This document shows positions 1 to 64,000 of a stretch of DNA of 64,000 bases, piece by piece. Position 1 is the stretch's first letter. Every line of letters starts with the position of its first letter. The notes beneath the pieces are model-generated. The model saw nothing but the letters and a program-made list of their open reading frames with translations, did not search any database and was not told where the DNA came from. The translations under genes were made by a program, and so were the position numbers. Origin of the DNA: a virus; IMG/VR virus record IMGVR_UViG_3300017782_000002, positions 55,817 through 119,816 of that record; one strand, written 5' to 3'.

Positions 1-1275
1 ATGGACCCTACTTCTTTAAATTATAATCCTTGTGCTAATGTTGCATGTAGTAGCTGCTGTTGTTCAGTAGCAGGATGTATGGATGCAACAGCTGATAATT
101 ATAATGCTTCAGCTTGTTTAGATGATGGTTCTTGTGAATACACAGGATGTATGGATACTGCTGCTAGTAATTACAACTCTAGTGCAAACGTAGCATGTAG
201 TAGTTGTTGTACATACCCTGGTTGTACAAATGCAACAGCGTTAAACTATGATCCAAATGCTAATGTAGATGACGGATCATGTATATTACCTGTGTATGGT
301 TGTATGGATTCAACTGCTTTAAACTATAATGCAGCTGCAAACGTAGATGATGGTTCATGTACTTACTGTGTGTATGGATGTATGGATGCTACAGCGTCTA
401 ACTACAACTCTTTAGCTACATGTACTGACGGAAGCTGTACTTATCCAATTCAAGGATGTACTGACGCTAGTGCTTGTAATTATGATCCTCTTGCAACACA
501 AGATGACGGTTCTTGTTTAACAGTTCCTACAATGGATCTTGGTTCTACAAACTTTGGTATTAATACTCCTAACTTATTACAACAAGATGGTAGTGGTGTT
601 AGTGGTCTTGGTTGTGCAACTTACTATATGCAAGCTTATCCTTATGAAGTAGGTGAGCCATTCTATGGTGGACACGTTACAAAAAATATTTCTGGTAGTT
701 TTGTTTTAGGTGGTACAGGTAATCATGTAGGAAATGTATGGACAGAATCTTATTTCTTTGAATTAGGTACTGATGCTGCAAATGGTAATCCTCCATTAAC
801 TATAGGTAATCAATATTGTATAACATGGGCTGAGATTGTAATGGCTTTAAGATCTAGTGGTCAATGTTCTGATTGTTTAATGGGAGGTTGGGGTGTTAGA
901 ATAGATCAAGGTACAGGTACTCCTACTACAGCTGATCTTAATAGTGCAACTAATTTATATGATCCTGTAGCTCTTGGTACTTTAAGTACAGCTAATGCTT
1001 TAATTCATAACTCTGCATGTCAAACAAACGATGTTGGAAATGCTAATGGTGTTAACTCACCAGGTGCTCCAAATGGAAGTCACTCTAATTGGGTTGACAA
1101 ATGTATTACGTTTACAGCTACTGCATCACAACACAGAATACACATGTATGTAATTACTGATTATAACCAATGTACTTCTTGTACTTCACATTCTGGATCT
1201 AGTGTCCACGGATCATACATGGGTATATCAAAAGTACAGATAAGTACAAGCTGTAGTGGTAGTTGTAATTGCTAG
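1..1275 (+). CDS. Cys-rich repeat protein, probably 5'-truncated; virion decoration/fibre-like
   Basis: About 6-7 copies of GC[MT]DxxAxNYxxxAxxDDGSC in the N-terminal part, then a ~245-aa non-repeat domain. The ORF starts at base 1, so it likely continues upstream. Confidence 0.7.
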   Translation: MDPTSLNYNPCANVACSSCCCSVAGCMDATADNYNASACLDDGSCEYTGCMDTAASNYNSSANVACSSCCTYPGCTNATALNYDPNANVDDGSCILPVYGCMDSTALNYNAAANVDDGSCTYCVYGCMDATASNYNSLATCTDGSCTYPIQGCTDASACNYDPLATQDDGSCLTVPTMDLGSTNFGINTPNLLQQDGSGVSGLGCATYYMQAYPYEVGEPFYGGHVTKNISGSFVLGGTGNHVGNVWTESYFFELGTDAANGNPPLTIGNQYCITWAEIVMALRSSGQCSDCLMGGWGVRIDQGTGTPTTADLNSATNLYDPVALGTLSTANALIHNSACQTNDVGNANGVNSPGAPNGSHSNWVDKCITFTATASQHRIHMYVITDYNQCTSCTSHSGSSVHGSYMGISKVQISTSCSGSCNC

Positions 1276-1302
1276 GTAAATGTTTGCTTATAAGATGAAT
1301 AA

Positions 1303-1314
1303 TTTGTATATTAT
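1303..1314 (+). promoter_or_regulatory. Putative phage late promoter, TTTGTATATTAT
   Basis: Intergenic motif about 25 nt before ATG 1340; the same or near-identical motif recurs at 4275, 17907 and 50824. Confidence 0.5.
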
Positions 1315-1339
1315 TATATACTAGTAAAGAAAATTAACT

Positions 1340-2386
1340 ATGGCTTTTGAAAGTTCAGATAAATCAGGTTTAAATAACGGGCGTACAGCACGTTTAGATA
1401 TTAGCAATATTAACCAAGGTGGTCTTAAAGGTGAAAGAGCTGCTACTGATGAACAGTTATTGCAATTGATTATTGATAATCTTGCAGGAGCACAAGTACC
1501 AGCAGGAACACAAGACTTAAATAATGATGGTAAAATTGATGTTAATGATTTGATATTCAGTGTTTCAGAAGCTTACAAAAGATATGCAAAAACACAATCT
1601 GATAAAGTTACATTACCTAACTTAATAGATTCTCTTACAAAAGGTATAGCTGTTTTACATACAGATTTAAGCATACAGAAAAAAATATCACAAGGTTTAG
1701 AAGCACAATTATTAGAGCAAAAGAAAAAAGCTGTTGGTGAAGCTAATCCAAGAATATACTCTAGTGGTACAGTAGAACAAAATAAACTGCATCCTATAGA
1801 AAAAATAGTACAAGCTACTGAAGCAAAGGTTGTAAGTACTGAAAAATTAGTAGGAACAACTACAGATATAGCAAAAAGTATTAGTGCACAAATAACAGAT
1901 TTACATAAACCATTAACAGAATATGCAGGACCTGTAGTTCATGGTGCTAACAATTTAGCAGATACTATAAAAAATATGTGGACAGTTATTGGTGATCTTA
2001 GAAACACAGTTACTATATTACTAGAAGAAACAAGTAACACACTTAAAGTTGGAAGAATGGGAGATATATATACTTTCTTTTTAAGTAGAAATACTTGTGA
2101 AAATCTAATAGCAAATGCACAATCAATAGATGGTGCAGGAGGAAATGCAAGAGATTTATGGAATGAAACTGGAGCTTTATATGATCCTAGTGTACCGGCA
2201 TTCACAAGTAACGTACCTTCAGTTTCATCTGAATGTTTAAATGGAGCTTGGTATTGTGTAACGGGAAGTAAAGGTGGAAACACTCTAGCTCAATATAGCA
2301 GGACTGCACCATTTTGGAAAAATATTGGTTCAGTTTGTCCAGCACCTAAGAAAACATACAGTGACCCAAGTAGTTTAGAAGTATAA
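1340..2386 (+). CDS. Hypothetical structural protein with a dockerin/EF-hand-like Ca-binding loop and coiled coil
   Basis: DLNNDGKIDVND at 1514-1549 fits DxNxDGxIDxxD; the central region is helical and heptad-like. Confidence 0.5.
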   Translation: MAFESSDKSGLNNGRTARLDISNINQGGLKGERAATDEQLLQLIIDNLAGAQVPAGTQDLNNDGKIDVNDLIFSVSEAYKRYAKTQSDKVTLPNLIDSLTKGIAVLHTDLSIQKKISQGLEAQLLEQKKKAVGEANPRIYSSGTVEQNKLHPIEKIVQATEAKVVSTEKLVGTTTDIAKSISAQITDLHKPLTEYAGPVVHGANNLADTIKNMWTVIGDLRNTVTILLEETSNTLKVGRMGDIYTFFLSRNTCENLIANAQSIDGAGGNARDLWNETGALYDPSVPAFTSNVPSVSSECLNGAWYCVTGSKGGNTLAQYSRTAPFWKNIGSVCPAPKKTYSDPSSLEV

Positions 2387-2399
2387 AAAAATAAAAAAA

Positions 2400-2936
2400 A
2401 TGAGCAATTGTACAGACAATCCATGTGATAAATTACCTTGCGGGTGTGATCAAACAGCTTACACACATACGTGTGAGTTATCAAACTGTAACACACCTAT
2501 TGAAAGATGTGAAGAATTACTATGCTCAAATTGTGTTTCTCATTGTTATGATAAATTTAGCTATACTGTAAATGGTGCTAATGATATTATAGTAGAAAAT
2601 GGAGAAAGATTATTATCAACACTACAAAGAATGATTATATCAACTGCAGGTGGAGATTGTTTTACAAAAGCAGCAGTTGGTGTAAGAACTTCTGGTATAA
2701 CTGCTACAAGTATATTTGTTACATGGACTGCACCGCAAACACCAGCAGCTCCTACTTATACTGTTCAGTATAGAGTAGCAGGTACTGCAACATGGACAGA
2801 TGCTGTTACAGGTTTATCTGCAACAACATTTAGTTATAACATAGCTTGTTTAACTGCAGCAACTGCTTATGAATTAAGAATAATAGCATCAGATGCAAAT
2901 TGTCCTTCTGTGACTATTTATGCATCAACATTATAA
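2400..2936 (+). CDS. Cys-rich N-terminus plus C-terminal fibronectin type III-like domain
   Basis: ITATSIFVTWTAP...YTVQYRVAG...W...YNIACLTAATAYELRIIA matches the FN3 pattern (W, Y, L-x-x-x-T-x-Y). Confidence 0.7.
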   Translation: MSNCTDNPCDKLPCGCDQTAYTHTCELSNCNTPIERCEELLCSNCVSHCYDKFSYTVNGANDIIVENGERLLSTLQRMIISTAGGDCFTKAAVGVRTSGITATSIFVTWTAPQTPAAPTYTVQYRVAGTATWTDAVTGLSATTFSYNIACLTAATAYELRIIASDANCPSVTIYASTL

Positions 2937-2984
2937 AGAGACAAGAAAGTGAAGGTTTATTGGTTTTCCAACACTTAATTGTAT

Positions 2985-3020
2985 GAGGCCTGGGGTTAAC
3001 ACCGGGCCTCTTTCTTTTTT
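2985..3020 (+). terminator. Rho-independent terminator
   Basis: GAGGCCTGG (2985-2993) pairs with CCGGGCCTC (3002-3010) with one G-U pair and an 8-nt loop, followed by TTTCTTTTTT. Confidence 0.85.
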
Positions 3021-3045
3021 GTGAATAAATTTTTTTGTATCTTTG
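3018..3045 (+). promoter_or_regulatory. Bacteroidota sigma-A-type promoter (-7 element TATCTTTG)
   Basis: TAnnTTTG at 3038-3045 with TTTG at 3018-3021; the 16-nt spacer is shorter than canonical. Lies 28 nt before ATG 3073. Confidence 0.55.
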
Positions 3046-3072
3046 CTTCATATTAACTAAATAAAATTATAA

Positions 3073-4254
3073 ATGGATTCATTATTTGACAAGATTAAGG
3101 CATCATTCAAATGGAAAAAAACATCAGACTATTGTGCAGAAAAATTAGATTTAACAATAGAAGACTATGACAAACTAAAAGACATAGTAAAAGGACAAGA
3201 TCTCCTAGAAAACTCATCAACATCATATGAGTATAATTTAGAAAAAGGTGAAGCAAAAATGGAAACAATAAGTGCTTCAGAACCTAAATCACCAGAAGAA
3301 ATAATTGATATATTAAACATTGATACAACACAATGGAAACTATCTAGTTATTGGAATAAACAAATGGGAGATCATTGGAGAGTTTCTGCAATGGTTACAA
3401 GGCTAAAAGATAATGAGGTAGATAATGTAGCTGAGTTATTAAAAGGTTTTAAACCAAAAAAACATAATCTAGTTAAAAGAATAAAAACTCCAGGTAAAGT
3501 AAAGACAGCTGGAGTTTTGTCATTACAAGACATACACTTTGGTAAAGAAGGTAATGAAACTATAGACCAAGATTTTGAAGAAACAATAATTGATTTAGCA
3601 AATAGAGCTACAAGAGCTCATCATCTTGAAAAGCTGTATTACGTCATAGGAGGAGATCTAATCAACATGGATACCTGGAATGGTAGTACCACTAGTGGAA
3701 CACCTTTAGACAACTGCTCAACAGCTACAGAAGCTTATATGCAAGCTTTTGATGCTATACAATGGAGTATAAATTATTTAAAACAATTCTGTGATGAATT
3801 ACAAATTGTATATATACCAGGCAATCATGATAGGTTATCTTCTTTTCATTTAGCACATGCTTTATCTAAATGTTTTAAAGACAAAAAGATTATATGGGAT
3901 GTAGTATATCTAGAAAGAAAAGTATATACCTATAAAGATAACTTTTTTGCATTTGAACATGGAGATGTAAATACTAAAAACTCATTGTTATTATATTCTA
4001 TGGAATACCCAAAACAATGGGGTAAGACTTTATATAGAACATTATATACAGGACATTACCATCACAAGAAAAAAATAGAATATATTACTGAGCATGAGCG
4101 TACTGGCTTTATGCTAAAGATATTACCAAGTTTATCACGTACAGATTATTATCATTACCATAATAAATTTGTAGGATCAAGAAGATCTGGTGTATTGTCT
4201 ATACATGATCCAAACAAAGGTGAAATTTGTGAACTAACATATTCACCCAATTAA
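3073..4254 (+). CDS. Calcineurin-like metallophosphoesterase
   Basis: Motifs in the expected order: LQDIHFG, GGDLIN, GNHD, FEHGD, GHYH. Confidence 0.88.
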   Translation: MDSLFDKIKASFKWKKTSDYCAEKLDLTIEDYDKLKDIVKGQDLLENSSTSYEYNLEKGEAKMETISASEPKSPEEIIDILNIDTTQWKLSSYWNKQMGDHWRVSAMVTRLKDNEVDNVAELLKGFKPKKHNLVKRIKTPGKVKTAGVLSLQDIHFGKEGNETIDQDFEETIIDLANRATRAHHLEKLYYVIGGDLINMDTWNGSTTSGTPLDNCSTATEAYMQAFDAIQWSINYLKQFCDELQIVYIPGNHDRLSSFHLAHALSKCFKDKKIIWDVVYLERKVYTYKDNFFAFEHGDVNTKNSLLLYSMEYPKQWGKTLYRTLYTGHYHHKKKIEYITEHERTGFMLKILPSLSRTDYYHYHNKFVGSRRSGVLSIHDPNKGEICELTYSPN

Positions 4255-4274
4255 CTTGAATAACTCCTCTTTTT

Positions 4275-4286
4275 TTTGTAAATTAT
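4275..4286 (+). promoter_or_regulatory. Putative phage late promoter, TTTGTAAATTAT
   Basis: One-mismatch copy of the recurring motif, 12 nt before ATG 4299 at the head of the tail/cargo operon. Confidence 0.45.
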
Positions 4287-4298
4287 AATGTATGTAAT

Positions 4299-4823
4299 AT
4301 GATAAGTAACTTTAAAGGACCAGATTTAAATAAACCTAGATATAAAGAAAAGGTTTTGAATCTATTAAACACAGATACATTAACAAGATTTAAAGATAAA
4401 AACCCAATGTATTCAAGTGTAGATAATGTTAAACTAAAAAAAGTTATACAAAAGTTTAACTCTAAAATTTGGGAAACTGTTATAAACAACAGAAACGGAG
4501 TTGAATTACCTGAATCTTTAGGTTACTTATTTATAGGAAGTTGTCCTGCTGCAAAGAAAATAAATGTTGACTATGCCCTATCTAAACAATATGGAAAGTT
4601 AATACAAAACAAAAACTGGGATACAGATGGTAATGTAGGAAAAATATTCTACACAAATTATTCTCCCAAGTATAAGTTTAAGACTAGAGAGTTATGGCAG
4701 TTTACAGCAGTAAGACAATTTAAAAGAGCAGTAGCAAAGTTTTATCCAAAAAATTGGAAAAAGTTTGTTACTATGAAAACAAAGATCAGGGTTACTGATA
4801 TGTATAAAAACAAAAAGAAGTAA
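4299..4823 (+). CDS. HU/IHF-like DNA-binding protein
   Basis: Very basic; helical N-part followed by GVELPESLGYLFI, resembling the HU/IHF V-x-L-x-x-F-G-x-F strand. IHF-like genes precede tail genes in crAss-like phages. Confidence 0.6.
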   Translation: MISNFKGPDLNKPRYKEKVLNLLNTDTLTRFKDKNPMYSSVDNVKLKKVIQKFNSKIWETVINNRNGVELPESLGYLFIGSCPAAKKINVDYALSKQYGKLIQNKNWDTDGNVGKIFYTNYSPKYKFKTRELWQFTAVRQFKRAVAKFYPKNWKKFVTMKTKIRVTDMYKNKKK

Positions 4824-4824
4824 T

Positions 4825-5499
4825 ATGACAACAATAGGTGAAGCAATATCAAGACTCAGAGGAGCTCTTAAAGCAACCTCACAAGATGCGTTTGTTACAG
4901 ATAGATACCTTTATAGTCTTATATTGAAATACGCTCAGCTATTAATGAGAAGGCAAGATCACTCTAACAAACTTATGAAGTTTAGCGCAGTATGGCAAAC
5001 TTTACCTCATGTAGAATTAGTAGAAGTAGATAAGTTAGAAGCAGGTTGTGTAGGTATTTCTTCAGGACAAACTATAAAAAAGAGCAAGCATAAGTTACCA
5101 ACATTCATGCAAGGTTATTGGGGCCCTTTAGTTAGAACTGTATCATCATTAGATGGTTCTACTGAAATACAACCAACAACTCCTGGCTCATACGTTTCTA
5201 TGTCTAAAACAACTACATTTAAATATAATAACACTAAGTACTATTGGTTTTTAGATGGTTATTTGTATTTTCCAAATATAGAGTGGGATGCTGTTAAATT
5301 AGAAGGTGTGTTTGAAGCAGACATATCTTCTTGGACATGTGATACAGAAGATGACTGTACTCCAAGGTATTTACAAAATATGTATATACCAGAATTTTTA
5401 TTTGCAGAAATAGAAAATCAAATTTTAAACATACAGTTTAATACATTAAAAGTTACACCAGAAGACTCTCATAATAAAATAAATATAAATAGACAATAA
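4825..5499 (+). CDS. Putative tail ring/tubular (head-tail connector) protein
   Basis: Synteny (IHF-like, then ring proteins, then muzzle) and size; motif YWFLDGYLYFPN. Confidence 0.55.
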   Translation: MTTIGEAISRLRGALKATSQDAFVTDRYLYSLILKYAQLLMRRQDHSNKLMKFSAVWQTLPHVELVEVDKLEAGCVGISSGQTIKKSKHKLPTFMQGYWGPLVRTVSSLDGSTEIQPTTPGSYVSMSKTTTFKYNNTKYYWFLDGYLYFPNIEWDAVKLEGVFEADISSWTCDTEDDCTPRYLQNMYIPEFLFAEIENQILNIQFNTLKVTPEDSHNKININRQ

Positions 5500-6386
5500 T
5501 GGCAGTATCACACAAATATAGAACCTTTAATCAGTTGCTAGAAGATGTTACTGTTGATTTTAGAACTTACGCATTAGAAGGTATGATAGAACCTCAACAG
5601 TTAATTAAAGTTGCTGTAAGGGTTAATTATGATTTAGGTCTTAGAATACAAAGAACAAAAAATGCAATAATTGATATAGAAAACAGTAAAGGTAAATTAC
5701 CTTCTGATTTTAATGTATTAAATTATGGATCACTTTGTGGTACATATCAAGTAAAGACAACACAACCTAGCGGTACAAACACTGAAGAAGTTATAAAAGG
5801 AACATACAAGCCAGAACCAGGATACAGTGGTCCATGTGATGATCCTGCTGCTAATTGTACTAACGTTTGTGTAGTTAAAAAGGATTGCGATGACAATGAA
5901 CTAATGTTAGTACAAAAGATTAGCCCAGATAGTTATAGAGAATATAGTTATATGATACCTATAAATATTGTGGATAATCAAGGAGATAGTTGTAATGAAT
6001 GTCCTATATATAAAGGAGCAGATGATGTTGAAATTAGAGATGGTTTTTTTATAACTAATTTTAAATCTGGTAAAATATATATAAGTTATCAAGGGGCAAT
6101 GGAAGATGACAATGGAGAACTTCTAGTTTTAGATCATCCTTATTGTAATGAGTATTATGAATATGCATTAAAAGAAAGGATATTAGAAAACATGATGTTT
6201 GCTGGAGAGAATGTAGTGAATCAATTATCATTTATGCAACAAAAACTTAGAGCTGCTAGAAACAATGCTTTGACGTTTGTAAACACTCCAGACTTTGCAC
6301 AATTAAAGAAATTATGGGAAAAGAACAGAAAAGCTCAATACCATAATTACTATAACATGTTTAAGAGTGTAGCTACAAACGGATAG
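5499..6386 (+). CDS. Putative tail tubular/ring protein
   Basis: TAATG-coupled to the previous gene and directly upstream of the muzzle-like gene; IRDGFFITNFKSGKIYISY...LVLD...YYEY pattern. Confidence 0.6.
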   Translation: MAVSHKYRTFNQLLEDVTVDFRTYALEGMIEPQQLIKVAVRVNYDLGLRIQRTKNAIIDIENSKGKLPSDFNVLNYGSLCGTYQVKTTQPSGTNTEEVIKGTYKPEPGYSGPCDDPAANCTNVCVVKKDCDDNELMLVQKISPDSYREYSYMIPINIVDNQGDSCNECPIYKGADDVEIRDGFFITNFKSGKIYISYQGAMEDDNGELLVLDHPYCNEYYEYALKERILENMMFAGENVVNQLSFMQQKLRAARNNALTFVNTPDFAQLKKLWEKNRKAQYHNYYNMFKSVATNG

Positions 6387-6389
6387 AAA

Positions 6390-9300
6390 ATGGCAAAGAA
6401 GAAAAAACAACAGCAACAACCAAAACCTAAAAGTACTTCTAGTGTTTTTACAAATACTCCTATGAAGGGTATGATTAAAGACACACATGATGGCTACCTT
6501 AATAAAGATAATTGGTCACATGCTAGAAATGCTATAAATAATTCTGTTGATGGTGATACTGGAGTTATAGGTAATGAGCCTGCAAACATACTGTGTGCTA
6601 ACATACCTTATACTGTTATAGGTGGAATACATCTTTATGGTGATAAATGGATAATTTACTCAACAGATAATGAAGGTACATTAAATGATAAGTCTTCTGA
6701 GATAGGAGAGTTTGATGACAGCACATGTACATATAATACATTAATAAATGATTCTTGTTTAAACTTTCACAAAGACCATTTAGTTATAGGTGTTGCAAAA
6801 GAAAATTTTGATTGTTCATGGCAAGTATATTGGGATGATGGTAACAATCCTTCAAGAACTATTAATTTAAGTGATATACCTTTTAAGAAAGAAATAGCAC
6901 CATCAAGTACACCTGCATGTACTATATATCAAAATATTACACCATTACAACTTGACTGTGAAAAAATTAGATTAGCTCCATTATTAGATACACCAAATTT
7001 AGAACTAACAAAAGCTAGTGAGGGAGGACAACTACCTAACGGTATGTATCAAGTTTTTATTGCATACTCAATCAATGATCAAATAATAGGTGATTACTTG
7101 GGTGCATCTAACATGCAATCATTATGGTCTCATGAAAATAATCAGGGTTCTTTAAATCTAAAAATATCTGGAGTAGATAAAGAGTTTGAATGGATGCAAG
7201 TTGTAGTTAGAACAAGAGTACACAACGGTTTTACATCATATGTTTTAGGTTATTATAGTACTGAAACTACAAATCTTAACATTGATTATTTAGATCCTGA
7301 TCTTACAAAAGTCAAATCATCAAGATTACTTTTAAGAAATCCTGCATATGAAAAATCATCAGGAATGTTTGAAGTAAATGATTATTTAATTAGAGCACAA
7401 CCTACAGAACAATTTGATTTTAATTATCAACCTCTTGCAAATAATATAAAAACAGAATGGGTTTCTGCTACTTACCCAGCAGAATACTATAGAGAAGGAG
7501 GAAACAAGCCTACATTTCTAAGAGATGAAGTATACACATTCTTTATAAGATTTATATACAACACAGGAGAAAAATCAAAATCATACCATATACCAGGAAG
7601 ATCTGCAACAGGAAATGAAGTTTCTTTAGATTTAACAGCTAACTCATGGGATGGTGTAGCTCTTCAATACAAAACACAAAACACTGCAACATTTACAGCA
7701 ACTACAAATGTAGTTTTACCTGACGGAGGAATTATACAATCCTACGGTGATATGGCATATTGGGAATCTGGTGAAAAATATCCAGCTACTGATCCTATAA
7801 GGTACAATAATGGAAGTATGGATTTATGTGGTATGCCTATTAGACATCACAAGATGCCTGATGAAAATACACACGTTACAACTAGACTGTCAACAAATGG
7901 TGCAGGAGGTACAGGTTCTACACATATACAAATAATAGGTGCTCAATTTTCTAATATTGCTGCACCGTTAGATAATAGTGGAAATGTAATACCTAATATT
8001 GTAGGATATGAAGTATTAGTTGGTAATAGAGACGGTAACAAATCTATTATTGCAAAAGGTATTATAAGGAATATGATGTCATACGAAAGGTATGAACATA
8101 AAAGAAGTTTACAAGCAGGGGCAGGTACAAACTATTACAGTCCTCTTGGTGATATACAAAATAGCCCAACATCATTTAATGGTGGTGGACCAATTGCTGC
8201 TGCAAATGCAGATATTGCTGCAGCTACTCCTAATGCTTTAGGTGAAACAGATATACAATATGGATTGATGGCAAACTATCCATATAATGATATGGGTATT
8301 GACCCTTATCTAATATACAGAGGTAATGGTGACGTGCGTGTAGAAGAAGCTCCTTGGTTAAGTGGTATATTTGGAACAGAACCTATAGAGAGTAATTGGA
8401 TAACAGGAACAGGATCTTTATTAAAGCCTACACAAGATAACAGTATACACATGACTCAAGATAACAGAGGTATGGCTGAGTTTACTTTTGATCATCACAC
8501 ATTCCATTCTCCAGATCTTAACTTTACACACATGTATCTTGCTCCATCTGAGATGGTAGTATATAAAACTTTAATTGGAAAAGCAGAAGGTAACTTTAGA
8601 AAATCTGAAAAACATCCAGGAGCAAAACTATTAAAAAACAAAGCTGTATTAATAGCAGCTATTATTGGAGTTGGTTATGCACTTAACCACATGAGAGGTA
8701 AAAGGAATGTTAAAATAAATACAGCTAGATCACAATCAACAGGGGAAACAATGGCAGTAGGGTCAGGTATGACACCTATGCCAGGTACCGGTACAGCTGC
8801 AGCAGCAGTAAACGTATTATTAAATTTACCAGGAGTTGTTGTTGGTGCTGTAGCAGATATGGCATTTAATACTGTTGTGGATGTAGCTTCTGTATTTGGT
8901 GCTGGTAAATTAGCAAGACAGATTGGTACTCCTATATACCAAATGATTGAGACTGGTACAACAGGACTTATGGCTGGTCATATTGGTCCTAATAAAACTA
9001 TTGAATATGTAGGTAGTGATTTTACAAGTGTGCCTACATTATTTTCAATGATCACGGGTGTACTAACATTCCTTAACTATGTAGCTATAGGAGGAGATAA
9101 GATTATAGATCTTATTCTTAAAATGGTGAACTATCAAGACTATGCTTATAAATATAATAGTCATGGTTTTTATAGTACTTATGTACCTTTTGCAGAAGGT
9201 AACTGTAACAACGCTTGGACAGGGTCAACATGTACAGCTGTATATAGACATCAAATGAAATCTGCAAGATACATAAAACCAGGTCTTCAATTTATGGGAG

Positions 9301-12300
9301 GAACTGCAATAAACAATCTTCACAGACCTTCTACAGTTGTTTTAAATACTAACACTAAAGTTGATTCACCTGGTCATTACGGTTTACAAGATGATTCAAA
9401 ATTTGTTATTGGTGGTGGTCAATGTGCAGGAGATGGTAATCACTCATTAAGTTGGTGGACACCTACTGGTTTAGCAACATCTAATATTTCTGCACATTAC
9501 GTTGGATTAAAAGTAGACAATGATTCACAGTATGGTCAATTAGACAGTATTCTATTTACACCAATGTCACAACCGTTTAAATTTTCTGACTCAGCGGCTG
9601 ATATAGATGCTAATACTAGATTTAGCACAGGACCTTTATTTGGTGGTGACACATACATATCAAGATATACAGAAAAAGTTACAATGCCTTTTTGGTATGA
9701 CTTTATGAAAGACTTACCTGACGGAAGTCCTTTTGATTATAGATATTATTCTAATGTACCTTTCCCAAGATATTGGATGAATACGGAAAAATACCGTATG
9801 GATGAATTTGTAAGACCTTTAACAAATCTTACATTTAATTTTGATGAAGCTTTTCCATCTGACATGTATCACTTAGATCAACCTACTGAAATTGATTGTG
9901 ATGCTGGACTAATTGGTACACAAGATGCAAGTGGGGGTACGGTTGCAAATTATTATGAACCTGGTAACTTCCATTTACAAGTAATAAAAGTTCCAACATC
10001 AGATAACATAATTGCTACTTTAAGTAATAGAATTAAAAGTCCAACGTGGGAAATAGCTGGGGTTGGTAAATCACAATTCATTAATCATCCAGGTGAACAA
10101 TGTTCTTGGTATCTTGCTGCTGGTGTAGACTGTCCTTCTAATCAAGTACCACAACAACCAGTTGAACCACCAAGAAGAAGAGAAGTAGCAATAGGTATTC
10201 AAGGTAGACATAGAAGTCATAACCACTCTACACCATTAATTGATTGGGGTGGAGGTAGTTGTATATCATCTGGTAAAGATGATTGGTATGACTTTGCTAA
10301 TCCTGGAGATGATGTTTCACCACCAAGAACTACAGATATAGATGGTCAAGTAAGAACGTTTAAAGCTTTATATAATTGGAATGAAGGTAAATTTATGTAT
10401 CCTGTAAGTAATGGATTACAAGATAATACTTATGCACATGGTGGTATTATAGGTAATCCTGCTTATAATGCTACATGTCATCATAATGGATATTGTACAA
10501 TGGGTGGAACTTGTACTGCTGCAAACGGTGATCTTACTTCTTTTGCTACTGCGGCAACTTGTACAGCTAACGGAACATGTAGCAATCCAGTATATAATCT
10601 TGGATCTTGTAGTGTTTCAGGTTATACTACATCATCAGGTTGTACTAACGCAGGTGGTGTATGGACTACTGCTCAAGCACTTTGTACAGCTGCAGGTGAA
10701 ACATGGACAGTTAATACATGGTCAGGTGGTTCATTTATTAGTGAATCAGCAAAAACACTTAGAGATTGTAACTTAGCTGGAGGTGCATGGACAGACAGTT
10801 GTATTCCTGAAGATAATCCACAAGATTTTATATTCTATAGTAAAAAACAAAAGAAAAAAGAAAAAGGGTGGTTTTCAGGAACTATCGTACTTGATACAGG
10901 ATCATTCAATATTAACGGTAATGCTACGGATGCTGGTGGTTCAAATAGTGGTAGTTGGACAGACTGTGATGGAGCTGGTGCAAAATTTTGCAAACCGGGT
11001 GATGAAAATAGACTTGCAGGATTAGATCCACAAGATTGTCATAGAAATGTTCACACGTTAGTTACTAAAGGTGGAGCGCCTCCTAAGACTTCAGATATTG
11101 GTGATGATCAAGATAACTATAGTGCAACAATGAATGACAATAGTAATAATCCTGTTAAGAAAACAGGAGGACTTTTTGTTGAAAGCACAGGTTATATGTA
11201 TACACATGTTAGTGGTATACAAGATTTCTTTGTTGAATCAGACATGAATCTTTCATTTAGAGATTGGGAAGACCAACCAAGAAAAAAACATTATGATTAT
11301 TTAGAATATACAGACATACATGAATTATTCCACGTAGATCATATTAAGGGTGATAACTATTATAAGTATGATAAATCTCTTAATACAAGAAGATTCTGGA
11401 CTGCATCTTTTGGTAACATACAAGAAAGATATTATGATCCTTACGTATCTGAAACATGTTTTACTAAATATCCAAAAAGATTATTATACTCTTTACCCTC
11501 TGTTGGAGCACATACAAAAGAATTACAACAGTTTAAAAGAGATGAGAAAGCAGATCATTGGAGAACATTCCTACCAGAAAATTTTAGAGACTTTAAATCT
11601 AAAGTAAATACAATTGTACCAACAGGTAAAACAGGAGCAATAATATTATTTCCTACATTGTCTCCACAATTATTCCAAGGAGTAGACCAATTAAAAATGG
11701 AAAGTTCTGGTAATAAATTAACAATAGGAGACGGTGGTTTATTTAGTCAAGCTTTTCAAAGCATAACAAATTCTAATGTATCTCATGAATATGGATCATG
11801 TGAAAGCGCTAGAAGTGCTGTACAAACACCTGCTGGTTTATTTTATGTATCACAAGCACAAGGTAAAATATTCCAATATGCAGGTAAAGGTTTACAAGCT
11901 ATATCTGATATGGGAATGAAATGGTGGTTTAACAAATACTTACCATCTCAATTATTAAAAGCATTCCCTGGTATAGAAGATTCACCTAGAGCAGTAGATA
12001 ACCCTGTAGTAGCTGCAGGTGTACAATCTATATATGATCCAATGAATGATATTGTATACTTTGCAAAAAGAGATTATAAGCCTCTTGCAGATAAACTTCC
12101 TGATTTATCTTATTTACCTGATGGAAGATTTATGTACTCAGATGCTAGTACACAACAAAGTGTTGAAGTGCATCTTACAGATACAGATTATTTTGAAGAT
12201 ACATCTTGGACAGTTAGTTATGACCCTAAAGCTAAAGCTTGGATTTCATTCCATGACTGGCATCCTGAATTAGCTTTTAATAGCATAAATCATTTCTTAA

Positions 12301-13940
12301 CAACTAAGAAAGGCGTTTCTGCTACACCTATATGTCCTCCTGGATATACATACAGTGCAACAAACAATCAATGTGAAATAGCATCAACTGGTAGTCAAGC
12401 TGCAGCAGTTCTTGTAGATAACATACTTTCAACAATGACATCTTCAGGAAGTAATTGTAAACTTGATGTAGTTGTAGCTGTAGATGTATCAGGTAGTGTT
12501 GGATATGGTAATAGTGTAAATGCTAACCACAGTGCATTAGGTTTAGCGCAAAATCAATTCGTTGCAGATTTAATAACAAACTTTACACCAGCTATGAACG
12601 CAGGTGAATTACAATTTGGTATAAGCAAATGGTCTTCAACTTATGAGCTTATTCAATCTGGTGGTAAATGGATGACAAACAATCCTGCTGATGCTACTGC
12701 TGCAACTGATAACATATTTGCTTGTTGTGGAGGTGGTACAACGTTTGAGCAAGGATTAGATGGAGGTTTAGACTTATTAAGTAAAGCTCAGTCAGATACT
12801 GCAAATTGTAGTTTAGGTGATAGAACAGGACAATCCGGATATAAAAAAGTATTATTATTTATTACAGATGCAGGAGGTTCATGGTCTAGTACAGCTTTAA
12901 CAACAGCTGAAGCAGCATGGCCAACTACAGATATATACGGTATACGTACAGTTGCTGGATCAGGTGCTCTAAGTGGAGCAAATGAACTAAGTTATAGAAC
13001 TACTTTACAACCTGGCTGTGGAACTAGTACTACAACAACAGGGGGAGATTACAACTATACAGCAGCTGGAAATGTTGCATCTTTATCTACTGTAGCGACT
13101 ACAATCACTAGTCAAGTATGTTCTCCACCACCAGTTTGTACATGTCCAACAGGTTACACTTTAGTAGGAGCATGTGACGGTGTAACTACACCTAACTGCA
13201 CACAGACAACATGTAGTTGTTCAGGTTTTCCAGGATATGGTACAGCAAGTCTTGTTGAATCAGGAACGTGCGGATCACCAACAGATCCATTAATGTGTAC
13301 TTGGAATTATGCTGACACAGTAACAGCAAACTATAATGTAGGAGGATTATGGAGACATAACTCAAGAACAGACAAGTTTGCTAATTTCTATGGTATTGAT
13401 TATCCTTGGGAAATAGATCTTATTGAAACATCTGGACAACAAGTAACTACTCTTAGAAGTGTTGAGTATATGTTAGAATCATATGTATATAAAAATGACG
13501 GTAGAGATAGATTCCATGTTTTAGATTTTAACTTTGATGAGGCTGAAATTTACAACTCTGAACAAACATCAGGTTTACTTAAATTAGATCTTTCACCTAA
13601 AAACAATGTGCCTTTAATAACAACTTATCCTATTATAAATGCAAATGATATAAGTATACTTTATAGTAAGGAAGAACAAAAATATAGATTTAATCAGTTC
13701 TGGGATGTTACAAATGACAGAGGAGAATTTTCTGGTGCACAAAACTCTATATATATAACAAAACTAAATGGTTATATAAGAGATTTAAATATAGCTAATA
13801 TCAACCTTTTAAAATCATCTTTTGAAAGAAAGAAATTTAGACACTATTATAATCATGTAGTGCTAAGAAGACTAGTATCTGGTGACAAGAAAATGTTACT
13901 TAGATTGGAAAACACAAAACTTAACGCATCACAAAGATAA
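6390..13940 (+). CDS. Tail stabilisation/muzzle-like protein (2516 aa) with inserted Cys-rich and vWA domains
   Basis: Beta-propeller-like N-terminus; C-terminal TPAGLFYVSQ...KIFQY, WTVSY...WISFHDWHP and LWRHN segments as in crAss-like/P22 gp10-type tail stabilisers; vWA MIDAS DVSGS at 12483. Confidence 0.7.
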   Translation: MAKKKKQQQQPKPKSTSSVFTNTPMKGMIKDTHDGYLNKDNWSHARNAINNSVDGDTGVIGNEPANILCANIPYTVIGGIHLYGDKWIIYSTDNEGTLNDKSSEIGEFDDSTCTYNTLINDSCLNFHKDHLVIGVAKENFDCSWQVYWDDGNNPSRTINLSDIPFKKEIAPSSTPACTIYQNITPLQLDCEKIRLAPLLDTPNLELTKASEGGQLPNGMYQVFIAYSINDQIIGDYLGASNMQSLWSHENNQGSLNLKISGVDKEFEWMQVVVRTRVHNGFTSYVLGYYSTETTNLNIDYLDPDLTKVKSSRLLLRNPAYEKSSGMFEVNDYLIRAQPTEQFDFNYQPLANNIKTEWVSATYPAEYYREGGNKPTFLRDEVYTFFIRFIYNTGEKSKSYHIPGRSATGNEVSLDLTANSWDGVALQYKTQNTATFTATTNVVLPDGGIIQSYGDMAYWESGEKYPATDPIRYNNGSMDLCGMPIRHHKMPDENTHVTTRLSTNGAGGTGSTHIQIIGAQFSNIAAPLDNSGNVIPNIVGYEVLVGNRDGNKSIIAKGIIRNMMSYERYEHKRSLQAGAGTNYYSPLGDIQNSPTSFNGGGPIAAANADIAAATPNALGETDIQYGLMANYPYNDMGIDPYLIYRGNGDVRVEEAPWLSGIFGTEPIESNWITGTGSLLKPTQDNSIHMTQDNRGMAEFTFDHHTFHSPDLNFTHMYLAPSEMVVYKTLIGKAEGNFRKSEKHPGAKLLKNKAVLIAAIIGVGYALNHMRGKRNVKINTARSQSTGETMAVGSGMTPMPGTGTAAAAVNVLLNLPGVVVGAVADMAFNTVVDVASVFGAGKLARQIGTPIYQMIETGTTGLMAGHIGPNKTIEYVGSDFTSVPTLFSMITGVLTFLNYVAIGGDKIIDLILKMVNYQDYAYKYNSHGFYSTYVPFAEGNCNNAWTGSTCTAVYRHQMKSARYIKPGLQFMGGTAINNLHRPSTVVLNTNTKVDSPGHYGLQDDSKFVIGGGQCAGDGNHSLSWWTPTGLATSNISAHYVGLKVDNDSQYGQLDSILFTPMSQPFKFSDSAADIDANTRFSTGPLFGGDTYISRYTEKVTMPFWYDFMKDLPDGSPFDYRYYSNVPFPRYWMNTEKYRMDEFVRPLTNLTFNFDEAFPSDMYHLDQPTEIDCDAGLIGTQDASGGTVANYYEPGNFHLQVIKVPTSDNIIATLSNRIKSPTWEIAGVGKSQFINHPGEQCSWYLAAGVDCPSNQVPQQPVEPPRRREVAIGIQGRHRSHNHSTPLIDWGGGSCISSGKDDWYDFANPGDDVSPPRTTDIDGQVRTFKALYNWNEGKFMYPVSNGLQDNTYAHGGIIGNPAYNATCHHNGYCTMGGTCTAANGDLTSFATAATCTANGTCSNPVYNLGSCSVSGYTTSSGCTNAGGVWTTAQALCTAAGETWTVNTWSGGSFISESAKTLRDCNLAGGAWTDSCIPEDNPQDFIFYSKKQKKKEKGWFSGTIVLDTGSFNINGNATDAGGSNSGSWTDCDGAGAKFCKPGDENRLAGLDPQDCHRNVHTLVTKGGAPPKTSDIGDDQDNYSATMNDNSNNPVKKTGGLFVESTGYMYTHVSGIQDFFVESDMNLSFRDWEDQPRKKHYDYLEYTDIHELFHVDHIKGDNYYKYDKSLNTRRFWTASFGNIQERYYDPYVSETCFTKYPKRLLYSLPSVGAHTKELQQFKRDEKADHWRTFLPENFRDFKSKVNTIVPTGKTGAIILFPTLSPQLFQGVDQLKMESSGNKLTIGDGGLFSQAFQSITNSNVSHEYGSCESARSAVQTPAGLFYVSQAQGKIFQYAGKGLQAISDMGMKWWFNKYLPSQLLKAFPGIEDSPRAVDNPVVAAGVQSIYDPMNDIVYFAKRDYKPLADKLPDLSYLPDGRFMYSDASTQQSVEVHLTDTDYFEDTSWTVSYDPKAKAWISFHDWHPELAFNSINHFLTTKKGVSATPICPPGYTYSATNNQCEIASTGSQAAAVLVDNILSTMTSSGSNCKLDVVVAVDVSGSVGYGNSVNANHSALGLAQNQFVADLITNFTPAMNAGELQFGISKWSSTYELIQSGGKWMTNNPADATAATDNIFACCGGGTTFEQGLDGGLDLLSKAQSDTANCSLGDRTGQSGYKKVLLFITDAGGSWSSTALTTAEAAWPTTDIYGIRTVAGSGALSGANELSYRTTLQPGCGTSTTTTGGDYNYTAAGNVASLSTVATTITSQVCSPPPVCTCPTGYTLVGACDGVTTPNCTQTTCSCSGFPGYGTASLVESGTCGSPTDPLMCTWNYADTVTANYNVGGLWRHNSRTDKFANFYGIDYPWEIDLIETSGQQVTTLRSVEYMLESYVYKNDGRDRFHVLDFNFDEAEIYNSEQTSGLLKLDLSPKNNVPLITTYPIINANDISILYSKEEQKYRFNQFWDVTNDRGEFSGAQNSIYITKLNGYIRDLNIANINLLKSSFERKKFRHYYNHVVLRRLVSGDKKMLLRLENTKLNASQR

Positions 13941-16900
13941 TGAATAATAAAGATATATTAGGATATAGTGATGGTTCTCCTTACAGCAGTGAGCCTTTTA
14001 TAGATATTAATACACCTAACGGACTTATAGATATGTCAAACACAGGAAGACCAATATTAGCAAACGGTGTAGAGCTTGCTCCTTATTCTGGTTTACATAA
14101 TATGGGCACAACTAATGTAAGAGAAATACCATTAGATAAATTTCAAGGTCCTTTAAGATTAGGTGAAGTTGGTAGAAAATTAACAAACTTTTTTAAACCT
14201 AGAAATATTTTTAACTTCAGTAAAACTCCTATGACTCCTATGCTTACTAATAAGAGCTTTACTAAATTTGGAGATCCAGGTGATGTAAGACAATATAACT
14301 TAGGTGATTGGACAAACTATATAAATGATGTAAATAATTTACAAAGACCTGCATTACCTTATAGTCCTGTACAAACTAGAAGTCTTTCTATAGGTAATGC
14401 TTTAGTTAACAATACAGATAAAGCAGGTAATATAAAATTATCTACACTACAAAATTTTACAAATAACTTAGATAGTAAAGTTACAGGAGCACAAGTACAA
14501 GCAGACAAACTATTGTTACAAAGTACAATAGATGATTTAAAAATAACTAACCCAAGTCTTACGGATAAAAGCAAGATACCTTATTCATTATTTGAATCAG
14601 AAGTAAATAAAAATATAATACAGTTTCAACCTAAATTAGTAAATACACATGCTCATGTAGGGATGGATGCATTAGGTTACAAAATAAGAAAAAGTGAAGG
14701 AATTGGAGCTGTTACAAACAAAACAATACTTTGGCAAAATAATCAAATAGGTAATCCTATTAGTGATTCTCATTTTCCTACAAATGAAAAGGGACCAACT
14801 TACGGACATACAAGATTTTTTAGTACAGACAAAAAACTTTTTAACATATTAGAATTACAATCAGATGAATTTCAAAGACCTTTACTAGCTAAACTTAAAA
14901 AAGCTGATATACGTATTATTAGTGCTCAAAACAAAAAGAAGGAAAAACAAAACTTAATAGATAATTGGTCTCCAAATGAAAATAGCATAATGCCTCCAAA
15001 CCAACAGTGGGCAAATTATAAGTCACAAGCAAATGAAGAAATAAAAAGATATGATGATCAAATTAAAAATGCAGAATATGATAGAGATCAAATTGGAGGT
15101 TTAATATCAACTAGATCAGCTAATACAAATAAACAAATAAATGCATTAGAAAAAAATCACATGTCAAGGATGTTTGCAGAAACAGTTAAGTATGCAGCAG
15201 ACAATGGTTTTCAAACTGTAAGGTACCCTCACCAAAAAACAGTAGCTGTTATTGAAGGTTTTACACCAAGTATTGAAGATAAAGATGTATTAGTAAATCC
15301 TTGGACACGAAGTAATACAGCTGATTTTGATGTGGCTATTAATGAGTTAAGTACAGGTAATACTTATGGTCATACTACAGTAGCTAAAAAACACGGACCT
15401 TTTGTAAATATACCTGATGAAGTAAATTCAGTATACTCTATGGGTAGCAACCCAAGAATAACACATGAAGAAAAAGGTTGGGCTCCAAAAAAAGATAGAA
15501 AGCCTAGAATGAATGCTTATGCAGATGATGAAAGTTATAGACAATCATTGTATGATGATGGATGGACTGATGCAGAAATTGCTGATTATAACAGAAATAT
15601 AGGTCACTGGAAAAATCAACATATATCTTTAGATAATAATGGTAAATACACTATGACTGTAAGAAATGCAGATGGTGATCAATATAATACTGCTCCAGGT
15701 TGGGCTTCTCCAAGCATTGAAATACCAGAAGAAACTGCAAAGAATTTACAAGGAGGTTTATATCATATACAAGAGAATGGTTCTTGGCTTTATGTTGGTA
15801 AAGACAAAGATGCTGTTACTAAATATACACAGGATATAAGAGAAATAAATCATAAAAAAATAGAGCAGCCAGAAAGGCCGGTATTTAACATAGATGACTA
15901 CGGGGGTGTAAAATATAAAAAAGACAAAAATAAATTTCTTAAAGATGGTGTTACAGAAAATCCTAATTATAATAAACGTGCAAAAAATAGCAAAGGTGAA
16001 CTTACTATGGAAAGAAAATGGTCTGATCAACAAACTATTCTAAGAAAATATAATGAAAAGGATTTTAAAAAATATTTAAAATCTACTTTTGGTAAAGATG
16101 CAACTTACAAAGTAGTCTATGATGAAAAAGGATATGCTTGGTATGAGTTTGATTTACCTGTTAATTGGAAAGCAGGTGAAGCTCAAATTAAAGCTTATAA
16201 GCAAGGTGGTGAAATAGGAGGATATAGATTATCTAAGTTTAATGATGGAGGTGGAGTAGATTATTCTGACGCAGAAGAAGTTACTATTAACGGACAAACT
16301 TATTACAGACATAAAGTAAAACCTACTCAAGGTAAAGGTGAAATAAGTTCAAAGTATGGTATATGGAATCAAGAAGCTGTCTTAAATTCAATTAATAGTA
16401 AATTTACTAATATAAAAGATCAACCTGATTATTCTAAAATGGTTAATAGAATGTGGGAAGGTGATTACGTATTAGTAGGAGGTCCTGAATTTGAACCACA
16501 TGTACAGTATACAGAAGACAGAGGATCATATGCTAATTCATTTGAAAGCATTCCGCAAGAAGAACTATGGTCTGCAATAACTGCTATTGGACATATTGAA
16601 ACAGGCAGCAAAGTAAAATATAAAAGACCAGAAGGTAGAAAATATAAAAACACAACTGATGACCCACAATACTTAGCAGACAATCATCCATTTACAGGTA
16701 TATATGAAAGTGGTATGGATAATGCATATGGCTTTGTAAGTAGTGCTAATGCTTTAGGTAGATTTGGCATTAAAGAAGTTCTTGTAGACAAATATGCTAA
16801 AGACATATTAGGATATAAAGAAGGAGAAGATTGGAGAGGTCAGTATCTTAAGAATAAAGAAGACCAACGTAAATTAATGAAACATTTAATTACGCAAGTT

Positions 16901-17890
16901 TATCCTGATGAGCTTGTCCAAATAAGACACTTTCATCCAGAGACTTCTGCACAGTATTCAGATTTTGAATTATTAGCAGCTATACACAAAGGTGGTCAAG
17001 GTAACGTTAAAAAACAATTGTCAGAGGGTCAATTTTCAGAACAAGCAGTTGTAGGTGATATATCAATGGGAGGATATACAAAAAGAATTATGAACTATCT
17101 AGATCCTGATTTAGATATATCTAACTCATCTTTCTTTATGAAAAATAATCCTGCACACAATTTCTTTAAAAACAAACCTAAATATAAGTTTGGAGGTTCT
17201 ACAAATAAAGAAGAAGTTAGAAATGAAATTATAGCTGACATGCTAGACAATGGAGCTTTCTTACCAAAGTTTAAACAAGGATCAGAAAAAAATATAGAAG
17301 GTGTTTTAGGTAACTATAGAATTAATAAGTCTTATGATAATAAAAGACAATTACCTTTTATAGAATATAATAGTAACTCTGAGTCTTTAGAAAACAATAG
17401 AATTTATTATGATAAAGATGATGCTGGTTATGATAACTTTAATATTATTGATGTATATACACAAGAAAATGATCAAAAGAAAAGACACAATAGAATAAAA
17501 AATATAATTTATAAATATGATCAAGGGTTACAATTAAATCCTATTGAGTTAGAAACAATGAGAGAATTAGGATTATTAAACAATCAACCTAGAAGACAAA
17601 AAACAACAGAACAAGTAGTTGTTAAACCTGTTAACAATGGTGTTGATATTCCTTTAGAAGATATTAATGCTTCAAAAGATCTTTACAATAAAAAAGACGG
17701 TAACAATAAAGGTATATCACTAAAACATCAAATATCTATTTATTCTAAATTAATAAATGGTATCTTTGACAAAGATGAAAAACTAAAAAAAGTTAAAAGG
17801 GTATATGATAGACTAAACAGTCTATATTATAATGATGCAAAGGCTAGTAAGATGACTGTGTTAGACTACATGAAGTCATTAAATAATTAG
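13940..17890 (+). CDS. Virion cargo/ejected polyvalent protein with a lytic transglycosylase-like domain
   Basis: Located between the muzzle and vRNAP genes; IGHIETG...ALGRFGI...LAAIHKGGQGNV...YTKRI at ~16570-17095; YKQGG, FNDGG and YKFGG linkers. Confidence 0.6.
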   Translation: MNNKDILGYSDGSPYSSEPFIDINTPNGLIDMSNTGRPILANGVELAPYSGLHNMGTTNVREIPLDKFQGPLRLGEVGRKLTNFFKPRNIFNFSKTPMTPMLTNKSFTKFGDPGDVRQYNLGDWTNYINDVNNLQRPALPYSPVQTRSLSIGNALVNNTDKAGNIKLSTLQNFTNNLDSKVTGAQVQADKLLLQSTIDDLKITNPSLTDKSKIPYSLFESEVNKNIIQFQPKLVNTHAHVGMDALGYKIRKSEGIGAVTNKTILWQNNQIGNPISDSHFPTNEKGPTYGHTRFFSTDKKLFNILELQSDEFQRPLLAKLKKADIRIISAQNKKKEKQNLIDNWSPNENSIMPPNQQWANYKSQANEEIKRYDDQIKNAEYDRDQIGGLISTRSANTNKQINALEKNHMSRMFAETVKYAADNGFQTVRYPHQKTVAVIEGFTPSIEDKDVLVNPWTRSNTADFDVAINELSTGNTYGHTTVAKKHGPFVNIPDEVNSVYSMGSNPRITHEEKGWAPKKDRKPRMNAYADDESYRQSLYDDGWTDAEIADYNRNIGHWKNQHISLDNNGKYTMTVRNADGDQYNTAPGWASPSIEIPEETAKNLQGGLYHIQENGSWLYVGKDKDAVTKYTQDIREINHKKIEQPERPVFNIDDYGGVKYKKDKNKFLKDGVTENPNYNKRAKNSKGELTMERKWSDQQTILRKYNEKDFKKYLKSTFGKDATYKVVYDEKGYAWYEFDLPVNWKAGEAQIKAYKQGGEIGGYRLSKFNDGGGVDYSDAEEVTINGQTYYRHKVKPTQGKGEISSKYGIWNQEAVLNSINSKFTNIKDQPDYSKMVNRMWEGDYVLVGGPEFEPHVQYTEDRGSYANSFESIPQEELWSAITAIGHIETGSKVKYKRPEGRKYKNTTDDPQYLADNHPFTGIYESGMDNAYGFVSSANALGRFGIKEVLVDKYAKDILGYKEGEDWRGQYLKNKEDQRKLMKHLITQVYPDELVQIRHFHPETSAQYSDFELLAAIHKGGQGNVKKQLSEGQFSEQAVVGDISMGGYTKRIMNYLDPDLDISNSSFFMKNNPAHNFFKNKPKYKFGGSTNKEEVRNEIIADMLDNGAFLPKFKQGSEKNIEGVLGNYRINKSYDNKRQLPFIEYNSNSESLENNRIYYDKDDAGYDNFNIIDVYTQENDQKKRHNRIKNIIYKYDQGLQLNPIELETMRELGLLNNQPRRQKTTEQVVVKPVNNGVDIPLEDINASKDLYNKKDGNNKGISLKHQISIYSKLINGIFDKDEKLKKVKRVYDRLNSLYYNDAKASKMTVLDYMKSLNN

Positions 17891-17906
17891 ATAATGTGCT
17901 TGATTT

Positions 17907-17918
17907 TTAGTATATTAT
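17907..17918 (+). promoter_or_regulatory. Putative phage late promoter, TTAGTATATTAT
   Basis: Intergenic one-mismatch copy of the motif, about 30 nt before ATG 17948. Confidence 0.45.
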
Positions 17919-17947
17919 AAATGTGACAGTATAACTGTGTAAGAACT

Positions 17948-20900
17948 ATGGCAAGAAAATCAAAAAATAAAAAACAACAAACTTTTAATGTTTACCCATA
18001 CCTAGGTGGGTATCAACACTTTATGAGGAATGGCGGTGCTTTACCTAAATTTGAAGAACAAGGTGAAACAGAAGAAACTCAGCAACAAAAAATGAAAAGG
18101 TTGTATAAAGAACAATTTGGTGATAGAGATAAGTTTAGTTATCTTGGAGGATTAGGTAGAGTAGGCTTGTTTGGCAACATGATACAAGGAGTAGGAAAGT
18201 TAGGTAATACTATAGGTGGGGCTTTCAAAAAAGAAAGTTATGACCCAGGAGGAAAATATTCAAAATTTGACCAACAAGGAAATTTAAGATTTGGTAGATC
18301 TAGTTTTACAAACACTACTGATGAAAACGCAATGCTACATGGAGATAACTTAAAAAAGTATCTCAGCATGTCAAAAAAAGAAAAAGAAGAATGGGTTAAT
18401 AGTGGTGGACGTAATTCTGATTTATGGTGGTCATTAGATGATATGACTTATGGTAAACGTAACTTCATGGAAAGAAATGAAGACGGTTTAGCAAAATGGG
18501 ATGGTAGTAACTATAGAGTTGCTAAAGCAAGAAACGAAATGTTTAAAGATCCTGACACAGATGAAAGTTTGTTTAGTGTAAAACAAAAAAACAAAGATGG
18601 CACGTTTACTTATTTTAATGAAGATGGTACTGTAAACTATAATAAAGACGGGCAAACTCAATATGATGTAATAGAAGAAAGCACTGGTCCAGGAGGTTTA
18701 GCTGATGTCAATGCTGGTATAATGAATTTTGATTTTGATGTAGAAGGAGATAATAAATTAGTAAGCTTTGATCAAAATACAAATCAAAAAATTACTACAA
18801 CAGATCCTGAAGGTAATGTGACTGAAACAGAAAATAAAGTAAGTGGAACAACTCCTTATGATCCAAATAAAATTTATGGACCTTACACAAAAGAATCTGA
18901 AACAGTAGAATCAAGACAAGAAAGAATAAATAGAGAATTAGAAGAAAACAGTGGGAATGATGAAACTTTAAGATACGGTAAAGAGCTTAGAGGCATGCTT
19001 ACAAGATATGATGCAGGTGGTGATGCTGCTGATAATATGAATGACAGCACTGCATACTTTGATCATGATAGAACTGACGTACCATTCTATGAGCATGGTG
19101 GACCACATGAAGAAGGTGAAACAAATTATCCTGGTCAAGTACAGCTACCTGGAGACATGGTTGATCCTGCAGCTAATTTTACACCTCCTACTAGTGATCC
19201 TTTTGCACCATTACCAGGGTTTAACGGACCTGTAAATCTAGAAGCAGAATCAGAAGAGATTGCTAATTTTGAAAGACCAAACTTTGGTACAAGAATAAAA
19301 AACTTTCTACAAGGTAACAATGATTTAAACAAACCACCTACTCAAGCTGATGTTATGACAGATGACATGGTGGAAAACATAGATAAACAAGTAGATCCAA
19401 ATGCTCCAAGAGTATTAGACCCTACTAGTCAGAATGATATGCAGGGTGTAGCTACTGAAGAAGAAAAAGACATGGGTATTGATGTTAACTATGGTGATAC
19501 TAAAGGTCAACAGATACTTAATAAAGCAAAAGAAATTAGTAAGACAGGTGCTATTGGTGCTGGCTTAGATATAATTGGTGGAGTATCAGAATTTGCTGTA
19601 GATAAATTAACACCAGTTCTATCAAGTTTTGCAGAAGGTCAAGATAGACATGAGAATAAATTAAAATCTAGATCTAGAAGTGTAGAAGATTTTGCACCTA
19701 TGATGGAAGAAACTGCAGGTACAGGTAACAGAGGTTTTTATGATGTAAATAAAGGAGGCTATGGAGATGACCTATATGGTACAGGAGAAATATATGGGCA
19801 AGCACAACAAGGTAAAGAATTAATGAATGAACAACCTGCTCCAGTAAGTATAAATGATTACATGAAAACAAACATGGATGTGTTAAGATTTAATAAAGAG
19901 CATTTAGATAAACAGAAATCTTTCTTAGGTGATTACAAAAATGGTGGAGCTTTACCAAAGTACCAAGCTCTTGGTCAAGTAAGTAATACTAGAAAATTAT
20001 TTAATTATATAAATCCATTTAAATTTAAACTTGCTGATAATGTATTGTTTAGTGCAGGATCAAAAACAGAACCTTTTACTAAAATAAACATGTTGCAGAC
20101 AGGGGCAAATAAAGAAAACAACATAGGATTTTTAAATTTAAAATATGACAATCCATTAGGTGTTAGTTCTGAAATGAATAGTGTACGTGAAGAGTTTAGA
20201 AAAATGGGTATTGCTACTGCGCTTTATGACGAAGGAGTAAAACAATCTATTAAGCAAGGTTATCCTGGTCTTATAAGTGGTGAGACTTTAGATAGTCCAG
20301 AAGCTACAATAAACATATGGAAAAATTTTGATCTTGAAATAATGAATCCTGATAGAACTAGAATGGATAAGATTAAAGGGAGAAATCAATTTGTAGATGC
20401 TGGTGATACTGATTTTAGTTCTCTTATAGTAGATGGAAAATATACAGGTAGTCCAGTAAGATTAAAAGGACTAAATAAAAAAGGTAAAACAAAATTAAGT
20501 GAGTTTAGAAGTTTCTTTGATGAATTAAGTGCTGAAGATAAAATGATATATCAAATGAATGCACAAAAAGTAGGTGGATTTAAATGGGACATGCATTCAC
20601 CTCTTGGTAGAAGTATATTAAATGGTTTTAGAACTAAAAAAGTTATAGGTGATGGTAAAACATTTACAGAATATAACAGACAGCCAATATACATAGCAGG
20701 AGGTTTAGGTGCTTACAGTCTAATGTCTGGTGACGGATTAGATTCAGAATTACAAGAAAAAGAAAAACAAATATATTTAGAGAAGAGAGCTAAAGAAGAA
20801 GGAATGACTGTAGAAGAATTTAAAAAATCTATAGATGATACTTCACGTATAATGAAAACTGATCCTAAACTATATGAATATTATAAAGATTCTGCAGATG

Positions 20901-21997
20901 ATTTGTATAAAGCAGGAGGTCAACCTGGGTTTTGGGCAAACGTTCATGCAAAAAGAAAAAGAGGAGAATCTCCTGATAAAAGTAAAGTCTCTTCAGAAAC
21001 AGCAAAAAGATTTAATTTAAAATACGGAGCTGAGATACCTGAGTTTTTAAGAGGTGGAGGAACAGCAGCTGAAGGAGCAGTTTTATGTGATGCTTATGAT
21101 AAACCTGTAGATCCTGAAAAAGCTTGGGCTGCTGATACTGTAAATAATTATAAAGGACCTGGTATGAAATATGGTGGAACTTTACCTAAATTCCAGGGAC
21201 TAAAAAGAAGTGAGGTTAAAAATTACTCTAAAGCTTGGAATACAAATAAAAGAGACACTAAAGATATTATAAGTACATTAATGCAAGACGGATATAACTC
21301 AGAAACAGATACAATTATATCAAGTTATCATCCTTCTATGCCTATAGAAGATCAGCGTCATGGTCAAAGAATGCATAACCTTGCTACAAATGTTAATTCA
21401 TCAGGTCTTTTACCTTTTATGCATTCATCAAGTGCTAATTTTGCAGGTGAACTAGGTGCTACGTATCCATTTGTTGATGCAACAGGTTATGGTTCATACT
21501 TAGCAGTACCAAAAATGAATGAAGGTGGAAACTGGTTTAGTAAAGCAGTAGACTATGGACAAACAGCATTGGGAGCTGCAGGACTTACTCCTGGTCCAGT
21601 TGGTTTAGGTGCAGATGCTATTAATACAGGTATATCAGGAATTAGAGCTGGTTATAATAAATTTATTGGAGATGATGAATCAGCTAAAAAGCATACAGAA
21701 AACATGGCATTAAACGCTACGTCAATGATACCAGGGCCTGCAGGATGGGCAGCAGGTGCATCAGGTTTGGCAAAAGATATGGCAGGTTATGCTGGAGCAA
21801 TAGATGATAACAAGAGTATAACTACACAAGTAGCAGATTCTATGCAAACAAAACCTTCTCAACCAACTATGGCTGTAAAAGGAACTGGTGCAATAGACAA
21901 TACTGCTAAACTTGGAGGAGAACAAGAAGCTGAAATAGATATGGATTTATATTATGAGTTAATGAAAGCGGGAGCTGATATTAAAATTTTAGGATAA
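17948..21997 (+). CDS. Virion cargo polyvalent protein with GNAT and pre-toxin-TG-like cassettes
   Basis: VREEFRKMGIATALY (GNAT motif A) near 20183-20227; repeated GGALPK[FY]/GGTLPKF linkers; C-terminal LGAAGLTPG...ADAIN...ALNATSMIPG. Confidence 0.6.
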   Translation: MARKSKNKKQQTFNVYPYLGGYQHFMRNGGALPKFEEQGETEETQQQKMKRLYKEQFGDRDKFSYLGGLGRVGLFGNMIQGVGKLGNTIGGAFKKESYDPGGKYSKFDQQGNLRFGRSSFTNTTDENAMLHGDNLKKYLSMSKKEKEEWVNSGGRNSDLWWSLDDMTYGKRNFMERNEDGLAKWDGSNYRVAKARNEMFKDPDTDESLFSVKQKNKDGTFTYFNEDGTVNYNKDGQTQYDVIEESTGPGGLADVNAGIMNFDFDVEGDNKLVSFDQNTNQKITTTDPEGNVTETENKVSGTTPYDPNKIYGPYTKESETVESRQERINRELEENSGNDETLRYGKELRGMLTRYDAGGDAADNMNDSTAYFDHDRTDVPFYEHGGPHEEGETNYPGQVQLPGDMVDPAANFTPPTSDPFAPLPGFNGPVNLEAESEEIANFERPNFGTRIKNFLQGNNDLNKPPTQADVMTDDMVENIDKQVDPNAPRVLDPTSQNDMQGVATEEEKDMGIDVNYGDTKGQQILNKAKEISKTGAIGAGLDIIGGVSEFAVDKLTPVLSSFAEGQDRHENKLKSRSRSVEDFAPMMEETAGTGNRGFYDVNKGGYGDDLYGTGEIYGQAQQGKELMNEQPAPVSINDYMKTNMDVLRFNKEHLDKQKSFLGDYKNGGALPKYQALGQVSNTRKLFNYINPFKFKLADNVLFSAGSKTEPFTKINMLQTGANKENNIGFLNLKYDNPLGVSSEMNSVREEFRKMGIATALYDEGVKQSIKQGYPGLISGETLDSPEATINIWKNFDLEIMNPDRTRMDKIKGRNQFVDAGDTDFSSLIVDGKYTGSPVRLKGLNKKGKTKLSEFRSFFDELSAEDKMIYQMNAQKVGGFKWDMHSPLGRSILNGFRTKKVIGDGKTFTEYNRQPIYIAGGLGAYSLMSGDGLDSELQEKEKQIYLEKRAKEEGMTVEEFKKSIDDTSRIMKTDPKLYEYYKDSADDLYKAGGQPGFWANVHAKRKRGESPDKSKVSSETAKRFNLKYGAEIPEFLRGGGTAAEGAVLCDAYDKPVDPEKAWAADTVNNYKGPGMKYGGTLPKFQGLKRSEVKNYSKAWNTNKRDTKDIISTLMQDGYNSETDTIISSYHPSMPIEDQRHGQRMHNLATNVNSSGLLPFMHSSSANFAGELGATYPFVDATGYGSYLAVPKMNEGGNWFSKAVDYGQTALGAAGLTPGPVGLGADAINTGISGIRAGYNKFIGDDESAKKHTENMALNATSMIPGPAGWAAGASGLAKDMAGYAGAIDDNKSITTQVADSMQTKPSQPTMAVKGTGAIDNTAKLGGEQEAEIDMDLYYELMKAGADIKILG

Positions 21998-22001
21998 AAT
22001 T

Positions 22002-24887
22002 ATGAAAGTAAAAATAGGAAATTTACCAGAAGGTTTTAAAATTGTTAATGGCAAAGTTGTAAGAACAATGAAAGCAGGTGGTACTGTTAACAATACTTTA
22101 GGACCAATGAACAGAGAAGATGCTAACCTTGAAGCAGAAAAAGGTGAAACAGCTTTGACAGACCTTACTAATGATGGTTCTTTTGAACTATATAATATAG
22201 GAGGTAAAAGACATTATGATGGTGGTACTCCATTAAATCTACCAGAACAAAGTTTTGTGTTTTCTGACACACGCAAAATGAAATTTACAACAGAAGAATT
22301 AAAACAATTAGGTATTGATTCTAAAAAGAAAATGACTCCTGCAAAAGTATCTAAAAGATTTCCTTTAAATAAATACATTGAAATTTTAGAAAATCCTGAT
22401 TCAGATAAAATAGCTGTAGAAACTGCAGAGGATATGTTAAACAAAAACAAAGTAAAATTATCTCAAATAGCTTTCTTACAAGAACAAAAAAAGAAATTTG
22501 CTGACGGAGTACCTTTAGCTGCATATCCTTATATGATAGAAAACGGAATAAACCCACAAGAGTTTGAAGCAAAACTACAACAAGGGCAACAGCAAATGGC
22601 AATGGGTCCTGATATGAACGCATTACAACAATTTACAGGAGGCCCACAAATGAGTGTAGGTGGAGGTACAGATAACCCTGGCTTTAGAGCATTACCTGAT
22701 TTTGTACAATCTAAAATATTAAAGAATGCTGGTATGGGTGGAGAAGAAACACATACAATGCCAGATGGTACAGTACACCCTGGAGCAACACATGAAGAGT
22801 ACATGGCTATGATGCAACAAGGGCAAAGTAATATGTACAAAATGGGAGGATCAGCTATATGCCCTACGTGTGGTAAAAAATTACCATGCGGGTGTAAATA
22901 TAAAATGGGGGGATCCCCTTTTGAAGAAAACCCTCTTAAAAGATTTACTGAAGGTGGTGCACCTGAAGAAATGTTAGGAATGCCATCAAGACAAGGTAGG
23001 TTATCTGATAGTCAAATTGCTTTGCAGAACATCATGATGTATAGACAAAAGCTTATGGATGAGTATGAATCTACTGCAGCATACGTAAATGATAATCCTA
23101 ATGTCTTAGCAGATCCTGAAAAAGCTAATGAATTAAAAGCATCTATACAAACAATGGAGACTCAGTTGCGTGAAATAGATATACAAACACAATCTATACA
23201 ACAGAGTATGATGCAACAAAGCTTGCAAGTAAATCCTTTTGAAGGTATGCGTGGTGTAGAGCCGCAACAACAAATGGCTCAATTTGGTAAAGAATTAACT
23301 GGATCAGATGCTTGGGGTTATGGTGGAGATGATGCAGATGGTAATCCTATTATTGGTAGTAGTGAACCTGTACAAGAAACATATAATCCAAAGCAAACTG
23401 GTTATGAATCTCATGCAAAAGCATTTGATATTATGTCTAGTAAAGATTTTGATCCAGTTAGAAAACTTTGGTTAGATAAATATAAAGAAGAAGCTGCTAA
23501 GAATACTACAGGAAAAAATAGATGGGTTTCAAAAAAATCAGATGGAACAGCATATACGGACGCTGAATTATTTCATATATTTAATAGAATGAATCAATAC
23601 CTTTCTGCTGTAAATGCTGGAGAAGGTAGAAACCCAGGTGAAGTTTTTGGAAAAAATGCAGCAGGTAATACAGATGAACTAGCTATTAAATATGGATATG
23701 GTAATGCAAAACCTACACAAGAAGAGATTAGAATCTTTCAAGGTATGTATAAATCTTTAGATAATGCAAAAATTGAAGATGAAACAGGTTTATTAGATCA
23801 AATTAATACTACACCTATAGGACAAGAACAAGAAGGAATGAAGAATGCCCTTGGTGAAAATGTATCTGATGTAGATGGTGCATTAGGTCACACAACAGGA
23901 GGCCAGTTTTATAGAGCAGAAAATCCAGATGAAACCAGTACTACTAATACTGAAGTGACAAATGAATGTGATGCAGAAACTAGGGCTAAAATCATGCAAG
24001 AATGTAAAGAGTTAAAATTAAATTTTGATCAAAAAACATGTAGTTGTGTACCTAAGCCTGATGATTTTGAAACACCTAAAACTCCTTTGTATGAAACATT
24101 CCCACAGGATGATCTTATTGTAGCAACTAAGTCAGCACAGTTAGCAGGATTAAAACAAATAAACCCTGTACTAGAACCTAGTGTTGATCCAACATTAATG
24201 AACCCTATGTATGTAGATCCTAGACAACAGCTGTCTGTTATAGAGGCTACTGCAGCAGAAGCTATTAGACAAAACCCAGATCAAGCTACAGCTATTATGA
24301 GTAAAATGCAAGATGCGTCTGAAGGAATTATTAATAAACATGAAAATCTAAATACAAAGATTTATAATAATGCACAAGCAATAAACGTACCTTTGATTAA
24401 TGATGCTGCTGAAGCTAATGCTTCAAAATTTAAAACCTTTATGGATGAAAGTAATGCTTCTGCAGAAAATTTCCAAGTTGCAAATATGGAAATGACAGAC
24501 AACTTAGTAAATGCTGTTAATGATCAAATGAGTAATGCGGATCAACAGTACATGGAAAATTTAAAAAATCCACAATTCTGGTATAGTCCGCAAGCACATA
24601 ATATTGAATACTATAATCCAAAAGGTTTTGACGGTAACACTGGGCAACCTACAACTGATAGCATGTTAGCTTATGAGGAGTATAAAGCTTTAGCTGATAA
24701 AGATCCAGTTTTTGCTGAGAAGTATTTTGATAAAATATATAAACCTAAGAAAAATCCTGCAGATGAAGTTAATATAACTAGAAACAATGCGCAAGAAACA
24801 GTAAAGTATGGAAAAGAAACTTCACGTAAAAGAGACTTACTTAGAAGCAAGAGAGAATTAAGAAAATGGATTTTAGGATACAAATAA
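22002..24887 (+). CDS. Virion cargo protein (crAss-like cargo family)
   Basis: N-terminal EAEKGE...GGKRHYDGGT...FVFSD...TPA segment resembles conserved crAss-like cargo proteins; MKAGG, YKMGG x2 and FTEGG linkers. Confidence 0.6.
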   Translation: MKVKIGNLPEGFKIVNGKVVRTMKAGGTVNNTLGPMNREDANLEAEKGETALTDLTNDGSFELYNIGGKRHYDGGTPLNLPEQSFVFSDTRKMKFTTEELKQLGIDSKKKMTPAKVSKRFPLNKYIEILENPDSDKIAVETAEDMLNKNKVKLSQIAFLQEQKKKFADGVPLAAYPYMIENGINPQEFEAKLQQGQQQMAMGPDMNALQQFTGGPQMSVGGGTDNPGFRALPDFVQSKILKNAGMGGEETHTMPDGTVHPGATHEEYMAMMQQGQSNMYKMGGSAICPTCGKKLPCGCKYKMGGSPFEENPLKRFTEGGAPEEMLGMPSRQGRLSDSQIALQNIMMYRQKLMDEYESTAAYVNDNPNVLADPEKANELKASIQTMETQLREIDIQTQSIQQSMMQQSLQVNPFEGMRGVEPQQQMAQFGKELTGSDAWGYGGDDADGNPIIGSSEPVQETYNPKQTGYESHAKAFDIMSSKDFDPVRKLWLDKYKEEAAKNTTGKNRWVSKKSDGTAYTDAELFHIFNRMNQYLSAVNAGEGRNPGEVFGKNAAGNTDELAIKYGYGNAKPTQEEIRIFQGMYKSLDNAKIEDETGLLDQINTTPIGQEQEGMKNALGENVSDVDGALGHTTGGQFYRAENPDETSTTNTEVTNECDAETRAKIMQECKELKLNFDQKTCSCVPKPDDFETPKTPLYETFPQDDLIVATKSAQLAGLKQINPVLEPSVDPTLMNPMYVDPRQQLSVIEATAAEAIRQNPDQATAIMSKMQDASEGIINKHENLNTKIYNNAQAINVPLINDAAEANASKFKTFMDESNASAENFQVANMEMTDNLVNAVNDQMSNADQQYMENLKNPQFWYSPQAHNIEYYNPKGFDGNTGQPTTDSMLAYEEYKALADKDPVFAEKYFDKIYKPKKNPADEVNITRNNAQETVKYGKETSRKRDLLRSKRELRKWILGYK

Positions 24888-24934
24888 ATATTAAAAGTTT
24901 ATAAATATGAATCCTATACATCATAAAAATTTAG

Positions 24935-24942
24935 TAATTTTG
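24935..24942 (+). promoter_or_regulatory. Possible host-type -7 element, TAATTTTG
   Basis: Matches TAnnTTTG; ends 4 nt before ATG 24947. Confidence 0.3.
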
Positions 24943-24946
24943 TAAT

Positions 24947-27900
24947 ATGGCAACTTACCTACCAAATGTAAATAAATACGTATCTAAGACGGAGTCTTTT
25001 ACTCCTAATTTTAAATTCATTTCTGACGCATTAGCACAGAGACAAGACAGATATGATACTAACTATAGAAAGATGAATAATCTTTATGGTAGTGTTGTTC
25101 ATGCTGATCTTACTAGACAGGATAATAAAGACATTAGAGATAACTATGCAAAAGAACTTGCACCTAAACTACAACAAATATCAGGAGTAGATTTTTCTTT
25201 GCAACAAAATGTAGATGCAGCTAAAGCATTATTTACACCATTCTTTAATGATGATAAAATGGTTAGAGATATTGTATTTACAAAAAGACATCAATCAGAA
25301 ATACAAAAATTTCAAAATTGGAGACAAAGTAATGATGAAGAAACAAGAAAGAAATACTGGGATGAAGGTGTACAAAACCTTAATTACAGTTTAGCTGATT
25401 TCCAAAAAGGTTCTAGAGATGATTCTATGAACGTACAATTACCAGAAGCTGTAGAAAACATTAACCTTATTGAGATGGGTATAAATGCTCTTAAAGAATT
25501 AGGTATAAGTGATGAACAAGTTAGCTTTGATGCAACTGGTAATTATATGATTACACAAAAAAATGGTTCAGCTTTAACTAAAAGAGCTATAGGTAAAAAT
25601 GAAAAAGGTGATATGGTTTATACAAACCCTGCTCAAGAGTTAATTTTACAAATGACTATGGATGATCCTAGAGTACAAAGATATTACCAAACAAAATTTT
25701 ATGTAAAAGCTAGACAGTTCTATGAAGCTAATGCTGAAAAGTATGGTGGTGAAGAAGCTGCTAAAAAAGTATTTGCTGATGATATGTTATCACAATACTT
25801 TCAAGATTATGAAAAACAAAAAATTGGAAAAGAAACAGAAGTAAAGACTGCTACTGAAGCCAAGAATGATTGGGAAGCATATAGAAAAAAACATGGAAAT
25901 TTTGTTCCAGGATCACAAGAAGAATTAGATTATAGTAGAGCTAAAGAAGAATACATACTTATAAAAAATGGCAGAAAGTTAGAAGATAAGCACCATGGTT
26001 TAGTATCTGGTGAATCTGAAAATATAGATGACATGTTTAAAAAAGCTGGTCAAGCTTATATGATGCATAACATAAACACTGATACAAGAGAAGCTGCTAA
26101 GTTTTATTCAATGATTGATGCAAAACAAACTATAAAAGCTGACGAGTTTGCTTTAAAAAACCATCAGCATAAATTAAACATGATAGAAAAAGAATTTCAA
26201 AATGCTTTAAACATTATGAAAGATAAAGGTTGGCAGCAAGATCAAAATGGTAATTGGGTGCCATTACCTTGGGCTGACTTAGGGGGTAACAATAGTAATA
26301 ATACAGAAGGTCAGGATGTTGGAGTTAATTATTTTATGGGAGGTCAAGGCACTGATGTTGTAGCAGGAGATGCTGAAGAAACAATGCCGGTTGCTGATGG
26401 TGAATCAGATCCTATAGCAGATAATGCTGTTGCAATTAATAATAAAATTCAAGGTATTAATGAAACAAGATGGAGCTCTATAGAACAGTATTATTCTAGA
26501 AAGTCTGCTGACATAAGTGATGATGATAACACTATGATGGCAGAAGGTATGAAAGTAGATGGTCAACTTTTATCATGGAAAGAAGCAAGAGAATATTATT
26601 TAGATCCTGCAAATAAGGATAAATTAAAAGAACTATATAATTCTGTAGAAAATGTTTTAGATGGTAATACTACAGGACCTGGTTTACAAAAAAGTGATCC
26701 ACAACTTTATTATCAATTAAAAAAGAATAAAGGTAAAATTGAATCTGATGCTGTAGCAGTGTTTGTAACTAGAGATAAACAAAATGAAATTACACAAAAT
26801 GTAATTGATTTATTAGTTGCTAACAATGAGATTACTCCTGCACAAGCAAATTTATTAAATGCTTATCCTTTATTTAATAGACAAGGGGAAATGCAAGAGC
26901 CAGAAGAAGTAGTAGGTAAAATGCAATCAGATTTTACAAACTGGTATAAGGAAATAGAACCTAATTTACCATTCTATAGACCTAGTCAATTATCTAATCA
27001 AGAAACAGAAGCATATGAACAAGTTGCTAGACAATTTGGTTTTCAAGGTGTAGATGCTTTATTAGATGCTTTATATCCTTATAACGTCCGTACAGGAGAT
27101 AATATAAAAGTAAACGGTAACCAAGGTTCATCTGGAGTTGTTAGCATTGATTTTGCTGCTGGTAAACACTTTAAAAACATGTATGATGAAGTATTTGGTA
27201 GAGACAGTGCAGTAGATCTTTTTAATGATATAAAAACTAAAGTTAATAAAAGGATGACTAATGCTAATGCAATACCAGGAGTTACCTCTTTTAACGCTGC
27301 ATCAATGCTAACTAATCAAGAACAAGGGGGAATAGGAGGTACTATATATAATAAATACAAATCAGAATATATTAATGGTCAAGTTAATCCTGCAGCTAAC
27401 ACACAGTTCCGTTTATTAAATGAGTTGCTTAAACAACCAAAACAAAACTATAGTGTAACTATAGGAGATGCAAGTGGAGAATATACAGCGGAAAATAATC
27501 CAGAAGCATTAACTATATTAGATCAAATAATTAAAGATACAAAAAGAAAACCTGGTGATTTTACTAAAGGTAAAGGACCTAATGTAACTTTAACTTGGTC
27601 TGAAGTACTAGGAGGTCCAGAAGGTAAAGGTAATCATAGTGGTTGGGTTTTAACTTTAGGAAACGATTATGCAGATCATTTAGAAACTACACTAGGACCT
27701 ATATTTGATGTAAAAGATAATAAGATTACTGTATTTGCTAGTAAAGAATTTGGTCAAAATAATCCTAACGCTGTAAAAAATACTTATGTATCAGCTACAG
27801 AATTTATGGTTGATTTAAACAAATCTAGAATTATAGAAAGTGATGGAGGTTCAGTAATGTTTTATAGAAACAGCAATGGTCAAATGATGCACAAGTATCG

Positions 27901-28090
27901 TTTAGCAACTTATAATAAAGAATTAGGGCAACTAGAATTATCAGATTATAGTGAACCTCAAGTTATTCCTGCTGGTGGATATGCTGTTGATCAAGTGTAT
28001 GAACTCTATGATCAAAGATTAGATCAACAAGAAATGACCAATCAAAGTGCAATTAATGCACACAAAAAAGAAAACCAACAAAGCAAATAA
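24947..28090 (+). CDS. Putative ejected (internal virion) protein
   Basis: Large, predominantly helical protein directly upstream of the vRNAP gene. Confidence 0.55.
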   Translation: MATYLPNVNKYVSKTESFTPNFKFISDALAQRQDRYDTNYRKMNNLYGSVVHADLTRQDNKDIRDNYAKELAPKLQQISGVDFSLQQNVDAAKALFTPFFNDDKMVRDIVFTKRHQSEIQKFQNWRQSNDEETRKKYWDEGVQNLNYSLADFQKGSRDDSMNVQLPEAVENINLIEMGINALKELGISDEQVSFDATGNYMITQKNGSALTKRAIGKNEKGDMVYTNPAQELILQMTMDDPRVQRYYQTKFYVKARQFYEANAEKYGGEEAAKKVFADDMLSQYFQDYEKQKIGKETEVKTATEAKNDWEAYRKKHGNFVPGSQEELDYSRAKEEYILIKNGRKLEDKHHGLVSGESENIDDMFKKAGQAYMMHNINTDTREAAKFYSMIDAKQTIKADEFALKNHQHKLNMIEKEFQNALNIMKDKGWQQDQNGNWVPLPWADLGGNNSNNTEGQDVGVNYFMGGQGTDVVAGDAEETMPVADGESDPIADNAVAINNKIQGINETRWSSIEQYYSRKSADISDDDNTMMAEGMKVDGQLLSWKEAREYYLDPANKDKLKELYNSVENVLDGNTTGPGLQKSDPQLYYQLKKNKGKIESDAVAVFVTRDKQNEITQNVIDLLVANNEITPAQANLLNAYPLFNRQGEMQEPEEVVGKMQSDFTNWYKEIEPNLPFYRPSQLSNQETEAYEQVARQFGFQGVDALLDALYPYNVRTGDNIKVNGNQGSSGVVSIDFAAGKHFKNMYDEVFGRDSAVDLFNDIKTKVNKRMTNANAIPGVTSFNAASMLTNQEQGGIGGTIYNKYKSEYINGQVNPAANTQFRLLNELLKQPKQNYSVTIGDASGEYTAENNPEALTILDQIIKDTKRKPGDFTKGKGPNVTLTWSEVLGGPEGKGNHSGWVLTLGNDYADHLETTLGPIFDVKDNKITVFASKEFGQNNPNAVKNTYVSATEFMVDLNKSRIIESDGGSVMFYRNSNGQMMHKYRLATYNKELGQLELSDYSEPQVIPAGGYAVDQVYELYDQRLDQQEMTNQSAINAHKKENQQSK

Positions 28091-28098
28091 ATAAGAGC

Positions 28099-31000
28099 AT
28101 GGCAGAAGAAAATCAAAATCTGAATCAACCAATGCCTAATGATGTTATGACGGGAACTCCTGACGTAAGCATAGGTACAAACAACTGGGAAGATATTAAA
28201 GATTCTTTAGTGACAGGTTCAGAACCTGTAGATAGTTATGAGATAGAAGGTTTAGAAAATGCTGTAAAATTGCATAACATGGTTTCAAAATTTCCTGTTA
28301 TACAGTCTACAGTTGCAGATGAACCAACTGCTGAAAGCGCAAGAGATGAAATTCTTGGTGGCGTTGTAAATCAGGTTATGGGTAATATTGCAAGAACAGG
28401 TTCTCCTAATGAAGTTCAACCAGTGCGTTTTGGTTTAAAAAGTTCTAATTTTGATAGGTATTATAATCATCCAAAATTTAATGAACTAGGATTTCATCCT
28501 TATGCTGATAATGAATTAAAATATAATGAAACATCTTCATGGTGGGATGAAAACAAAAGAGCAAGAGGTCAATTCTTAAACGTATTTTCTACAGGCTTCT
28601 TAAGTACTTATAAATCTTTAGGTGATCTTATGGCAGGTAATTATTTATCTGGAGACCAAGAGTCAGCAGAAAATTTTGCTGATGCAATGAGAATAGGTAA
28701 TTCAACTCAAGAAGGTGCTGGTGCTTTCTTTAACAATCTATTAGTAAACTCTGGTTATACATTTGGTATAATGGCTAACATAGCTGTAGAAGAACTTGCA
28801 TTAGCTGGTTTAGAGTTAGCAACTTTTGGTGGTGCTACACCTTTAGTAGCTAGTAGAACTGCATACAATGCTGTTAGAGGTGGTAAAGCTATAGATAAAA
28901 TGTTTGATGTTGGTGACTATTCTAATAAAAGTAGGAAGATGTTAAACCAAATGAAAAGTCTTGATTGGACAAAAGATTTTTGGCAAAGGGGTGGAAAATG
29001 GGCATCTAATGCTTTAACACCTAATACATATAAAGCATTAAAAAATATTAATAGTGTACAAAATGGAGCAACTTTACTTTCTAACTCAGCTAAAGTAGCT
29101 AAAACATCAGGAGCATTATATAGAGATTTTAGAGCTGTTAACCTTGCTATGGCTGAATCTAAGTTAGAAGCAGGTATGGTTACAAATGATTTGATAGATG
29201 AATTATATCTTGAGTTTGTTAATAAACATGGTCGTGCTCCTGTAGGTGATGAGTTAATGAAAATAGTAAACAAAGGTGATGAAGCATCTTTTGTAACTAC
29301 AATGTTAAATGCACCTGTTATATATTTCTCTAATGCAATTGTATTTGATACTATGCTAAGAGGTTTTAGAGGTACAGGTTCTTTATTAGCTGCAGCACAA
29401 AAAGGTATAGGTAGTAGAGTATTAAAAAGCTCTGCTAAACAGATGGGTAAGAATGGTAGCAAGGCTTTTTATGATGGAGGTAAAACTGCTTATAGAAGAT
29501 TTATAAACAAAGGTCTTTCTGGTAATTTAAAAACATTTGCAGGAGCAGCATTAAATTATGGTCAAGCAAACATTGTAGAAGGTTTTCAAGAACTTACACA
29601 AGAAGGTATTGCTGTAGGTGCAAAAGATTATTACCGTAATTTATATAAAGACCCAATGGCTGCAGGTTTAGATGCTATAGCTGCTTCAACATATGCGGGA
29701 GCCAAATCACAAATGTCTGGACAAGGTTTTGAAGTATTTATGTCAGGTTTCTTAATGGGCGGTCTAGTAAGAGGACCACAAAAATTAGTTTTTGAAAAAG
29801 GACCTGAATGGTATCAAAAGAAAACAGATCCTGAAGGATATGCAGAATATCAAAAAGCTAAAGAAGATTACATAAAAGAAACAGTAGATGTTCTTAATGA
29901 AGTATATGAAAACCCAGAAGAGTATTTCCACCCAGATAAAATTAATGCGTTAACACAAAAAGAGGTTAATGAGTCTTTGTTTTCTTCAACTTTTGCAGAA
30001 GACGCATTATCTTTTATGGATAAAAAAGATTCTGGAGTATTTAAACATTTATACACAGTTGTTGCTGCAGGTAAAATGCATGAGTTTAAAGGTCAAATGA
30101 AAGATTATCTGCAACTTGATGAAAAAGGATTAGCTGAAGCTTTTCCACATGCTACAAGTGAGGAAATAAAATCTGGAAAGACAAGAGAAAGAATTGAAAC
30201 TATGTTAGATAGAATGGATAACATAGAAAAAAATTATTCTGAACTTAATGATAAAATAATAAATCCTTTTAACCCTAAGAAACATAAGAAAGGAACTAAA
30301 GAACACTTTGAAGAAGCAATAAAAGCACAAGCATTTAATCATGCAAAAATGCTAGCAATGTTCACTAGAAATAGTTTTGAAAGAGCTTTAGAAAGATCAA
30401 ATGAAATATACACAGAGTTGTCTAACAATCCTGTATTAGCTAAGATGGATGCTAATGATATTTCTGTGCTTGCTGACACAGCACAGCTTATTCAAGAAAT
30501 AAGAATATTAAAATTAGATATTAAAAATACAACTACACCAATTGAAGGTGAAGGTAAAATAACATTATCTGGAGAACAAAAAACATTACTTGAAAAGAAG
30601 AAAAAGAAATTAGAACTATTACAAAATTATTTTGGTACATTATCTGATCCTGAAAATATAGAAAAGTATGAAGCACCTGTAGGTAAAGCAGAAGAAAGCG
30701 AACAAGATGCTGAGTTTAATAGACTGTCAAATATAATAACAGGAGATGCAATTAAAAAAGTTAGAGAAGATGTACTAAGTACAAAAGTTATTACTGATGA
30801 AGTTTCTGAAAGATTAGTAAAGTATCAAGCTGGTACTGCAAATCCATTTGGTGTTTTTGATATAAACAATCAAGACAAATTAGAAGAGGTTGTTATGCCT
30901 TATCTAAATGAAATTGCTGGTACTACTAAAGATAATTTTATAAAGTATGATGATGTTAAAGATACTATTATAAAACTTATAGATCACAAAGCATTAAAAG

Positions 31001-34000
31001 GTAGAGCAGAAGACTATAACAGAATAGTTAAAACAATACTAAACCCTGAGAATCTTGAAAATGTTTCTGAAAAAATTGCAATAGTATTTAAAGAACTATT
31101 CTTAGAGAACAAACGTGACGTTAAAGAAAGAATGAAAGCTCACGTAGCTCAAGAAGAAAAAATATCATTCTTAAAAAACTTGGCAGAATACGGAATATAT
31201 CCAGATGCAGAACAAGCAGAAACTTTCTTAAAAGGAGGAGAAGCTCCCTTTGAATATTTAACAGAAGAAGGTGTACTAACACCAGACAGCAACTTAGAAC
31301 TATCTGAGAAAAAAGATGAAATATTAGGTCATTACTTAAATCTTAGTGGCAATAAGATGCAAGGTGATAAGAAAAAAGAAAAGAAAGAAGAAGAAAAATC
31401 TGAAGAAAGTGATCCTTATAACTTTGAAAACACACACTTTGAAGAGAGTGAAGATGCAGAAGAAATTTCTGAAGGCTCTTTAGGTAAATATTTAGGTAAC
31501 CGTTATGGAGACGCATACTTAGTTAAGAAGCACAAAGAATACTTAATTAGTAGAGAAGGAAAAAAAGGTAAAACATTAACAGATCATGCTGAATGGTTAG
31601 CAGATCCAGTATCACTTAAAGCAAGAAAAGTAGAAAGTGGAATTAATAAAATACACGATAACATTTTTGTTGAAGAAAAACTTGTAGGTACATCTGATAA
31701 AACTTTTTATGGATGGTTAGCTACTATGCAAGGAGATCAAAGAGTATTAGACATTTTAAGAAGCGTTGATATTAGCATGTCAGATATTCTAGAAGAAGTT
31801 GAAGACAGATCAGAAACTAAACAAAAAGTAGCTCCTTCTAAAGTTGAGTATAAAGTTGTAGAACAAACATACACAGATAAAGATACAGGTGAAAGATTTA
31901 AAACTTTTAATGTAGAAGATGATAAAGGTAATGTTGTAAACAAAAAACCTTTTAATAGTAAAAAAGAAGCTAGCTCTGAAAAAAGAACTATAGAGAAAAA
32001 TAAAAAAACAAAAAAAGCTGAAAGTGCTGCTTTTACTTTTGCAGGAGTAGAATATAAAAAAGGTGATATACTTGTAGATCAAAATGGAGACAAGTATATG
32101 GTATTCTCTACACCTAAGATGGTAGAAGATAATGATAACATATACATTAAGAAGTTAGATAAAATTTCTAGCAAGCTTAAAAAAGATAAAATGTTTTTAG
32201 ATGAAACTTCTTTTAAAGAAATGAACCTAGAAACTGTGTCAGAAGAAAGCTTAGACTATAGAAACAGAGCTAGTAAAATTAAACCACATGAACCGTTAAC
32301 TATATTCCCTATATATAATAGAGATATAGTAAACAGAGATGATCAAATAGAAGAAGGTGTAACAAGATTACAAAATACATTAAGAAATTTAACTCCAGAG
32401 CAATCTAAAAAAATAACTTTTAGAGTTAGTCCTGGACCTAACTGGTTCCGTGCAGAAACAGAAGAGGCAAAACAAAACTTTAAAGAAGCTGTAGATGCTG
32501 TAGAAAATGAATTAATTAAAAGACATGGTCAAAAATGGCAAGTTGAAATTCAATTAAATGGAGAAACAATTGGTTTCTTTCAAGGACCTACCACACTAAA
32601 GCTAGTAAATAGAAAAGGGCAAAACATAAACCCTATGGAGATTACTGAATCTCAAGTACAAGATATATTTAAAGTATATAAAAATCAAAAAATAGAAGAT
32701 GTTACAAAACAAGTAAGAGATAATTATGTACAAGCTTATGGTATCTATGATAAGATAGATAAGTTAATGGAAGGTGTAGAGGGTGCTGAAGTCTTCTCAC
32801 AAAAAGATTTATCTGTTAATGTAAACATAACTGATGGTGCAATGTCTATATCAGAACCAGGAGAAGGAGTAAGCTTTAAAGACTTAGATCATAATTCATT
32901 AGCTTTTGTAAATAAAGAAGATCTAATAGATCCTAATGAAAAGCCTTATTATATATTAGATTACAATAGACAATATAAAGAAGACGGGAGTTTACCTACA
33001 AGTAAAGTAGAATTTAATGTTATAACTAATGTTAAAATAAATACACCATCAAGACAAAGACTTAAAGAAGAGACTAGAAAATATGAAAATAAATTTAGTC
33101 CTAGAAAAAGATTTGGTAAATATATTGCTCTTGTAAATTTACCTAATGGTAGATCTGCTTATGTTAATCTTATTCCGTCAGCAATGACTGAACAACAAGT
33201 TACAGGCTTGTTTACAGAAATGCAAAACAAATCTATAGATACTACTGAAAATAATATTGAAAATGGTGAAGTAAAAGCAGTAGGATATAATAGAGCTTAT
33301 AACAAAGACTTACAAACTAAAGTGTTTATAGGTGCTACACCAGGAGTTTATCTTGAAATGAAATTATCACAAGATGGTTCTTTTAGAATAGACTATTCTG
33401 ATCTGACTATAAAGAAAGGAGCACCCTTACAAAAAGGTACTTTTCTAATTAAGGCTAAAGCATTCCAAGAGTTAAATGACATACAAGAAGTATTAGACTC
33501 ATTAAACAAAGAATTGTTTGGTAGTGAAAGTCCAGTAGAAGGTAAAGCACACATTACATTTGAAAGTTTTAGAAATGCTGTACCAAAAAATCCTACTATT
33601 GCAGACATACAAAATATGTCTACACAACTTAATAAAGAAGTTAAAAAAGATATAAACTTTTCTTTGTCATCTACAGACAACATTCATGTAACAAAGAGAA
33701 AGTTAGCTAAATCAGCACCAAAAGAAATAGCTAAAGATGCTGAGTCAATGACTACAGAAGAAAAAATGGAGTCATATAGAAGTGATCATCAAAACATTGA
33801 TCCAAAGATATTAGAAGACATTGCAAAAAAACAAAATGCAAACAAAGAACTTACAGATTTAGAGCAAGCTATAGTTGCTCAAAACTTAGATGTACTTGCT
33901 GGTTTAAGACTAAAGTTTGCTACAAAACCTGTTTCTCAATCTAATACGGTAAGTGAAGCTACAAATCAAAACGCAGTTAGTGAGATTAGAGATTTAACTG

Positions 34001-37000
34001 AAAAGATAAAAACAAGGAAAAGACAAATAAGAACAGAAAATAGAGAAAACCCTGAGAATGCAGAAAAATCTAACAGAGATATAAACAATATAGCTGCAGC
34101 ACTTATAGCTGCTGATCCTGAATTACAACTTCTAGAAGCTCAATTAAGATTAGCAAAAAGTAAAGCTAATAAAATAATAAAAGGTTTTGATGGGCATGAT
34201 ATAGAAGACATAGAAACATTTACAAGATGGGTGCAAGATAACCTGCCTGCAGAAATAAGAATTAATGTTGAAGACTTAACAACAAAACTTAAAGACGGTT
34301 ATATTACTGTAGGTCAGTTCTATATGCAAATGAAAGATATTTCTAAGGGTATAATGGGACTTGAAGGAGTTATAACAGTAACTAAAAATTCACCATTTAA
34401 ATATCATGAAGCATTTCATTCTGTATTTAGATTATTACTTACAGATGCAGAGATTAAAAAATATTTAGGAATTGCTAAAAAAGAAGTAAAAGCAAAACTT
34501 AAAACAGAAGGAACTACTTTAGATGCAGCTCTTGAAAACATGAGAAAGCAACATGTAATGTATGCTGAGATGTCTAAAAAAGCATTAGAAGAAAGATACT
34601 ATGAAGAGTATCTTGCTGATGAGTTTGAAAAATTCAAAATGGATCCAAAAAGTACAAAGACTGATTCTGAGAATAAATCAATGTTCCAAAAAATAATAGA
34701 CTTTATAGTTGAGTTACTTACTGAGTATAGACCTAGACAACTTAATTCTTTATTTAGTGATATAGATTCAGGTAAATATAAGAATGCTTCTATAAAAGAA
34801 AATAGGTTTACAGATTCTTATGAAGGAGATGTAGCTTTTAAACTTGAATTATATGATCCTAAGTTTATTGAAAGAAAATCAACAGACGGTGAATCTAAAC
34901 TAAAGCAAGTAAAAAACTACATGCCTTCTGATCAACTGCATGAAATAGTTTCTGGTATTTCTAATTTATATACAGGTAGATTAGATAAAGCAGAAGCACC
35001 TATTGATGCTAAAATACTTCTTGATGAAACTATTAATGATTGGATTGAAATGTATAATCCAGAAAGAGACTTTTATCATGATAGAGGTGTATGGTATGAT
35101 GACAATGTAGATGAGCTTACTCTTTTATATGAATCTCTTTTAGATCAGATTGGTGATTTAAGAGAACTTGTTAAAAGAAATATATCTGAGTTTGCTGGAA
35201 TAAATATTGAAGATGCTGATTATACAGAAGTTAATGAAAAAGAAACAGGAGATTATGATAAGTCTGCTGATATGTTTGGTGGTTACTCAGGATTACCTAA
35301 ACGTTTAAGACATTTAATATCACAAACTACTTTAGAAGAAGAAGATAGATACGGTAATAAATATGTAAATACTGAAACAAAAGAACCACTTATTGTAGGA
35401 GTTAATCCAGAGTACGTGTACAATGGACTATTAAAGGTTCTTGCTAATACGCCTAATGACCTTAAGATGTTTCAGAAAGCTTGGTCATTTTCACAAAACA
35501 ATCACCATACTAAAGAGGTTATAAAAAACTTATTTAGAGAAATAGGCATATTAGAATTTGCACAAAGCGGTGAAATGTTTAAAGAAGATGCTGAAATACC
35601 ATCACAAGTAAATAACTCAGCATTATATCTTTCATTTATAAAAGGATTTAGAAAATATAGAGTTGACAATATATTTGCACATACTGATACAGATACTGGT
35701 GTTACACATTTATATGCAGCAAATAAAAAAGATGATGCTCATGTTACTGTTCAACAATGGGCTGCAGACTTTAACAGACAATATCCTAAATTAAAGCTAG
35801 AAAACTCATTAGAAAGAGAAGAAGCAAAAGATGCCTTAAGTGAATTAACTTCAATGTTAAAGCTTACATCAATACCTGAGACTTATAATTTAGCAGTAGA
35901 AGTACAAGCTGTAGCAGAAATATTAAAAAATGTTGCTGGTATGAACATACACCAAAATTATATATTATACAGTATATATGATGGTCTAACTACTTTAACA
36001 GAAGATCAACAGGTTTTATATGATGCATACTCTTTTGTTGATCCTATGCAAGTTGAAGAAATATCATACATTAGACAATCTTTAGTTTCTGGTGAAAATT
36101 TATATTTAGATAACCAAACTGTATATGAATCTGAAGAAGCAGACGCAAAACCAGAATTTGCAAAAGGTGGTGTAAAAGGAAGACTTAGAAAACTAGCATT
36201 AAATAATTCACAATTTGATGAAGCAGTTGGTGCCTCAACGTTTATAGATTCAGAAGGAAACAGAAGATATGCTCACCAAGATCCAACACTACACTTAGAA
36301 AAAATTGCTGAGATGGAAGGTGCAGAATATATAAACGACAAATTAACAGAAGATGTGTTTTTTGAAAAGAACATGTTATTAAAAGATCCTAAGTTTCAAG
36401 CAATGGTTGCTGCAGGTCAAGTTAGAGCTTTACGTATTGTTGGAAGCAAAGAGGGTGCTTTAAGATTAACTGAGTCAGGATTGTCATCAGAGCGTGGAAG
36501 AATGGTTGGAGATACAGGTGTAAGTTATGGTAAATCAAAACCAAGAGAATTTGCATTAGACATGATACATGCTTACCTTTTTAACTATAACAGACAATCT
36601 CCAGGCAAGACACAAATTGGTACAGATGATAAAGGTTTAGAATTTGCAATAGCTCCTACAAACATAAGAGTTATAGAAGCAAGTAATACTGGAGATTTTG
36701 TAGCAGTACCTGTACATAAGATGCTAAACAAAAGTAAACAAGGTATAGAGATTAATGATAACGCTCTAAACATGTTTATAAATGAATTAAAAATTGAATT
36801 TGATAGAGCAAGAAAGTTTCACATTGATGAGCAAGAAGGTGTAGAAAATCTAATAGATAAAAAAGAAAGATTAGGTAAGTTACATACTACTTATACCCTG
36901 TTGTCTAAATTAGTTACAGAAAACCGTAATATTAAAACAGAACTTCCTGGTATAGGTAAAGACCAAAGAGCTGCAATCACAGACGGAAAACAAAACATAT

Positions 37001-40000
37001 ATTTATCTACAGTTGCAAAAGCAGTAACCTCTAATTTATCTCAAGACCAAGAAGGTGTAGTTGATATAGATGGTGAAATGTTTGTAATGAAACATAAAGG
37101 TAAATTAAATTTTAATGAGCTTTCAGATGAAGAACAAACAAACTTAATAGATAACTACCGCCCTAGCATTACAGCTATAAAAGATACAAAAGGAGCAAAA
37201 CAATATAAAGTAACAATAGACGGAATTGATAATTATACATATAGTTCTGATACACAAAGATTCTTTAAAGGTTATAAGGACATGGTTATCTTTGAATTTG
37301 AAAGACTTGAAGATTCTGAAACAGTTGAAACTAAACTTGTTGAGTCAGAAGAGACAGGTGAAATAATTGCTGATGCTGTACAAAAAGATTTAACTGCTGT
37401 ACAAAGAGTAGAGCAAGTAGCTGAATTTGGTATAGAAGGTGTAGAAGAAAAAGATTTATTTGATACTGTATTTGCAGAAATAGGAGGTAGAGAAATTGTA
37501 AAAGACAGATTAATGGATGAAGTAAATGAGTTTATCCTTACTCTAAAAGAAATAAAAGCATACCAAAAAGTATCTAAGGAAATAAGAGAAGGTCTTGGTG
37601 TATATAAAACAATAAGAAAAGGTACAGACACTGCATACGATAGTTCAGATAATGAATACTATATGGATCTATACAACCTTAGACCAGGTGATCCTGATTT
37701 TAACCTTGCACAAATATATCTTAATAACTATATAAACACAAAGTCTTTTAATCAACTTATATTAGGAGATCAAGCATTATCTCTCAAAGATTTTATTGAT
37801 GCAGTAAAAAGAGCTAAGATGCAAAACGGTGCTGGACCGTCAGCAGCAACAGAAATCTATGATGAAGATCTTGGTGTTATGCATAAGGTAGACCGTATGA
37901 GTGCGGTTGTTCATGAAGATTTTGAGTATGAACAAATGTTTAATGAAATATATAAGTCTGATAAAGATAGAGCTAGAGCAAAGGGAGACTTAGCTGATGG
38001 TCAGATATACATAACTGAAAAAACATTAAGATATATGTTATTTGGTTTTGGTAAATTAAACAAGGCACAGTCACAAGTTTTAGATGACATTAAAGAAGGT
38101 AACATAGCAAAAATAAATGAAGAGTTTTTTGGTACTGGTAATAAACTAAGCCATAAAAAATTAGATATGATTGCTAACTCTTTAAAGATTGTTTACGGAG
38201 ATGGTAAAACTTTCTTAAAAATGTCTGCTACACTGTTATCTAAAAATGCATATTCTGTACAGGACGTAGATGGTAATTGGGTTGCGAGAGAAGGAAGAGA
38301 AGATTTACACAACTTAAGAGTTAAATTAGAACAATTTGAAGAAAAAGAATGGGCAGAAGGTAGAGGTACTCTTAGTATGTCAGTACCTAAATCTGCTTCT
38401 AAGATGTTTAATGAAAACATTGTACCTGACAAAATTGATATAATAAACCAAACTCCTATTGATCCTAAATATACAATGGATTTATCTGCAGAATACATGA
38501 GACTGCAAATGATTAATCCTTCTAATAAAATAGAAATTGTAGATGCTAGACAAATTAAAAATCTTATTACAAGTGAACAAAGTTTAGATGAGACTGTTAT
38601 ACTTAACGGTCAGGAAGTTTCTGTTAGAGATTTAGTTATTAAATATCACAAATTAGCAGGTGATAAACTTATGAATGAGTTTTTTGCACAAAGAAATTTA
38701 ACCTTTACTTGGTCTAATGCAATAAGAACATTAGATAAAGTAAAAGAGAATAATAAATTTATACCAGAAAATTCAAAAATAGACGGTGACTTAAGAGCAT
38801 TTGTTAAATATGCAATAGCAGGTTTAGAAGCTTCACAAGCTAAAACACAAATGTTATCATATTTTGAAGTAGATGAGTTTGGTAATCCAAAGTATAATTT
38901 AAATGGACCAATGACTCATGATAAATTTGAAGAACTATTCTTAGCATATTTTTCTAAAGGAATTTTAGCAGGAAAACAACCAGGTATATCTGCAGCTTTA
39001 GTATCAGACTTTGGTGTATACACAGTAAAGCAAGTAGAAAAAATAGATGAATTTGGTACACCAATAAAATGGAAAGTTATTAGAAGTAACGATTGGGAAA
39101 ATCTTAAAAGACAAAATCCAAACAAGTACAAAGCTGTAAAACAAAGAGAAAACTTAGGAGAACACGTATTAAAAGTTGGTGACTTTTATCTTGATAGATT
39201 AAGAAGTAACGTTCAAGAATATAATGATAAAGGTGAGTTAACAGGATTAACTTATACTGAATTTATGATGCCTCCTCATTTTAAATCACAGTTAGATAAT
39301 AATATAGCTTGGAATAAACCATTGCCAGATTCTATTGCTAAGATGTTTGGTATAAGAATTCCTTCACAAGATAAACACTCTGCAGTTAATTTAAAAATGG
39401 TAGATTATCTTCCTGTATTTATGGGATCATCTGCAATGTATGCAAGAGAACTTATAGAATTATCTGGAGCTGACTTTGATATTGACAAACTTTACATGCA
39501 AATGAAAGAGTTTTATTATAACGGTAAAGACTTTGTTGAGTATGGTAAAGCTAAAGATGACAAAAGTGGTTATAAAGAATATGTAAGATGGGTATTAGAA
39601 AACGCTACTAAAAGCTCAGCTATTAGACAAGCCTTAACAAGATGGAATGATTCTCAAAAAACAACACAACCTCTTGGAATAAGCGCTGAACAATATCTTA
39701 CATTAACACCAGAAGAGCAACTTGCAGCAAGAAAAGAAATAACAAAATCTTCTAATAAAATTGTTATGGATATGCTAGATGCTGTTATGCACAGTAATGT
39801 AGCTCTTGATTCTGTTATGATTAACAAAATGTTTGACAGAGCAGAAGGTTTACCTGAAGCATTAGAGTCTATTGGTTTACCAGTTACTCTTGCTGACTAT
39901 AAAGCATTTAAAGAAGCTAACAACAGAGAACCTTATACAGCTGCAATTAATAACGAGTTGTTAGATGTTAAGTTTGCTTTGTTAGGTAACAAAGGTATTA

Positions 40001-42762
40001 CACAACCAAAAGAAGGAAGACATATTGGTTTATATTTTGAGCCTGCTGTTACTACACCTTTGTCTGACACAGAAAAACAAGGTGGTTTAGAATGGTTAAG
40101 AGAAACAATAGGAGATGTTCTTAAAGTCACTGGAGAAAATCAGCTAGATGTTGATAGTTTACTGGGACAAATAGAAGCATGGACTAATAATAAAGAAGGT
40201 GCAAGATCTATTGGTAATGTAGTACTACCTAACATGATTATAAGTTTACTAACAGAATATGGAGTAACACTTAGAAATAAAAAAGGAATTTTAAAGCCTA
40301 AAATGAATGGTGTAACTTATAACAGTTTTGCACACCATTATGAAATCAATCATGAAACAGGTGAGTCTGATCCACTATTACCAAGAAAACAATTTATCAT
40401 CTCTGCTCTTATTACAGCAATGACAGATAATGCTAAATTAAGATTAGCAGCTAAGCTAGGTCTAAAAAAACAAGCTCTTGCTAATGTAACTACTATGTTG
40501 GGTATGGGTGTAGATTTAAAAACAATTTTATTGACACTTCAGTTTCCTACTATAAAAGAAGCTTTATTTAATGGAGAAAATAAAGACGATATTTATGACC
40601 CTGGATACAAAACACTTCTATTTAAAAGGCTAGTTAACATTGAAGAAGTATTACAACAAGATTTACAAAAAACTAAAAAAGAAAATCATACAAAAGTACA
40701 AGTTAATCAAGACAACTTGATTGAAGGTATACGTACTATTAAATTTGATAGGTCAGAAGATTTTGTAACATTTGGTTTAGGTGAAGTATCTATAGAAAGT
40801 TTACTTTTAGAAAAAGCAGTAATAACAGAATATTTAAAATTTGTTGCAATTACTGATACAGCACAACACATGAGCTCTTTAATAAATTTACAAAACGGTT
40901 TAGGTAAAGATTTAGTACAATTTGATAAAACTCAAGAAGCTGCAGAAGAATTAGGGCTGCTTGCATCTAACAAAGAATTTACAGATAGCATTATACCTTT
41001 TGATGTACGTGATATATTCTTAAAGAAAGGTAGCATGCATAATACTTATTACACTGTTTATAGAGAACTGTATGATAAATTGTTACCTCAAGTAATGTTA
41101 AAAAGAACACCTAAATTCTTAAGCATTAAGGATAAAGTTTTAGCTAATATGAGAAAAGGTGATGATAAGTTTAAGAAAAAAGTTAGCGGTGATCTTGTAA
41201 ACTACTTAACGCTTAAAGCATACATGTTGTCTTTAAGTAAAAATAAGTATGCAGGAAACACAAGAGAATCATTATCTAACTCTTTTGTCTATGATGGATC
41301 TATTTATAAAAACATTGATGAAAATTCTTTAACTATAGAAAAAGTAATTAATAGAGTTAAAGATAGATTAGCTAATGAGAATAAAACAAACTACTTTATA
41401 AATAATTTTGTAAGGTTAATCCCGGCTATGCATGAAGATAACAAGTCTGGTATGATAAAATTACAATCTAATACATGGACACAGTTTTCAGATTCTGAAT
41501 TAATTAGAGTACAAAACAGTATACTAGAATTATTAAATTTAGATAATGGTGATGGAACTATGTATGATGATGTAAAAAACATTGTACACTATTTAGCTGT
41601 TATGGATGGTATGAGCTTTGGTTCAGGATCTTTTATTAATGTAATACCAACAGCATTAACTGCAGAAATATTAAACAGTGTAGATTCTGTGCAAGATTTG
41701 TTTATGCAAGAAAAAGAAAGAAAAGGTGCATATAAAAACATCTTTGGTGTAGAGTTAGCAGAAATGGTTGAAGAGTTTATAAAAGGTTATTCAACTAGTA
41801 AAGCTAATTTCTATAATCTAAATCCTGTATACAAAATAGACACAATAGAAAAAGAAAGCGCTATAGATAAAGCTTTAGGTATAGACAATGAAGCAGAGAG
41901 ATCAAAAAGAAATAAAAAAGTATTTGAAAATTCTCCTATTTTTATAGATGAAACTAACAAAACTTTAACTATAGATATATTTAGAGGTCTTCCTTTTGAA
42001 TTTAACCAAAGGGTTAAAAAAGTTAGATTCTTACCTAAAGGTAACAATGATGCAAACTGGTACAAAAGGAACAAACATATAGATCAACTAAAAAAATCAG
42101 GATTAAGCGTTACTTACGTTAAAGTTAAAGTTGGAGACACACAAACTTTAATTCCACAAATCATATTCCCTGCTGTAATAAGAAACGGTAAACAAATATA
42201 CATGTTAGATTCTGTACTAAGAGACACAGCTTACAAAACAGAAGAGGATTTAATGAGCATGATACCTTCTGGTCAAAATGTAGCTTACGGTAATGAAGCA
42301 AAATATGTTGAGGTTGACGTTAAAGGTTCTTCTAGCCAAACAGCAATAGCATTTATGTTTGGAGATAGACCAACATCACAAGACATTATTGATTTTGGAA
42401 ATGACAAAAGAAAATCTTTTGGTGAAGAAATAGAAGTTGATGAAGAGCAAGAACAAAGCGGAGATTCTTTAGGAGGCTTCTTTGGTTTTAATGCAGAGCA
42501 AGGAGATGTTAATAATGAAAGAGAAGAATTTGATGAAGAAGATGAAGCTAGATTTGAAAACACAGAAGATCCTACAGAACTATCTGATGAAGAAAAACTA
42601 ACTGATTGGTATAATACATTAACCGTAGAACAACAATCTAAGTTGGCAACTAATGATGATGTTAGTATTACGTCTGCTAAAGATGTTGTATCTTTGTTAA
42701 AGAGACCTAATAAACCTAATGCAGACAGCGTTATAGATCTGCTTAAAAAATGTTATATATAA
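28099..42762 (+). CDS. Giant virion RNA polymerase (two-barrel, fused beta/beta'-like) with a zincin-like domain, 4887 aa
   Basis: FGIRIPSQ (RIPSQ at 39355) then SGADFDIDKLY (DxDxD at 39472-39486); upstream KRAKMQNG, DGQIYIT and FLKMS segments; YHEAFH at 34402 and EEYLADEF. Confidence 0.9.
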   Translation: MAEENQNLNQPMPNDVMTGTPDVSIGTNNWEDIKDSLVTGSEPVDSYEIEGLENAVKLHNMVSKFPVIQSTVADEPTAESARDEILGGVVNQVMGNIARTGSPNEVQPVRFGLKSSNFDRYYNHPKFNELGFHPYADNELKYNETSSWWDENKRARGQFLNVFSTGFLSTYKSLGDLMAGNYLSGDQESAENFADAMRIGNSTQEGAGAFFNNLLVNSGYTFGIMANIAVEELALAGLELATFGGATPLVASRTAYNAVRGGKAIDKMFDVGDYSNKSRKMLNQMKSLDWTKDFWQRGGKWASNALTPNTYKALKNINSVQNGATLLSNSAKVAKTSGALYRDFRAVNLAMAESKLEAGMVTNDLIDELYLEFVNKHGRAPVGDELMKIVNKGDEASFVTTMLNAPVIYFSNAIVFDTMLRGFRGTGSLLAAAQKGIGSRVLKSSAKQMGKNGSKAFYDGGKTAYRRFINKGLSGNLKTFAGAALNYGQANIVEGFQELTQEGIAVGAKDYYRNLYKDPMAAGLDAIAASTYAGAKSQMSGQGFEVFMSGFLMGGLVRGPQKLVFEKGPEWYQKKTDPEGYAEYQKAKEDYIKETVDVLNEVYENPEEYFHPDKINALTQKEVNESLFSSTFAEDALSFMDKKDSGVFKHLYTVVAAGKMHEFKGQMKDYLQLDEKGLAEAFPHATSEEIKSGKTRERIETMLDRMDNIEKNYSELNDKIINPFNPKKHKKGTKEHFEEAIKAQAFNHAKMLAMFTRNSFERALERSNEIYTELSNNPVLAKMDANDISVLADTAQLIQEIRILKLDIKNTTTPIEGEGKITLSGEQKTLLEKKKKKLELLQNYFGTLSDPENIEKYEAPVGKAEESEQDAEFNRLSNIITGDAIKKVREDVLSTKVITDEVSERLVKYQAGTANPFGVFDINNQDKLEEVVMPYLNEIAGTTKDNFIKYDDVKDTIIKLIDHKALKGRAEDYNRIVKTILNPENLENVSEKIAIVFKELFLENKRDVKERMKAHVAQEEKISFLKNLAEYGIYPDAEQAETFLKGGEAPFEYLTEEGVLTPDSNLELSEKKDEILGHYLNLSGNKMQGDKKKEKKEEEKSEESDPYNFENTHFEESEDAEEISEGSLGKYLGNRYGDAYLVKKHKEYLISREGKKGKTLTDHAEWLADPVSLKARKVESGINKIHDNIFVEEKLVGTSDKTFYGWLATMQGDQRVLDILRSVDISMSDILEEVEDRSETKQKVAPSKVEYKVVEQTYTDKDTGERFKTFNVEDDKGNVVNKKPFNSKKEASSEKRTIEKNKKTKKAESAAFTFAGVEYKKGDILVDQNGDKYMVFSTPKMVEDNDNIYIKKLDKISSKLKKDKMFLDETSFKEMNLETVSEESLDYRNRASKIKPHEPLTIFPIYNRDIVNRDDQIEEGVTRLQNTLRNLTPEQSKKITFRVSPGPNWFRAETEEAKQNFKEAVDAVENELIKRHGQKWQVEIQLNGETIGFFQGPTTLKLVNRKGQNINPMEITESQVQDIFKVYKNQKIEDVTKQVRDNYVQAYGIYDKIDKLMEGVEGAEVFSQKDLSVNVNITDGAMSISEPGEGVSFKDLDHNSLAFVNKEDLIDPNEKPYYILDYNRQYKEDGSLPTSKVEFNVITNVKINTPSRQRLKEETRKYENKFSPRKRFGKYIALVNLPNGRSAYVNLIPSAMTEQQVTGLFTEMQNKSIDTTENNIENGEVKAVGYNRAYNKDLQTKVFIGATPGVYLEMKLSQDGSFRIDYSDLTIKKGAPLQKGTFLIKAKAFQELNDIQEVLDSLNKELFGSESPVEGKAHITFESFRNAVPKNPTIADIQNMSTQLNKEVKKDINFSLSSTDNIHVTKRKLAKSAPKEIAKDAESMTTEEKMESYRSDHQNIDPKILEDIAKKQNANKELTDLEQAIVAQNLDVLAGLRLKFATKPVSQSNTVSEATNQNAVSEIRDLTEKIKTRKRQIRTENRENPENAEKSNRDINNIAAALIAADPELQLLEAQLRLAKSKANKIIKGFDGHDIEDIETFTRWVQDNLPAEIRINVEDLTTKLKDGYITVGQFYMQMKDISKGIMGLEGVITVTKNSPFKYHEAFHSVFRLLLTDAEIKKYLGIAKKEVKAKLKTEGTTLDAALENMRKQHVMYAEMSKKALEERYYEEYLADEFEKFKMDPKSTKTDSENKSMFQKIIDFIVELLTEYRPRQLNSLFSDIDSGKYKNASIKENRFTDSYEGDVAFKLELYDPKFIERKSTDGESKLKQVKNYMPSDQLHEIVSGISNLYTGRLDKAEAPIDAKILLDETINDWIEMYNPERDFYHDRGVWYDDNVDELTLLYESLLDQIGDLRELVKRNISEFAGINIEDADYTEVNEKETGDYDKSADMFGGYSGLPKRLRHLISQTTLEEEDRYGNKYVNTETKEPLIVGVNPEYVYNGLLKVLANTPNDLKMFQKAWSFSQNNHHTKEVIKNLFREIGILEFAQSGEMFKEDAEIPSQVNNSALYLSFIKGFRKYRVDNIFAHTDTDTGVTHLYAANKKDDAHVTVQQWAADFNRQYPKLKLENSLEREEAKDALSELTSMLKLTSIPETYNLAVEVQAVAEILKNVAGMNIHQNYILYSIYDGLTTLTEDQQVLYDAYSFVDPMQVEEISYIRQSLVSGENLYLDNQTVYESEEADAKPEFAKGGVKGRLRKLALNNSQFDEAVGASTFIDSEGNRRYAHQDPTLHLEKIAEMEGAEYINDKLTEDVFFEKNMLLKDPKFQAMVAAGQVRALRIVGSKEGALRLTESGLSSERGRMVGDTGVSYGKSKPREFALDMIHAYLFNYNRQSPGKTQIGTDDKGLEFAIAPTNIRVIEASNTGDFVAVPVHKMLNKSKQGIEINDNALNMFINELKIEFDRARKFHIDEQEGVENLIDKKERLGKLHTTYTLLSKLVTENRNIKTELPGIGKDQRAAITDGKQNIYLSTVAKAVTSNLSQDQEGVVDIDGEMFVMKHKGKLNFNELSDEEQTNLIDNYRPSITAIKDTKGAKQYKVTIDGIDNYTYSSDTQRFFKGYKDMVIFEFERLEDSETVETKLVESEETGEIIADAVQKDLTAVQRVEQVAEFGIEGVEEKDLFDTVFAEIGGREIVKDRLMDEVNEFILTLKEIKAYQKVSKEIREGLGVYKTIRKGTDTAYDSSDNEYYMDLYNLRPGDPDFNLAQIYLNNYINTKSFNQLILGDQALSLKDFIDAVKRAKMQNGAGPSAATEIYDEDLGVMHKVDRMSAVVHEDFEYEQMFNEIYKSDKDRARAKGDLADGQIYITEKTLRYMLFGFGKLNKAQSQVLDDIKEGNIAKINEEFFGTGNKLSHKKLDMIANSLKIVYGDGKTFLKMSATLLSKNAYSVQDVDGNWVAREGREDLHNLRVKLEQFEEKEWAEGRGTLSMSVPKSASKMFNENIVPDKIDIINQTPIDPKYTMDLSAEYMRLQMINPSNKIEIVDARQIKNLITSEQSLDETVILNGQEVSVRDLVIKYHKLAGDKLMNEFFAQRNLTFTWSNAIRTLDKVKENNKFIPENSKIDGDLRAFVKYAIAGLEASQAKTQMLSYFEVDEFGNPKYNLNGPMTHDKFEELFLAYFSKGILAGKQPGISAALVSDFGVYTVKQVEKIDEFGTPIKWKVIRSNDWENLKRQNPNKYKAVKQRENLGEHVLKVGDFYLDRLRSNVQEYNDKGELTGLTYTEFMMPPHFKSQLDNNIAWNKPLPDSIAKMFGIRIPSQDKHSAVNLKMVDYLPVFMGSSAMYARELIELSGADFDIDKLYMQMKEFYYNGKDFVEYGKAKDDKSGYKEYVRWVLENATKSSAIRQALTRWNDSQKTTQPLGISAEQYLTLTPEEQLAARKEITKSSNKIVMDMLDAVMHSNVALDSVMINKMFDRAEGLPEALESIGLPVTLADYKAFKEANNREPYTAAINNELLDVKFALLGNKGITQPKEGRHIGLYFEPAVTTPLSDTEKQGGLEWLRETIGDVLKVTGENQLDVDSLLGQIEAWTNNKEGARSIGNVVLPNMIISLLTEYGVTLRNKKGILKPKMNGVTYNSFAHHYEINHETGESDPLLPRKQFIISALITAMTDNAKLRLAAKLGLKKQALANVTTMLGMGVDLKTILLTLQFPTIKEALFNGENKDDIYDPGYKTLLFKRLVNIEEVLQQDLQKTKKENHTKVQVNQDNLIEGIRTIKFDRSEDFVTFGLGEVSIESLLLEKAVITEYLKFVAITDTAQHMSSLINLQNGLGKDLVQFDKTQEAAEELGLLASNKEFTDSIIPFDVRDIFLKKGSMHNTYYTVYRELYDKLLPQVMLKRTPKFLSIKDKVLANMRKGDDKFKKKVSGDLVNYLTLKAYMLSLSKNKYAGNTRESLSNSFVYDGSIYKNIDENSLTIEKVINRVKDRLANENKTNYFINNFVRLIPAMHEDNKSGMIKLQSNTWTQFSDSELIRVQNSILELLNLDNGDGTMYDDVKNIVHYLAVMDGMSFGSGSFINVIPTALTAEILNSVDSVQDLFMQEKERKGAYKNIFGVELAEMVEEFIKGYSTSKANFYNLNPVYKIDTIEKESAIDKALGIDNEAERSKRNKKVFENSPIFIDETNKTLTIDIFRGLPFEFNQRVKKVRFLPKGNNDANWYKRNKHIDQLKKSGLSVTYVKVKVGDTQTLIPQIIFPAVIRNGKQIYMLDSVLRDTAYKTEEDLMSMIPSGQNVAYGNEAKYVEVDVKGSSSQTAIAFMFGDRPTSQDIIDFGNDKRKSFGEEIEVDEEQEQSGDSLGGFFGFNAEQGDVNNEREEFDEEDEARFENTEDPTELSDEEKLTDWYNTLTVEQQSKLATNDDVSITSAKDVVSLLKRPNKPNADSVIDLLKKCYI

Positions 42763-45700
42763 TGGCAAGATGTTTTAATCAAAATACAAAAGAGTACAAA
42801 GACTTATTAAAAGTACACGGAGACACTTTTACTGTTGATCTTCTTATTAATGATTGGCAGTCTATGACAGGTAGTGAGTCTATTCCTTCTACGTTAGATG
42901 TTGACAATATGTTAAACTCTAGTGATGTTATTATGTCTTTAAGAAGAGACTCATTAGAAAATTCTCTTTTAAGAAATCTTGCTAATAAAAACATTATTAG
43001 TAAATATAATAACAGATGGTATGTTAATGTTACAGTACCTGGTGTAGAAAAAGGATCACCAACTAATCTTAAAAATAATGTAGGAAGATTACAAAACTAT
43101 TTAAGAAATCAAAATTTAGCAAATGCTGTATCACTAAAAAGAACTGCTAATACTTATGAAGTAATAGTAAACAATGACATGTTTACTAAAAGAGATTTAA
43201 TTGCTGATAGAAGTAACCAAGACTCTACAAAAATAATAGAAGTTCTTAATCATCTTAACAATTTATTCCCACAAGTTAAAGTTAGATACATGACTCCTGG
43301 TGAAGCTAAGACTGCTTATGACTCATTACCTAAAGCATCTAAGAGAAAGGTACAGTTTAAAGATATAAAGAGTTTTTATTATAAAGGCAATGCTGTAATA
43401 ATAAAAGGTAGAGTAACAAAAGACACAGCTGTAGAAGAAGTACTGCATCCTTTTGTAGATGCTCTATATAAAAGTAATGGTAAACTTTTTAGCAACATGT
43501 TGTCAGAAGCAAAAAAGACTTTTCCTGAGCTAGCGCAGCAAATAGAATCAGCATACTCTGCTAAGAAAGGGTTTTCTGCAAAAGACAGAGGACAAGAGTT
43601 AGTGACACAAGCTTTATCAAGACATTTTAATAATGAATATGAAACCACTCCTTCAAAACCTTGGTACAAATCAATAAAAGATTTTCTAAAATGGTTTAGT
43701 GATATTATAAAAGATGTCTATAAAAATTACATGGGTGGTAAGTTAAAACTTAATGTAGGGTTTATAAGATCTGACATGACAATGAGTGAAATGGCTAAGA
43801 TGTTAAACACATCAGAGTTTGAATTTAGGCTAGACTTAAATGTCATGGGTGATAGGATGGTGCAATATTCTTTAAGCAAAGGTATGCAAAGTCTTGTAGA
43901 TACAGCTAGAATGCAATCTAACCCTACACAATCAAAAATCATTACTAGGATATTACATCAAGTAGAAGATATAGATGATGTGTTTGATAGTTTAGGTGCA
44001 AGCAGAGTTACCATGGACAGTAAGTCAGGTGAATTTGTTGATGTAGATTCTGGAGATATACTAGAAAGTTTAGAAAATAAAGTACACAGTAGCAACACTG
44101 ATTACTCATATATAGTAGAAGGTATAATGAATCAAGATGATACATTGATAGATCCTTCTAATAACATTAGAGCAATAGCTGCAAGAATAGACGGCATGAA
44201 AGAAGATGGTAGTGTAATATTACCAGGAGTTGTTCTTGCTGATCCAGCAAGCGGTATAGCAACTAAAGCTACTGCGTTAAGAATTAGACCAGATGGTTCT
44301 ATAACTGTTATTTCTATAATGAAAGAAAGTGATGCAAAAGGAAAACAGTCTACATACATAAATGCACAAAGACAAATTTTAGAAAACATAGGGTATGATG
44401 TAACTGATGAATCATTTACTATTTTTACAGACAATAAAGGAGCATACACATATACAAAGATGCACCGTGATTCACACAACGCTGAAGCTGTTGAAGAATT
44501 AGTTCCTAGTGATATAGATACAGAAAACAAAAGTATTGTAGATGAAATATTAGGTGTTAATAGAAAAGTAGAAGGTGATAACCCTACTGAAGACTCTATA
44601 GAAGGAGAGCCTGAATTTTTAGATTCTCCTACATATGATGCTCTTTTTGGTGTATTAAAACCATATAGAAAAGTATTATTAAAAAGAGAGCAAGGTATAA
44701 AAACTGCAAGAAATATAGTTTCTATGGATGGAGGTAGAAAAGAAATTATAGAGCAGGTACAAATGAGCAGGTTGATAGTTGAGCAGATGTACGAAAGACC
44801 TGAAGAAATAAAAAGAATATATGTAGATGTTATTAAGGATGCTTTAAGACAACTAGAAGAAATAAAAGAATACGCTACAAATCCTGAAAACTTTGACAAG
44901 CCTGAGTTTATATCTAAAATATTAAACTGGCAAAAATATATAGAAAACTTTAGAGGTTTGGTAAACTTAACTGAGTCAGTAGGTTTAAACAAATCAGAGT
45001 TAAAATATAAAGACAATTTACAAAAAGCTCTAAATGATATTATTGGTATAAGAAAAGCAGATAGTAGTATTGTTGAAAAAGGTATATTTGATATAGCAAT
45101 TAAAGATTACGTTAGAGAACTTATAAAAAATAACTCTAACAGGAATTTTACACCTTCACAATTAGACGAACTATTAACCACAGCTAGAGATATAAATGCT
45201 GTTGAATATCAAAGTGGTGATATGGCTACATCAAGAGATACTATTCTTGCTCTAATGGATAAGCTATACAAAAGGGACAGGCAAAAAGTTCTTGACAAGG
45301 TAGAAGCAAGAGCTCCAAGAATTAGAGCAGCAGCTTTAAAGTTAGCAAGACTAAATGCTAGCAATAAAATTGACTATAGCTTTATGTTAGAGTTTGATGA
45401 TGATGGTAATTTTACAGGTAGATATGTAACAAAAGTTGGCAAAAACTATACAGACAAACAAAGAGAAGTTAGATCAAAACTATATGATGAAAACGGGTTT
45501 AGAAAGTATATAACTATAGAGAACAAAGAAGAGGCAACAGATGAGCAATTAAATCATAACAAACAGTTAGCTAAAGACAAAGAAGAATACGGTAAGTTTA
45601 TGCGTGCTGAAATTAAAACAGAAACAGGCGTAGAAGATGGAGAGTATCATAAATATTCTGATGACTTTAAAGAGGCTAGATCAAAACATGAAGTTTACAT

Positions 45701-48155
45701 ATATAATGCTTTTAGTGAAATAGGTAGATGGGTAAAACGTAATGATATATCTGACCAGGAGTACAGAGTGTATTTACAAAAGTATTATGATATACTAGAT
45801 GACTATGAAACTGCTGTAAGAGAAGAAGGTGTTCCTACAGGTGCAACAACAATGAGAGAAGGTATACCTGTAATTAAAAAAGAGTTTGTTGAAGTTAGAG
45901 AAATTAGCAGTGAGGGTCTTGATCTAGTTAATGAAAAGTATAGAAAGCTTAACAACCCAACTACAGAATTACAACAAGCACAACTTGAATATTACAACAT
46001 GTTTATTGATGTTTATCAAGATGAGCTTATGGAAAAATTACCTGAGAATGTTAAAATGATAGGTAAAGTTCCAGTAATACAAGGAGAAGTAACTAATAAA
46101 TTAAAAGACAAAAGTAATTTATTAGGTAAAATGTGGGCAGGCATGAAGAAATTTGGTTCAGATCTTATACATCCTAGCACAAAAGTTAAAAAAGTATTTA
46201 CAGATGAAAACGGAGATATAATTCATAATTCTTTACCGTTATTTTTTACAGGTAGTATTGCAGACGAACAAACATATCAGGCTTTAGTTAATGAGCTAGA
46301 TACATTGAAAGATAAAATGAAAGATGCTGCTTCACAAAAGGAAGCAAATGTAATAAATAAAGAAATAAAAGCATTAAGAGGTAAGATAAAAGCAATAGAA
46401 AGAAAGCCTACACCAACAACATTAAGTATGGACATGACAGATTCTTTACTTAAGTTTAGTGCTATGGCTGAGAACTATGAAACAATGGCTCAAGCTGAAG
46501 ATACACATTTAGCTATGCTTAAGGTTTTAGAAAACAGAACATACACTAATTCTAGAGGAGATATAAAAACTCTTGATGAAAATAATGAAGCTAAAGATGC
46601 TGTAGATAATGTAGGACAAGAAGCTAAAATGGTGCAGAGAGCTAAGAAGTGGATGAAAATGGTGTTCTACAATAATGATCAGGATGTTAAAACATTCTGG
46701 GATAAACTTACTAAAGGTCTTATTAGTTATACATCTCTTGCATATGTAGGTACAAACGTTTTTGGTAATATAAACAACTATGCTTTTGGTAGAATATCTA
46801 ATACTATAGAAACGTATGGTCAACGGTTTTACAGCAGAAAAGGTATGGCTAAGTCTGTAATAGGATTTAATAAAAGAATGATACCAGACTTTATGTTACA
46901 TTTAGGAAAGGTTGCGCAAGAAAAAACAGATAAAAGTGTCCAATATAAAGACCAAATACCTTACAGTAAATATGCAGCAATGGTTGCCTTCTTTAGAATG
47001 ATGGACAGTAAAGCAGATCAACGTGAATCAGGAGATGTAGGAGATATGTGGAACAAGTACACAAGTTGGGCATACGCATTACAAGATGCTGGAGAATTTA
47101 ACGTACAAAGTAAGATTGGTATGGCAATACTACACTCTACTACTGCTGTAAATCCTGCTACAAATGCAACAATGAGTTTATATGATGCTCTAAGTTTTGA
47201 TAGAACTACTGGAGATGTAAAACTAAAAGACGGGTTTACAAAAATAAAAATGTACAACTCAGAAAAGTTAATGGATTGGAATGCGGATACTAAGTATGAC
47301 ATAAGAAACTATATAAGAGAGACAAATAAGATCATACATGGTAACTACGCATATGAAGACAGAATGGTAATGCAGTCACACTCTTTAGGACAACTAGCTG
47401 CACAATTCCATAAGTGGGTAGCACCGTCTATAAAGGCTAGATTTAGACCAGAGTACTTTGATGAGAACTTAGGATGGATGGAAGGTAGATACTTGACGTT
47501 TTGGAATTTTTTAGGTTACGCTTACAAGAATATAGGTAATGCAATGACAATGGGGGCAGACTATAAAGAATTCCATGGAGAGAAGGGAGAACAAAAACTA
47601 CAGAATGTACACAGGGTGATGGGAGAGATAGCTGTTATTATGAGTACATACTTAATAAAACAAATGTTGATGTCATTATGGGGGATGAGTCCTGATGATA
47701 GTGATGAAGGTAAGAGATTAAAGAAAATGAAACAAAGAAGAGAAGCTTTAAGAAAAATGCAAGGCTTAGAACCTGAAGTTTCTGACTTAACAAAAAGACT
47801 TAGGAATGTTTTAGTGTACCAAATGGACAGACTACATGATGAAACAGTTTTGTGGGTTCCTATTCCAGGAGCAGGTGGTCTACAACAGATGGGACACTTT
47901 ATCCAAAATCCTATTGCATCATCAAGAACTCTTGGTGAAATGGGTGAAGCTATAGAGATGACTGCACGTACAGGATTAACCTGGGGCTTTAGTAGTGAAG
48001 AAGATTTTTATTCAAACAAAGATGTTGTATACCAAAGAGGTATAAGCGCTGGTAAGATGAAACTAGGTAAAGAGTGGGGTGATGCTGCTCCTTTCCTATA
48101 TACCGCTAACAAGTGGAGGAACTTCATACAAATGAATGACTTCTACATAAAATAG
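42762..48155 (+). CDS. Large virion polyvalent/ejection protein with a degenerate zincin motif
   Basis: Start is more likely 42762 (TAATG overlap with the vRNAP stop) than 42750; AVEEVLHPFV and QELVTQA; long helical C-terminal region. Confidence 0.65.
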   Translation: MARCFNQNTKEYKDLLKVHGDTFTVDLLINDWQSMTGSESIPSTLDVDNMLNSSDVIMSLRRDSLENSLLRNLANKNIISKYNNRWYVNVTVPGVEKGSPTNLKNNVGRLQNYLRNQNLANAVSLKRTANTYEVIVNNDMFTKRDLIADRSNQDSTKIIEVLNHLNNLFPQVKVRYMTPGEAKTAYDSLPKASKRKVQFKDIKSFYYKGNAVIIKGRVTKDTAVEEVLHPFVDALYKSNGKLFSNMLSEAKKTFPELAQQIESAYSAKKGFSAKDRGQELVTQALSRHFNNEYETTPSKPWYKSIKDFLKWFSDIIKDVYKNYMGGKLKLNVGFIRSDMTMSEMAKMLNTSEFEFRLDLNVMGDRMVQYSLSKGMQSLVDTARMQSNPTQSKIITRILHQVEDIDDVFDSLGASRVTMDSKSGEFVDVDSGDILESLENKVHSSNTDYSYIVEGIMNQDDTLIDPSNNIRAIAARIDGMKEDGSVILPGVVLADPASGIATKATALRIRPDGSITVISIMKESDAKGKQSTYINAQRQILENIGYDVTDESFTIFTDNKGAYTYTKMHRDSHNAEAVEELVPSDIDTENKSIVDEILGVNRKVEGDNPTEDSIEGEPEFLDSPTYDALFGVLKPYRKVLLKREQGIKTARNIVSMDGGRKEIIEQVQMSRLIVEQMYERPEEIKRIYVDVIKDALRQLEEIKEYATNPENFDKPEFISKILNWQKYIENFRGLVNLTESVGLNKSELKYKDNLQKALNDIIGIRKADSSIVEKGIFDIAIKDYVRELIKNNSNRNFTPSQLDELLTTARDINAVEYQSGDMATSRDTILALMDKLYKRDRQKVLDKVEARAPRIRAAALKLARLNASNKIDYSFMLEFDDDGNFTGRYVTKVGKNYTDKQREVRSKLYDENGFRKYITIENKEEATDEQLNHNKQLAKDKEEYGKFMRAEIKTETGVEDGEYHKYSDDFKEARSKHEVYIYNAFSEIGRWVKRNDISDQEYRVYLQKYYDILDDYETAVREEGVPTGATTMREGIPVIKKEFVEVREISSEGLDLVNEKYRKLNNPTTELQQAQLEYYNMFIDVYQDELMEKLPENVKMIGKVPVIQGEVTNKLKDKSNLLGKMWAGMKKFGSDLIHPSTKVKKVFTDENGDIIHNSLPLFFTGSIADEQTYQALVNELDTLKDKMKDAASQKEANVINKEIKALRGKIKAIERKPTPTTLSMDMTDSLLKFSAMAENYETMAQAEDTHLAMLKVLENRTYTNSRGDIKTLDENNEAKDAVDNVGQEAKMVQRAKKWMKMVFYNNDQDVKTFWDKLTKGLISYTSLAYVGTNVFGNINNYAFGRISNTIETYGQRFYSRKGMAKSVIGFNKRMIPDFMLHLGKVAQEKTDKSVQYKDQIPYSKYAAMVAFFRMMDSKADQRESGDVGDMWNKYTSWAYALQDAGEFNVQSKIGMAILHSTTAVNPATNATMSLYDALSFDRTTGDVKLKDGFTKIKMYNSEKLMDWNADTKYDIRNYIRETNKIIHGNYAYEDRMVMQSHSLGQLAAQFHKWVAPSIKARFRPEYFDENLGWMEGRYLTFWNFLGYAYKNIGNAMTMGADYKEFHGEKGEQKLQNVHRVMGEIAVIMSTYLIKQMLMSLWGMSPDDSDEGKRLKKMKQRREALRKMQGLEPEVSDLTKRLRNVLVYQMDRLHDETVLWVPIPGAGGLQQMGHFIQNPIASSRTLGEMGEAIEMTARTGLTWGFSSEEDFYSNKDVVYQRGISAGKMKLGKEWGDAAPFLYTANKWRNFIQMNDFYIK

Positions 48156-48160
48156 ATATT

Positions 48161-48490
48161 ATGTCTGAAAAGAAAAAGGCTTATAAACCTTTACCTGAAT
48201 ACTTAGCTATTGGTCCTTCTGATATACATGGTGTTGGTATATTTGCTAAAGAGGACATCCCAAAAGGAGTTGACATGGGGATCACACATGTTTATGATTC
48301 TAATTTCCTACATGAGTATGTACGTACACCTTTAGGAGGTTTTGTTAATCATAATGAAAAGCCTAATTGTGAGCTTATAGAAGATGAGCAGGACATTGCA
48401 TATAAAAGAATTAGGACTACAGAAAGAATAGAGATGGGTAAAGAACTTACCCTTAAGTATTCTATGTATGATATTTGTAACTATCTATAG
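48161..48490 (+). CDS. SET-domain protein (lysine methyltransferase fold)
   Basis: SDIHGVGIFAKEDIPKG, GGFVNHNEKPNC and IEMGKELTLKY match SET motifs GxG, NHSxxPN and ELxxxY. Confidence 0.85.
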   Translation: MSEKKKAYKPLPEYLAIGPSDIHGVGIFAKEDIPKGVDMGITHVYDSNFLHEYVRTPLGGFVNHNEKPNCELIEDEQDIAYKRIRTTERIEMGKELTLKYSMYDICNYL

Positions 48491-48580
48491 GTAGTCTATA
48501 ATACAATCTTTCTATCCAACACATTAGCTTGGCCAAATTATTACTAGTTTATCTTTTAACATTTTCTTAATATTAAGTTA

Positions 48581-48650
48581 ACATAAGCAGGGGCTATATT
48601 GTTTATATTATTAATATGAAACGTATAGATATAACCCCTGTAATTTATGT
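48581..48650. terminator. Long imperfect stem-loop between convergent genes; possible bidirectional terminator
   Basis: ACATAA/TTATGT, CAGGGG/CCCCTG, TATAT/ATATA and GTTTATATTA/TAATATGAAAC form nested inverted repeats between the SET (+) and nrdJ (-) stops. Confidence 0.55.
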
Positions 48651-48682
48651 ATTGATTATGGTTGTTGTCTTTGCTTTAGGTA

Positions 48683-50542
48683 CTATGTAATTTCACAGCT
48701 ACCACCAGCACAAGCTAACTCACCTTTTAAATCAGTATTATCATCAAGTTCTACAACCTTTGACAAGTCAACAGATGTAAGAGCTTTTAGTAATTCTTGA
48801 TACTTATCTTTTGAAATATCTTCAAATGGAGCTTGTGTATATGTACCACCGTTGTATGGTAATACAGCTAGACCATTATAACAATCTCTATTATCCCACA
48901 TCCATTTACCTGCTTTATCCCATTCATCTTCTTTCAAAGATACTGTTGCAGATACGTTGTGACTATTAGATCCTGTTCTGTGTCCATTACTTACCCAACC
49001 ATCTGAAATTAATTTGATACGTTTTAATAAATCAAATGCTGATTCAGTTCTTACTATAGAACCTTTTGGTGCTGCTTGTGGTATTGAAATAACAGCAGTA
49101 TCATGCGGTCTAAAGTATTCATCTTCTACTAATTCCGGGTGATTGTTTACCAAATATGTATAGATAGATTCATTTTTACCTACACGTAGTCTACGGATAT
49201 AAAAATCATTATGCCATGCATGAATACCAGAAGAAGTACCAAGAGTTAAAGATGTTGTACCAGCAGGTTTAACACATGTAGTTCTTGCTGCTTTATTTAC
49301 ACCAATCTTTTTTGCTATTCTTGCGTTCTCTCTTTTAACTAGAGATGCTGCTTCACCCATGTCTAATTTTAAAACTTTTCCACTAGCTATACCAGTCATA
49401 GATACACCAATAAGAGCATCCTTTTCTGTAGTTTCTTGCCAAATTTGTCTTAAGTAATGGAAATTAGTATAGCCAGCTTGCAATGTACCTATGAATGCTG
49501 CACCCTTTACTCTTTTGTTTAACTCTTCTTGTGTGCTAACATCTGAAACATTTACTTCACAAAGATTACAAAACTGATATGGACGTAAAGCAATTTCACA
49601 ACATGGGTTAGTACCCCAGTCTTTATCATTGTTAAAATAAATACCAGGCTCACCAGATCCAGAAAGTTCAATACGCTTCCATACATCTGTAAAAAAGTCT
49701 TTAGTAATTTTATGTCTCATTAATACAGCAGAGTTATTAGCTCTACCTCTTTGTGGATTTTTTTCCCACCAGTCACCTGACTTGCAAGAAATCATTTCAT
49801 CATCATGAGCACTAAAAAGACTAATAAGAGCAGCACGTCTAATACCTCCAGCTAATACTGCATCAGCAATATAACAAACTATATCATGAACTTCTAAAGT
49901 ACTTAATTGATCTCCATCTTCTTTATTACTTAGTATACCTTCTACTTTAAGTAAGCATTCTTTAAGTGGTTGAGGACCAGGAGCTTTACCACCAGATGTT
50001 ACGAGCCTAGCACCCTTTGGTCTAATATCTGAAAAATCAAATATGATCTTAGAAGATCTACCATTTAAATATGATTTCATTAATAATTTAACTGCGTCAG
50101 CCCAACCTTCTATAGAGTCACCAATTAAATATCTTTTAGTTCTTTTTGTATAAGGTTTGTTTATAGGAGGCAGTTGAGCAACATGATGATTTTGAACAGA
50201 ATAACCAACGCCTGTTCCACCTAACAACAAAAACATACACTCACTAAATGAATCAACATGATCTATAGGCATATAAGCACAATTGTATATTCTATTAGGA
50301 GCAATTTCAATTGGTTTACCACCAAATTGCATTGATCTCATTGATGGTAATATCTGTTTATCATAAACCATCTTATATACTTCTTCTATTTCATCTTTAA
50401 TGTGCGGGTATGACTTTAAGTGCATGTCCTTGTTTCTTGTAACTAATTCTTCCCATGTTTCTCTTCTGTTCAATTCTGGAAGATATTTAGCATATTTCAT
50501 ATGGACAGTAATATCACTTAGAATCTTGTTGTTTAATTCCAT
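48683..50542 (-). CDS. nrdJ: Class II (adenosylcobalamin-dependent) ribonucleotide reductase
   Basis: YNCAY, GGTGVG, TNPCCEI, FCNLCE, VKPAGT and C-terminal ACAGGSCEI. The true start is likely MELNNK at 50542, after an A-rich RBS, rather than 50653. Confidence 0.92.
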   Translation of the reverse strand: MELNNKILSDITVHMKYAKYLPELNRRETWEELVTRNKDMHLKSYPHIKDEIEEVYKMVYDKQILPSMRSMQFGGKPIEIAPNRIYNCAYMPIDHVDSFSECMFLLLGGTGVGYSVQNHHVAQLPPINKPYTKRTKRYLIGDSIEGWADAVKLLMKSYLNGRSSKIIFDFSDIRPKGARLVTSGGKAPGPQPLKECLLKVEGILSNKEDGDQLSTLEVHDIVCYIADAVLAGGIRRAALISLFSAHDDEMISCKSGDWWEKNPQRGRANNSAVLMRHKITKDFFTDVWKRIELSGSGEPGIYFNNDKDWGTNPCCEIALRPYQFCNLCEVNVSDVSTQEELNKRVKGAAFIGTLQAGYTNFHYLRQIWQETTEKDALIGVSMTGIASGKVLKLDMGEAASLVKRENARIAKKIGVNKAARTTCVKPAGTTSLTLGTSSGIHAWHNDFYIRRLRVGKNESIYTYLVNNHPELVEDEYFRPHDTAVISIPQAAPKGSIVRTESAFDLLKRIKLISDGWVSNGHRTGSNSHNVSATVSLKEDEWDKAGKWMWDNRDCYNGLAVLPYNGGTYTQAPFEDISKDKYQELLKALTSVDLSKVVELDDNTDLKGELACAGGSCEIT

Positions 50543-50615
50543 TCTTTTAATTTTTAGTAAGGTTAATAATTGTGTAGTAAAACAAGATACTAAATTATCT
50601 TGAATTTGGCACGTG

Positions 50616-50648
50616 CAAATATACAAAAGTGAAAACAAAAAATCCAAA
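50616..50648 (-). promoter_or_regulatory. Canonical Bacteroidota promoter TTTG-N21-TATATTTG driving nrdJ
   Basis: On the minus strand: TTTG (50648-50645), 21-nt spacer, TATATTTG (50623-50616), about 74 nt upstream of the nrdJ ATG. Confidence 0.7.
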
Positions 50649-50823
50649 TTCAAACATGTAAGCTTGTCTTTCTTTTTTTTCTTTTAAAAAGAACCCATTA
50701 AACAATGTGTTTTCTAAATTAACCACGCTATAACAAAAGCCAATATTAATATTATTCCTTGAAATAATATGCAATTCAAAATTATGTTTTTTCATATGAT
50801 ATTGTTTTTTGTTAATGTAATTT

Positions 50824-50835
50824 TTTGTATATTAT
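50824..50835 (+). promoter_or_regulatory. Putative phage late promoter, TTTGTATATTAT
   Basis: Exact copy of the 1303 motif, at the start of the next + strand operon and divergent from nrdJ. Confidence 0.55.
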
Positions 50836-50877
50836 ATATAGATAGAGTAACGGCAAAAGTAATAAAAAACATTCAAT

Positions 50878-51162
50878 ATGAAAACTCAACTAAATAAAAT
50901 GACTAATATAGTCATACCTTTTGGTCAAACAGGGGCCATCACAAATAAAATATATAACGAACAGTTTAGGACATTTTCTGTGTACAACAATTCAGGAAAC
51001 TGCACAGTAAAAATAAGAGAGAATGGAAATGTTATGACTATACCAGTAGGAGTAACTGTAAACTTTGATGCTGCAACAGAAGGTAATAATACAATAAACA
51101 AATTCCCAACACAGGCTTTTGAGGTAAATGCAACTGACTGTGTAGTAGTAGGAACAATTTAA
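50878..51162 (+). CDS. Small beta-rich hypothetical structural protein
   Basis: 94-aa ORF with an A-rich RBS, upstream of the fibre-like gene. Confidence 0.5.
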   Translation: MKTQLNKMTNIVIPFGQTGAITNKIYNEQFRTFSVYNNSGNCTVKIRENGNVMTIPVGVTVNFDAATEGNNTINKFPTQAFEVNATDCVVVGTI

Positions 51163-51174
51163 AAAATATAAAAC

Positions 51175-54100
51175 ATGTCTAGAAATTCAACCCATATAAA
51201 TTGTAATCAAGTTGCAGGAACAGTTAACCAAGGTATTTGGAAAAACGATTGTGATCCTTGTGCAACATCACCTTTTGCTATTAACAATATTACTGTTTGG
51301 CATAGGTTTAACTTTGGTGTAAATAATCACGCTACTCCTGCTGACATATTAGCTAACGTTGCTAATGCTGCTACTATATCACAATGGGATGATCAAATAG
51401 GCTCAAATGATGCTGAACAACAAACATTAGCTGATGCACCAACATGGTATTCTACAGATACTTCTCATAAAGTTACAGCAGGTAATCATTTTGATTTATC
51501 TTCTGCTATCACTTATGGTGCAGCTGCAGACTTTACAGTTTTACTTGCTTATGTGCCGTTAATAAATACAACTCCTTCAGGTCAAAAATTATGGGATCAA
51601 GCTGGTGGACAAAACTATCTTAAGTGGGATAGCCCTACTCAACTTACATTTAGATTAGCAGGACTTAATCATGTAGTAACAGGACCGGCTATACAATTAA
51701 CTGACTACACAAACTTTGTAGTTAGAAGATGTACAAACATGTGTCAAATATTTATAGCAGGTGTTCCATGGGGAGCTGCTTTCTTAGCAGCAGGTGCTTT
51801 AACAATAGAAAGATTAGGACCAGACGCTAATGGTTACATTGCTGCGCACATGCAATTTGACAGATGTTTAACTGATAAAGAAATATGGTGTCTTGATTGT
51901 TATAACAGTAATCAAAGTGATGAAGAAAATCCTGTAACATGTAATATAGGTGATTTTAAACTAGCTTGTAATGGTGATACAAACGGATCATTAACAGCAA
52001 CTATGTTTAATGCAACAGGAACTGTAACTTACTTATGGTCTCCTGGTGGACAAACAACACAAACAATAACTGGTCAAGGAGCAGGTACTTATACTTGTAC
52101 TCTTACTGACTCAGCATCTCCAGCAAATGTTTGTACAGCAAGCGGAGTTGTTACTGAACCAGTAGCTTTAGCATGTACAGTAACTGGAGTTAATCCTCAG
52201 TATATACTTAATAGTGCTGGCCAACAAATTTTAACAACAGGTAGTGTTTCAGCAGTAGCTACTGGAGGATATGGTGCAGGATGTACATTAACTTATGCAT
52301 GGACTAGAAACGGTAGTGCTATATCAAATGCAAATGGTGGAATGGCAGCTCCAGGTAATGTTGCATCATTTAATGTAACAGAAAATGGAGTTTATGCAGT
52401 AACTATAACAGATTGTTATGGTTGTACTACAACGTGTAATGTTACTATAACAATTCCTAACCCACCTAGTACTTTAGATATAGAATGTTGTTACGAAGCT
52501 GCAGGCTGTACAGATGAAGATATTAAATGGGCAATTATGTTAGACTCTACTGCAACTTTCCCTTGTACTATAACTGCATCTGGTTCTACATCAGGAACGG
52601 CTTCTTGGTCTCCTGTAACAATTTCTTCTTTACCTTCATCAACTTCAATAGACGGTTCTCAGTATGATATGTTCTCTTGTGAATCTAGCGGCCCTTGGGC
52701 TTATGGAAGTAATGCACAAAAGCTTTCTCCAGGTGAAACTTGGACGCTTACTGTAACTGACAGTTCTTCTCCAGCAAGGAGTCAAAGCTGTTCAGTTAAT
52801 ATAGTTAATCCTCCTGCTCTTACTTTAACATCATCAGTTACACAACCAACAATGTGTGAACATGGTGGATCTGTTTCTGACGGTGATATTACTTTTAATG
52901 GATCAGGTGGTAACCCAAATTGTAATCCGTGGACTTACTCAATAACTGGACCAAACAGTTTTTCAACTACTAATAACTATGTATTAAATGCAGCTCCAGG
53001 TACATACACTTTAACAGTGACAGATGCTTGTGGTTGTTCAGCAACACAAAATGTAACGCTGACTTGTCCAATAACAGCAGACATGACTGTAACTAATACA
53101 GATGTAAGCTGTAGACCAGTTCAAAGTGAATTAAACCCTAACCCACAAATACCTTGTGATGCAACGGCTACATTTACTGCAAACCCAACTTCAGTAACTG
53201 GATATACATTTGAAGCAATCCTTATGGATCCATCAGGTGTAGTTATATATAACTCAGGACAACTAGCAACTTTTAATGCTGCAACGGTTACTGGTTTATG
53301 TATTGGTAATTATACTTGGACTTATTTTGCTACTAACACAACTTCTGGTTTAACATATCAGGTAGACAGTGGATCGTTTACAGTTGCAGCTCCTCCCGCA
53401 TTAAGCGCAACAACAGTTGCTAACTTTATTCACTGCTTTGGAGGATCAACAGGAACAATTGATTTAACACCAAGCGGAGGAACACCTGGTTATACTTATT
53501 TATGGACAGCAGGAGCAACTGGAACAGTGCCTGCAGGTCAATCTACAAATCAAGACTTAACAGGTTTAGTATACGGAATATATTTCTGTACTATTACAGA
53601 TGCTAACGGATGTACTTTAACTATATCACAAAGTGTAAATGGATCAACTTGTCCTTTAACAATATATGGTATAGTACCAGAAATACCATGTCCTGGTCAA
53701 ACTACTAGTATTAAACAATTGTATATAACTTGTGGAACAGGTCCTTATACTTACGCATGGGTTGCTTCTAACGGTGGATCTTTAGGATCAAACTCATCAA
53801 CAGCAGATCAGTTAGTTGGCATAGGGGCAGGTACCTATACAGTTACTGTTACTGATGATAACGGTTGTACTGGAACTCAATCATGGACAGTAGTAGCACC
53901 TTCAGCAATATCTGGATCTATTACAGGAACAAACGTTGGCTGTAAAGGAGAAAGATCTGGAGCAGCACAATTTGACCAGTGGGCAGATCAACAATTTAGT
54001 GGAGCTAGTTACTTATGGACAACAGATGCAGGTTTTACAACACCTAACCCGTACGGACCATCTACCAACTCTTACATTAGTTCAGTACCAGCAGGAACAT

Positions 54101-55113
54101 ACTATTTACAAGTAACATTATCAAACGGATGTATTTGGACAGGTAGTATTGTAATAACAGAGCCTGGTACAGGAATGTCACTTAGTGCTGTTATAACAGA
54201 TGAGAATCAGTGTACTGATTGTTGTGGAGCAATAGACTTAACAGTTACAGGAGGGTCAGCACCTTACACTTTCCAATGGGATGATCCAGCTGCATCAACA
54301 ACCGAGGATTTATCGTGTGTTTCTGCAGGTGTGTATACAGTAATTGTTACAGATAATGCAGGATGTACTGCAACTGCTACATATACTGTAGGCGTAACCT
54401 ACTATCAGTTAACAATAGGTGTTGCATACGATAATACTACAGGTCAATTTACCACAACAGTTGGTGGAGGTAATCCTCCATACTACTACCAGTGGACTAA
54501 AAATGGAAATCCTTTCTCTTACGCACAAGATCCTTTTAGTGCAGGAAATGGTTACTACTGTGTAACTGTAACAGATTCAGTAGGATGTACTGGAACTACT
54601 TGTTACGATTTATCTAGAGAACCAAGAGGAGAAACAAGTTTTAACTGTCAAACTTACTCACCAACATTAGGTACAACATCATACGGATGTGTATCTGTAG
54701 CAGGAACAGGAGGTACTTACAGCACGCTTGCAGCTTGTCAAGCAGCATGTGAAGTTGAAAGACCTACTAGATATAGATGTCAAGAAGGAACTGGTTGTGT
54801 ATCACACCCTGGTGGAACATATACATCATTATCTGCATGTAATGCTGTCTGCGGTGCTTCTGGACAAAACGATATTAACTATGTTTGTGAAATCTTATGT
54901 AATGATAATGCATCAGGAGAAAGATATAAAACAACTGACGGAAGAGTTGATGTTGACGAAAGAGGTAATCCAGTTAGAGAAGACGCTGGAACTCCAGGTG
55001 GTAAATGTAGAGAAGAAAATTCTGAAACAGACTCTTCTTTAACTAAATACACAAGTTTTGAGCTTTGTAAAGCAGCTTGTCCTTGGTGTAAGGAAGGTAC
55101 TTATAAATACTAA
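51175..55113 (+). CDS. SprB-repeat adhesin-like/fibre protein with an N-terminal LamG-like domain
   Basis: Repeats of [ST]GG[TS]xPYT[YF]xW...GxYx(V/C)T(V/I)TDxxGC at ~51950-54600; C-terminal C-x-GC-GGxYxSLxAC repeats; no signal peptide or T9SS CTD visible. Confidence 0.75.
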   Translation: MSRNSTHINCNQVAGTVNQGIWKNDCDPCATSPFAINNITVWHRFNFGVNNHATPADILANVANAATISQWDDQIGSNDAEQQTLADAPTWYSTDTSHKVTAGNHFDLSSAITYGAAADFTVLLAYVPLINTTPSGQKLWDQAGGQNYLKWDSPTQLTFRLAGLNHVVTGPAIQLTDYTNFVVRRCTNMCQIFIAGVPWGAAFLAAGALTIERLGPDANGYIAAHMQFDRCLTDKEIWCLDCYNSNQSDEENPVTCNIGDFKLACNGDTNGSLTATMFNATGTVTYLWSPGGQTTQTITGQGAGTYTCTLTDSASPANVCTASGVVTEPVALACTVTGVNPQYILNSAGQQILTTGSVSAVATGGYGAGCTLTYAWTRNGSAISNANGGMAAPGNVASFNVTENGVYAVTITDCYGCTTTCNVTITIPNPPSTLDIECCYEAAGCTDEDIKWAIMLDSTATFPCTITASGSTSGTASWSPVTISSLPSSTSIDGSQYDMFSCESSGPWAYGSNAQKLSPGETWTLTVTDSSSPARSQSCSVNIVNPPALTLTSSVTQPTMCEHGGSVSDGDITFNGSGGNPNCNPWTYSITGPNSFSTTNNYVLNAAPGTYTLTVTDACGCSATQNVTLTCPITADMTVTNTDVSCRPVQSELNPNPQIPCDATATFTANPTSVTGYTFEAILMDPSGVVIYNSGQLATFNAATVTGLCIGNYTWTYFATNTTSGLTYQVDSGSFTVAAPPALSATTVANFIHCFGGSTGTIDLTPSGGTPGYTYLWTAGATGTVPAGQSTNQDLTGLVYGIYFCTITDANGCTLTISQSVNGSTCPLTIYGIVPEIPCPGQTTSIKQLYITCGTGPYTYAWVASNGGSLGSNSSTADQLVGIGAGTYTVTVTDDNGCTGTQSWTVVAPSAISGSITGTNVGCKGERSGAAQFDQWADQQFSGASYLWTTDAGFTTPNPYGPSTNSYISSVPAGTYYLQVTLSNGCIWTGSIVITEPGTGMSLSAVITDENQCTDCCGAIDLTVTGGSAPYTFQWDDPAASTTEDLSCVSAGVYTVIVTDNAGCTATATYTVGVTYYQLTIGVAYDNTTGQFTTTVGGGNPPYYYQWTKNGNPFSYAQDPFSAGNGYYCVTVTDSVGCTGTTCYDLSREPRGETSFNCQTYSPTLGTTSYGCVSVAGTGGTYSTLAACQAACEVERPTRYRCQEGTGCVSHPGGTYTSLSACNAVCGASGQNDINYVCEILCNDNASGERYKTTDGRVDVDERGNPVREDAGTPGGKCREENSETDSSLTKYTSFELCKAACPWCKEGTYKY

Positions 55114-55131
55114 TATTGAATATAGGAAACT

Positions 55132-55428
55132 ATGGAAAAAGATATTAACCAAGAATTCATGCTTATGAAGTTAAAGATTGAGACGTTAGAGGAGAAGATA
55201 GATCACGTCAATGCAAAGTTGGGCGTCATAACAGAACATTTGCTGAATCCAGATCAAGGGTTTGTATCTAGAGTAAATAGAAATACTCAATTTAGAGAAG
55301 ACATAGGGCCTCTAGTAAAAGACATGTATGAAATAAGAAGATGGAAAAGTCAGGTGTCTAGAGTTCTTTGGATTATTGCAACAGGTATTATACTTGGACT
55401 AGTGGGATTATTATTTATGTTAAAATAA
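55132..55428 (+). CDS. Holin-like membrane protein (coiled coil plus C-terminal TM helix)
   Basis: C-terminal VLWIIATGIILGLVGLLFML; lies near the endolysin gene. Confidence 0.5.
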   Translation: MEKDINQEFMLMKLKIETLEEKIDHVNAKLGVITEHLLNPDQGFVSRVNRNTQFREDIGPLVKDMYEIRRWKSQVSRVLWIIATGIILGLVGLLFMLK

Positions 55429-55433
55429 GTAGC

Positions 55434-55967
55434 ATGGCGTGTTTAAGATTCAAAGAAATACAAACATATGCAGGCAGACTTTCTAAAACTATCTTAACAG
55501 GAGGTACTTCAGAAAGAACTCTACAAATTTTTGACTGCCCAAACAACAGAATTGCAAGAATTGTAAGATCTCACAACTTAGGTTTAGATTTATGGTATAC
55601 TATAGAAAGTGCTGATGGAGCGCAAACTAATTTGCCTGCAAGAACTTGGCATAACGGTCAAGAGTATGTAACAAGTAGTAGCTTTCAAACATCCGGCTCA
55701 GCAATTGTTATGGGTACAGGAGTACCTGCTGCAGGAACTCCTAATGCAATTGGTAATTTTGATGATGCTTGGGCAGCAGATGCTGGTTATGGTTATTCAG
55801 GTAGGGGTCTAGACTTAAGTGGTACATGGTTAGAAGGAGGAGATAAGATATGGGTTCATGATACATTTGATCATGAAGGTGCTACAGGTGTACCAACACA
55901 TCACCCTGCAGGATACCTTATATGTTTAGAAATATTTGATGTAGTAAATAGTGGTTGTCCAATTTAA
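55434..55967 (+). CDS. Hypothetical protein
   Basis: Start MACLRF at 55434 is preferred because it avoids overlap with the upstream gene. Confidence 0.5.
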   Translation: MACLRFKEIQTYAGRLSKTILTGGTSERTLQIFDCPNNRIARIVRSHNLGLDLWYTIESADGAQTNLPARTWHNGQEYVTSSSFQTSGSAIVMGTGVPAAGTPNAIGNFDDAWAADAGYGYSGRGLDLSGTWLEGGDKIWVHDTFDHEGATGVPTHHPAGYLICLEIFDVVNSGCPI

Positions 55968-55976
55968 AAATAGATT

Positions 55977-56450
55977 ATGAAAAAGATTAGTGAACACATT
56001 AGTTACAAAGAAGCAATAACAAGTGCTACAGCTTTGAGAAGAGGTTTAGATAATACTCCTGGTCCTGAGCAATTAAAATGCATGCAAGAAATTGGTAGAG
56101 ATCTTTTTGAACCTCTTAGAGAGTGGGTTGAAGGTCCTATAAAAATAACTAGTATGTTTAGGGGAGAGCCTGTAAATACAGCTATAGGAGGTTCTAAAAA
56201 TTCACAGCATATGAAAGGTCAAGCTTTAGATTTGGATGATACATTTGGGTATAAAACAAATGCAGAGATGTATCACTATATAAAAGATAATTTAATATTT
56301 GATCAACTAATATGGGAGTTTGGAGATGATAATAATCCTAATTGGATACATGTAAGTTATGTAACTCATAGACCTAATAGAAAGAAGTGTACAGTTGCAC
56401 TAAAGAAAAACGGAAAGACAGTATATGAACATAGACCTATAGAGAAATAA
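55977..56450 (+). CDS. Peptidase M15-family endolysin
   Basis: ITSMFRGEPVNTAIGGSKNSQHMKGQALDL and WIHVS match the M15 Zn-binding SxH-x6-D and HxS motifs. Confidence 0.88.
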   Translation: MKKISEHISYKEAITSATALRRGLDNTPGPEQLKCMQEIGRDLFEPLREWVEGPIKITSMFRGEPVNTAIGGSKNSQHMKGQALDLDDTFGYKTNAEMYHYIKDNLIFDQLIWEFGDDNNPNWIHVSYVTHRPNRKKCTVALKKNGKTVYEHRPIEK

Positions 56451-56734
56451 TGGCAAAGGAATTAAACGAAGACACTAGCTTTAAAATAAGTCTTAAAACA
56501 CTAGCAGGAATAGCGGTTTTAATTTTTACTATAGTGGGTATGTGGTTTGCACTTCAAGCTGATATAGAAGAAGCAAAGCAATTACCAGAACCACCACCAG
56601 CTCCAGTATCAAGAATGGAATTTGATATGAAAGATAAAAACATAAGATTGTCAATTGAAAACACAGAAAAAGCTGTTGATGAAATGAAAGTTGACCTAAG
56701 AAGAATGGAAGATAAAATAGATAAATTAAGATAA
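56450..56734 (+). CDS. Single-TM coiled-coil protein (holin/spanin-like)
   Basis: TM segment LAGIAVLIFTIVGMWFAL, Pro-rich linker, then a coiled coil; TAATG-coupled to the endolysin. Confidence 0.5.
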   Translation: MAKELNEDTSFKISLKTLAGIAVLIFTIVGMWFALQADIEEAKQLPEPPPAPVSRMEFDMKDKNIRLSIENTEKAVDEMKVDLRRMEDKIDKLR

Positions 56735-56756
56735 TAACTAATAAAGACTAAAAATT

Positions 56757-56828
56757 ATGACTAAATGTGCATGCGGTAAAACAAAAGCTGAGGACGGTTC
56801 ATGTGACGGTTCACACAAAGAATGCTAG
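56757..56828 (+). CDS. 23-aa CDGSH-type iron-sulfur motif peptide (not in the ORF track)
   Basis: Translates to MTKCACGKTKAEDGSCDGSHKEC*; preceded by CTAAAAATT; fills the gap between neighbouring genes. Confidence 0.7.
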   Translation: MTKCACGKTKAEDGSCDGSHKEC

Positions 56829-56830
56829 AA

Positions 56831-56968
56831 ATGGCAAAAAAAAGAAAACTAAATAGTAAGAACCCTAAGTATATGGATCAGTCTCAGTTGAATGAGAAAC
56901 CCATAAAGAAAAAAGTATTGTATACTGAAATTAAAGGGGTTAAAGTTTATGGAATTTGGTATGAATAA
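56831..56968 (+). CDS. 45-aa basic hypothetical protein (not in the ORF track)
   Basis: MAKKRKLNSKNPKYMDQSQLNEKPIKKKVLYTEIKGVKVYGIWYE*; its stop overlaps the next start. Confidence 0.55.
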   Translation: MAKKRKLNSKNPKYMDQSQLNEKPIKKKVLYTEIKGVKVYGIWYE

Positions 56969-57320
56969 AATTAGTATAGCTTGGAAAATATTTATTGGAT
57001 ATATTCTGATATTAATATTTATGGTTGTTAGCTCAGAAGCTACAGGTCAAATTGTAGTTACACATTTTAATGCTGAGTGGAATGATCCAAACAAAGTTTC
57101 TTACATTGGTAAGCTAACAGATTGTGAGATAGTATATGTTGATATAGCTAAATCACCTAAACTACAAACTAAACATGAAATAGTAGTTGTACCTACTGTT
57201 ATTGTATTTAAAGACGGTGAAGAGATGAAAAGATTTCAAGCTGATATATCATTTAGTATGAAAGCAACTAGAAAAGATATGCAAGAAATAATTGATGAAT
57301 TAATAATGAGTGATTTTTAA
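56961..57320 (+). CDS. Exported thioredoxin-fold protein lacking CxxC
   Basis: Signal-like N-terminus ending SEATG-Q; HFNAEWN where thioredoxin has xFxAxWCxxC; cis-Pro-type VVPTVIVFKDGEE. Start 56961 preferred. Confidence 0.7.
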   Translation: MNKISIAWKIFIGYILILIFMVVSSEATGQIVVTHFNAEWNDPNKVSYIGKLTDCEIVYVDIAKSPKLQTKHEIVVVPTVIVFKDGEEMKRFQADISFSMKATRKDMQEIIDELIMSDF

Positions 57321-57667
57321 TGTATACTTATAAAGCAAAATTAGACAGAGTAGTAGATGGTGATACCATTGATGCTCACATAAACTTAGGTTTTGATATT
57401 ACTATTCATAAAAGAATAAGATTAGCTGGTATTGATACACCAGAATCTAGAACAAGAGATCTTGAAGAAAAAGCTAGAGGTTTAGCTTCTAAAGATAGGC
57501 TAGTAGAACTGCTAGGAGAAGGAAACTTTGTTTTAGAAAGCAAAGAAGTAGGAAAATACGGAAGAGTATTAGGTACACTACATGTAGAAGATGTTAACGT
57601 AAATCAAACCCTGGTAGAGGAAGGCTTTGCTGTAGAATATTGGGGAGGAAAAAAGAACAAAAAATAA
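57320..57667 (+). CDS. Staphylococcal nuclease (SNase)-like protein
   Basis: RVVDGDTI, IRLAGIDTPE, KYGRVLG and VNQTLVEEGFA. Confidence 0.88.
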   Translation: MYTYKAKLDRVVDGDTIDAHINLGFDITIHKRIRLAGIDTPESRTRDLEEKARGLASKDRLVELLGEGNFVLESKEVGKYGRVLGTLHVEDVNVNQTLVEEGFAVEYWGGKKNKK

Positions 57668-57668
57668 A

Positions 57669-60600
57669 ATGAGAAAACTATTATTTATATTATTAGCAAC
57701 TATAATATCTTGTGTAGCACCAAAAAAATGTTGCTCACAAAATTCTTGGGTAAACTATCAAGTACAATATGATTTTTATGCACCATCAGAATCTAATTTC
57801 TTTATGGTATCTAATGCTAATGGTGATACAGCAATGTTTCATCAACCTACTACTCCTTATGAAACATTAGACACTACAATATTTATAGATTCAGGTTCTT
57901 ACACAGTTACATTAACAGACAGTTACGGAGATGGTTGGATTTCACAACAACCTGCTTTCTTTAGAATGCGTAACTTGTGTCAAGGTATGATAATTAATTG
58001 GGACCCAGTGTTAGGTTCTTTTTTTCTTAGAGATACTACTGTAAACATATTACCTTGTGCCCCACCTGTTTATGGTTGTATGGATCCGCTAGCATTAAAT
58101 TTTGATTCAAATGCTACAATTGATGATGGCTCTTGTATATATCCTCCATGTAATGGTGTTATTAATGACACTGCATTTCAAATGTGTTGGGGTAGTCAAG
58201 CAGCCATTTCTTTTGCATGGGAAACAACTAGCAATAACAATTGTGATGTAGTTAAATTATATTACGGTAGTGAAAGCGGTTATAGTATTACTGTCCCTGG
58301 ACTTTGGCCATCAGGTGGCTGGAGAGATTGGGCTACTGCTGCTGGCCCTGGTCAAATGCCTCCTAACTGGACTGAAGAACATTATTTAGTATTAGAATTT
58401 GCTGACGGTTCTTTAGCAGATACAATGTTTTTTACACCGTATGCTTGTATACCTGGGTGTACAGATCCAACACAACCATCATATAATCCTTGGGCTACTA
58501 TAGACGATGGGTCTTGTTCAGGTACTATATGTGATACAGCAACAGAATATCAAATAACAATGGAGCTTACACTTGACAATTGGCCAGGTGAAACATCATG
58601 GTTAATGAATAGTGGTGGTGTAATAGACAGTGCTATTATAGGTACATATAACTTTAATGATATTGGTCAAACTTTTACATACAATTTTTGTATAGATCAA
58701 GGTGCTGGATTTGAATTAATACTTAATGATTCATACGGAGACGGTTTAGCCGGTTCTACTTCTGGAGGTTCTTTAGATGGTAATGTAGTTATATATGATT
58801 GTAATGGAGATACTATATGGATGCTACCTGATCCTGATTTTGGTTATACTGCTTATTCATCTCCTCTTAATGGCGTACCGTGTAATATAACACCTCCTGT
58901 CTATGGTTGTACAGATGATGATTATGTAGAGTATAATTCTTTAGCAACCGTTGATGACGGTTCATGTTCAACATTACATATTTATGGTTGTACTGACCCA
59001 GCTGCATTTAACTACGACCCTAATGCAACAATACTAGATTTAGTTCCTGATTGTAATTATAGATTAATCTTAGAAGATGACGCTGGAGATGGTTGGGGTA
59101 ATTCTTATTTAGGTATAACACAAGGCCCTATGAGTTGGACTTATACAATAGGTCCTGGTATATATAGTGATACCTTTAATATAATATTAGATTCTGATGT
59201 TCCTGTAAATGTATATTACTTTGAAATAGGAGGACCACAAACTCCACCTGAAGAAGTTCAATTCCAAACATGGCATAATTCTTTTAAATTAATAAATGTT
59301 TATGATGATGTACTATTAGAAGAAGGAACAAATCCTTTTGCTAACAACGGACAAGGAGCACTGCAAGCTTTTGATAGTCCTTTCTGGAACAAATATACAG
59401 CAGTACCAAATTGTGGTGATTACTGCATACCAACAATTTTAGGATGTTTAGACGCAACAGCATTTAATTATATACAACCTGTGGGTGATTCATTAATAGA
59501 TGTAAATACTAGTGATGGATCATGTATGCCTGTACTACTAGGATGCACAAACCCAATTGCATTTAACTATGACTCTTTAGCAAACACAGACGATGGATCA
59601 TGTGTAGCTGAAGTAATAGGATGTATGGATACTGCAGCATTTAATTTTAACCCAGCTGCAAACACAAATGATCCAGCATCATGTATTCCTGTAATATATG
59701 GTTGTATGGATGATACACAATTTAATTACAACCCAGCTGCTAATACAGATGACGGATCTTGTATACCTGTAATCTTTGGATGTACTGACGCATTAGCTTT
59801 TAATTATGACAGCTTGGCTAATACAAACAATAATTCATGTATTCCATTTATATATGGCTGCACCAATCCTGCAGCTCTAAACTATGATCCATTAGCAAAC
59901 ACTGATGATTCAACATGTATAGGGATCATATACGGTTGTACTGATATTACAATGCACAACTATAATCCTTTAGCTAATACTGACAACGGATCATGTATAC
60001 CGTTTATATATGGGTGTACAGATTCAACACAGTTTAATTATGACCCTACAGCAAACACTAACAACGGTACTTGTGTACCATTTATATACGGCTGTACTGA
60101 TCCAAGCGCATTAAATTATGACCCCTTTGCTAATACAGATGATTTTAGCTGTGTTTTACCTATCTATGGGTGTATGGACAGTACAGCCTTTAATTACGAT
60201 CCACTAGCTAATGTGGATAATGGATCTTGTCTGCCAATAATATATGGTTGTACAAATCCTATAGCTTTAAATTACTGTGATACTTGTAACACAGATGACT
60301 TTAGCTGCATACTTCCTATATATGGATGTACAGACAGCACTATGTATAACTATAATCCTCTAGCCAATGTTGACAATAATTCTTGTATACCTTTCATTTA
60401 TGGGTGCACTGACCCTACTATGCTTAACTACAACCCATCCGCTAATACGGAAGACTTTAGTTGTATCTCTTTCATTTACGGTTGTATGGATAGTACTGCT
60501 ATTAACTATGATCCGTTGGCTAATACTGAAAATGGTTCTTGTATTGAAGCAATTGTCGGATGCATGGATCCAAATGCGTGGAACTTTAACCCAGAAGCAA

Positions 60601-61022
60601 ATGTAATATTAGGACATGATTCATTAGGTTGTTTATATGCAGCTAACTGTACTGCAACAGAACCTGGAGAACCATACTTTTTAAATGATGGTTGTTATGC
60701 TTGGGTTATAGATGTAGATGATTATTGTTGTAACAATGAGTGGGATGACATATGTCAAGCTACATACAATTATTGTTCTGATGGTTGGACAGGACCACAA
60801 CCTCCTGCTAGAATTGCTGGAGAAGATATATTTTTATATCCAAATCCAACTAAAGGTCTGTTAAATATTAGTAAAGAAGCAGACATTGAAGTGTATAATC
60901 CTTTAGGTCAAATGATAATAAAGAGAGAAAATATCACTATATTAGATATGAGCACCTTAACTAAAGGTATTTACACCATTAAAATAAATAAATTAATAAC
61001 AAAACAAATAATTAAAAATTAG
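57669..61022 (+). CDS. Signal-peptide protein with ~19 GCxD Cys repeats and a C-terminal T9SS type A sorting domain
   Basis: N-terminus MRKLLFILLATIISC; repeats GC[TM]DxxAxN[YF]xPxANxDDGSC; C-terminus YPNPTKG...YNPLGQ...LDMSTLTKGIYTIKI...KQIIKN. Confidence 0.85.
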   Translation: MRKLLFILLATIISCVAPKKCCSQNSWVNYQVQYDFYAPSESNFFMVSNANGDTAMFHQPTTPYETLDTTIFIDSGSYTVTLTDSYGDGWISQQPAFFRMRNLCQGMIINWDPVLGSFFLRDTTVNILPCAPPVYGCMDPLALNFDSNATIDDGSCIYPPCNGVINDTAFQMCWGSQAAISFAWETTSNNNCDVVKLYYGSESGYSITVPGLWPSGGWRDWATAAGPGQMPPNWTEEHYLVLEFADGSLADTMFFTPYACIPGCTDPTQPSYNPWATIDDGSCSGTICDTATEYQITMELTLDNWPGETSWLMNSGGVIDSAIIGTYNFNDIGQTFTYNFCIDQGAGFELILNDSYGDGLAGSTSGGSLDGNVVIYDCNGDTIWMLPDPDFGYTAYSSPLNGVPCNITPPVYGCTDDDYVEYNSLATVDDGSCSTLHIYGCTDPAAFNYDPNATILDLVPDCNYRLILEDDAGDGWGNSYLGITQGPMSWTYTIGPGIYSDTFNIILDSDVPVNVYYFEIGGPQTPPEEVQFQTWHNSFKLINVYDDVLLEEGTNPFANNGQGALQAFDSPFWNKYTAVPNCGDYCIPTILGCLDATAFNYIQPVGDSLIDVNTSDGSCMPVLLGCTNPIAFNYDSLANTDDGSCVAEVIGCMDTAAFNFNPAANTNDPASCIPVIYGCMDDTQFNYNPAANTDDGSCIPVIFGCTDALAFNYDSLANTNNNSCIPFIYGCTNPAALNYDPLANTDDSTCIGIIYGCTDITMHNYNPLANTDNGSCIPFIYGCTDSTQFNYDPTANTNNGTCVPFIYGCTDPSALNYDPFANTDDFSCVLPIYGCMDSTAFNYDPLANVDNGSCLPIIYGCTNPIALNYCDTCNTDDFSCILPIYGCTDSTMYNYNPLANVDNNSCIPFIYGCTDPTMLNYNPSANTEDFSCISFIYGCMDSTAINYDPLANTENGSCIEAIVGCMDPNAWNFNPEANVILGHDSLGCLYAANCTATEPGEPYFLNDGCYAWVIDVDDYCCNNEWDDICQATYNYCSDGWTGPQPPARIAGEDIFLYPNPTKGLLNISKEADIEVYNPLGQMIIKRENITILDMSTLTKGIYTIKINKLITKQIIKN

Positions 61023-61027
61023 AAACT

Positions 61028-61732
61028 ATGGCAACCTTAAACGCAACGCTCACACTGGCTAGCTCAGATGTGACTACAGATCCATTAAGCTTTACTTTAA
61101 CAAAAGCTTTATCTGTGAAACCACCAAACATTGGTGTATCTAGAGCAGTAGCTCCAATTAATACACCTACAACACTTGTACCAGCTAGTGTTGATAATAA
61201 ATATGCATACGTAAAACACATGTCACTTAAATCTGACGGTACAACTGCTTCTACAAATACAGTAAATATTGCAACTATAGGAGACGGTGCACCTGTTAGA
61301 GAAGTTAGTACAATTACTTTAAATGCTGATTTAGTAGCAAGTAATTCAATAGTAGTAACAGTAGACGGTACAGCTTTATCTGCAATTAATTATGCAACTT
61401 CACATGCAGCTACATTTACCGCAATTGCAACAGCTATTCAAGCAACAGCAGGTGTGTTAACAGCAACAGCAAATGGTAGAGTAATAACCATAACAGGAGC
61501 TAATCCTGGAGATCCTTTTACAATTGCTATGACAATTACTGGAGGAGCTTCTCAACCTTCTTTAGGTGTAACAGAAACTACAGCAGCAAGCGGTGCAGCA
61601 TTTGCTCAATTATCACCAGGTGAATTTGTATTTATACCAGTAAAAGCAGGAGAAGGTTTATCTGCATTAGCTTCAGGTACAGTATCAGCTGATGGTGTAT
61701 TATTAGAATACGCTTACTTTACTAAACAGTAA
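61028..61732 (+). CDS. Putative structural protein (Ala/Thr-rich)
   Basis: Beta-rich; central TATANGRVITITG segment typical of virion proteins. Confidence 0.45.
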   Translation: MATLNATLTLASSDVTTDPLSFTLTKALSVKPPNIGVSRAVAPINTPTTLVPASVDNKYAYVKHMSLKSDGTTASTNTVNIATIGDGAPVREVSTITLNADLVASNSIVVTVDGTALSAINYATSHAATFTAIATAIQATAGVLTATANGRVITITGANPGDPFTIAMTITGGASQPSLGVTETTAASGAAFAQLSPGEFVFIPVKAGEGLSALASGTVSADGVLLEYAYFTKQ

Positions 61733-61736
61733 TAAA

Positions 61737-62777
61737 ATGATTAGACAACTGATATTAATACTACTTTGTTTACCTCTATTTAGTTTTGGCCAATTAGATT
61801 TAAAGAAAACTTTTAAATTTTCTACATTCTATGGTGCAATAAATGGAGGTACATCTATATCAGACGTTGATATATATTCTGTTACAAACGGTCTTGAAAC
61901 TCAAACTATTGAAACCCCGTATGATTATTCAGTATCATTAGGGATACGAAAGATTGCAAGATTTGGATATGAGAACAGAGCTAATACATTTTACGATGGT
62001 ACAGAGACATCATTTTCAGATGCAGCAACGATAGGAAAAGTAAAAGGTTTAGAGTTTTTATTTGAAGCTGACTACCGAAGAGTACAGGGTGTAGAGTACT
62101 TAGATCAACAACACTTTATTAGGTATGTTGAAAACAAATGGCTTACTAAAATAGAATATCTAAGAGATGGTTTTGCAGACATTGAGTATTTTGAAATGTC
62201 TGAAAGATATAAATATGAAGTAAATAATAAGTTATCTTTAAACATAGGGTTAGCACATAGAATTGCTGAGCCATATGGATTTGATCCTCTAGAAGAATGG
62301 AAGCTGAGTAATGGGAATTTGCATTACACATATTTAGCTTTACAAGAAGGATATAATGTTGATGTATTTAACAGTGAATATTATGACCCAGCTGGGAATG
62401 TTGTTGCGACAAGCTCAGAAGTATGGGAAGCCGTAGTTATTCCTGAAGTACTTCAAGATTATACAACTAGAAAAAGAAATAAGCTTCCTTCACAATGGAA
62501 CCATTCTTTAGTTGTAGGATTTGATTATTACTATTACACTAAAACTTTTTGGACACATGCTTGGGCTAACGTTATGCCTTGGCACTATAATGATGGAGGT
62601 GAATACTCTTATTTTAATTTTAATGATGGAAAACAATGGTATGATTATTCTGGTGGATTAATATTTGGAACTAAGATAACTAAACATTTAGGAACATTTG
62701 TTGAAGGTACATATAACAAATATTGGAACAGAACCTGGTATGATTTTAAGCTAGGCATTAACTATATAATATTTTAA
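61737..62777 (+). CDS. Putative outer-membrane beta-barrel protein
   Basis: Signal peptide MIRQLILILLCLPLFSFG-Q; many aromatic amphipathic strands; C-terminal YDFKLGINYIIF ending in Phe (BAM-type signal). Confidence 0.7.
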   Translation: MIRQLILILLCLPLFSFGQLDLKKTFKFSTFYGAINGGTSISDVDIYSVTNGLETQTIETPYDYSVSLGIRKIARFGYENRANTFYDGTETSFSDAATIGKVKGLEFLFEADYRRVQGVEYLDQQHFIRYVENKWLTKIEYLRDGFADIEYFEMSERYKYEVNNKLSLNIGLAHRIAEPYGFDPLEEWKLSNGNLHYTYLALQEGYNVDVFNSEYYDPAGNVVATSSEVWEAVVIPEVLQDYTTRKRNKLPSQWNHSLVVGFDYYYYTKTFWTHAWANVMPWHYNDGGEYSYFNFNDGKQWYDYSGGLIFGTKITKHLGTFVEGTYNKYWNRTWYDFKLGINYIIF

Positions 62778-62779
62778 AA

Positions 62780-62938
62780 ATGAAAATAGATTGGATAAAT
62801 TCTTGGAGACAAGGAAATAAAAAAGACAATATCTATGATGTGTCTATTAGATTAGGAAGATTTACAATACTAGAAATGTATTGCAATCCTGGTGTAGATC
62901 ATAGATTTATAATACTTAATTTTGGATTTAAACTTTAA
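62780..62938 (+). CDS. 52-aa hypothetical protein (not in the ORF track)
   Basis: MKIDWINSWRQGNKK...ILNFGFKL*; TAAAA upstream; tightly packed with its neighbours. Confidence 0.55.
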   Translation: MKIDWINSWRQGNKKDNIYDVSIRLGRFTILEMYCNPGVDHRFIILNFGFKL

Positions 62939-62943
62939 TAACT

Positions 62944-63030
62944 ATGAAAAAAATATTTTGTAAAGTAATAAAAACAATAACTTTTGGTAAAGTTTGTTTA
63001 GGATGGTGCTCAATAAAATGTAGCAAGTAA
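62944..63030 (+). CDS. 28-aa basic Cys-rich peptide (not in the ORF track)
   Basis: MKKIFCKVIKTITFGKVCLGWCSIKCSK*; TAATG overlap with the next gene. Confidence 0.45.
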   Translation: MKKIFCKVIKTITFGKVCLGWCSIKCSK

Positions 63031-63245
63031 TGAATATATTTAAAGATAATAATGATTGGAATGAAAAAAGTATTATAGGAGCTATTGCTTTTGTAATAAT
63101 GGTTCTTGTTATGATATTAGATTTATTAACAGGTTGGTTAGGGAGAGATCTAGCTATTAATGAATTTGTATATGACTCATTTGTTTGGGTTGTTTTAGGA
63201 TGTTTTGGGATAGCTGGTATAGAAAAATTTGCTAATAAGAAATAA
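63030..63245 (+). CDS. Two-TM holin-like membrane protein
   Basis: Two hydrophobic helices and a basic C-terminus (GIEKFANKK). Confidence 0.55.
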   Translation: MNIFKDNNDWNEKSIIGAIAFVIMVLVMILDLLTGWLGRDLAINEFVYDSFVWVVLGCFGIAGIEKFANKK

Positions 63246-63249
63246 TGTT

Positions 63250-63498
63250 ATGGCAGGAGGATTGGACATTGGGAACTTTGCAATATTAAGCAATGCAGGA
63301 GGAGATAAAACATATGAACATGTTCAATCAGCATCATCTGCAACTTGGAGTGTGACTCATGGTTTAGGAAAAAAGCCAAGCGTAACAGTTGTAGATTCAG
63401 CTGGGACAAAAGTAATAGGAGAAGTAGAATACGTTGATGATAATAATGTAACATTAAAGTTTAAATCTACTTTTTCAGGAAAAGCATATTTTAATTAA
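63250..63498 (+). CDS. Small tail-fibre-associated protein
   Basis: HVQSASSATWSVTHGLGKKPSVTVVD...VTLKF...SGKAY pattern common next to phage fibre genes; start MAGG at 63250 preferred. Confidence 0.6.
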   Translation: MAGGLDIGNFAILSNAGGDKTYEHVQSASSATWSVTHGLGKKPSVTVVDSAGTKVIGEVEYVDDNNVTLKFKSTFSGKAYFN

Positions 63499-63517
63499 CA
63501 GATAAAAACAAAAAGAA

Positions 63518-64000
63518 ATGGCAATTAAATTTTTACACGATCTAGATGTCCAAGGAAATATAGATCTTAATGATAATCAAGCATTAAATGCAGTATTACA
63601 GCATTTAACCACAAACCCTTCACCAGAAGAAGGTAAGATATATTACAATACTACTAACAATGTAGTAATGGCTTGTCTTGGTACAACAGCTGCTGACTGG
63701 ACAGAATTATCTTTTGGTGATATAACAGAAGTTGTTAGTGGAACTAGAATTAATGTTACAGGTGGTACTACTGGGGCAGCTACAGTTAATTTAGATTCAG
63801 CTACTGTAACTGAAATTACTGCTAACACTGCAAAAGCAACAAACGTAACTACAAACCTTTCTGAAGGTACAGCTACAAACACAACTGTTGATGTAAATTC
63901 ATCAGACGGTACTAATGCAACATTAGCAGCTGCAAGTACATCAAGAGCAGGTGTAATGACTAAAGCAAAGTTTGATGAGGTTACTGCTAATACTTTAAAA
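63518..64000 (+). CDS. Tail fibre-like protein, 3'-truncated (not in the ORF track)
   Basis: ATG 63518 (MAIKFLHDLDV...EGKIYYNTT...) stays open to the end of the window; Thr/Ala-rich. Confidence 0.65.
   Translation, partial: MAIKFLHDLDVQGNIDLNDNQALNAVLQHLTTNPSPEEGKIYYNTTNNVVMACLGTTAADWTELSFGDITEVVSGTRINVTGGTTGAATVNLDSATVTEITANTAKATNVTTNLSEGTATNTTVDVNSSDGTNATLAAASTSRAGVMTKAKFDEVTANTLK

Follow-up and report, generated by a model that had tools for sequence, protein, structure and literature searches.

Few phages of guts and oceans are as abundant as the crassviruses, and the structure of crAss001 raised the question of how several megadaltons of cargo protein are stowed, ordered and ejected. 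The locus described here raises a related question: what is the short glycine-containing peptide that recurs through three of its large genes, and are the proteins joined or cut at it? The genes belong to a marine crAss-like phage with a CheckV-complete genome of 119.8 kb. The phage is uncultured and represented by a metagenomic record (IMG/VR IMGVR_UViG_3300017782_000002). We use "the window" for the whole 64,000-nt stretch that was analyzed (positions 55,817-119,816 of the record), and coordinates are positions within it.

The ring 2 and ring 1 genes (4825-6386; Pfam CrAss_Ring_1 and CrAss_Ring_2) lie just upstream of the muzzle protein gene (6390..13940, + strand, as for every cargo gene and cargo feature below; 2516 aa; Pfam crAss_MUZ, E 1.7e-24). 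Four cargo genes occupy the interval from the muzzle gene to the giant virion RNA polymerase (vRNAP) gene, beginning with ORFs 13940, 17948 and 22002. These three are best explained as the cargo (ejection or "polyvalent") proteins A (P0001; 13940..17890; 1316 aa; 19 homologues), B (P0002; 17948..21997; 1349 aa) and C (P0003; 22002..24887; 961 aa; 183 homologues). The fourth, cargo gene D (24947..28090; 1047 aa), is conserved and motif-free, and a giant cargo-vRNAP fusion of 4887 aa follows (28099..42762). The muzzle-cargo-vRNAP synteny was found again in the 80 related loci fetched, and the position of A-C is that of the Crassvirales C1/C2 cargo. In crAss001, the genes for C1 (gp45) and C2 (gp46) likewise follow directly on the muzzle gene and precede the vRNAP genes (Bayfield et al. 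2023, PMC10172136), although there are two cargo genes there and four here. Like the cargo here, gp45 and gp46 are Gly-rich and largely low-confidence or disordered, with basic N-termini. Similarity to gp45/gp46 was not significant (BLASTP E >= 0.4; profiles of 21 and 51-53 sequences), and the Pfam C1 family had no match in the cargo proteins. GenBank phages yielded no match, either to P0002, P0229 and P0179 by tblastn or to the region by megablast, and P0039 had no IMG/VR relative. Cargo proteins A, B and C are probably packed into the particle and injected.

The first-pass annotation of the window had described the three ORFs as cassettes separated by a recurring [YFM]-x-x-G-[GK] / GGxLPK[FY] linker, and every copy that it listed is in place. 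The three ORFs (3,628 aa) contain 19 matches to [YFM]xxGG, compared with 3.2 +/- 1.9 in the shuffled proteins (1,000 shuffles, maximum 10), and the window's remaining 16,018 aa contain 15. The stricter [YM][KR]xGG occurs nine times (0.26 expected by shuffling) and once in those 16,018 aa, while GGxLPK[FY] occurs three times (0.00 expected) and nowhere else in the window. If the motif were a chance or compositional artefact, it would reflect Gly-rich proteins, and the three are indeed 7.1-10.9% Gly with GG itself over-represented (43 vs 28). Yet 0 of 1,000 composition-preserving shuffles reached the observed counts, and neither the Gly-rich muzzle (9.1% Gly) nor ORF 51175 (10.3% Gly) is enriched. 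This reading has a negligible probability and is refuted by the shuffles and by a motif-profile search that found 111 multi-copy proteins.

The annotated form of the linker is real, but the full motif is longer and reads Phi-[KR]-x-G-G-x-L-P-K-[F/Y/A]-Q-x-G over 127 unique instances. It consists of a module-end half (aromatic/Met, Lys/Arg, x, Gly, Gly), often followed by a module-start half (x-Leu-Pro-Lys-[Phe/Tyr/Ala]-Gln-x-Gly). Across deeply diverged phages, conservation of the Leu, Pro, Lys and Gln is 64-100%, the aromatic-Lys stretch before GG is likewise conserved, and at most junction sites the glycines are more conserved than their flanks (e.g. GG 0.85-0.89 vs 0.42-0.46). Synonymous codons vary among the copies, which argues for selection on the peptide and not on the DNA. 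The same variation rules out a DNA-repeat origin of the motif. ORF 17948 is the only place in the 119.8-kb genome where the full form occurs. A profile of the full motif retrieved the 111 proteins from among 1.84 billion; nearly all are large and carry 2-6 copies each, and every genomic context sampled from IMG/VR loci was a crAss-like cargo locus. The motif is restricted to cargo genes A-C: in deduplicated related loci, the ratio of observed to shuffled counts is 2.2 for A, 2.7 for B, 3.1 for C and 0.95 for D (over 63 orthologues). No paper describing the junction peptide was found in the searchable literature, nor anything relevant on LPKAQ in phage or on proteolysis of Crassvirales cargo.

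Cargo gene B is the richest in motif copies. Its homology blocks span ~aa 1-25, 36-385, 386-662, 664-986, 987-1032, 1033-1072, 1073-1189 and 1190-1349, and its HSPs with homologues end at aa 385, 667, 1033, 1067-1084 and 1187-1198. The first full copy, MRNGGALPKFE (18023..18055), lies behind a conserved 25-aa N-terminal leader. The second, YKNGGALPKYQ (19934..19966), opens a GNAT-like module (20045..20527; aa ~700-860), and the module downstream of this copy is found again in P0036, a cargo-C-type protein. The motif scan and HSP map place the third, MKYGGTLPKFQ, at 21164..21196; the block at aa 1084-1194 also occurs in P0034, P0035 and P0037, which are otherwise unrelated. Among the half-motifs, YDAGG and YEHGG (19007..19102) are 27 aa apart, and homologue P0019 has a ~335-aa module inserted at the second of them. 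YKAGG and FLRGG (20906..21058) bound a 46-aa basic mini-module and have GG conservation of 0.63-0.89 vs 0.36-0.46 in the flanks, and MNEGG (21515..21529) opens a Gly/Ala-rich C-terminal module at which HSPs start (aa 1187-1198). Sequence comparison identified a conserved C-terminal tail, GGEQEAEIDMDLYYELMKAGADIKILG (21914..21994), usually with a GG just before it. Otherwise unrelated proteins share this tail, and most of the cargo-B genes examined at other loci have it.

Cargo A carries three half-motifs, YKQGG (16196), FNDGG (16238) and YKFGG (17183), and an LPKFK half (17261), all located by motif scan; the GG at 17183 is invariant across 16 aligned sequences. Cargo C, which we examined by HSP map and AlphaFold model, has a conserved hairpin and domain at its N-terminus; these are followed by a variable hot-spot for insertions (aa 216-320), a coiled coil and the C-terminal domain. 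MKAGG (22068..22082; pLDDT < 50) follows a 22-aa N-terminal leader, and its two glycines are conserved at 90% and 100% among 21 sequences. The folded N-terminal domain (22089..22601; aa 30-200) has pLDDT 86-97. HSP map, model and conservation place MSVGG, YKMGG, YKMGG and FTEGG in the hot-spot (22650..22958), where the duplicated YKMGG flanks a four-Cys knuckle cassette (22836-22913). Of the 21 aligned sequences, ~25% have residues in the columns of the first YKMGG copy (aa 279). In the models of P0002 and P0003, the junction copies all lie in low-confidence linkers (pLDDT < 50). Joints do not account for all of the 19 [YFM]xxGG matches: YNIGG (22191) lies in a strand of the confidently folded N-terminal domain of cargo C, and YDPGG (18239) and YIAGG (20690) in cargo B show no junction behaviour.

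The domains that the first-pass annotation had recognized between the motifs fared unevenly. GNAT was tentatively upheld, as Acetyltransf_1 scored 21.8 bits in homologue P0019, above the cut-off of 20.7, but 18.5 bits in P0024, below it. The GNAT-like module is the only region of the shallow P0002 model (mean pLDDT 42.6) that reaches pLDDT ~55-81; a fold search with this model returned nothing at E <= 0.001 and a few acetyltransferases among the non-significant rows. The Zn-ribbon does correspond to the four-Cys knuckle, but that comprises just 12 residues. SLT-like and PT-TG-like domains were not confirmed by Pfam or by the P0001-family profile against PDB and Pfam, which gave no SLT for cargo A. 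A degenerate, weakly supported LysM follows FNDGG in cargo A. When the P0003 model was compared with known folds, with the portal-bound domain of gp45 (425-552) in view, Foldseek and VIA-align returned only coiled-coil matches, the coiled coil dominating the results. The effector-type modules seen in this window are the weak GNAT-like and LysM-like ones, while motif-bearing relatives carry ART-PolyVal, SET, SLT, YkuD and LysM modules.

Comparison of homologues supported the cassette build. Homologous cargo proteins differ by whole modules, and modules move between paralogous cargo genes, as P0036 exemplifies. Sharp homology breakpoints fall within 5 aa of a motif in 35% of cases, compared with 5.6% for random positions, and within 10 aa in 50%, compared with 10.5%. 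The first-pass annotation was to be abandoned if the motif proved no more frequent than background, lay away from the module boundaries of homologues and was a site of neither processing nor capsid binding; it is enriched, and the boundaries coincide with it. Cargo proteins A-C are best explained as beads-on-a-string mosaics, in which small domains and short conserved peptides are carried on disordered linkers.

Such a distribution might also arise if the motif had no specific partner and were a generic flexible linker, kept for its tolerance of insertions, whose conserved DNA supplies microhomology for module exchange and makes it purely a recombination seam. The concentration of breakpoints at the motif fits this, as do the knuckle cassette inserted between duplicated YKMGG copies and the scaling of copy number with the number of inserted modules. 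There is also an analogy in the T-even tail-fibre adhesins, for which Tetart, Desplats and Krisch reportedly described in 1998 that His boxes and glycine islands flank swappable segments. There as here, short conserved peptides bracket variable segments and mark exchange points, although the T-even motifs sit in a folded adhesin structure and those here in disordered linkers of cargo proteins. However, synonymous codons vary freely among the copies, a passive linker would not need the constraint seen on Leu, Pro, Lys and Gln, and cargo D and genes outside the cargo block also recombine without the motif. We consider a seam or linker and nothing else improbable.

A weightier alternative, though still one we think less probable than an uncut peptide, is proteolytic processing at the motif. 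A protease, phage-borne or packaged, would cut behind Gly-Gly, either inside the head or once the protein has been injected. The N-terminal leaders would be removed along with the C-terminal tail, and the released modules would begin with x-LPK[A/F/Y]Q. Gly-Gly at P2-P1 is a hallmark of adenain, ASFV pS273R, ubiquitin-like proteases and C39 leader peptidases. The adenovirus and ASFV enzymes (clan CE) and the C39 leaders also share with the motif, as a lead, a GG preceded by a hydrophobic residue and short GG-ending N-terminal leaders. PhixxGG lies within the first 35 aa in 50% of 263 family proteins, compared with 13% of internal windows, and these leaders, like the cargo-B tail behind its GG, resemble removable targeting peptides. 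Stand-alone cargo proteins begin with a basic leader and LPKAQ-x-G, much as the predicted new N-termini would. Other details speak against cleavage. The clan CE consensus, (M/I/L)-x-G-G|x, has its hydrophobic residue at P4, as in adenain sites, whereas here it is at P5, and the leaders here are basic and lack the LSxxELxxIxGG consensus of the C39 type. The P' side is conserved as strongly as the P side, and we know of no strongly conserved P' side (LPKAQ) in Gly-Gly-X or C39 systems. At one site, YEHGG-P, Pro would occupy P1'.

The protease in this scheme would most plausibly be a zincin as yet unrecognized, either in the HEAFH region of the vRNAP fusion (aa 2103; nt 34405-34419) or in the HExxH cassettes of relatives. 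HExxH occurs in 36 of 102 motif-bearing proteins, compared with 1.9 +/- 1.3 by shuffling (~19-fold), but cargo proteins A-C, the motif-richest set examined, contain none, and the cargo genes have no zincin-like motif other than HEAFH. No match at E <= 1 was found in the complete genome for MPTase-PolyVal (PF18818), the clan CE families C5 (PF00770) and C48 (PF02902), C39 (PF03412) or S78 (PF04586). Pfam detected no peptidase family in 23 structural and cargo proteins; the 447-aa gene that separates those for the portal and the capsid protein had no Pfam match, and neither had its neighbours. Nor do protein ends point to cleavage. C-termini ending at GG are not enriched (2.7% vs 4.3%), and of three natural gene splits, taken as a proxy for protein boundaries, none is at a motif and all resemble frameshifts. 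The products would be just 15-46 aa long in places, and orthologues vary in copy number from 0 to 10.

Neither of the roles that the first-pass annotation had proposed for the motif, protease site or capsid-packaging tag, was borne out: no peptidase family was matched, the gene splits lie off the motif, and the crAss001 paper mentions no cleavage. Its candidate prohead protease was not found either. In T4, where leaders target the capsid, gp21 cuts behind L/I-x-E; in phiKZ-like phages the cut follows S/A/G-x-E. These maturation sites are, as here, short recurring motifs in packaged internal proteins with conserved leaders before the first copy, but the motif differs and the prohead protease is recognizable, whereas the S78 search of the genome and Pfam across the portal-to-capsid block revealed none here. 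The annotation had further hypothesized that interchangeable effectors are released on ejection; several of the "modules" are 15-46 aa, too short for effectors.

A precedent for processing is in the polyvalent proteins of phages and conjugative elements, for which zincin autoprocessing was predicted (Iyer, Burroughs, Anand, de Souza, Aravind 2017, PMC5512222). These are also large, multi-module and thought to be co-delivered with DNA, and they share ART-PolyVal, SET, SLT, YkuD, LysM and HExxH modules with the motif-bearing relatives. They differ in that their MPTase-PolyVal model has no match in this genome. No inter-module linker motif is described for them ("linker", "glycine" and "boundar" each have 0 occurrences; PMC5512222). 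It is possible, but in our view unlikely, that marine crAss-like phages have an undescribed virion polyprotein system in which a packaged, unrecognized protease, perhaps a minimal zincin (HExxH cassettes or the vRNAP-fusion HEAFH region), cuts after Phi-K-x-G-G. Head-targeting leaders and tails would be removed, shuffled small effectors and peptides would be released, and the new N-termini, x-LPKAQ-x-G, might themselves be an ejection or docking signal.

Over a cleavage site we favor, tentatively, an uncut hinge or docking handle that is also a recombination seam. We infer the hinge, the docking and the docking partner as follows. The junction peptide would stay uncut, with Gly-Gly as a hinge that lets adjacent modules stay independent of one another and be threaded through the tail. 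The LPK[F/Y/A]Q half would be a handle for a conserved particle component (portal, tail barrel, muzzle or another cargo protein), and its recognition would allow the chains to be stowed and to exit in order. Recombination between related phages would swap modules in frame: the same peptide on both sides of every module means ~30 nt of similar DNA, and hence in-frame swaps and mosaicism. True N-termini, too, can carry the LPK[A/F/Y]Q half, after a basic leader and without GG, so this half can act without cleavage. Tandem copies as little as 15-46 aa apart fit repeated handles better than released products.

In crAss001, short cargo segments dock to the tail barrel, muzzle and portal, and no protease, cleavage, processing or other proteolysis is mentioned (PMC10172136); no junction motif or module shuffling has been described. 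The resolved segments of gp45 are tail-bound (214-245) and portal-bound (425-552) (PMC10172136). gp45 contains FDTGG (17), FAEGG (260) and FAYGG (559), the last two just after these segments, and lacks the LPK[A/F/Y]Q half. This placement would also suit processing, and the published mass spectrometry of crAss001 (one excised band, tryptic search) is compatible with cuts at FAEGG/FAYGG.

Some features of the motif sit less easily with a hinge or handle. GG...LP disfavours a helix, unlike the docked cargo segments of crAss001, which are helical (PMC10172136), and a plain hinge does not need the conserved aromatic-Lys upstream of GG. The GG-ending leaders, the GG before the cargo-B tail and the HExxH enrichment speak against an uncut peptide, and so does the shallowness of the structure models, with cargo B at the low mean pLDDT given above.

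The junction peptide would account for in-frame exchange of payload modules. It also gives a sequence signature for injected-protein genes of uncultured Bacteroidota phages, in which neither Pfam nor PHROGs finds anything. As one conserved peptide of 13 residues present at every joint, it is an experimental handle for mutation, for use as bait for partners and for a search for cleavage sites in virion proteomics.

AQFGK and VKYGK, which the first-pass annotation had counted as copies of the linker, are instead instances of another motif that recurs, [KRQ]-[YF]-G-[KAST]-E.

The IMG/VR record is 119,816 bp long and rated complete by CheckV, and the window covers its bases 55,817-119,816. Pfam matches identified the genes for crassvirus tail ring protein 2 (4825-5499), tail ring protein 1 (5499-6386) and the muzzle (6390-13940); genes for a P22-like portal and a crassvirus major capsid protein lie upstream in the genome. 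The muzzle gene is followed by ORFs of 1316, 1349, 961, 1047, 4887 and 1801 aa. The first three, P0001 (cargo A, 13940-17890), P0002 (cargo B, 17948-21997) and P0003 (cargo C, 22002-24887), had no Pfam match and no meaningful PHROG match. Based on the muzzle, ring, portal and capsid neighbours and the gene arrangement of crAss001, they occupy the crassvirus cargo position; the crAss001 gene products used for comparison were all found in virions (PMC10172136).

The first-pass annotation had described a linker recurring through these three ORFs, and every instance that it listed was found at its coordinate. [YFM]xxGG occurs 19 times in their 3,628 aa, compared with 3.2 ± 1.9 after shuffling (maximum 10 in 1,000 shuffles); the remaining 16,018 aa of the window have 15 copies. 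The narrower [YM][KR]xGG is present in 9 copies (0.26 shuffled; 1 elsewhere in the window) and GGxLPK[FY] in 3 (0 shuffled; none elsewhere in the window), so the motif is enriched over background. Across the whole 119.8-kb genome, the full form is limited to ORF 17948. Homologues supply 127 unique instances, which give the consensus Phi(M/F/Y)-[K/R]-x-G-G-x-L-P-K-[F/A/Y]-Q-x-G; over a wider phage set, GG-S-LPKAQ-x-G is the commonest form. Because synonymous codons differ among copies (GGC GGT, GGT GGA, GGA GGT; CCT/CCA; AAA/AAG), a DNA-repeat reading is ruled out: conservation acts on the junction peptide.

We compared the three proteins with their homologues (n=19 for P0001, 36 for P0002 and 183 for P0003), all metagenomic and several from Tara Oceans samples. 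In alignments of P0002 with its relatives, the BLAST blocks stop at aa 385, 667, 1033, 1067-1084 and 1187-1198, all at motif copies. Between two motif copies, the homologue P0019 carries an additional module of ~335 aa that is absent in P0014, and the LEFDENG... module sits at differing positions in five proteins, motif-flanked every time. Three otherwise unrelated proteins, P0034, P0035 and P0037, share the P0002 block aa 1084-1194 (68-88% identity). P0036 combines P0003-type N- and C-terminal parts with the P0002 GNAT-like module, so modules pass from one paralogous gene to another. In the P0003 family, the conserved aa 1-216 and the C-terminal part (from ~aa 300) bracket a single insertion hot-spot, exactly where the P0003 motif copies 217, 279, 300 and 315 cluster. 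Internal HSP ends from an all-against-all BLAST of 177 proteins were compared with random positions, and the sharper the homology break, the more often it fell at the motif. At ≥70% identity, 35% of ends lay ≤5 aa from a motif (random 5.6%) and 50% ≤10 aa (10.5%); at ≥30% identity, the values were 12% (4.3%) and 18% (8.0%). Module swaps, block ends and homology breakpoints at the motif thus bear out the idea that these genes are built as cassettes.

In the predicted structure of P0002 aa 635-1349, which is of poor quality (mean pLDDT 42.6), the GNAT-like part alone reaches ~55-81, and all five junction copies are at pLDDT below 50. For P0003 aa 1-480, the model shows a confidently predicted domain at aa 30-200 (pLDDT 86-97) and a coiled coil at aa 336-408; MKAGG23, MSVGG217, YKMGG279, YKMGG300 and FTEGG315 are within or next to segments below 50. 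YNIGG64 is a strand inside the confident domain, which rules it out as a joint. In alignments, the motif glycines stand out as conserved islands at the majority of junction sites (for example, 0.85-0.89 compared with 0.42-0.46 in the flanks). That the motif is a passive linker or a recombination scar seems improbable to us.

In crAss001, short cargo segments dock in 12 copies at the tail barrel and in 6 copies at the muzzle, and also at the portal; the authors read the cargo protein gp45 as a single chain spanning tail and capsid (PMC10172136). Their paper makes no mention of a protease or cleavage; its mass spectrometry, based on tryptic peptides from a single excised band, is thus compatible with cuts in gp45 (PMC10172136). 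FAEGG at 260 and FAYGG at 559 of gp45 come shortly after the two resolved segments, which makes crAss001 a ready test case for the cleavage question.

The first-pass annotation had suggested a capsid-packaging tag or a protease site; its observation and cassette reading were confirmed, and this mechanism was not. We tentatively prefer an uncut hinge and docking handle that is also a seam for in-frame recombination, followed by a Gly-Gly processing site, which we rate as a weaker possibility, and then by the passive linker or scar. Processing would fit the position of PhixxGG within the first 35 residues in half (50%) of 263 family proteins, compared with 13% of internal windows, and the GG that usually precedes the cargo-B tail. 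It would also fit the HExxH found in 36 of 102 motif-bearing proteins (P0178-P0279, the motif-profile matches; 1.9 ± 1.3 shuffled), often in typical zincin contexts; Pfam recognised none of these zincin-like modules among the 26 best profile matches scanned. However, HExxH is absent from P0001-P0003, and the cargo genes have a single copy, HEAFH, at aa 2103 in the vRNAP fusion (28099-42762). MPTase-PolyVal, C48, C5, C39 and S78 had no match at E ≤ 1 in the complete genome, and no peptidase family was found when 23 structural and cargo proteins were scanned with Pfam. Several other findings also lean against a cut: GG is not enriched at protein C-termini, none of three natural gene splits falls at a motif, inter-motif pieces are sometimes merely 15-46 aa, and Pro follows GG at one site. 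The LPK[A/F/Y]Q half leans the same way: it is conserved equally with the GG half and is also present, without GG, near true N-termini, where it follows a basic leader.

The gene order muzzle, cargo A, B, C, D, vRNAP is common to 80 IMG/VR loci found via the P0003 family. In these loci the cargo B tail is of the type ...LIAAGADIEIL, cargo C begins MKVKINKLPxGF...GG and cargo D begins MATYI...PDYKFLS. By gene position in related loci, the ratio of observed to shuffled [YFMW]xxGG was 1.6 for the muzzle, 2.2, 2.7, 3.1 and 0.95 for cargo A to D, and 2.0 for vRNAP; the window's phage, at ~6-fold, is at the rich end. A motif profile (30 columns, 31 diverse instances) matched 111 of 1.84 billion representative proteins at E ≤ 0.001, most of 800-3,300 aa with 2-6 copies, and sampled contexts of the other matches were crAss-like cargo loci from further clades. 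Among the best 26 of the 111, Pfam detected LysM (4), SET (4), SLT (2), YkuD (2) and ART-PolyVal (1). These are polyvalent-type injected proteins sensu Iyer et al. 2017, where no linker motif is named (PMC5512222). Polyvalent and cargo proteins were already known; for the conserved junction peptide, the searchable literature appears to have no description.

Other peptides recur in the cargo genes. P0002 ends (aa 1323-1349, 21914-21994) in a ~25-aa tail, GGE-x-x-ID-x-x-L-Y-x-E-L-x-x-AGADI-x-I-L, which is common to otherwise unrelated proteins. When cargo-B genes of related loci were inspected, most ended in this tail; in other clades, the pattern is the same but has GY-E-I-E-Y-I. The tail is a candidate signal for packaging or portal docking. 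The cargo-C N-terminus (P0003 aa 1-22, 22002-22067), MKVKIxxLPxGFK..., is similar to the LPK[A/F/Y]Q half. Some orthologues begin MKKKVRVKSLPKAQMG, and in another clade the element terminates cargo A (...GGSVKRVKIKSLPKNWKTK), so it can be N-terminal, C-terminal or internal. A second motif, [KRQ]-[YF]-G-[KAST]-E-[LIT], occurs at 18971, 21020, 23280 and 24804 (RYGKELR, KYGAEIPEF, QFGKELTG, KYGKETSR). Two of these four precede a PhixxGG copy by 8-12 residues; relatives have KYGSELPKAQ-x-G in place of KYGGSLPKAQ-x-G.

In the closest IMG/VR relative (L001 10001-13455 / L019 6542-9996; 72% identity), the P0002 orthologue is divided between two ORFs (579 and 572 aa; 4-nt overlap), probably by a frameshift or sequencing error; the break, at ~aa 580 of P0002, is not at a motif. 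A basic mini-module of P0002 (aa 987-1037, 20906-21058; QPGFWANVHAKRKRGE...) was found again in relatives and weakly matches phrog_11180 and phrog_11470, both PHROGs of unknown function. A small Cys-bracketed insert, CSDG-x-S-x-T-x-E-x-C-x-x-x-GG-x-W, is present at several places in P0020-P0025 and P0027-P0033, with weak Pfam matches to Gp10_D3 and Phage-Gp8 (T4 baseplate). Duplicated YKMGG copies at 22836-22913 enclose a 12-residue four-Cys knuckle (CPTCGKKLPCGC). Of 21 aligned sequences, ~1/4 have residues in the columns of the first copy, and the knuckle has the look of a cassette that was inserted at the motif. P0002 aa 1190-1320 (21515-21900) form a mildly hydrophobic module rich in Gly and Ala (…ALGAAGLTPGPVGLGADAINTGISG…IPGPAGWAAGASGLAKD…), which is kept in many cargo-B proteins and also in P0038 and P0039 and may be a membrane-active or channel-forming part.

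Follow-up and report, generated by a model that had tools for sequence, protein, structure and literature searches.

The late gene block analyzed here holds, in our tentative reading, two units, an adhesin-like secreted cargo and a trans-envelope trio that belongs to the lysis gene set and would act at the outer-membrane step. The block lies in a 64,000-nucleotide stretch of viral DNA (referred to as the "window"; positions 55,817 to 119,816 of IMG/VR record IMGVR_UViG_3300017782_000002), taken from the complete 119,816-bp genome of a marine crAss-like phage. An open reading frame check of the window recovered all the genes discussed below at the coordinates given, which are window positions on the plus strand. 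The terminase is similar to those of crAss-like and Flavobacterium phages, several proteins carry leaders of the "Q-rule" type, which is a Bacteroidota trait (PMC5837995), and long MAG contigs with the same module were binned as Flavobacteriales and Sphingobacteriales. From these three lines of sequence evidence, we infer that the host, which is uncultured, belongs to the Bacteroidota. Leaders were assessed by hydrophobicity, by lipobox or Q-rule, and by conservation.

The 1117-aa cargo (57669..61022) is, by its sequence, adhesin-like, variable, and tagged for the host type IX secretion system (T9SS). Residues 1056 to 1117 (C-terminal domain, CTD; 60834-61019) match TIGR04183 at 34.3 bits (cut-off 23) and PF18962 at 39 bits (cut-off 27), the sole match of its kind in the whole 119,816-bp genome, and the C-termini of 23 of 29 homologues also match TIGR04183. 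According to the leader heuristics, the N-terminus (MRKLLFILLATIISC...) is a hydrophobic leader with the lipobox IIS↓C, while relatives carry Q-rule SPI leaders. Four beta-sandwich domains occupy residues ~25-552, and the protein further contains ~19 two-Cys repeats of 26 aa (GCTD..NY..DDGSC) plus a Cys-rich linker; no enzyme domain was found in it. The two-Cys repeats recur in a 1609-aa protein that is encoded in the structural block and has no signal (34.5% identity over 446 aa). As judged from these tags, the infected Bacteroidota cell would export the cargo through Sec and subsequently through its own T9SS, with the cell surface or the medium as the probable end point. Type A cargo in general need SprA, PorV, and GldK of the host for this route, and PorU cleaves off their CTD.

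The second unit comprises three envelope proteins. The 346-aa barrel (61737..62777) has a leader, MIRQLILILLCLPLFSFG followed by Q (...FSFG↓Q), that obeys the Bacteroidota Q-rule, and its C-terminus reads ...GINYIIF; of 68 homologues, 49 end in F, 15 in L, and two in Y. The protein models as an outer-membrane barrel of ~14 strands (AlphaFold2; pLDDT 79.6, pTM 0.74), built of strand hairpins, and its top fold matches are all outer-membrane barrels [CymA, Z 11.4, rmsd 5.6 with 211 aligned; OmpG, Z 11.0; TamA, Z 10.7]. Hence the leader heuristics and the model together give the signal peptide, antiparallel barrel, and C-terminal beta-signal of a BAM-type barrel. None of its 3737 homologues, many from Tara ocean samples, is named, no Pfam family covers it, and on the sequence searches the family is an orphan confined to viruses. 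Membership of the PorP/SprF carrier family was considered and rejected, given the type A CTD of the cargo, a barrel that stops at the beta-signal and thus has no C-tail in which a CxC could lie, and the lack of a model match: PF11751 / TIGR03519 (PorP/SprF) match nothing in the genome at E <= 10, and PF11751 gave 0 matches in 41 barrel family members scanned at E <= 5.

The thioredoxin (Trx)-fold protein (56949..57320; 123 aa) is exported, and every homologue has a signal peptide ending in ...G/S/A↓Q in accordance with the Q-rule. Its family profile finds PDB thioredoxins (2vim) at E 2.6e-10; the protein itself scores 22.3 bits against PF00085, under the 23.5 cut-off. Where thioredoxins have WCGPC it has WNDPN, with N45 and N48 invariant in 22 sequences, and the cis-Pro loop is kept (P82 and T83 invariant). 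A redox-active thioredoxin was therefore rejected, as the fold is present but the CxxC site is absent. Moreover, the protein has no cysteines at all, so it can do no redox work on the Cys-rich repeats of the cargo. The third member (56450..56734), whose start overlaps the endolysin stop, is a Cys-free protein of 94 aa that consists of a short conserved cytoplasmic N-terminus, one transmembrane segment (~residues 13-37), a linker rich in Pro (PEPPPAP), and a charged C-terminal region in which hydrophobic residues recur at a spacing of 3-4 over residues 65-93. This inner-membrane, coiled-coil-like assignment comes from hydrophobicity and alignment. No family matched (phrog_1009 is weak), and the PDB profile matches are weak as well (E >= 0.06).

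How these genes travel together separates the two units. The coiled-coil gene is present in 60 of 72 barrel-anchored loci; in 55 of 59 related loci the Trx gene comes immediately after it, and in 44 of 60 the barrel gene comes immediately before it. Within 4 kb of the Trx gene in Trx-anchored loci, the coiled-coil gene is found in 80/80, the barrel in 71/80, and the cargo in 64/80, and all four occur together in ~150 related viral contigs. The trio is retained in other phage backbones at 30-36% barrel identity and is as conserved as core genes (median identity ~63%); it is spread across thousands of ocean phages, and no cultured phage was found to have it. The mean pairwise distance is 0.64-0.68 for the cargo versus 0.33-0.41 for the trio, and the cargo CTD diverges twice as much as the barrel does. 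This divergence, together with the occurrence of the trio beside endolysin or holin without cargo in distant phages, suggests two units, and we read the trio (barrel, 94-aa coiled-coil protein, and Trx) as conserved and distinct from the variable cargo. The latter would be a separate accessory gene, usually carried in the same operon.

Much of the original prediction is borne out by these data: export signals on cargo, barrel, and Trx (by heuristics and conservation), a T9SS type A CTD, a barrel with a BAM-type terminal Phe, a Cys-less thioredoxin fold, and co-occurrence and synteny of the three genes in relatives. Its proposal that host Sec, BAM, and T9SS are used is the natural reading of the leaders, beta-signal, and CTD. 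The purposes that it suggested for surface display, such as exclusion, masking, and grazing avoidance, are speculative. The three genes do not, however, form the unit that it described; it overlooked a fourth partner, the 94-aa inner-membrane protein, which makes up the trio with barrel and Trx and leaves the cargo apart.

The case for a role in lysis comes from the genes around the trio. An M15-type endolysin (55977..56450; PF08291, 52 bits; phrog_894 endolysin, 8.9e-25) immediately precedes the 94-aa gene, and a holin is encoded in the same genome, just past the window end. The late block, endolysin included, appears from this arrangement to be tightly packed, with the two units linked inside it. 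In four loci of distant phages the trio genes, or in the last case two of them, are found with lysis genes in differing orders. In L114 the genes for a two-TM protein, endolysin, coiled-coil, Trx, barrel, and holin are contiguous; in L160 barrel, coiled-coil, and Trx are followed by a 44-aa gene, an M15 endolysin, and a holin; in L161 g71 precedes barrel, coiled-coil, and Trx, with an M15 endolysin behind them; and in L106 a single gene separates coiled-coil from Trx, after which comes a holin. The stretches examined of these four loci contain no CTD protein, in a search that detected its positive controls. An endolysin or holin is recognisable within 6 kb in at least 25 of 43 fully flanked loci. 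Furthermore, a 71-aa protein with two TM segments (g71; 63030..63245; assigned by hydrophobicity and neighbourhood in relatives) is encoded next to the Trx gene in 24 of 31 loci and beside the holin in many. Since g71 follows Trx and often directly precedes the holin in relatives, it is likely a membrane protein of the lysis cassette.

In the proposed mechanism, the 94-aa protein would sit in the inner membrane, with its Pro-rich linker and coiled-coil-like part extending into the periplasm. The soluble Trx fold, which has no cysteines left but retains the cis-Pro loop for peptide binding, would occupy the periplasm, and the ~14-stranded barrel would be inserted into the outer membrane by BAM. 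The three would thus form a trans-envelope assembly, part of the lysis gene set, that breaches or destabilises the outer membrane as the last lysis step, after holin and endolysin have acted. In doing so the trio would functionally replace the spanins missing from these phages. No ORF for a small lipoprotein of the o-spanin type was found on the plus strand of 55,000-63,300 besides internal cargo frames, by a non-exhaustive pattern that missed the IIS↓C of the cargo itself. Bioinformatic surveys have listed Bacteroides and Croceibacter phages that lack spanins (PMC6139136).

The comparison with two-component spanins [lambda Rz/Rz1 and T4 PseT.3/PseT.2; Kongari et al. 2018, PMC6139136] is instructive in this context. 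The trio has the position of spanins in the lysis cassette and would likewise pair a type II inner-membrane protein, with a periplasmic coiled-coil-like part, with an outer-membrane partner, so that it could span the envelope. Unlike in spanins, a 346-aa BAM-type barrel stands in the outer membrane in place of a lipoprotein of 40-130 aa, a third, soluble Trx-fold member is present, and periplasmic cysteines are absent. The trio has no sequence similarity to any spanin family, and the gene next to the 94-aa protein encodes the SPI-type Trx; an o-spanin gene would be embedded in, overlap, or adjoin that of its i-spanin. Carried further, this comparison would make the trio a new system of three parts by which Bacteroidota phages disrupt the outer membrane, in which the barrel replaces the o-spanin lipoprotein and Trx bridges to the inner-membrane partner, and which is present in thousands of marine phages and exchanged between backbones along with holin and endolysin. 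We regard this more specific version as possible but doubtful. A conserved and abundant trio in the lysis cassette provides a concrete candidate for the way in which Bacteroidota phages breach the outer membrane.

Several observations argue against the lysis reading, for which the functional case is exclusively one of gene neighbourhood, as seen in the sequence. Accessory genes such as lambda bor also adjoin lysis genes, and the endolysin of most loci in the crAss-like clade is a few kb off rather than adjoining. The 94-aa protein has ~58 periplasmic residues, which is little for a protein meant to cross the periplasm, and the periplasmic cysteines that most spanins use are lacking in the trio proteins. 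To our knowledge, a beta-barrel is an unprecedented partner in membrane fusion or disruption. In addition, this reading reduces the tight coupling of cargo and barrel within the clade to a coincidence of operon packing.

That coupling speaks for an alternative, which we consider unlikely, that all these genes constitute a surface-display module. Here the barrel would serve the T9SS cargo as its own carrier or anchor, Trx would chaperone the Cys-rich repeats in the periplasm, and the infected cell would end up covered by an adhesin of the phage. In 41 of 57 loci the cargo gene runs up to, or into, the start of the barrel gene (20 overlapping junctions), and the four genes are together in nearly all fully covered loci of the clade. 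PorV, moreover, is among the fold matches of the barrel (Z 8.0). Known type A cargo, however, use PorV and LPS attachment, with no dedicated barrel, and the CTD in this phage and in the 23 of 29 matching relatives is of type A. SprF/PorP-like carrier barrels are known beside type B CTD cargo (PMC9143113, PMC12635249); the phage barrel gene resembles these in following directly on a large adhesin-like cargo, and a Cys pair in the periplasmic tail of some phage barrels is reminiscent of the CxC tails by which SprF and PorG are linked to GldK. It differs from them in having no match to a carrier model, a cargo with a type A CTD, and a Cys pair that is vicinal (CC), lies in the N-tail, and is limited to 15 of 68 barrels, the barrel of the window not among them; the barrel also occurs without cargo. 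Mantel tests single out no link between barrel and cargo, the CTD shows twice the divergence of the barrel, and in this window the 234-aa gene stands between the two. Collectively, these data weaken the earlier idea of the barrel as cargo anchor, and the absence of cysteines does the same for Trx as chaperone of the repeats.

It has also to be considered whether the trio, with or without the cargo, shields the infected cell or the progeny through superinfection exclusion or receptor masking, by blocking the envelope route or the receptor of related phages in the manner of T4 Imm/Sp or T5 Llp. Every part is envelope-located, the combination of small periplasmic and small membrane proteins recalls the T4 Sp/Imm layout, and the cargo is hypervariable, as are arms-race genes. 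Lambda Lom and Bor and T5 Llp are coliphage proteins placed in the host outer membrane, and their genes often lie near late or lysis genes; they are small eight-stranded barrels or lipoproteins that act alone, in virulence or receptor blocking. The barrel described here is instead an orphan with 14 strands that, in marine phages of lytic type, is firmly linked to two partners facing the periplasm. A role in exclusion has been suggested for phage T9SS cargo by Bellas et al. (PMC7468147). However, conservation at the level of core genes across different backbones is unusual for exclusion genes, the trio lies close-packed among late and lysis genes, where no early promoter was apparent, and family and profile searches revealed no similarity to known exclusion proteins. 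This explanation is accordingly improbable in our view. That the proteins belong to the virion, as fibres or decoration, and that their leaders and CTD are relics of host-captured genes is hardly credible: the cargo shares its repeats with the 1609-aa protein and the block has giant structural genes and a tail fibre gene around it, but cleavable Q-rule or lipoprotein leaders are kept on cargo, barrel, and Trx over ~150 loci, and a BAM-type membrane barrel is unable to fold in the cytoplasm, where virions assemble.

With respect to the cargo unit, the closest precedent is the T9SS type A cargo of "Cryophage" [Bellas et al. 2020, PMC7468147]. In both cases, a phage gene carries a TIGR04183-type sorting domain, varies highly among related phages, and is presumed to be secreted by the T9SS of a Bacteroidota host. 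In "Cryophage" the cargo genes lie in flexible islands and encode enzymes or a PA14 protein, whereas the present one encodes an adhesin-like repeat protein and keeps a fixed site beside the lysis genes and the conserved envelope trio, in a lineage of marine crAss-like phages that has thousands of metagenomic relatives. This suggests that T9SS hijacking is not confined to "Cryophage" but is a standing feature of a large marine crAss-like group, and it bears on the contacts of infected Flavobacteriia with particles, other cells, and other phages.

Three further genes are mobile passengers outside the conserved module. The original prediction rightly noted a CDGSH peptide and an SNase interleaved with the other genes; neither is integral to the module. 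The 234-aa protein (61028..61732; no leader), which matches no Pfam, NCBIfam, or PHROG family, has a partial homologue in one of 72 loci and sits between cargo and barrel in this lineage only. The leaderless staphylococcal-nuclease-type endonuclease (SNase; 57320..57667; PF00565, 51 bits; phrog_452, 2.9e-38) is found in 22 of 72 loci at varying positions. The CDGSH iron-sulfur motif normally lies within a fold of ~39 aa; the mini-ORF here (56757..56828) encodes 23 aa, MTKCACGKTKAEDGSCDGSHKEC, and its CxCxxT...CDGSH has one extra residue and no Pro relative to CxCx2(S/T)x3PxCDG(S/A/T)H. It is conserved in 11 related loci, at other positions.

The module lies at the end of a long plus-strand late block in a record of 119,816 bp, which is rated complete in IMG/VR and of which the window is the final 64 kb. 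The large terminase is ~25% identical to those of crAss-like phage and Flavobacterium phage FpV21/Fpv20, and the window carries giant ORFs of up to 4887 aa, typical of the crAss-like/Flavobacterium phage group. A 1312-aa SprB-repeat/Hoc-like protein and an M15 endolysin are encoded upstream. Downstream, a tail-fibre gene crosses the contig end and apparently resumes at the contig start, and just beyond it is a holin gene (genome 3825-4217; phrog_3427, 1.2e-31; PF11351 above cut-off). The two tail-fibre pieces (window 63518-64000 and genome 8-2350) appear to be one gene split across the two ends, so that the assembly, although recorded as "linear", is probably circular or circularly permuted; a terminal repeat of 20-400 nt was looked for in the record and not found. 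Two genes before the endolysin, a 98-aa protein (window 55132-55428, + strand) with a coiled-coil-like N-terminal part and a C-terminal TM segment gives a weak XhlA-like "hemolysin" PHROG match (E 0.008) and may be a further lysis accessory. A class II-type ribonucleotide reductase gene (48683-50653; phrog_367, 1.7e-134) is on the minus strand amid the plus-strand late block, with 67-95% identity in relatives. Module-bearing phage contigs L243-L247 fall in Flavobacteriales and Sphingobacteriales MAG bins and also in those of Parvibaculum, Maricaulis, and Nitrosopelagicus; contigs in these last three bins are short and likely mis-binned.

The original prediction of an outer-membrane barrel and a Cys-less thioredoxin fold is borne out by profile and structural evidence. 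The 346-aa barrel protein (61737-62777, + strand) has a leader that follows the Bacteroidota Q-rule, with Gln exposed after the leader (PMC5837995), and its sequence closes with ...NYIIF; of 68 homologues, 66 have F, L, or Y at the last position. Its AlphaFold2 model, based on a 41-sequence alignment with identities down to 26%, is a ~14-stranded hairpin array (pLDDT 79.6) whose best matches are all outer-membrane barrels (by Foldseek, NanC and FapF). VIA-align Z scores are 11.4 for CymA, 11.0 for OmpG, and 10.7 for TamA, and only 8.0 for PorV. The protein atlas places the barrel in virus-only clusters, the nearest named ones being autotransporter, OmpG, and CymA. Searching PDB sequences with the barrel profile and scanning GTDB genomes for a barrel pattern yielded no match. 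Residues 69-106 (window 61941-62054; GxRKIARFxYENR...DGTE) are the best conserved stretch of the family and overlap residues 77-98, the only region that is modelled with low confidence; this pattern is typical of a partner-binding loop, and we regard the stretch as a putative one.

The thioredoxin-fold gene (Trx; 56949-57320, + strand) belongs to a family whose profile matches thioredoxins with E 2.6e-10. The active-site CGPC is replaced, with N45 and N48 invariant, the cis-Pro-Thr loop is retained, and the leaders expose Gln in all homologues. A conserved aromatic ends the family's C terminus (...SDF, ...NKF, ...DKY; window 57309-57317, family alignment A3), which might serve in docking, as a strand or a motif. 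The third conserved component is a 94-aa protein (56450-56734), the start of its gene lying on the endolysin stop codon. Its N-terminus is cytoplasmic, short, and conserved and precedes a single TM segment, after which a PEPPPAP linker leads into a charged C-terminal part whose hydrophobic residues are spaced in a 3-4 pattern. Pfam, NCBIfam, and PHROG scans assigned no family to the barrel, the 94-aa protein, the N-terminal segments of the T9SS cargo, or the 234-aa protein encoded between cargo and barrel, and tblastn of the barrel, Trx, and the 94-aa protein against 50,697 isolated phage records returned nothing relevant.

The 94-aa and Trx genes are present in 60 of the 72 loci fetched with the barrel and adjoin each other in 55 of 59 loci with both ORFs called. 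In a second, independent set of 80 loci, retrieved through the Trx profile, the genes within 4 kb of Trx include the 94-aa gene (80/80), the barrel (71/80), and a cargo homologue (64/80), the misses being mostly truncated contigs. The commonest order is cargo, barrel, 94-aa gene, Trx, and then a gene for a 71-aa two-TM protein (g71; window 63030-63245); in rearranged loci the cargo-barrel and 94-aa-Trx pairs shift as blocks. The predicted linkage of cargo, barrel, and Trx stands across loci, but the prediction overlooked the 94-aa partner and included genes that are passengers. The SNase gene and the 23-aa CDGSH-type mini-ORF (MTKCACGKTKAEDGSCDGSHKEC; 56757-56828, + strand) are both real; the former occurs in 22 of 72 loci at variable positions, and the latter has counterparts elsewhere in 11 related loci, e.g., directly after the holin. 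The 234-aa protein, another passenger, has one partial homologue. The mini-ORF may encode a free-standing metal-binding peptide. A 48-aa ORF at 56822-56968 was rejected as a gene, as it overlaps this conserved mini-ORF and the Trx start and has no relatives. Mantel co-divergence tests of trio members (barrel, 94-aa protein, and Trx) versus cargo were also set aside, with r 0.13-0.45 throughout and no discrimination.

The trio also occurs without the cargo, beside lysis genes. Distant barrel homologues (30-36% identity) were followed to their source contigs. L160, in which a tape-measure-like gene lies upstream, represents another type of phage; there the barrel is followed by a 93-aa TM protein, a Trx fold, a 44-aa gene, an M15 endolysin, and a holin that shares 69% identity with that of the present phage. 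L161 has a g71-like gene, barrel, 92-aa TM protein, Trx fold, and M15 endolysin. L114 carries, without gaps, a 2-TM protein, an endolysin of another type, a TM protein, Trx, a barrel (35% identity), and a holin; in L106 the order is TM protein, one gene, Trx, and holin. An HMM built from the C-terminal sorting domains (CTDs) of the clade had no match in the available stretches of these four contigs and found the positive controls. Among fully flanked crAss-like-clade loci, an endolysin or holin is recognisable within ≤6 kb in at least 25 of 43; the true figure may be higher, as endolysins of other types escape detection. The g71 gene is often immediately 5′ of the holin. A pattern scan of 55,000-63,300, which also overlooked the cargo's own leader, revealed no o-spanin-like small lipoprotein ORF; Kongari et al. 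list 91 spanin-less phages, Bacteroides and Croceibacter phages among them (PMC6139136). Holin-anchored loci were dropped as a lineage test, being poor discriminators since this holin family is common to unrelated small phages. Neighbourhood, conservation, and architecture are better fitted by the trio acting as an envelope-spanning assembly that belongs to the lysis set, and we tentatively lean toward this model. The export tags, the folds, the co-occurrence, and the proximity to lysis genes are established by the data; that the proteins form a complex, when they act, and what activity they would have is inferred.

The cargo, a 1117-aa protein (57669-61022), scores above both curated cut-offs (TIGR04183, 34.3 bits versus 23; PF18962, 39 bits versus 27), in agreement with the predicted type A CTD, and is the sole T9SS CTD match in the whole genome. 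The tight cargo-to-barrel junction (adjacent in 41 of 57 loci, overlapping in 20) could be read to mean that the barrel anchors the cargo while Trx chaperones it, as originally proposed and with a precedent in SprF/PorP for type B cargo; however, the cargo CTD is type A, PorP/SprF models do not match the barrel, Trx lacks cysteine, and the trio persists where the cargo is absent, which together make this arrangement rather unlikely. Exclusion-type roles for the module we consider quite improbable.

The AlphaFold2 model of the cargo (pLDDT 66.6) shows four beta-sandwich domains (residues 25-552), followed by poorly structured two-Cys repeats and the CTD sandwich. Foldseek with the whole model returned generic Ig, FnIII, MAM, and adhesin-type arrays only, with low TM-scores, and no enzyme fold was among the matches. 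Counted by Cys spacing, the cargo has ~19 copies of a 26-aa GCTD..NY..DDGSC repeat. A signal-less 1609-aa structural-block protein (genome 52262-57091, its end at window 1-1275; 34.5% identity over 446 aa) carries these two-Cys GCTD repeats as well, and the 1312-aa protein (51175-55113), likewise a signal-less member of that block, has SprB repeats and Hoc-like PHROG matches. Related modules may be displayed by both virion and infected cell. The 1312-aa protein was itself rejected as a T9SS cargo, its TIGR04183 "hit" having no scoring stretch and the protein no leader. Homologues of the cargo number >4400, most annotated with PF18962 alone and some with MAM in addition. Between loci, its N-terminal and CTD parts diverge about twice as much as the trio (0.64-0.68 versus 0.33-0.41); a phage-borne, hypervariable T9SS cargo has one earlier report, "Cryophage" (PMC7468147).

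The motif TTTGTATATTAT (≤1 mismatch) is found at window 1303, 4275, 17907, and 50824 (+), and on the + strand only at intergenic sites immediately 5′ of genes. It may be a candidate late promoter, with a total count (6 versus 3.2 expected) no higher than chance. Because no copy occurs from 50.8 kb to the window end, the 1312-aa protein, endolysin, trio, and cargo may share a single transcription unit, as far as motif placement indicates; sigma-70 promoter and terminator scans were at or under chance level. In 15 related loci (L002, L020, L033, and 12 others), the barrel leader consists of a lipobox followed by C(A/V)APKKCC(S/G/A)Q. The vicinal Cys pair in the periplasmic tail of 15 barrels recalls the CxC tails through which SprF and PorG are disulfide-bonded to GldK (PMC12635249). 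In the present genome this form of leader is on the cargo (window 57669-57740) and not on the barrel, and thus leaders seem to have been swapped by recombination.

What the first reader, a model, noticed from the sequence alone, without database searches (positions are those of the whole stretch)
56757..56828. Minimal 23-aa CDGSH [2Fe-2S]-motif micropeptide missed by gene calling
MTKCACGKTKAEDGSCDGSHKEC is essentially just a CDGSH motif (C-x-C-x2-T-x6-CDGSH; the canonical spacer is x5). It has a good A-rich RBS and abuts both neighbours. Established: CDGSH domains bind redox-active, labile 2Fe-2S clusters with 3Cys-1His ligation. A stand-alone peptide this small in a phage lysis/envelope cluster is unusual and could act in iron or Fe-S scavenging or redox sensing (inference).
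Basis: partly seen in the sequence, partly recalled or inferred. Interest (0 to 1): 0.7.

Follow-up and report, generated by a model that had tools for sequence, protein, structure and literature searches.

The report
Motif-only CDGSH micropeptide in phage
The 23-codon gene is real and belongs to a large, mostly unannotated family of 22-35-residue peptides that keep little more than the metal-binding loop of CDGSH iron-sulfur proteins; marine Flavobacteriia carry it beside a quinone-binding lipocalin gene, and their phages carry it inside their lysis gene clusters.

Summary
The ORF at 56757-56828 (+) encodes a 23-residue peptide with the motif C-x-C-G-x-T-x6-CDGSH.

It is a gene. In the nearest relative the 17-codon core differs by 5 synonymous and 0 non-synonymous changes. 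An in-frame 3-nt indel lies near the C-terminal end.

It belongs to a large family. Two capped DNA scans each returned 120 contigs, viral and cellular. A profile search found 294 clusters (50% identity).

The family always has a loop one residue longer than the canonical CDGSH motif. The three Cys, the His and the non-ligand T, D, G and S are conserved. The beta-sandwich, N-strand and lid-proline of true CDGSH domains are absent, and Pfam's threshold is not reached. It is therefore a new variant, not a family member.

In Flavobacteriia the gene directly follows yceI (46 loci), often precedes an FMN reductase gene, and is sometimes fused to YceI through a membrane helix. In phages it is an accessory gene: 43 of 76 viral loci have a holin or endolysin gene within 1 kb.

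Metal binding by three Cys and one His is likely. Whether the metal is [2Fe-2S] or Zn/Fe is open. No earlier finding of this scan covers this family.

The parts
56757..56828 (+). Mini-CDGSH micropeptide gene (23 codons plus TAG)
   Evidence: The ORF is. Orthologues occur in related phage contigs with 5 synonymous and 0 non-synonymous core changes and an in-frame indel. The wider family is shown.
56766..56816 (+). Motif core C4...H20 (C-x-C-G-x-T-x6-C-D-G-S-H), the presumed three-Cys, one-His metal site
   Evidence: The DNA pattern matches once here and 0.00 times in shuffles. In 135 family members C, C, G, G, C, D and H are invariant and T, G and S are at least 90% conserved.
56735..56756 (+). 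A-rich 22-nt leader without a Shine-Dalgarno sequence
   Evidence: Read from the sequence and conserved in L003 and L043. Upstream regions of other family members are also A-rich. That Bacteroidota mostly lack SD sequences is from my own knowledge.
55977..56450 (+). Context: Peptidase_M15_3 endolysin
   Evidence: Pfam PF08291, E = 8.7e-14. Homologues hit phrog_894, endolysin.
56450..56734 (+). Context: 94-aa protein with one membrane helix and a coiled coil, a candidate holin or spanin-like lysis protein
   Evidence: Hydrophobic stretch at residues 11-29 in the homologue. No family hit. At least 584 homologues in viral contigs. The lysis role is inferred.
56831..56968 (+). Context: 45-aa basic ORF (MAKKRKLNSK...) inserted together with the mini-ORF
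   Evidence: Present with the mini-ORF in L003/L182 and L043/L230, and without it in L050. The start at 56831 is conserved. Most relatives lack both ORFs.
56949..57320 (+). Context: exported thioredoxin-fold protein without a CxxC motif
   Evidence: Pfam Thioredoxin, E = 1.3e-4, below threshold. The sequence has AEWNDPN where WCGPC would be. In most relatives it directly follows the 94-aa gene.

Best explanation
Shown: the ORF is a real gene for a 23-residue peptide. It belongs to a discrete family of 'motif-only' CDGSH-like micro-proteins with the motif C-x-C-G-x-[TS]-x5-G-x-C-D-G-[ST]-H. The loop is always one residue longer than the canonical CDGSH loop.

Shown: the family is sporadic in marine Flavobacteriia, Paenibacillus, Opitutales and Actinobacteria. 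There it is either a stand-alone gene of 25-30 codons or a small module fused to other proteins.

Shown: in this Bacteroidota phage lineage it is an accessory gene, present in few relatives and at three different positions.

Inferred: the peptide folds around a metal site made of its three Cys and one His. The cofactor is either a solvent-exposed, labile [2Fe-2S] cluster as in CDGSH proteins, or a single Zn or Fe ion.

Inferred: in cells it works on the cytoplasmic face of the inner membrane as the small redox or metal partner of the quinone-binding lipocalin YceI, often together with an NAD(P)H-dependent FMN reductase. The proposed route is NAD(P)H to flavin to peptide to quinone.

Inferred: the phage copy was taken from the host. 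It is expressed with the lysis genes and acts on the same membrane redox system late in infection.
For: Coding:
- The window and L182 differ in the 17-codon core by 5 synonymous and 0 non-synonymous changes. A 3-nt in-frame indel lies near the C-terminal end.
- 65 different stand-alone peptides, mostly 22-28 aa, were found among the viral hits. Each has an ATG 2-13 codons before the first Cys and a stop 1-5 codons after the His.

Family:
- Positions that the search pattern did not impose are conserved: T/S, G and N/D.
- In the relaxed scan the free segment is DG[ST] in 102 of 120 matches.
- A profile search found 294 clusters at E <= 1e-3. The listed hits have a median length of 46 aa.
- The spacer is 9 residues in 140 of 149 motifs. 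Canonical tandem CISDs have 8,8 in 108 of 120 proteins.

Link to CDGSH:
- PDB hits are 3tbn (E = 1.7e-4) for the peptide, and 3tbm and 3tbn as the top two hits for the family profile.
- Pfam PF09360 matches positions 32-48 in longer members.
- IMG names the members of 29 aa or more 'CDGSH-type Zn-finger protein'.

Cellular partner:
- A yceI gene ends 15-40 nt upstream on the same strand in 46 loci, within several different wider contexts.
- An FMN_red gene follows 12-18 nt downstream in 13 loci.
- MarR or HxlR regulator genes are nearby.
- Fusions of motif, membrane helix and YceI occur in L251, L279, L305 and L340.

Literature:
- YceI lipocalins bind ubiquinone-8 and are paired with a redox protein, cytochrome b561 (PMC9113575).
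- mitoNEET passes electrons from FMNH2 to ubiquinone (PMC9490426).

Accessory and host-derived:
- 12 of 111 neighbour-selected loci (several from the same contigs) carry the ORF, at three positions.
- The host is a member of the Bacteroidota, judged from Por_Secre_tail and SprB repeats in window proteins.
- The phage G-K-T-K...G-N signature is shared with the YceI-fusion motif.
Against: - No metal or cofactor has been shown for any member.
- Lin et al. 2011 state that the CDGSH iron-sulfur module needs the beta-sandwich with N-strand and lid-proline. All are absent here.
- The Pfam and NCBIfam thresholds are not reached.
- The AlphaFold model has only moderate confidence (pLDDT 72) and no structural match.
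- YceI is periplasmic, whereas the peptide has no export signal. Any direct interaction must therefore run through the membrane or a quinone.
- Paenibacillus and Opitutales copies are not next to yceI.
- The phage genome has no yceI.
- The phage copies lie beside lysis genes rather than redox genes, so the phage role may differ from the cellular one.
- Only 5 of 121 sampled genomes of the Polaribacter family carry the gene, so most potential hosts lack the cellular system.
Confidence: 0.6

Rival explanations
1. The peptide is a mononuclear Zn(II) or Fe(II) knuckle, not an Fe-S protein. It would be a purely structural three-Cys, one-His finger, like the SecA metal-binding domain or retroviral zinc knuckles. 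It would dock onto a partner such as a membrane protein, the ribosome or nucleic acid.
For: - 22-30 residues suffice for a zinc knuckle, but no natural [2Fe-2S] protein this small is known to me (own knowledge).
- The shielding beta-sandwich and lid-proline are absent.
- The peptides are rich in Lys and Arg.
- The module is fused to unrelated proteins, as promiscuous zinc fingers are: ribosomal protein S16, PSP1, an XkdF-like protease and WYL_2.
- The third PDB hit of the profile, MTH1184 (1gh9), matches only through a C-x-C-G segment; I take it from memory to be a zinc-ribbon protein.
- IMG labels the family as a Zn finger.
Against: - The non-ligand residues T/S, D, G and S/T, which shape the CDGSH cluster cradle, are kept as strictly as the ligands. 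A plain zinc knuckle would not need them.
- The CDGSH domain itself was first annotated as a zinc finger and later shown to bind [2Fe-2S] (PMC5859297).
- An adjacent FMN reductase and a quinone-binding YceI fit a redox role.
Confidence: 0.35
2. In phages the peptide is a component or regulator of lysis. It would be a small cytoplasmic partner of the holin or of the membrane/coiled-coil protein, setting the time of lysis according to the redox or metal state of the cell.
For: - 43 of 76 viral loci with a stand-alone copy have a holin (phrog_3427) or an M15 endolysin (phrog_894) within 1 kb. There are 51 different pairs of immediate neighbours.
- The ORF directly follows a small membrane plus coiled-coil protein both in the window (94 aa) and in 31 loci of another phage group (c2: two membrane helices plus coiled coil).
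Against: - Most close relatives of the window phage lyse without it.
- Within this lineage the ORF also sits after the thioredoxin-like gene or after the nuclease gene.
- Regions around lysis genes are common sites for accessory genes (own knowledge).
- Many of the 76 loci are related phages, so the count overstates independent events.
- The cellular homologues have no link to lysis.
Confidence: 0.15
3. The ORF is not a functional gene. It would be a chance ORF, a remnant of a larger CDGSH gene, or a precursor peptide that is modified after translation (RiPP).
For: - It is very short and was not called by gene finders.
- It is absent from most relatives.
Against: - Only synonymous changes occur in the core, and the indel is in frame.
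- Start and stop are conserved across more than 100 different peptides in viruses and several bacterial phyla.
- No modifying enzyme recurs next to it.
- There is no Rfam match.
- The pattern is expected 0.00 times by chance.
Confidence: 0.03

Closest known systems
CDGSH iron-sulfur domains (CISD; Pfam PF09360): mitoNEET/CISD1, bacterial type 4 RsCISD (PDB 3TBM), type 6 MmCISD (PDB 3TBN)
   Same: - Same order of ligands: C-x-C ... C-x3-H.
- Same non-ligand residues: G after the second Cys, S/T two residues later, and D-G-[ST] between the third Cys and the His.
- The predicted short helix starts at S-H, which to my recollection of CISD structures is also where their helix starts.
- These are the best PDB sequence hits.
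   Different: - The loop is one residue longer, 9 against 8 residues between the second and third Cys.
- The conserved Pro is replaced by Gly within an [ND]-x-x-G turn, and there is no hydrophobic residue before the first Cys.
- There is no N-strand, no P motif or lid-proline, and no beta-sandwich for dimerisation.
- The whole protein is 22-35 aa, against 60 aa or more for the CISD proteins compared here.
- It scores below the Pfam cut-off.
SecA-type metal-binding domain (SEC-C motif, C-x-C-x8-C-[CH])
   Same: It is a module of about 20 residues that starts C-x-C-G, is rich in Lys, binds metal through three Cys and one His or Cys, and is appended to many unrelated proteins. This comparison is from my own knowledge.
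   Different: The last two ligands are adjacent in SEC-C but are C-x3-H here. There was no Pfam SEC-C hit. The D-G-S signature is absent from SEC-C.
YceI lipocalin with its cytochrome b561 partner (BcnA-LcoA of Burkholderia; yceJ-yceI of E. coli)
   Same: A yceI gene is coupled in an operon to a small redox-type partner gene. YceI binds ubiquinone-8 and protects the envelope against lipid peroxidation (PMC9113575).
   Different: Here the partner is a micropeptide of 25-30 aa, often with an FMN reductase, instead of a haem membrane protein. It lies downstream of yceI, not upstream.
Phage auxiliary (host-derived) genes and morons near lysis cassettes
   Same: The gene is variably present among close relatives, has homologues in the host clade, and is inserted between conserved late genes.
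   Different: It is far smaller than the auxiliary genes I know of. No metabolic pathway can be assigned to it yet.

Membership tests
CDGSH iron-sulfur domain (CISD, Pfam PF09360 zf-CDGSH) | The 17-residue motif Phi-C-x-C-x-x-(S/T)-x-x-x-P-Phi-C-D-G-(S/T/A)-H (Lin et al. 2011) | tested here: not met
   C-x-C, T and C-D-G-S-H are present. However, the spacer is one residue longer, the Pro is absent (A-E-D-G-S), and the residue before the first Cys is Lys. The family as a whole has the 9-residue spacer in 140 of 149 motifs.
CDGSH iron-sulfur domain (CISD, Pfam PF09360 zf-CDGSH) | Score above the Pfam gathering threshold (29.5 bits) | tested here: not met
   The window peptide gives no hit at E <= 10. 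Longer relatives score 11-16 bits, and only on model positions 29-48.
CDGSH iron-sulfur domain (CISD, Pfam PF09360 zf-CDGSH) | Beta-sandwich dimerisation module with N-strand and P motif (lid-proline) | tested here: not met
   Only 3 residues precede the first Cys and 3 follow the His. The model of a 30-aa member shows one beta-bridge and one short helix. The requirement is stated in PMC3174974.
CDGSH iron-sulfur domain (CISD, Pfam PF09360 zf-CDGSH) | A three-Cys, one-His ligand set in the order C-x-C ... C-x3-H | tested here: met
   C4, C6, C16 and H20. These are invariant in 135 family members.
CDGSH iron-sulfur domain (CISD, Pfam PF09360 zf-CDGSH) | Binds a redox-active [2Fe-2S] cluster | not testable with these tools
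   This needs reconstitution and spectroscopy.
Motif-only CDGSH-like micropeptides (unnamed family defined in this report) | Motif C-x-C-G-x-[TS]-x5-G-x-C-D-G-[ST]-H with a 9-residue spacer | tested here: met
   The window peptide aligns over the whole core. It has Ala where most members have Asn or Asp.
Motif-only CDGSH-like micropeptides (unnamed family defined in this report) | Stand-alone ORF of about 22-35 codons, with its own start shortly before the first Cys and its stop shortly after the His | tested here: met
   23 codons, with M1 three residues before C4 and the stop three residues after H20.
SEC-C / SecA metal-binding domain (Pfam PF02810) | C-x-C-x8-C-[CH] with adjacent last ligands, and a Pfam match | tested here: not met
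   The last ligands are C-x3-H. No SEC-C hit appeared in the Pfam scans.
Phage accessory (moron or auxiliary) gene | Present or absent among close relatives, with homologues in the host clade | tested here: met
   12 of 111 neighbour-selected loci carry it, at three positions. Homologues occur in Flavobacteriia.

The most novel reading that the evidence does not exclude
These 22-30-residue peptides would be the smallest natural iron-sulfur proteins: a bare CDGSH loop holding an exposed, labile [2Fe-2S] cluster. Cells would use it as a diffusible one-electron shuttle between a flavin reductase and the quinone carried by YceI. Phages would have captured it into their lysis cassettes so that lysis timing or late-infection envelope redox state responds to iron, oxygen or oxidative stress.
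Probability: 0.15. Interest if true: 0.85.

Novelty: new variant of a known kind. Interest (0 to 1): 0.64.

Why it matters
The family may reduce a well-studied metal-binding domain to its bare loop of about 17 residues, in a free-standing natural peptide.

If it binds [2Fe-2S], it would be smaller than any natural iron-sulfur protein I know of. It would then be a natural counterpart to designed Fe-S peptides and to ideas about early peptide-metal catalysts.

It also gives YceI lipocalins in Flavobacteriia a candidate partner. YceI function is only partly understood.

The family adds a recurrent, unannotated gene to phage lysis cassettes. Most members are under about 29 codons and are invisible to gene callers.

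The peptide can be made by chemical synthesis, so the central question (which metal it binds) can be tested directly.

Tried and rejected
- Pfam and NCBIfam on the peptide gave no hit.
- tblastn of the 23-aa peptide and of a 43-aa relative against 50,697 cultured-phage records gave no match. blastn of the region hit only the SNase nuclease gene.
- My first IMG/VR pattern had a 27-base gap instead of 25, so it was out of frame and the scan was wasted.
- The search for homologous proteins refuses queries under 40 aa.
- The AlphaFold2 model of a 30-aa member had pLDDT 72. Foldseek against the PDB and VIA-align against 48,161 chains both returned nothing, as expected for so small a model.
- Rfam found nothing in 56300-57300. 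Promoter and terminator scans were no better than shuffles.
- The idea that the peptide is just a truncated canonical CISD is rejected. Canonical tandem CISDs have 8,8 spacers in 108 of 120 proteins, while this family has 9 in 140 of 149 motifs.
- The RiPP precursor idea is rejected, because no recurrent modifying enzyme lies nearby.
- The phage genome has no second copy and no yceI.
- Literature searches on CDGSH with phage, viral, YceI, COG3369 or small protein found no description of such peptides. The two CDGSH surveys do not mention viruses or short forms.
- Earlier findings of this scan held nothing on this family.

Full report
**1. The observation**

The window is the last 64 kb of a 119.8-kb IMG/VR virus record. 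On the + strand, ATG 56757 to TAG 56828 encodes MTKCACGKTKAEDGSCDGSHKEC.

An in-frame stop lies four codons upstream, so this ATG is the only possible start. The leader is A-rich. The ORF begins 22 nt after the preceding gene and ends 2 nt before a conserved ATG at 56831.

A degenerate DNA pattern for C-x-C-G-x8-CDGSH occurs once in the window and 0.00 times in shuffles. It has 9 residues between the second and third Cys, where the canonical CDGSH motif has 8.

**2. It is a gene**

Loci fetched through the neighbouring proteins were chosen without regard to the motif. Of these 111 loci (several come from the same contigs), 12 contain the ORF.

The nearest relative (L003/L182) has 80% identity in the neighbouring 94-aa protein. 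Against it, the 17-codon core differs at 5 synonymous and 0 non-synonymous sites. The C-terminal end differs by an in-frame 3-nt indel.

In most other relatives the 94-aa gene is followed directly by the thioredoxin-like gene. The mini-ORF and a 45-aa basic ORF therefore form an insertion.

Within this phage lineage the mini-ORF occupies three positions: after the 94-aa gene, after the thioredoxin-like gene, and after the nuclease gene. It is an accessory gene.

**3. It belongs to a large family**

Among these hits, 65 different peptides of at most 60 aa stand alone, mostly 22-28 aa. Each has a start 2-13 codons before the first Cys and a stop 1-5 codons after the His.
- The same scan of one genome per prokaryotic species also stopped at 120 contigs. 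The hits are mostly marine Flavobacteriia (Polaribacter, Flavobacterium and many uncultured lineages), plus Paenibacillus, Opitutales (two motifs in tandem) and Actinobacteria.
- Positions that the pattern did not impose are conserved. The consensus is PKCxCGNTxNPxGxCDGSHxNK. In 135 peptides C, C, G, G, C, D and H are invariant and T, G and S are at least 90% conserved.
- I then left the last segment free (C-xxx-H) in a second scan. Of the 120 matches in hand, xxx was DGS in 87, DGT in 15, D[AST]S in 13, NGT in 3 and other in 2. The two scans overlap, so this sample is only partly independent of the first.
- A profile search of 1.84 billion cluster representatives found 294 clusters at E <= 1e-3. 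The listed hits have a median length of 46 aa.
- The exact window peptide and the Paenibacillus 25-mers are absent from about 15 billion predicted proteins. Members of 29-30 aa are present, named 'hypothetical protein' or, by IMG, 'CDGSH-type Zn-finger protein'.
- The family is patchy within its host clade. Only 5 of 121 sampled genomes of the Polaribacter family carry it.

**4. Relation to CDGSH domains**

The window peptide hits the bacterial CDGSH protein 3tbn at E = 1.7e-4, with a one-residue gap in the loop. The family profile's top two PDB hits are the CDGSH proteins 3tbm and 3tbn, at E = 0.08 and 0.42.

Longer relatives match the last 17-20 positions of Pfam zf-CDGSH at 11-16 bits, against a cut-off of 29.5 bits. 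The window peptide gives nothing at E <= 10, and NCBIfam gives nothing.

Lin et al. 2011 define the motif as Phi-C-x-C-x-x-(S/T)-x-x-x-P-Phi-C-D-G-(S/T/A)-H. They state that the iron-sulfur module requires a beta-sandwich with an N-strand and a lid-proline (PMC3174974). None of these is present here.

The 9-residue spacer is the rule in this family, in 140 of 149 motifs. In canonical tandem CDGSH proteins it is a rare exception: 108 of 120 have 8,8 and only 2 have 9,8.

The peptide therefore shares the cluster-binding loop, including the non-ligand T, D, G and S. It fails three defining features of the domain. I classify it as a new variant, not as a member.

AlphaFold2 on a 30-aa member with the 135-sequence alignment gave pLDDT 72. 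The model shows one beta-bridge and a short helix starting at S-H. No structural match was found.

**5. Cellular context**

- In 46 cellular loci a YceI-like gene (PF04264) ends 15-40 nt upstream on the same strand, although the wider neighbourhoods differ.
- In 13 loci an NADPH-dependent FMN reductase gene starts 12-18 nt downstream.
- MarR-type or HxlR-type regulator genes are often adjacent.
- In four Flavobacteriales genomes the motif is fused, through one membrane helix, to the N-terminus of a YceI domain (L251, L279, L305, L340). This places the motif on the cytoplasmic side of the membrane (inference from the Lys-rich N-terminus).
- Other fusions are to the C-terminal extension of ribosomal protein S16, to a PSP1-domain protein, to an XkdF-like phage protease and to WYL_2.

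From the literature, YceI lipocalins bind ubiquinone-8. They are usually paired with a cytochrome b561, and the pair protects the envelope from lipid peroxyl radicals (PMC9113575). mitoNEET transfers electrons from FMNH2, made by a flavin reductase, to ubiquinone (PMC9490426).

The gene order yceI, mini-ORF, FMN reductase fits the same chemistry. This is an inference, not a demonstration.

**6. Phage context**

The window phage infects a member of the Bacteroidota, judged from a T9SS sorting domain and SprB repeats in its proteins. Its peptide sits directly after an M15 endolysin gene and a 94-aa membrane/coiled-coil protein gene.

Of 76 viral loci with a stand-alone copy, 43 have a holin (phrog_3427) or an M15 endolysin (phrog_894) within 1 kb. 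There are 51 different pairs of immediate neighbours. In 31 loci of another phage group the ORF directly follows a protein with two membrane helices and a coiled coil.

Many of these phages are related, so the number of independent events is smaller than 43. Lysis regions are also common sites for accessory genes (my own knowledge).

The phage G-K-T-K...G-N signature matches the motif of the YceI fusions more closely than that of the free flavobacterial peptides. This is consistent with capture from a host.

**7. Verdict**

| Statement | My estimate |
|---|---|
| It is a real gene and a member of this family | about 0.95 |
| It binds a metal through three Cys and one His | about 0.85 |
| The cofactor is [2Fe-2S] | about 0.45 |
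| The cofactor is a single Zn or Fe ion | about 0.4 |
| The YceI/flavin/quinone partnership holds in cells | about 0.5 |
| The phage copy has the same role | about 0.35 |
| The phage copy has a dedicated role in lysis timing | about 0.15 |

I found no paper that describes these peptides.

Noticed in passing
L010:3264-3362, L015:3607-3702, L017:3607-3702 and L008:3658-3735 (approximate; + strand, just after the thioredoxin-like gene): Relatives that lack the mini-CDGSH ORF carry a different Cys-rich micro-ORF of 25-32 aa at the corresponding place, for example MKKFLCKLLCIVSFKTICAKWCDTKSCCKKEN. The zone appears to be a hotspot for small Cys-rich accessory ORFs.
   Followed up: no
window 56949-57320 (+): An exported thioredoxin-fold protein has AEWNDPN in place of the WCGPC active site, so it is probably redox-inactive. 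It is conserved next to the 94-aa gene in most relatives.
   Followed up: partly
window 56831-56968 (+): A 45-aa, very basic ORF (MAKKRKLNSKNPKY...VKVYGIWYE) is inserted together with the mini-ORF in the three closest relatives. It occurs alone in L050. Its end overlaps the start of the thioredoxin-like gene.
   Followed up: partly
window 57669-61022 (+) and 51175-55113 (+): Two phage-encoded giant proteins carry host-type surface features. The 1117-aa protein has a T9SS C-terminal sorting domain (Por_Secre_tail). The 1312-aa protein has SprB repeats. The phage may therefore use the host type IX secretion system.
   Followed up: no
window 28099-42762 (+), 6390-13940 (+), 42750-48155 (+): Very long ORFs of 4887, 2516 and 1801 aa lie in the structural region. 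I did not examine them.
   Followed up: no
L302:957-1511 (+) and L341:7221-7820 (+): In two Verrucomicrobiota genomes (L302 is titled Coraliomargaritaceae; L341's title was not shown), ribosomal protein S16 carries a long acidic C-terminal extension that contains one mini-CDGSH motif.
   Followed up: partly
L140:1914-3677 (+) and L170:2386-4170 (-); similar C-terminal ends in L160, L224 and L229: Phage proteins of about 590 aa (L140, L170) combine DUF3721, an XkdF-like serine protease domain (Peptidase_S78_2) and a C-terminal mini-CDGSH motif...CRKNGxCACGRTENPNGLCDGSHLK. Proteins of 380-520 aa in L160, L224 and L229 end with the same motif but were not scanned for domains.
   Followed up: partly
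L132:506-634 (+), L149:4079-4207 (-), L165:430-555 (+), L177:12688-12813 (-): Two viral sub-families add a conserved tail to the motif...HLFDMNNLPFPYL and ...NVCDDDRLDQNEDVPFADKF. The second is acidic and ends in a D-V-P-F-like motif that resembles the C-terminal tip of SSB proteins (own knowledge), which suggests a docking peptide.
   Followed up: no
window 48683-50653 (-): A class II (B12-dependent) ribonucleotide reductase-like gene lies on the opposite strand within the otherwise + strand late region.
   Followed up: no
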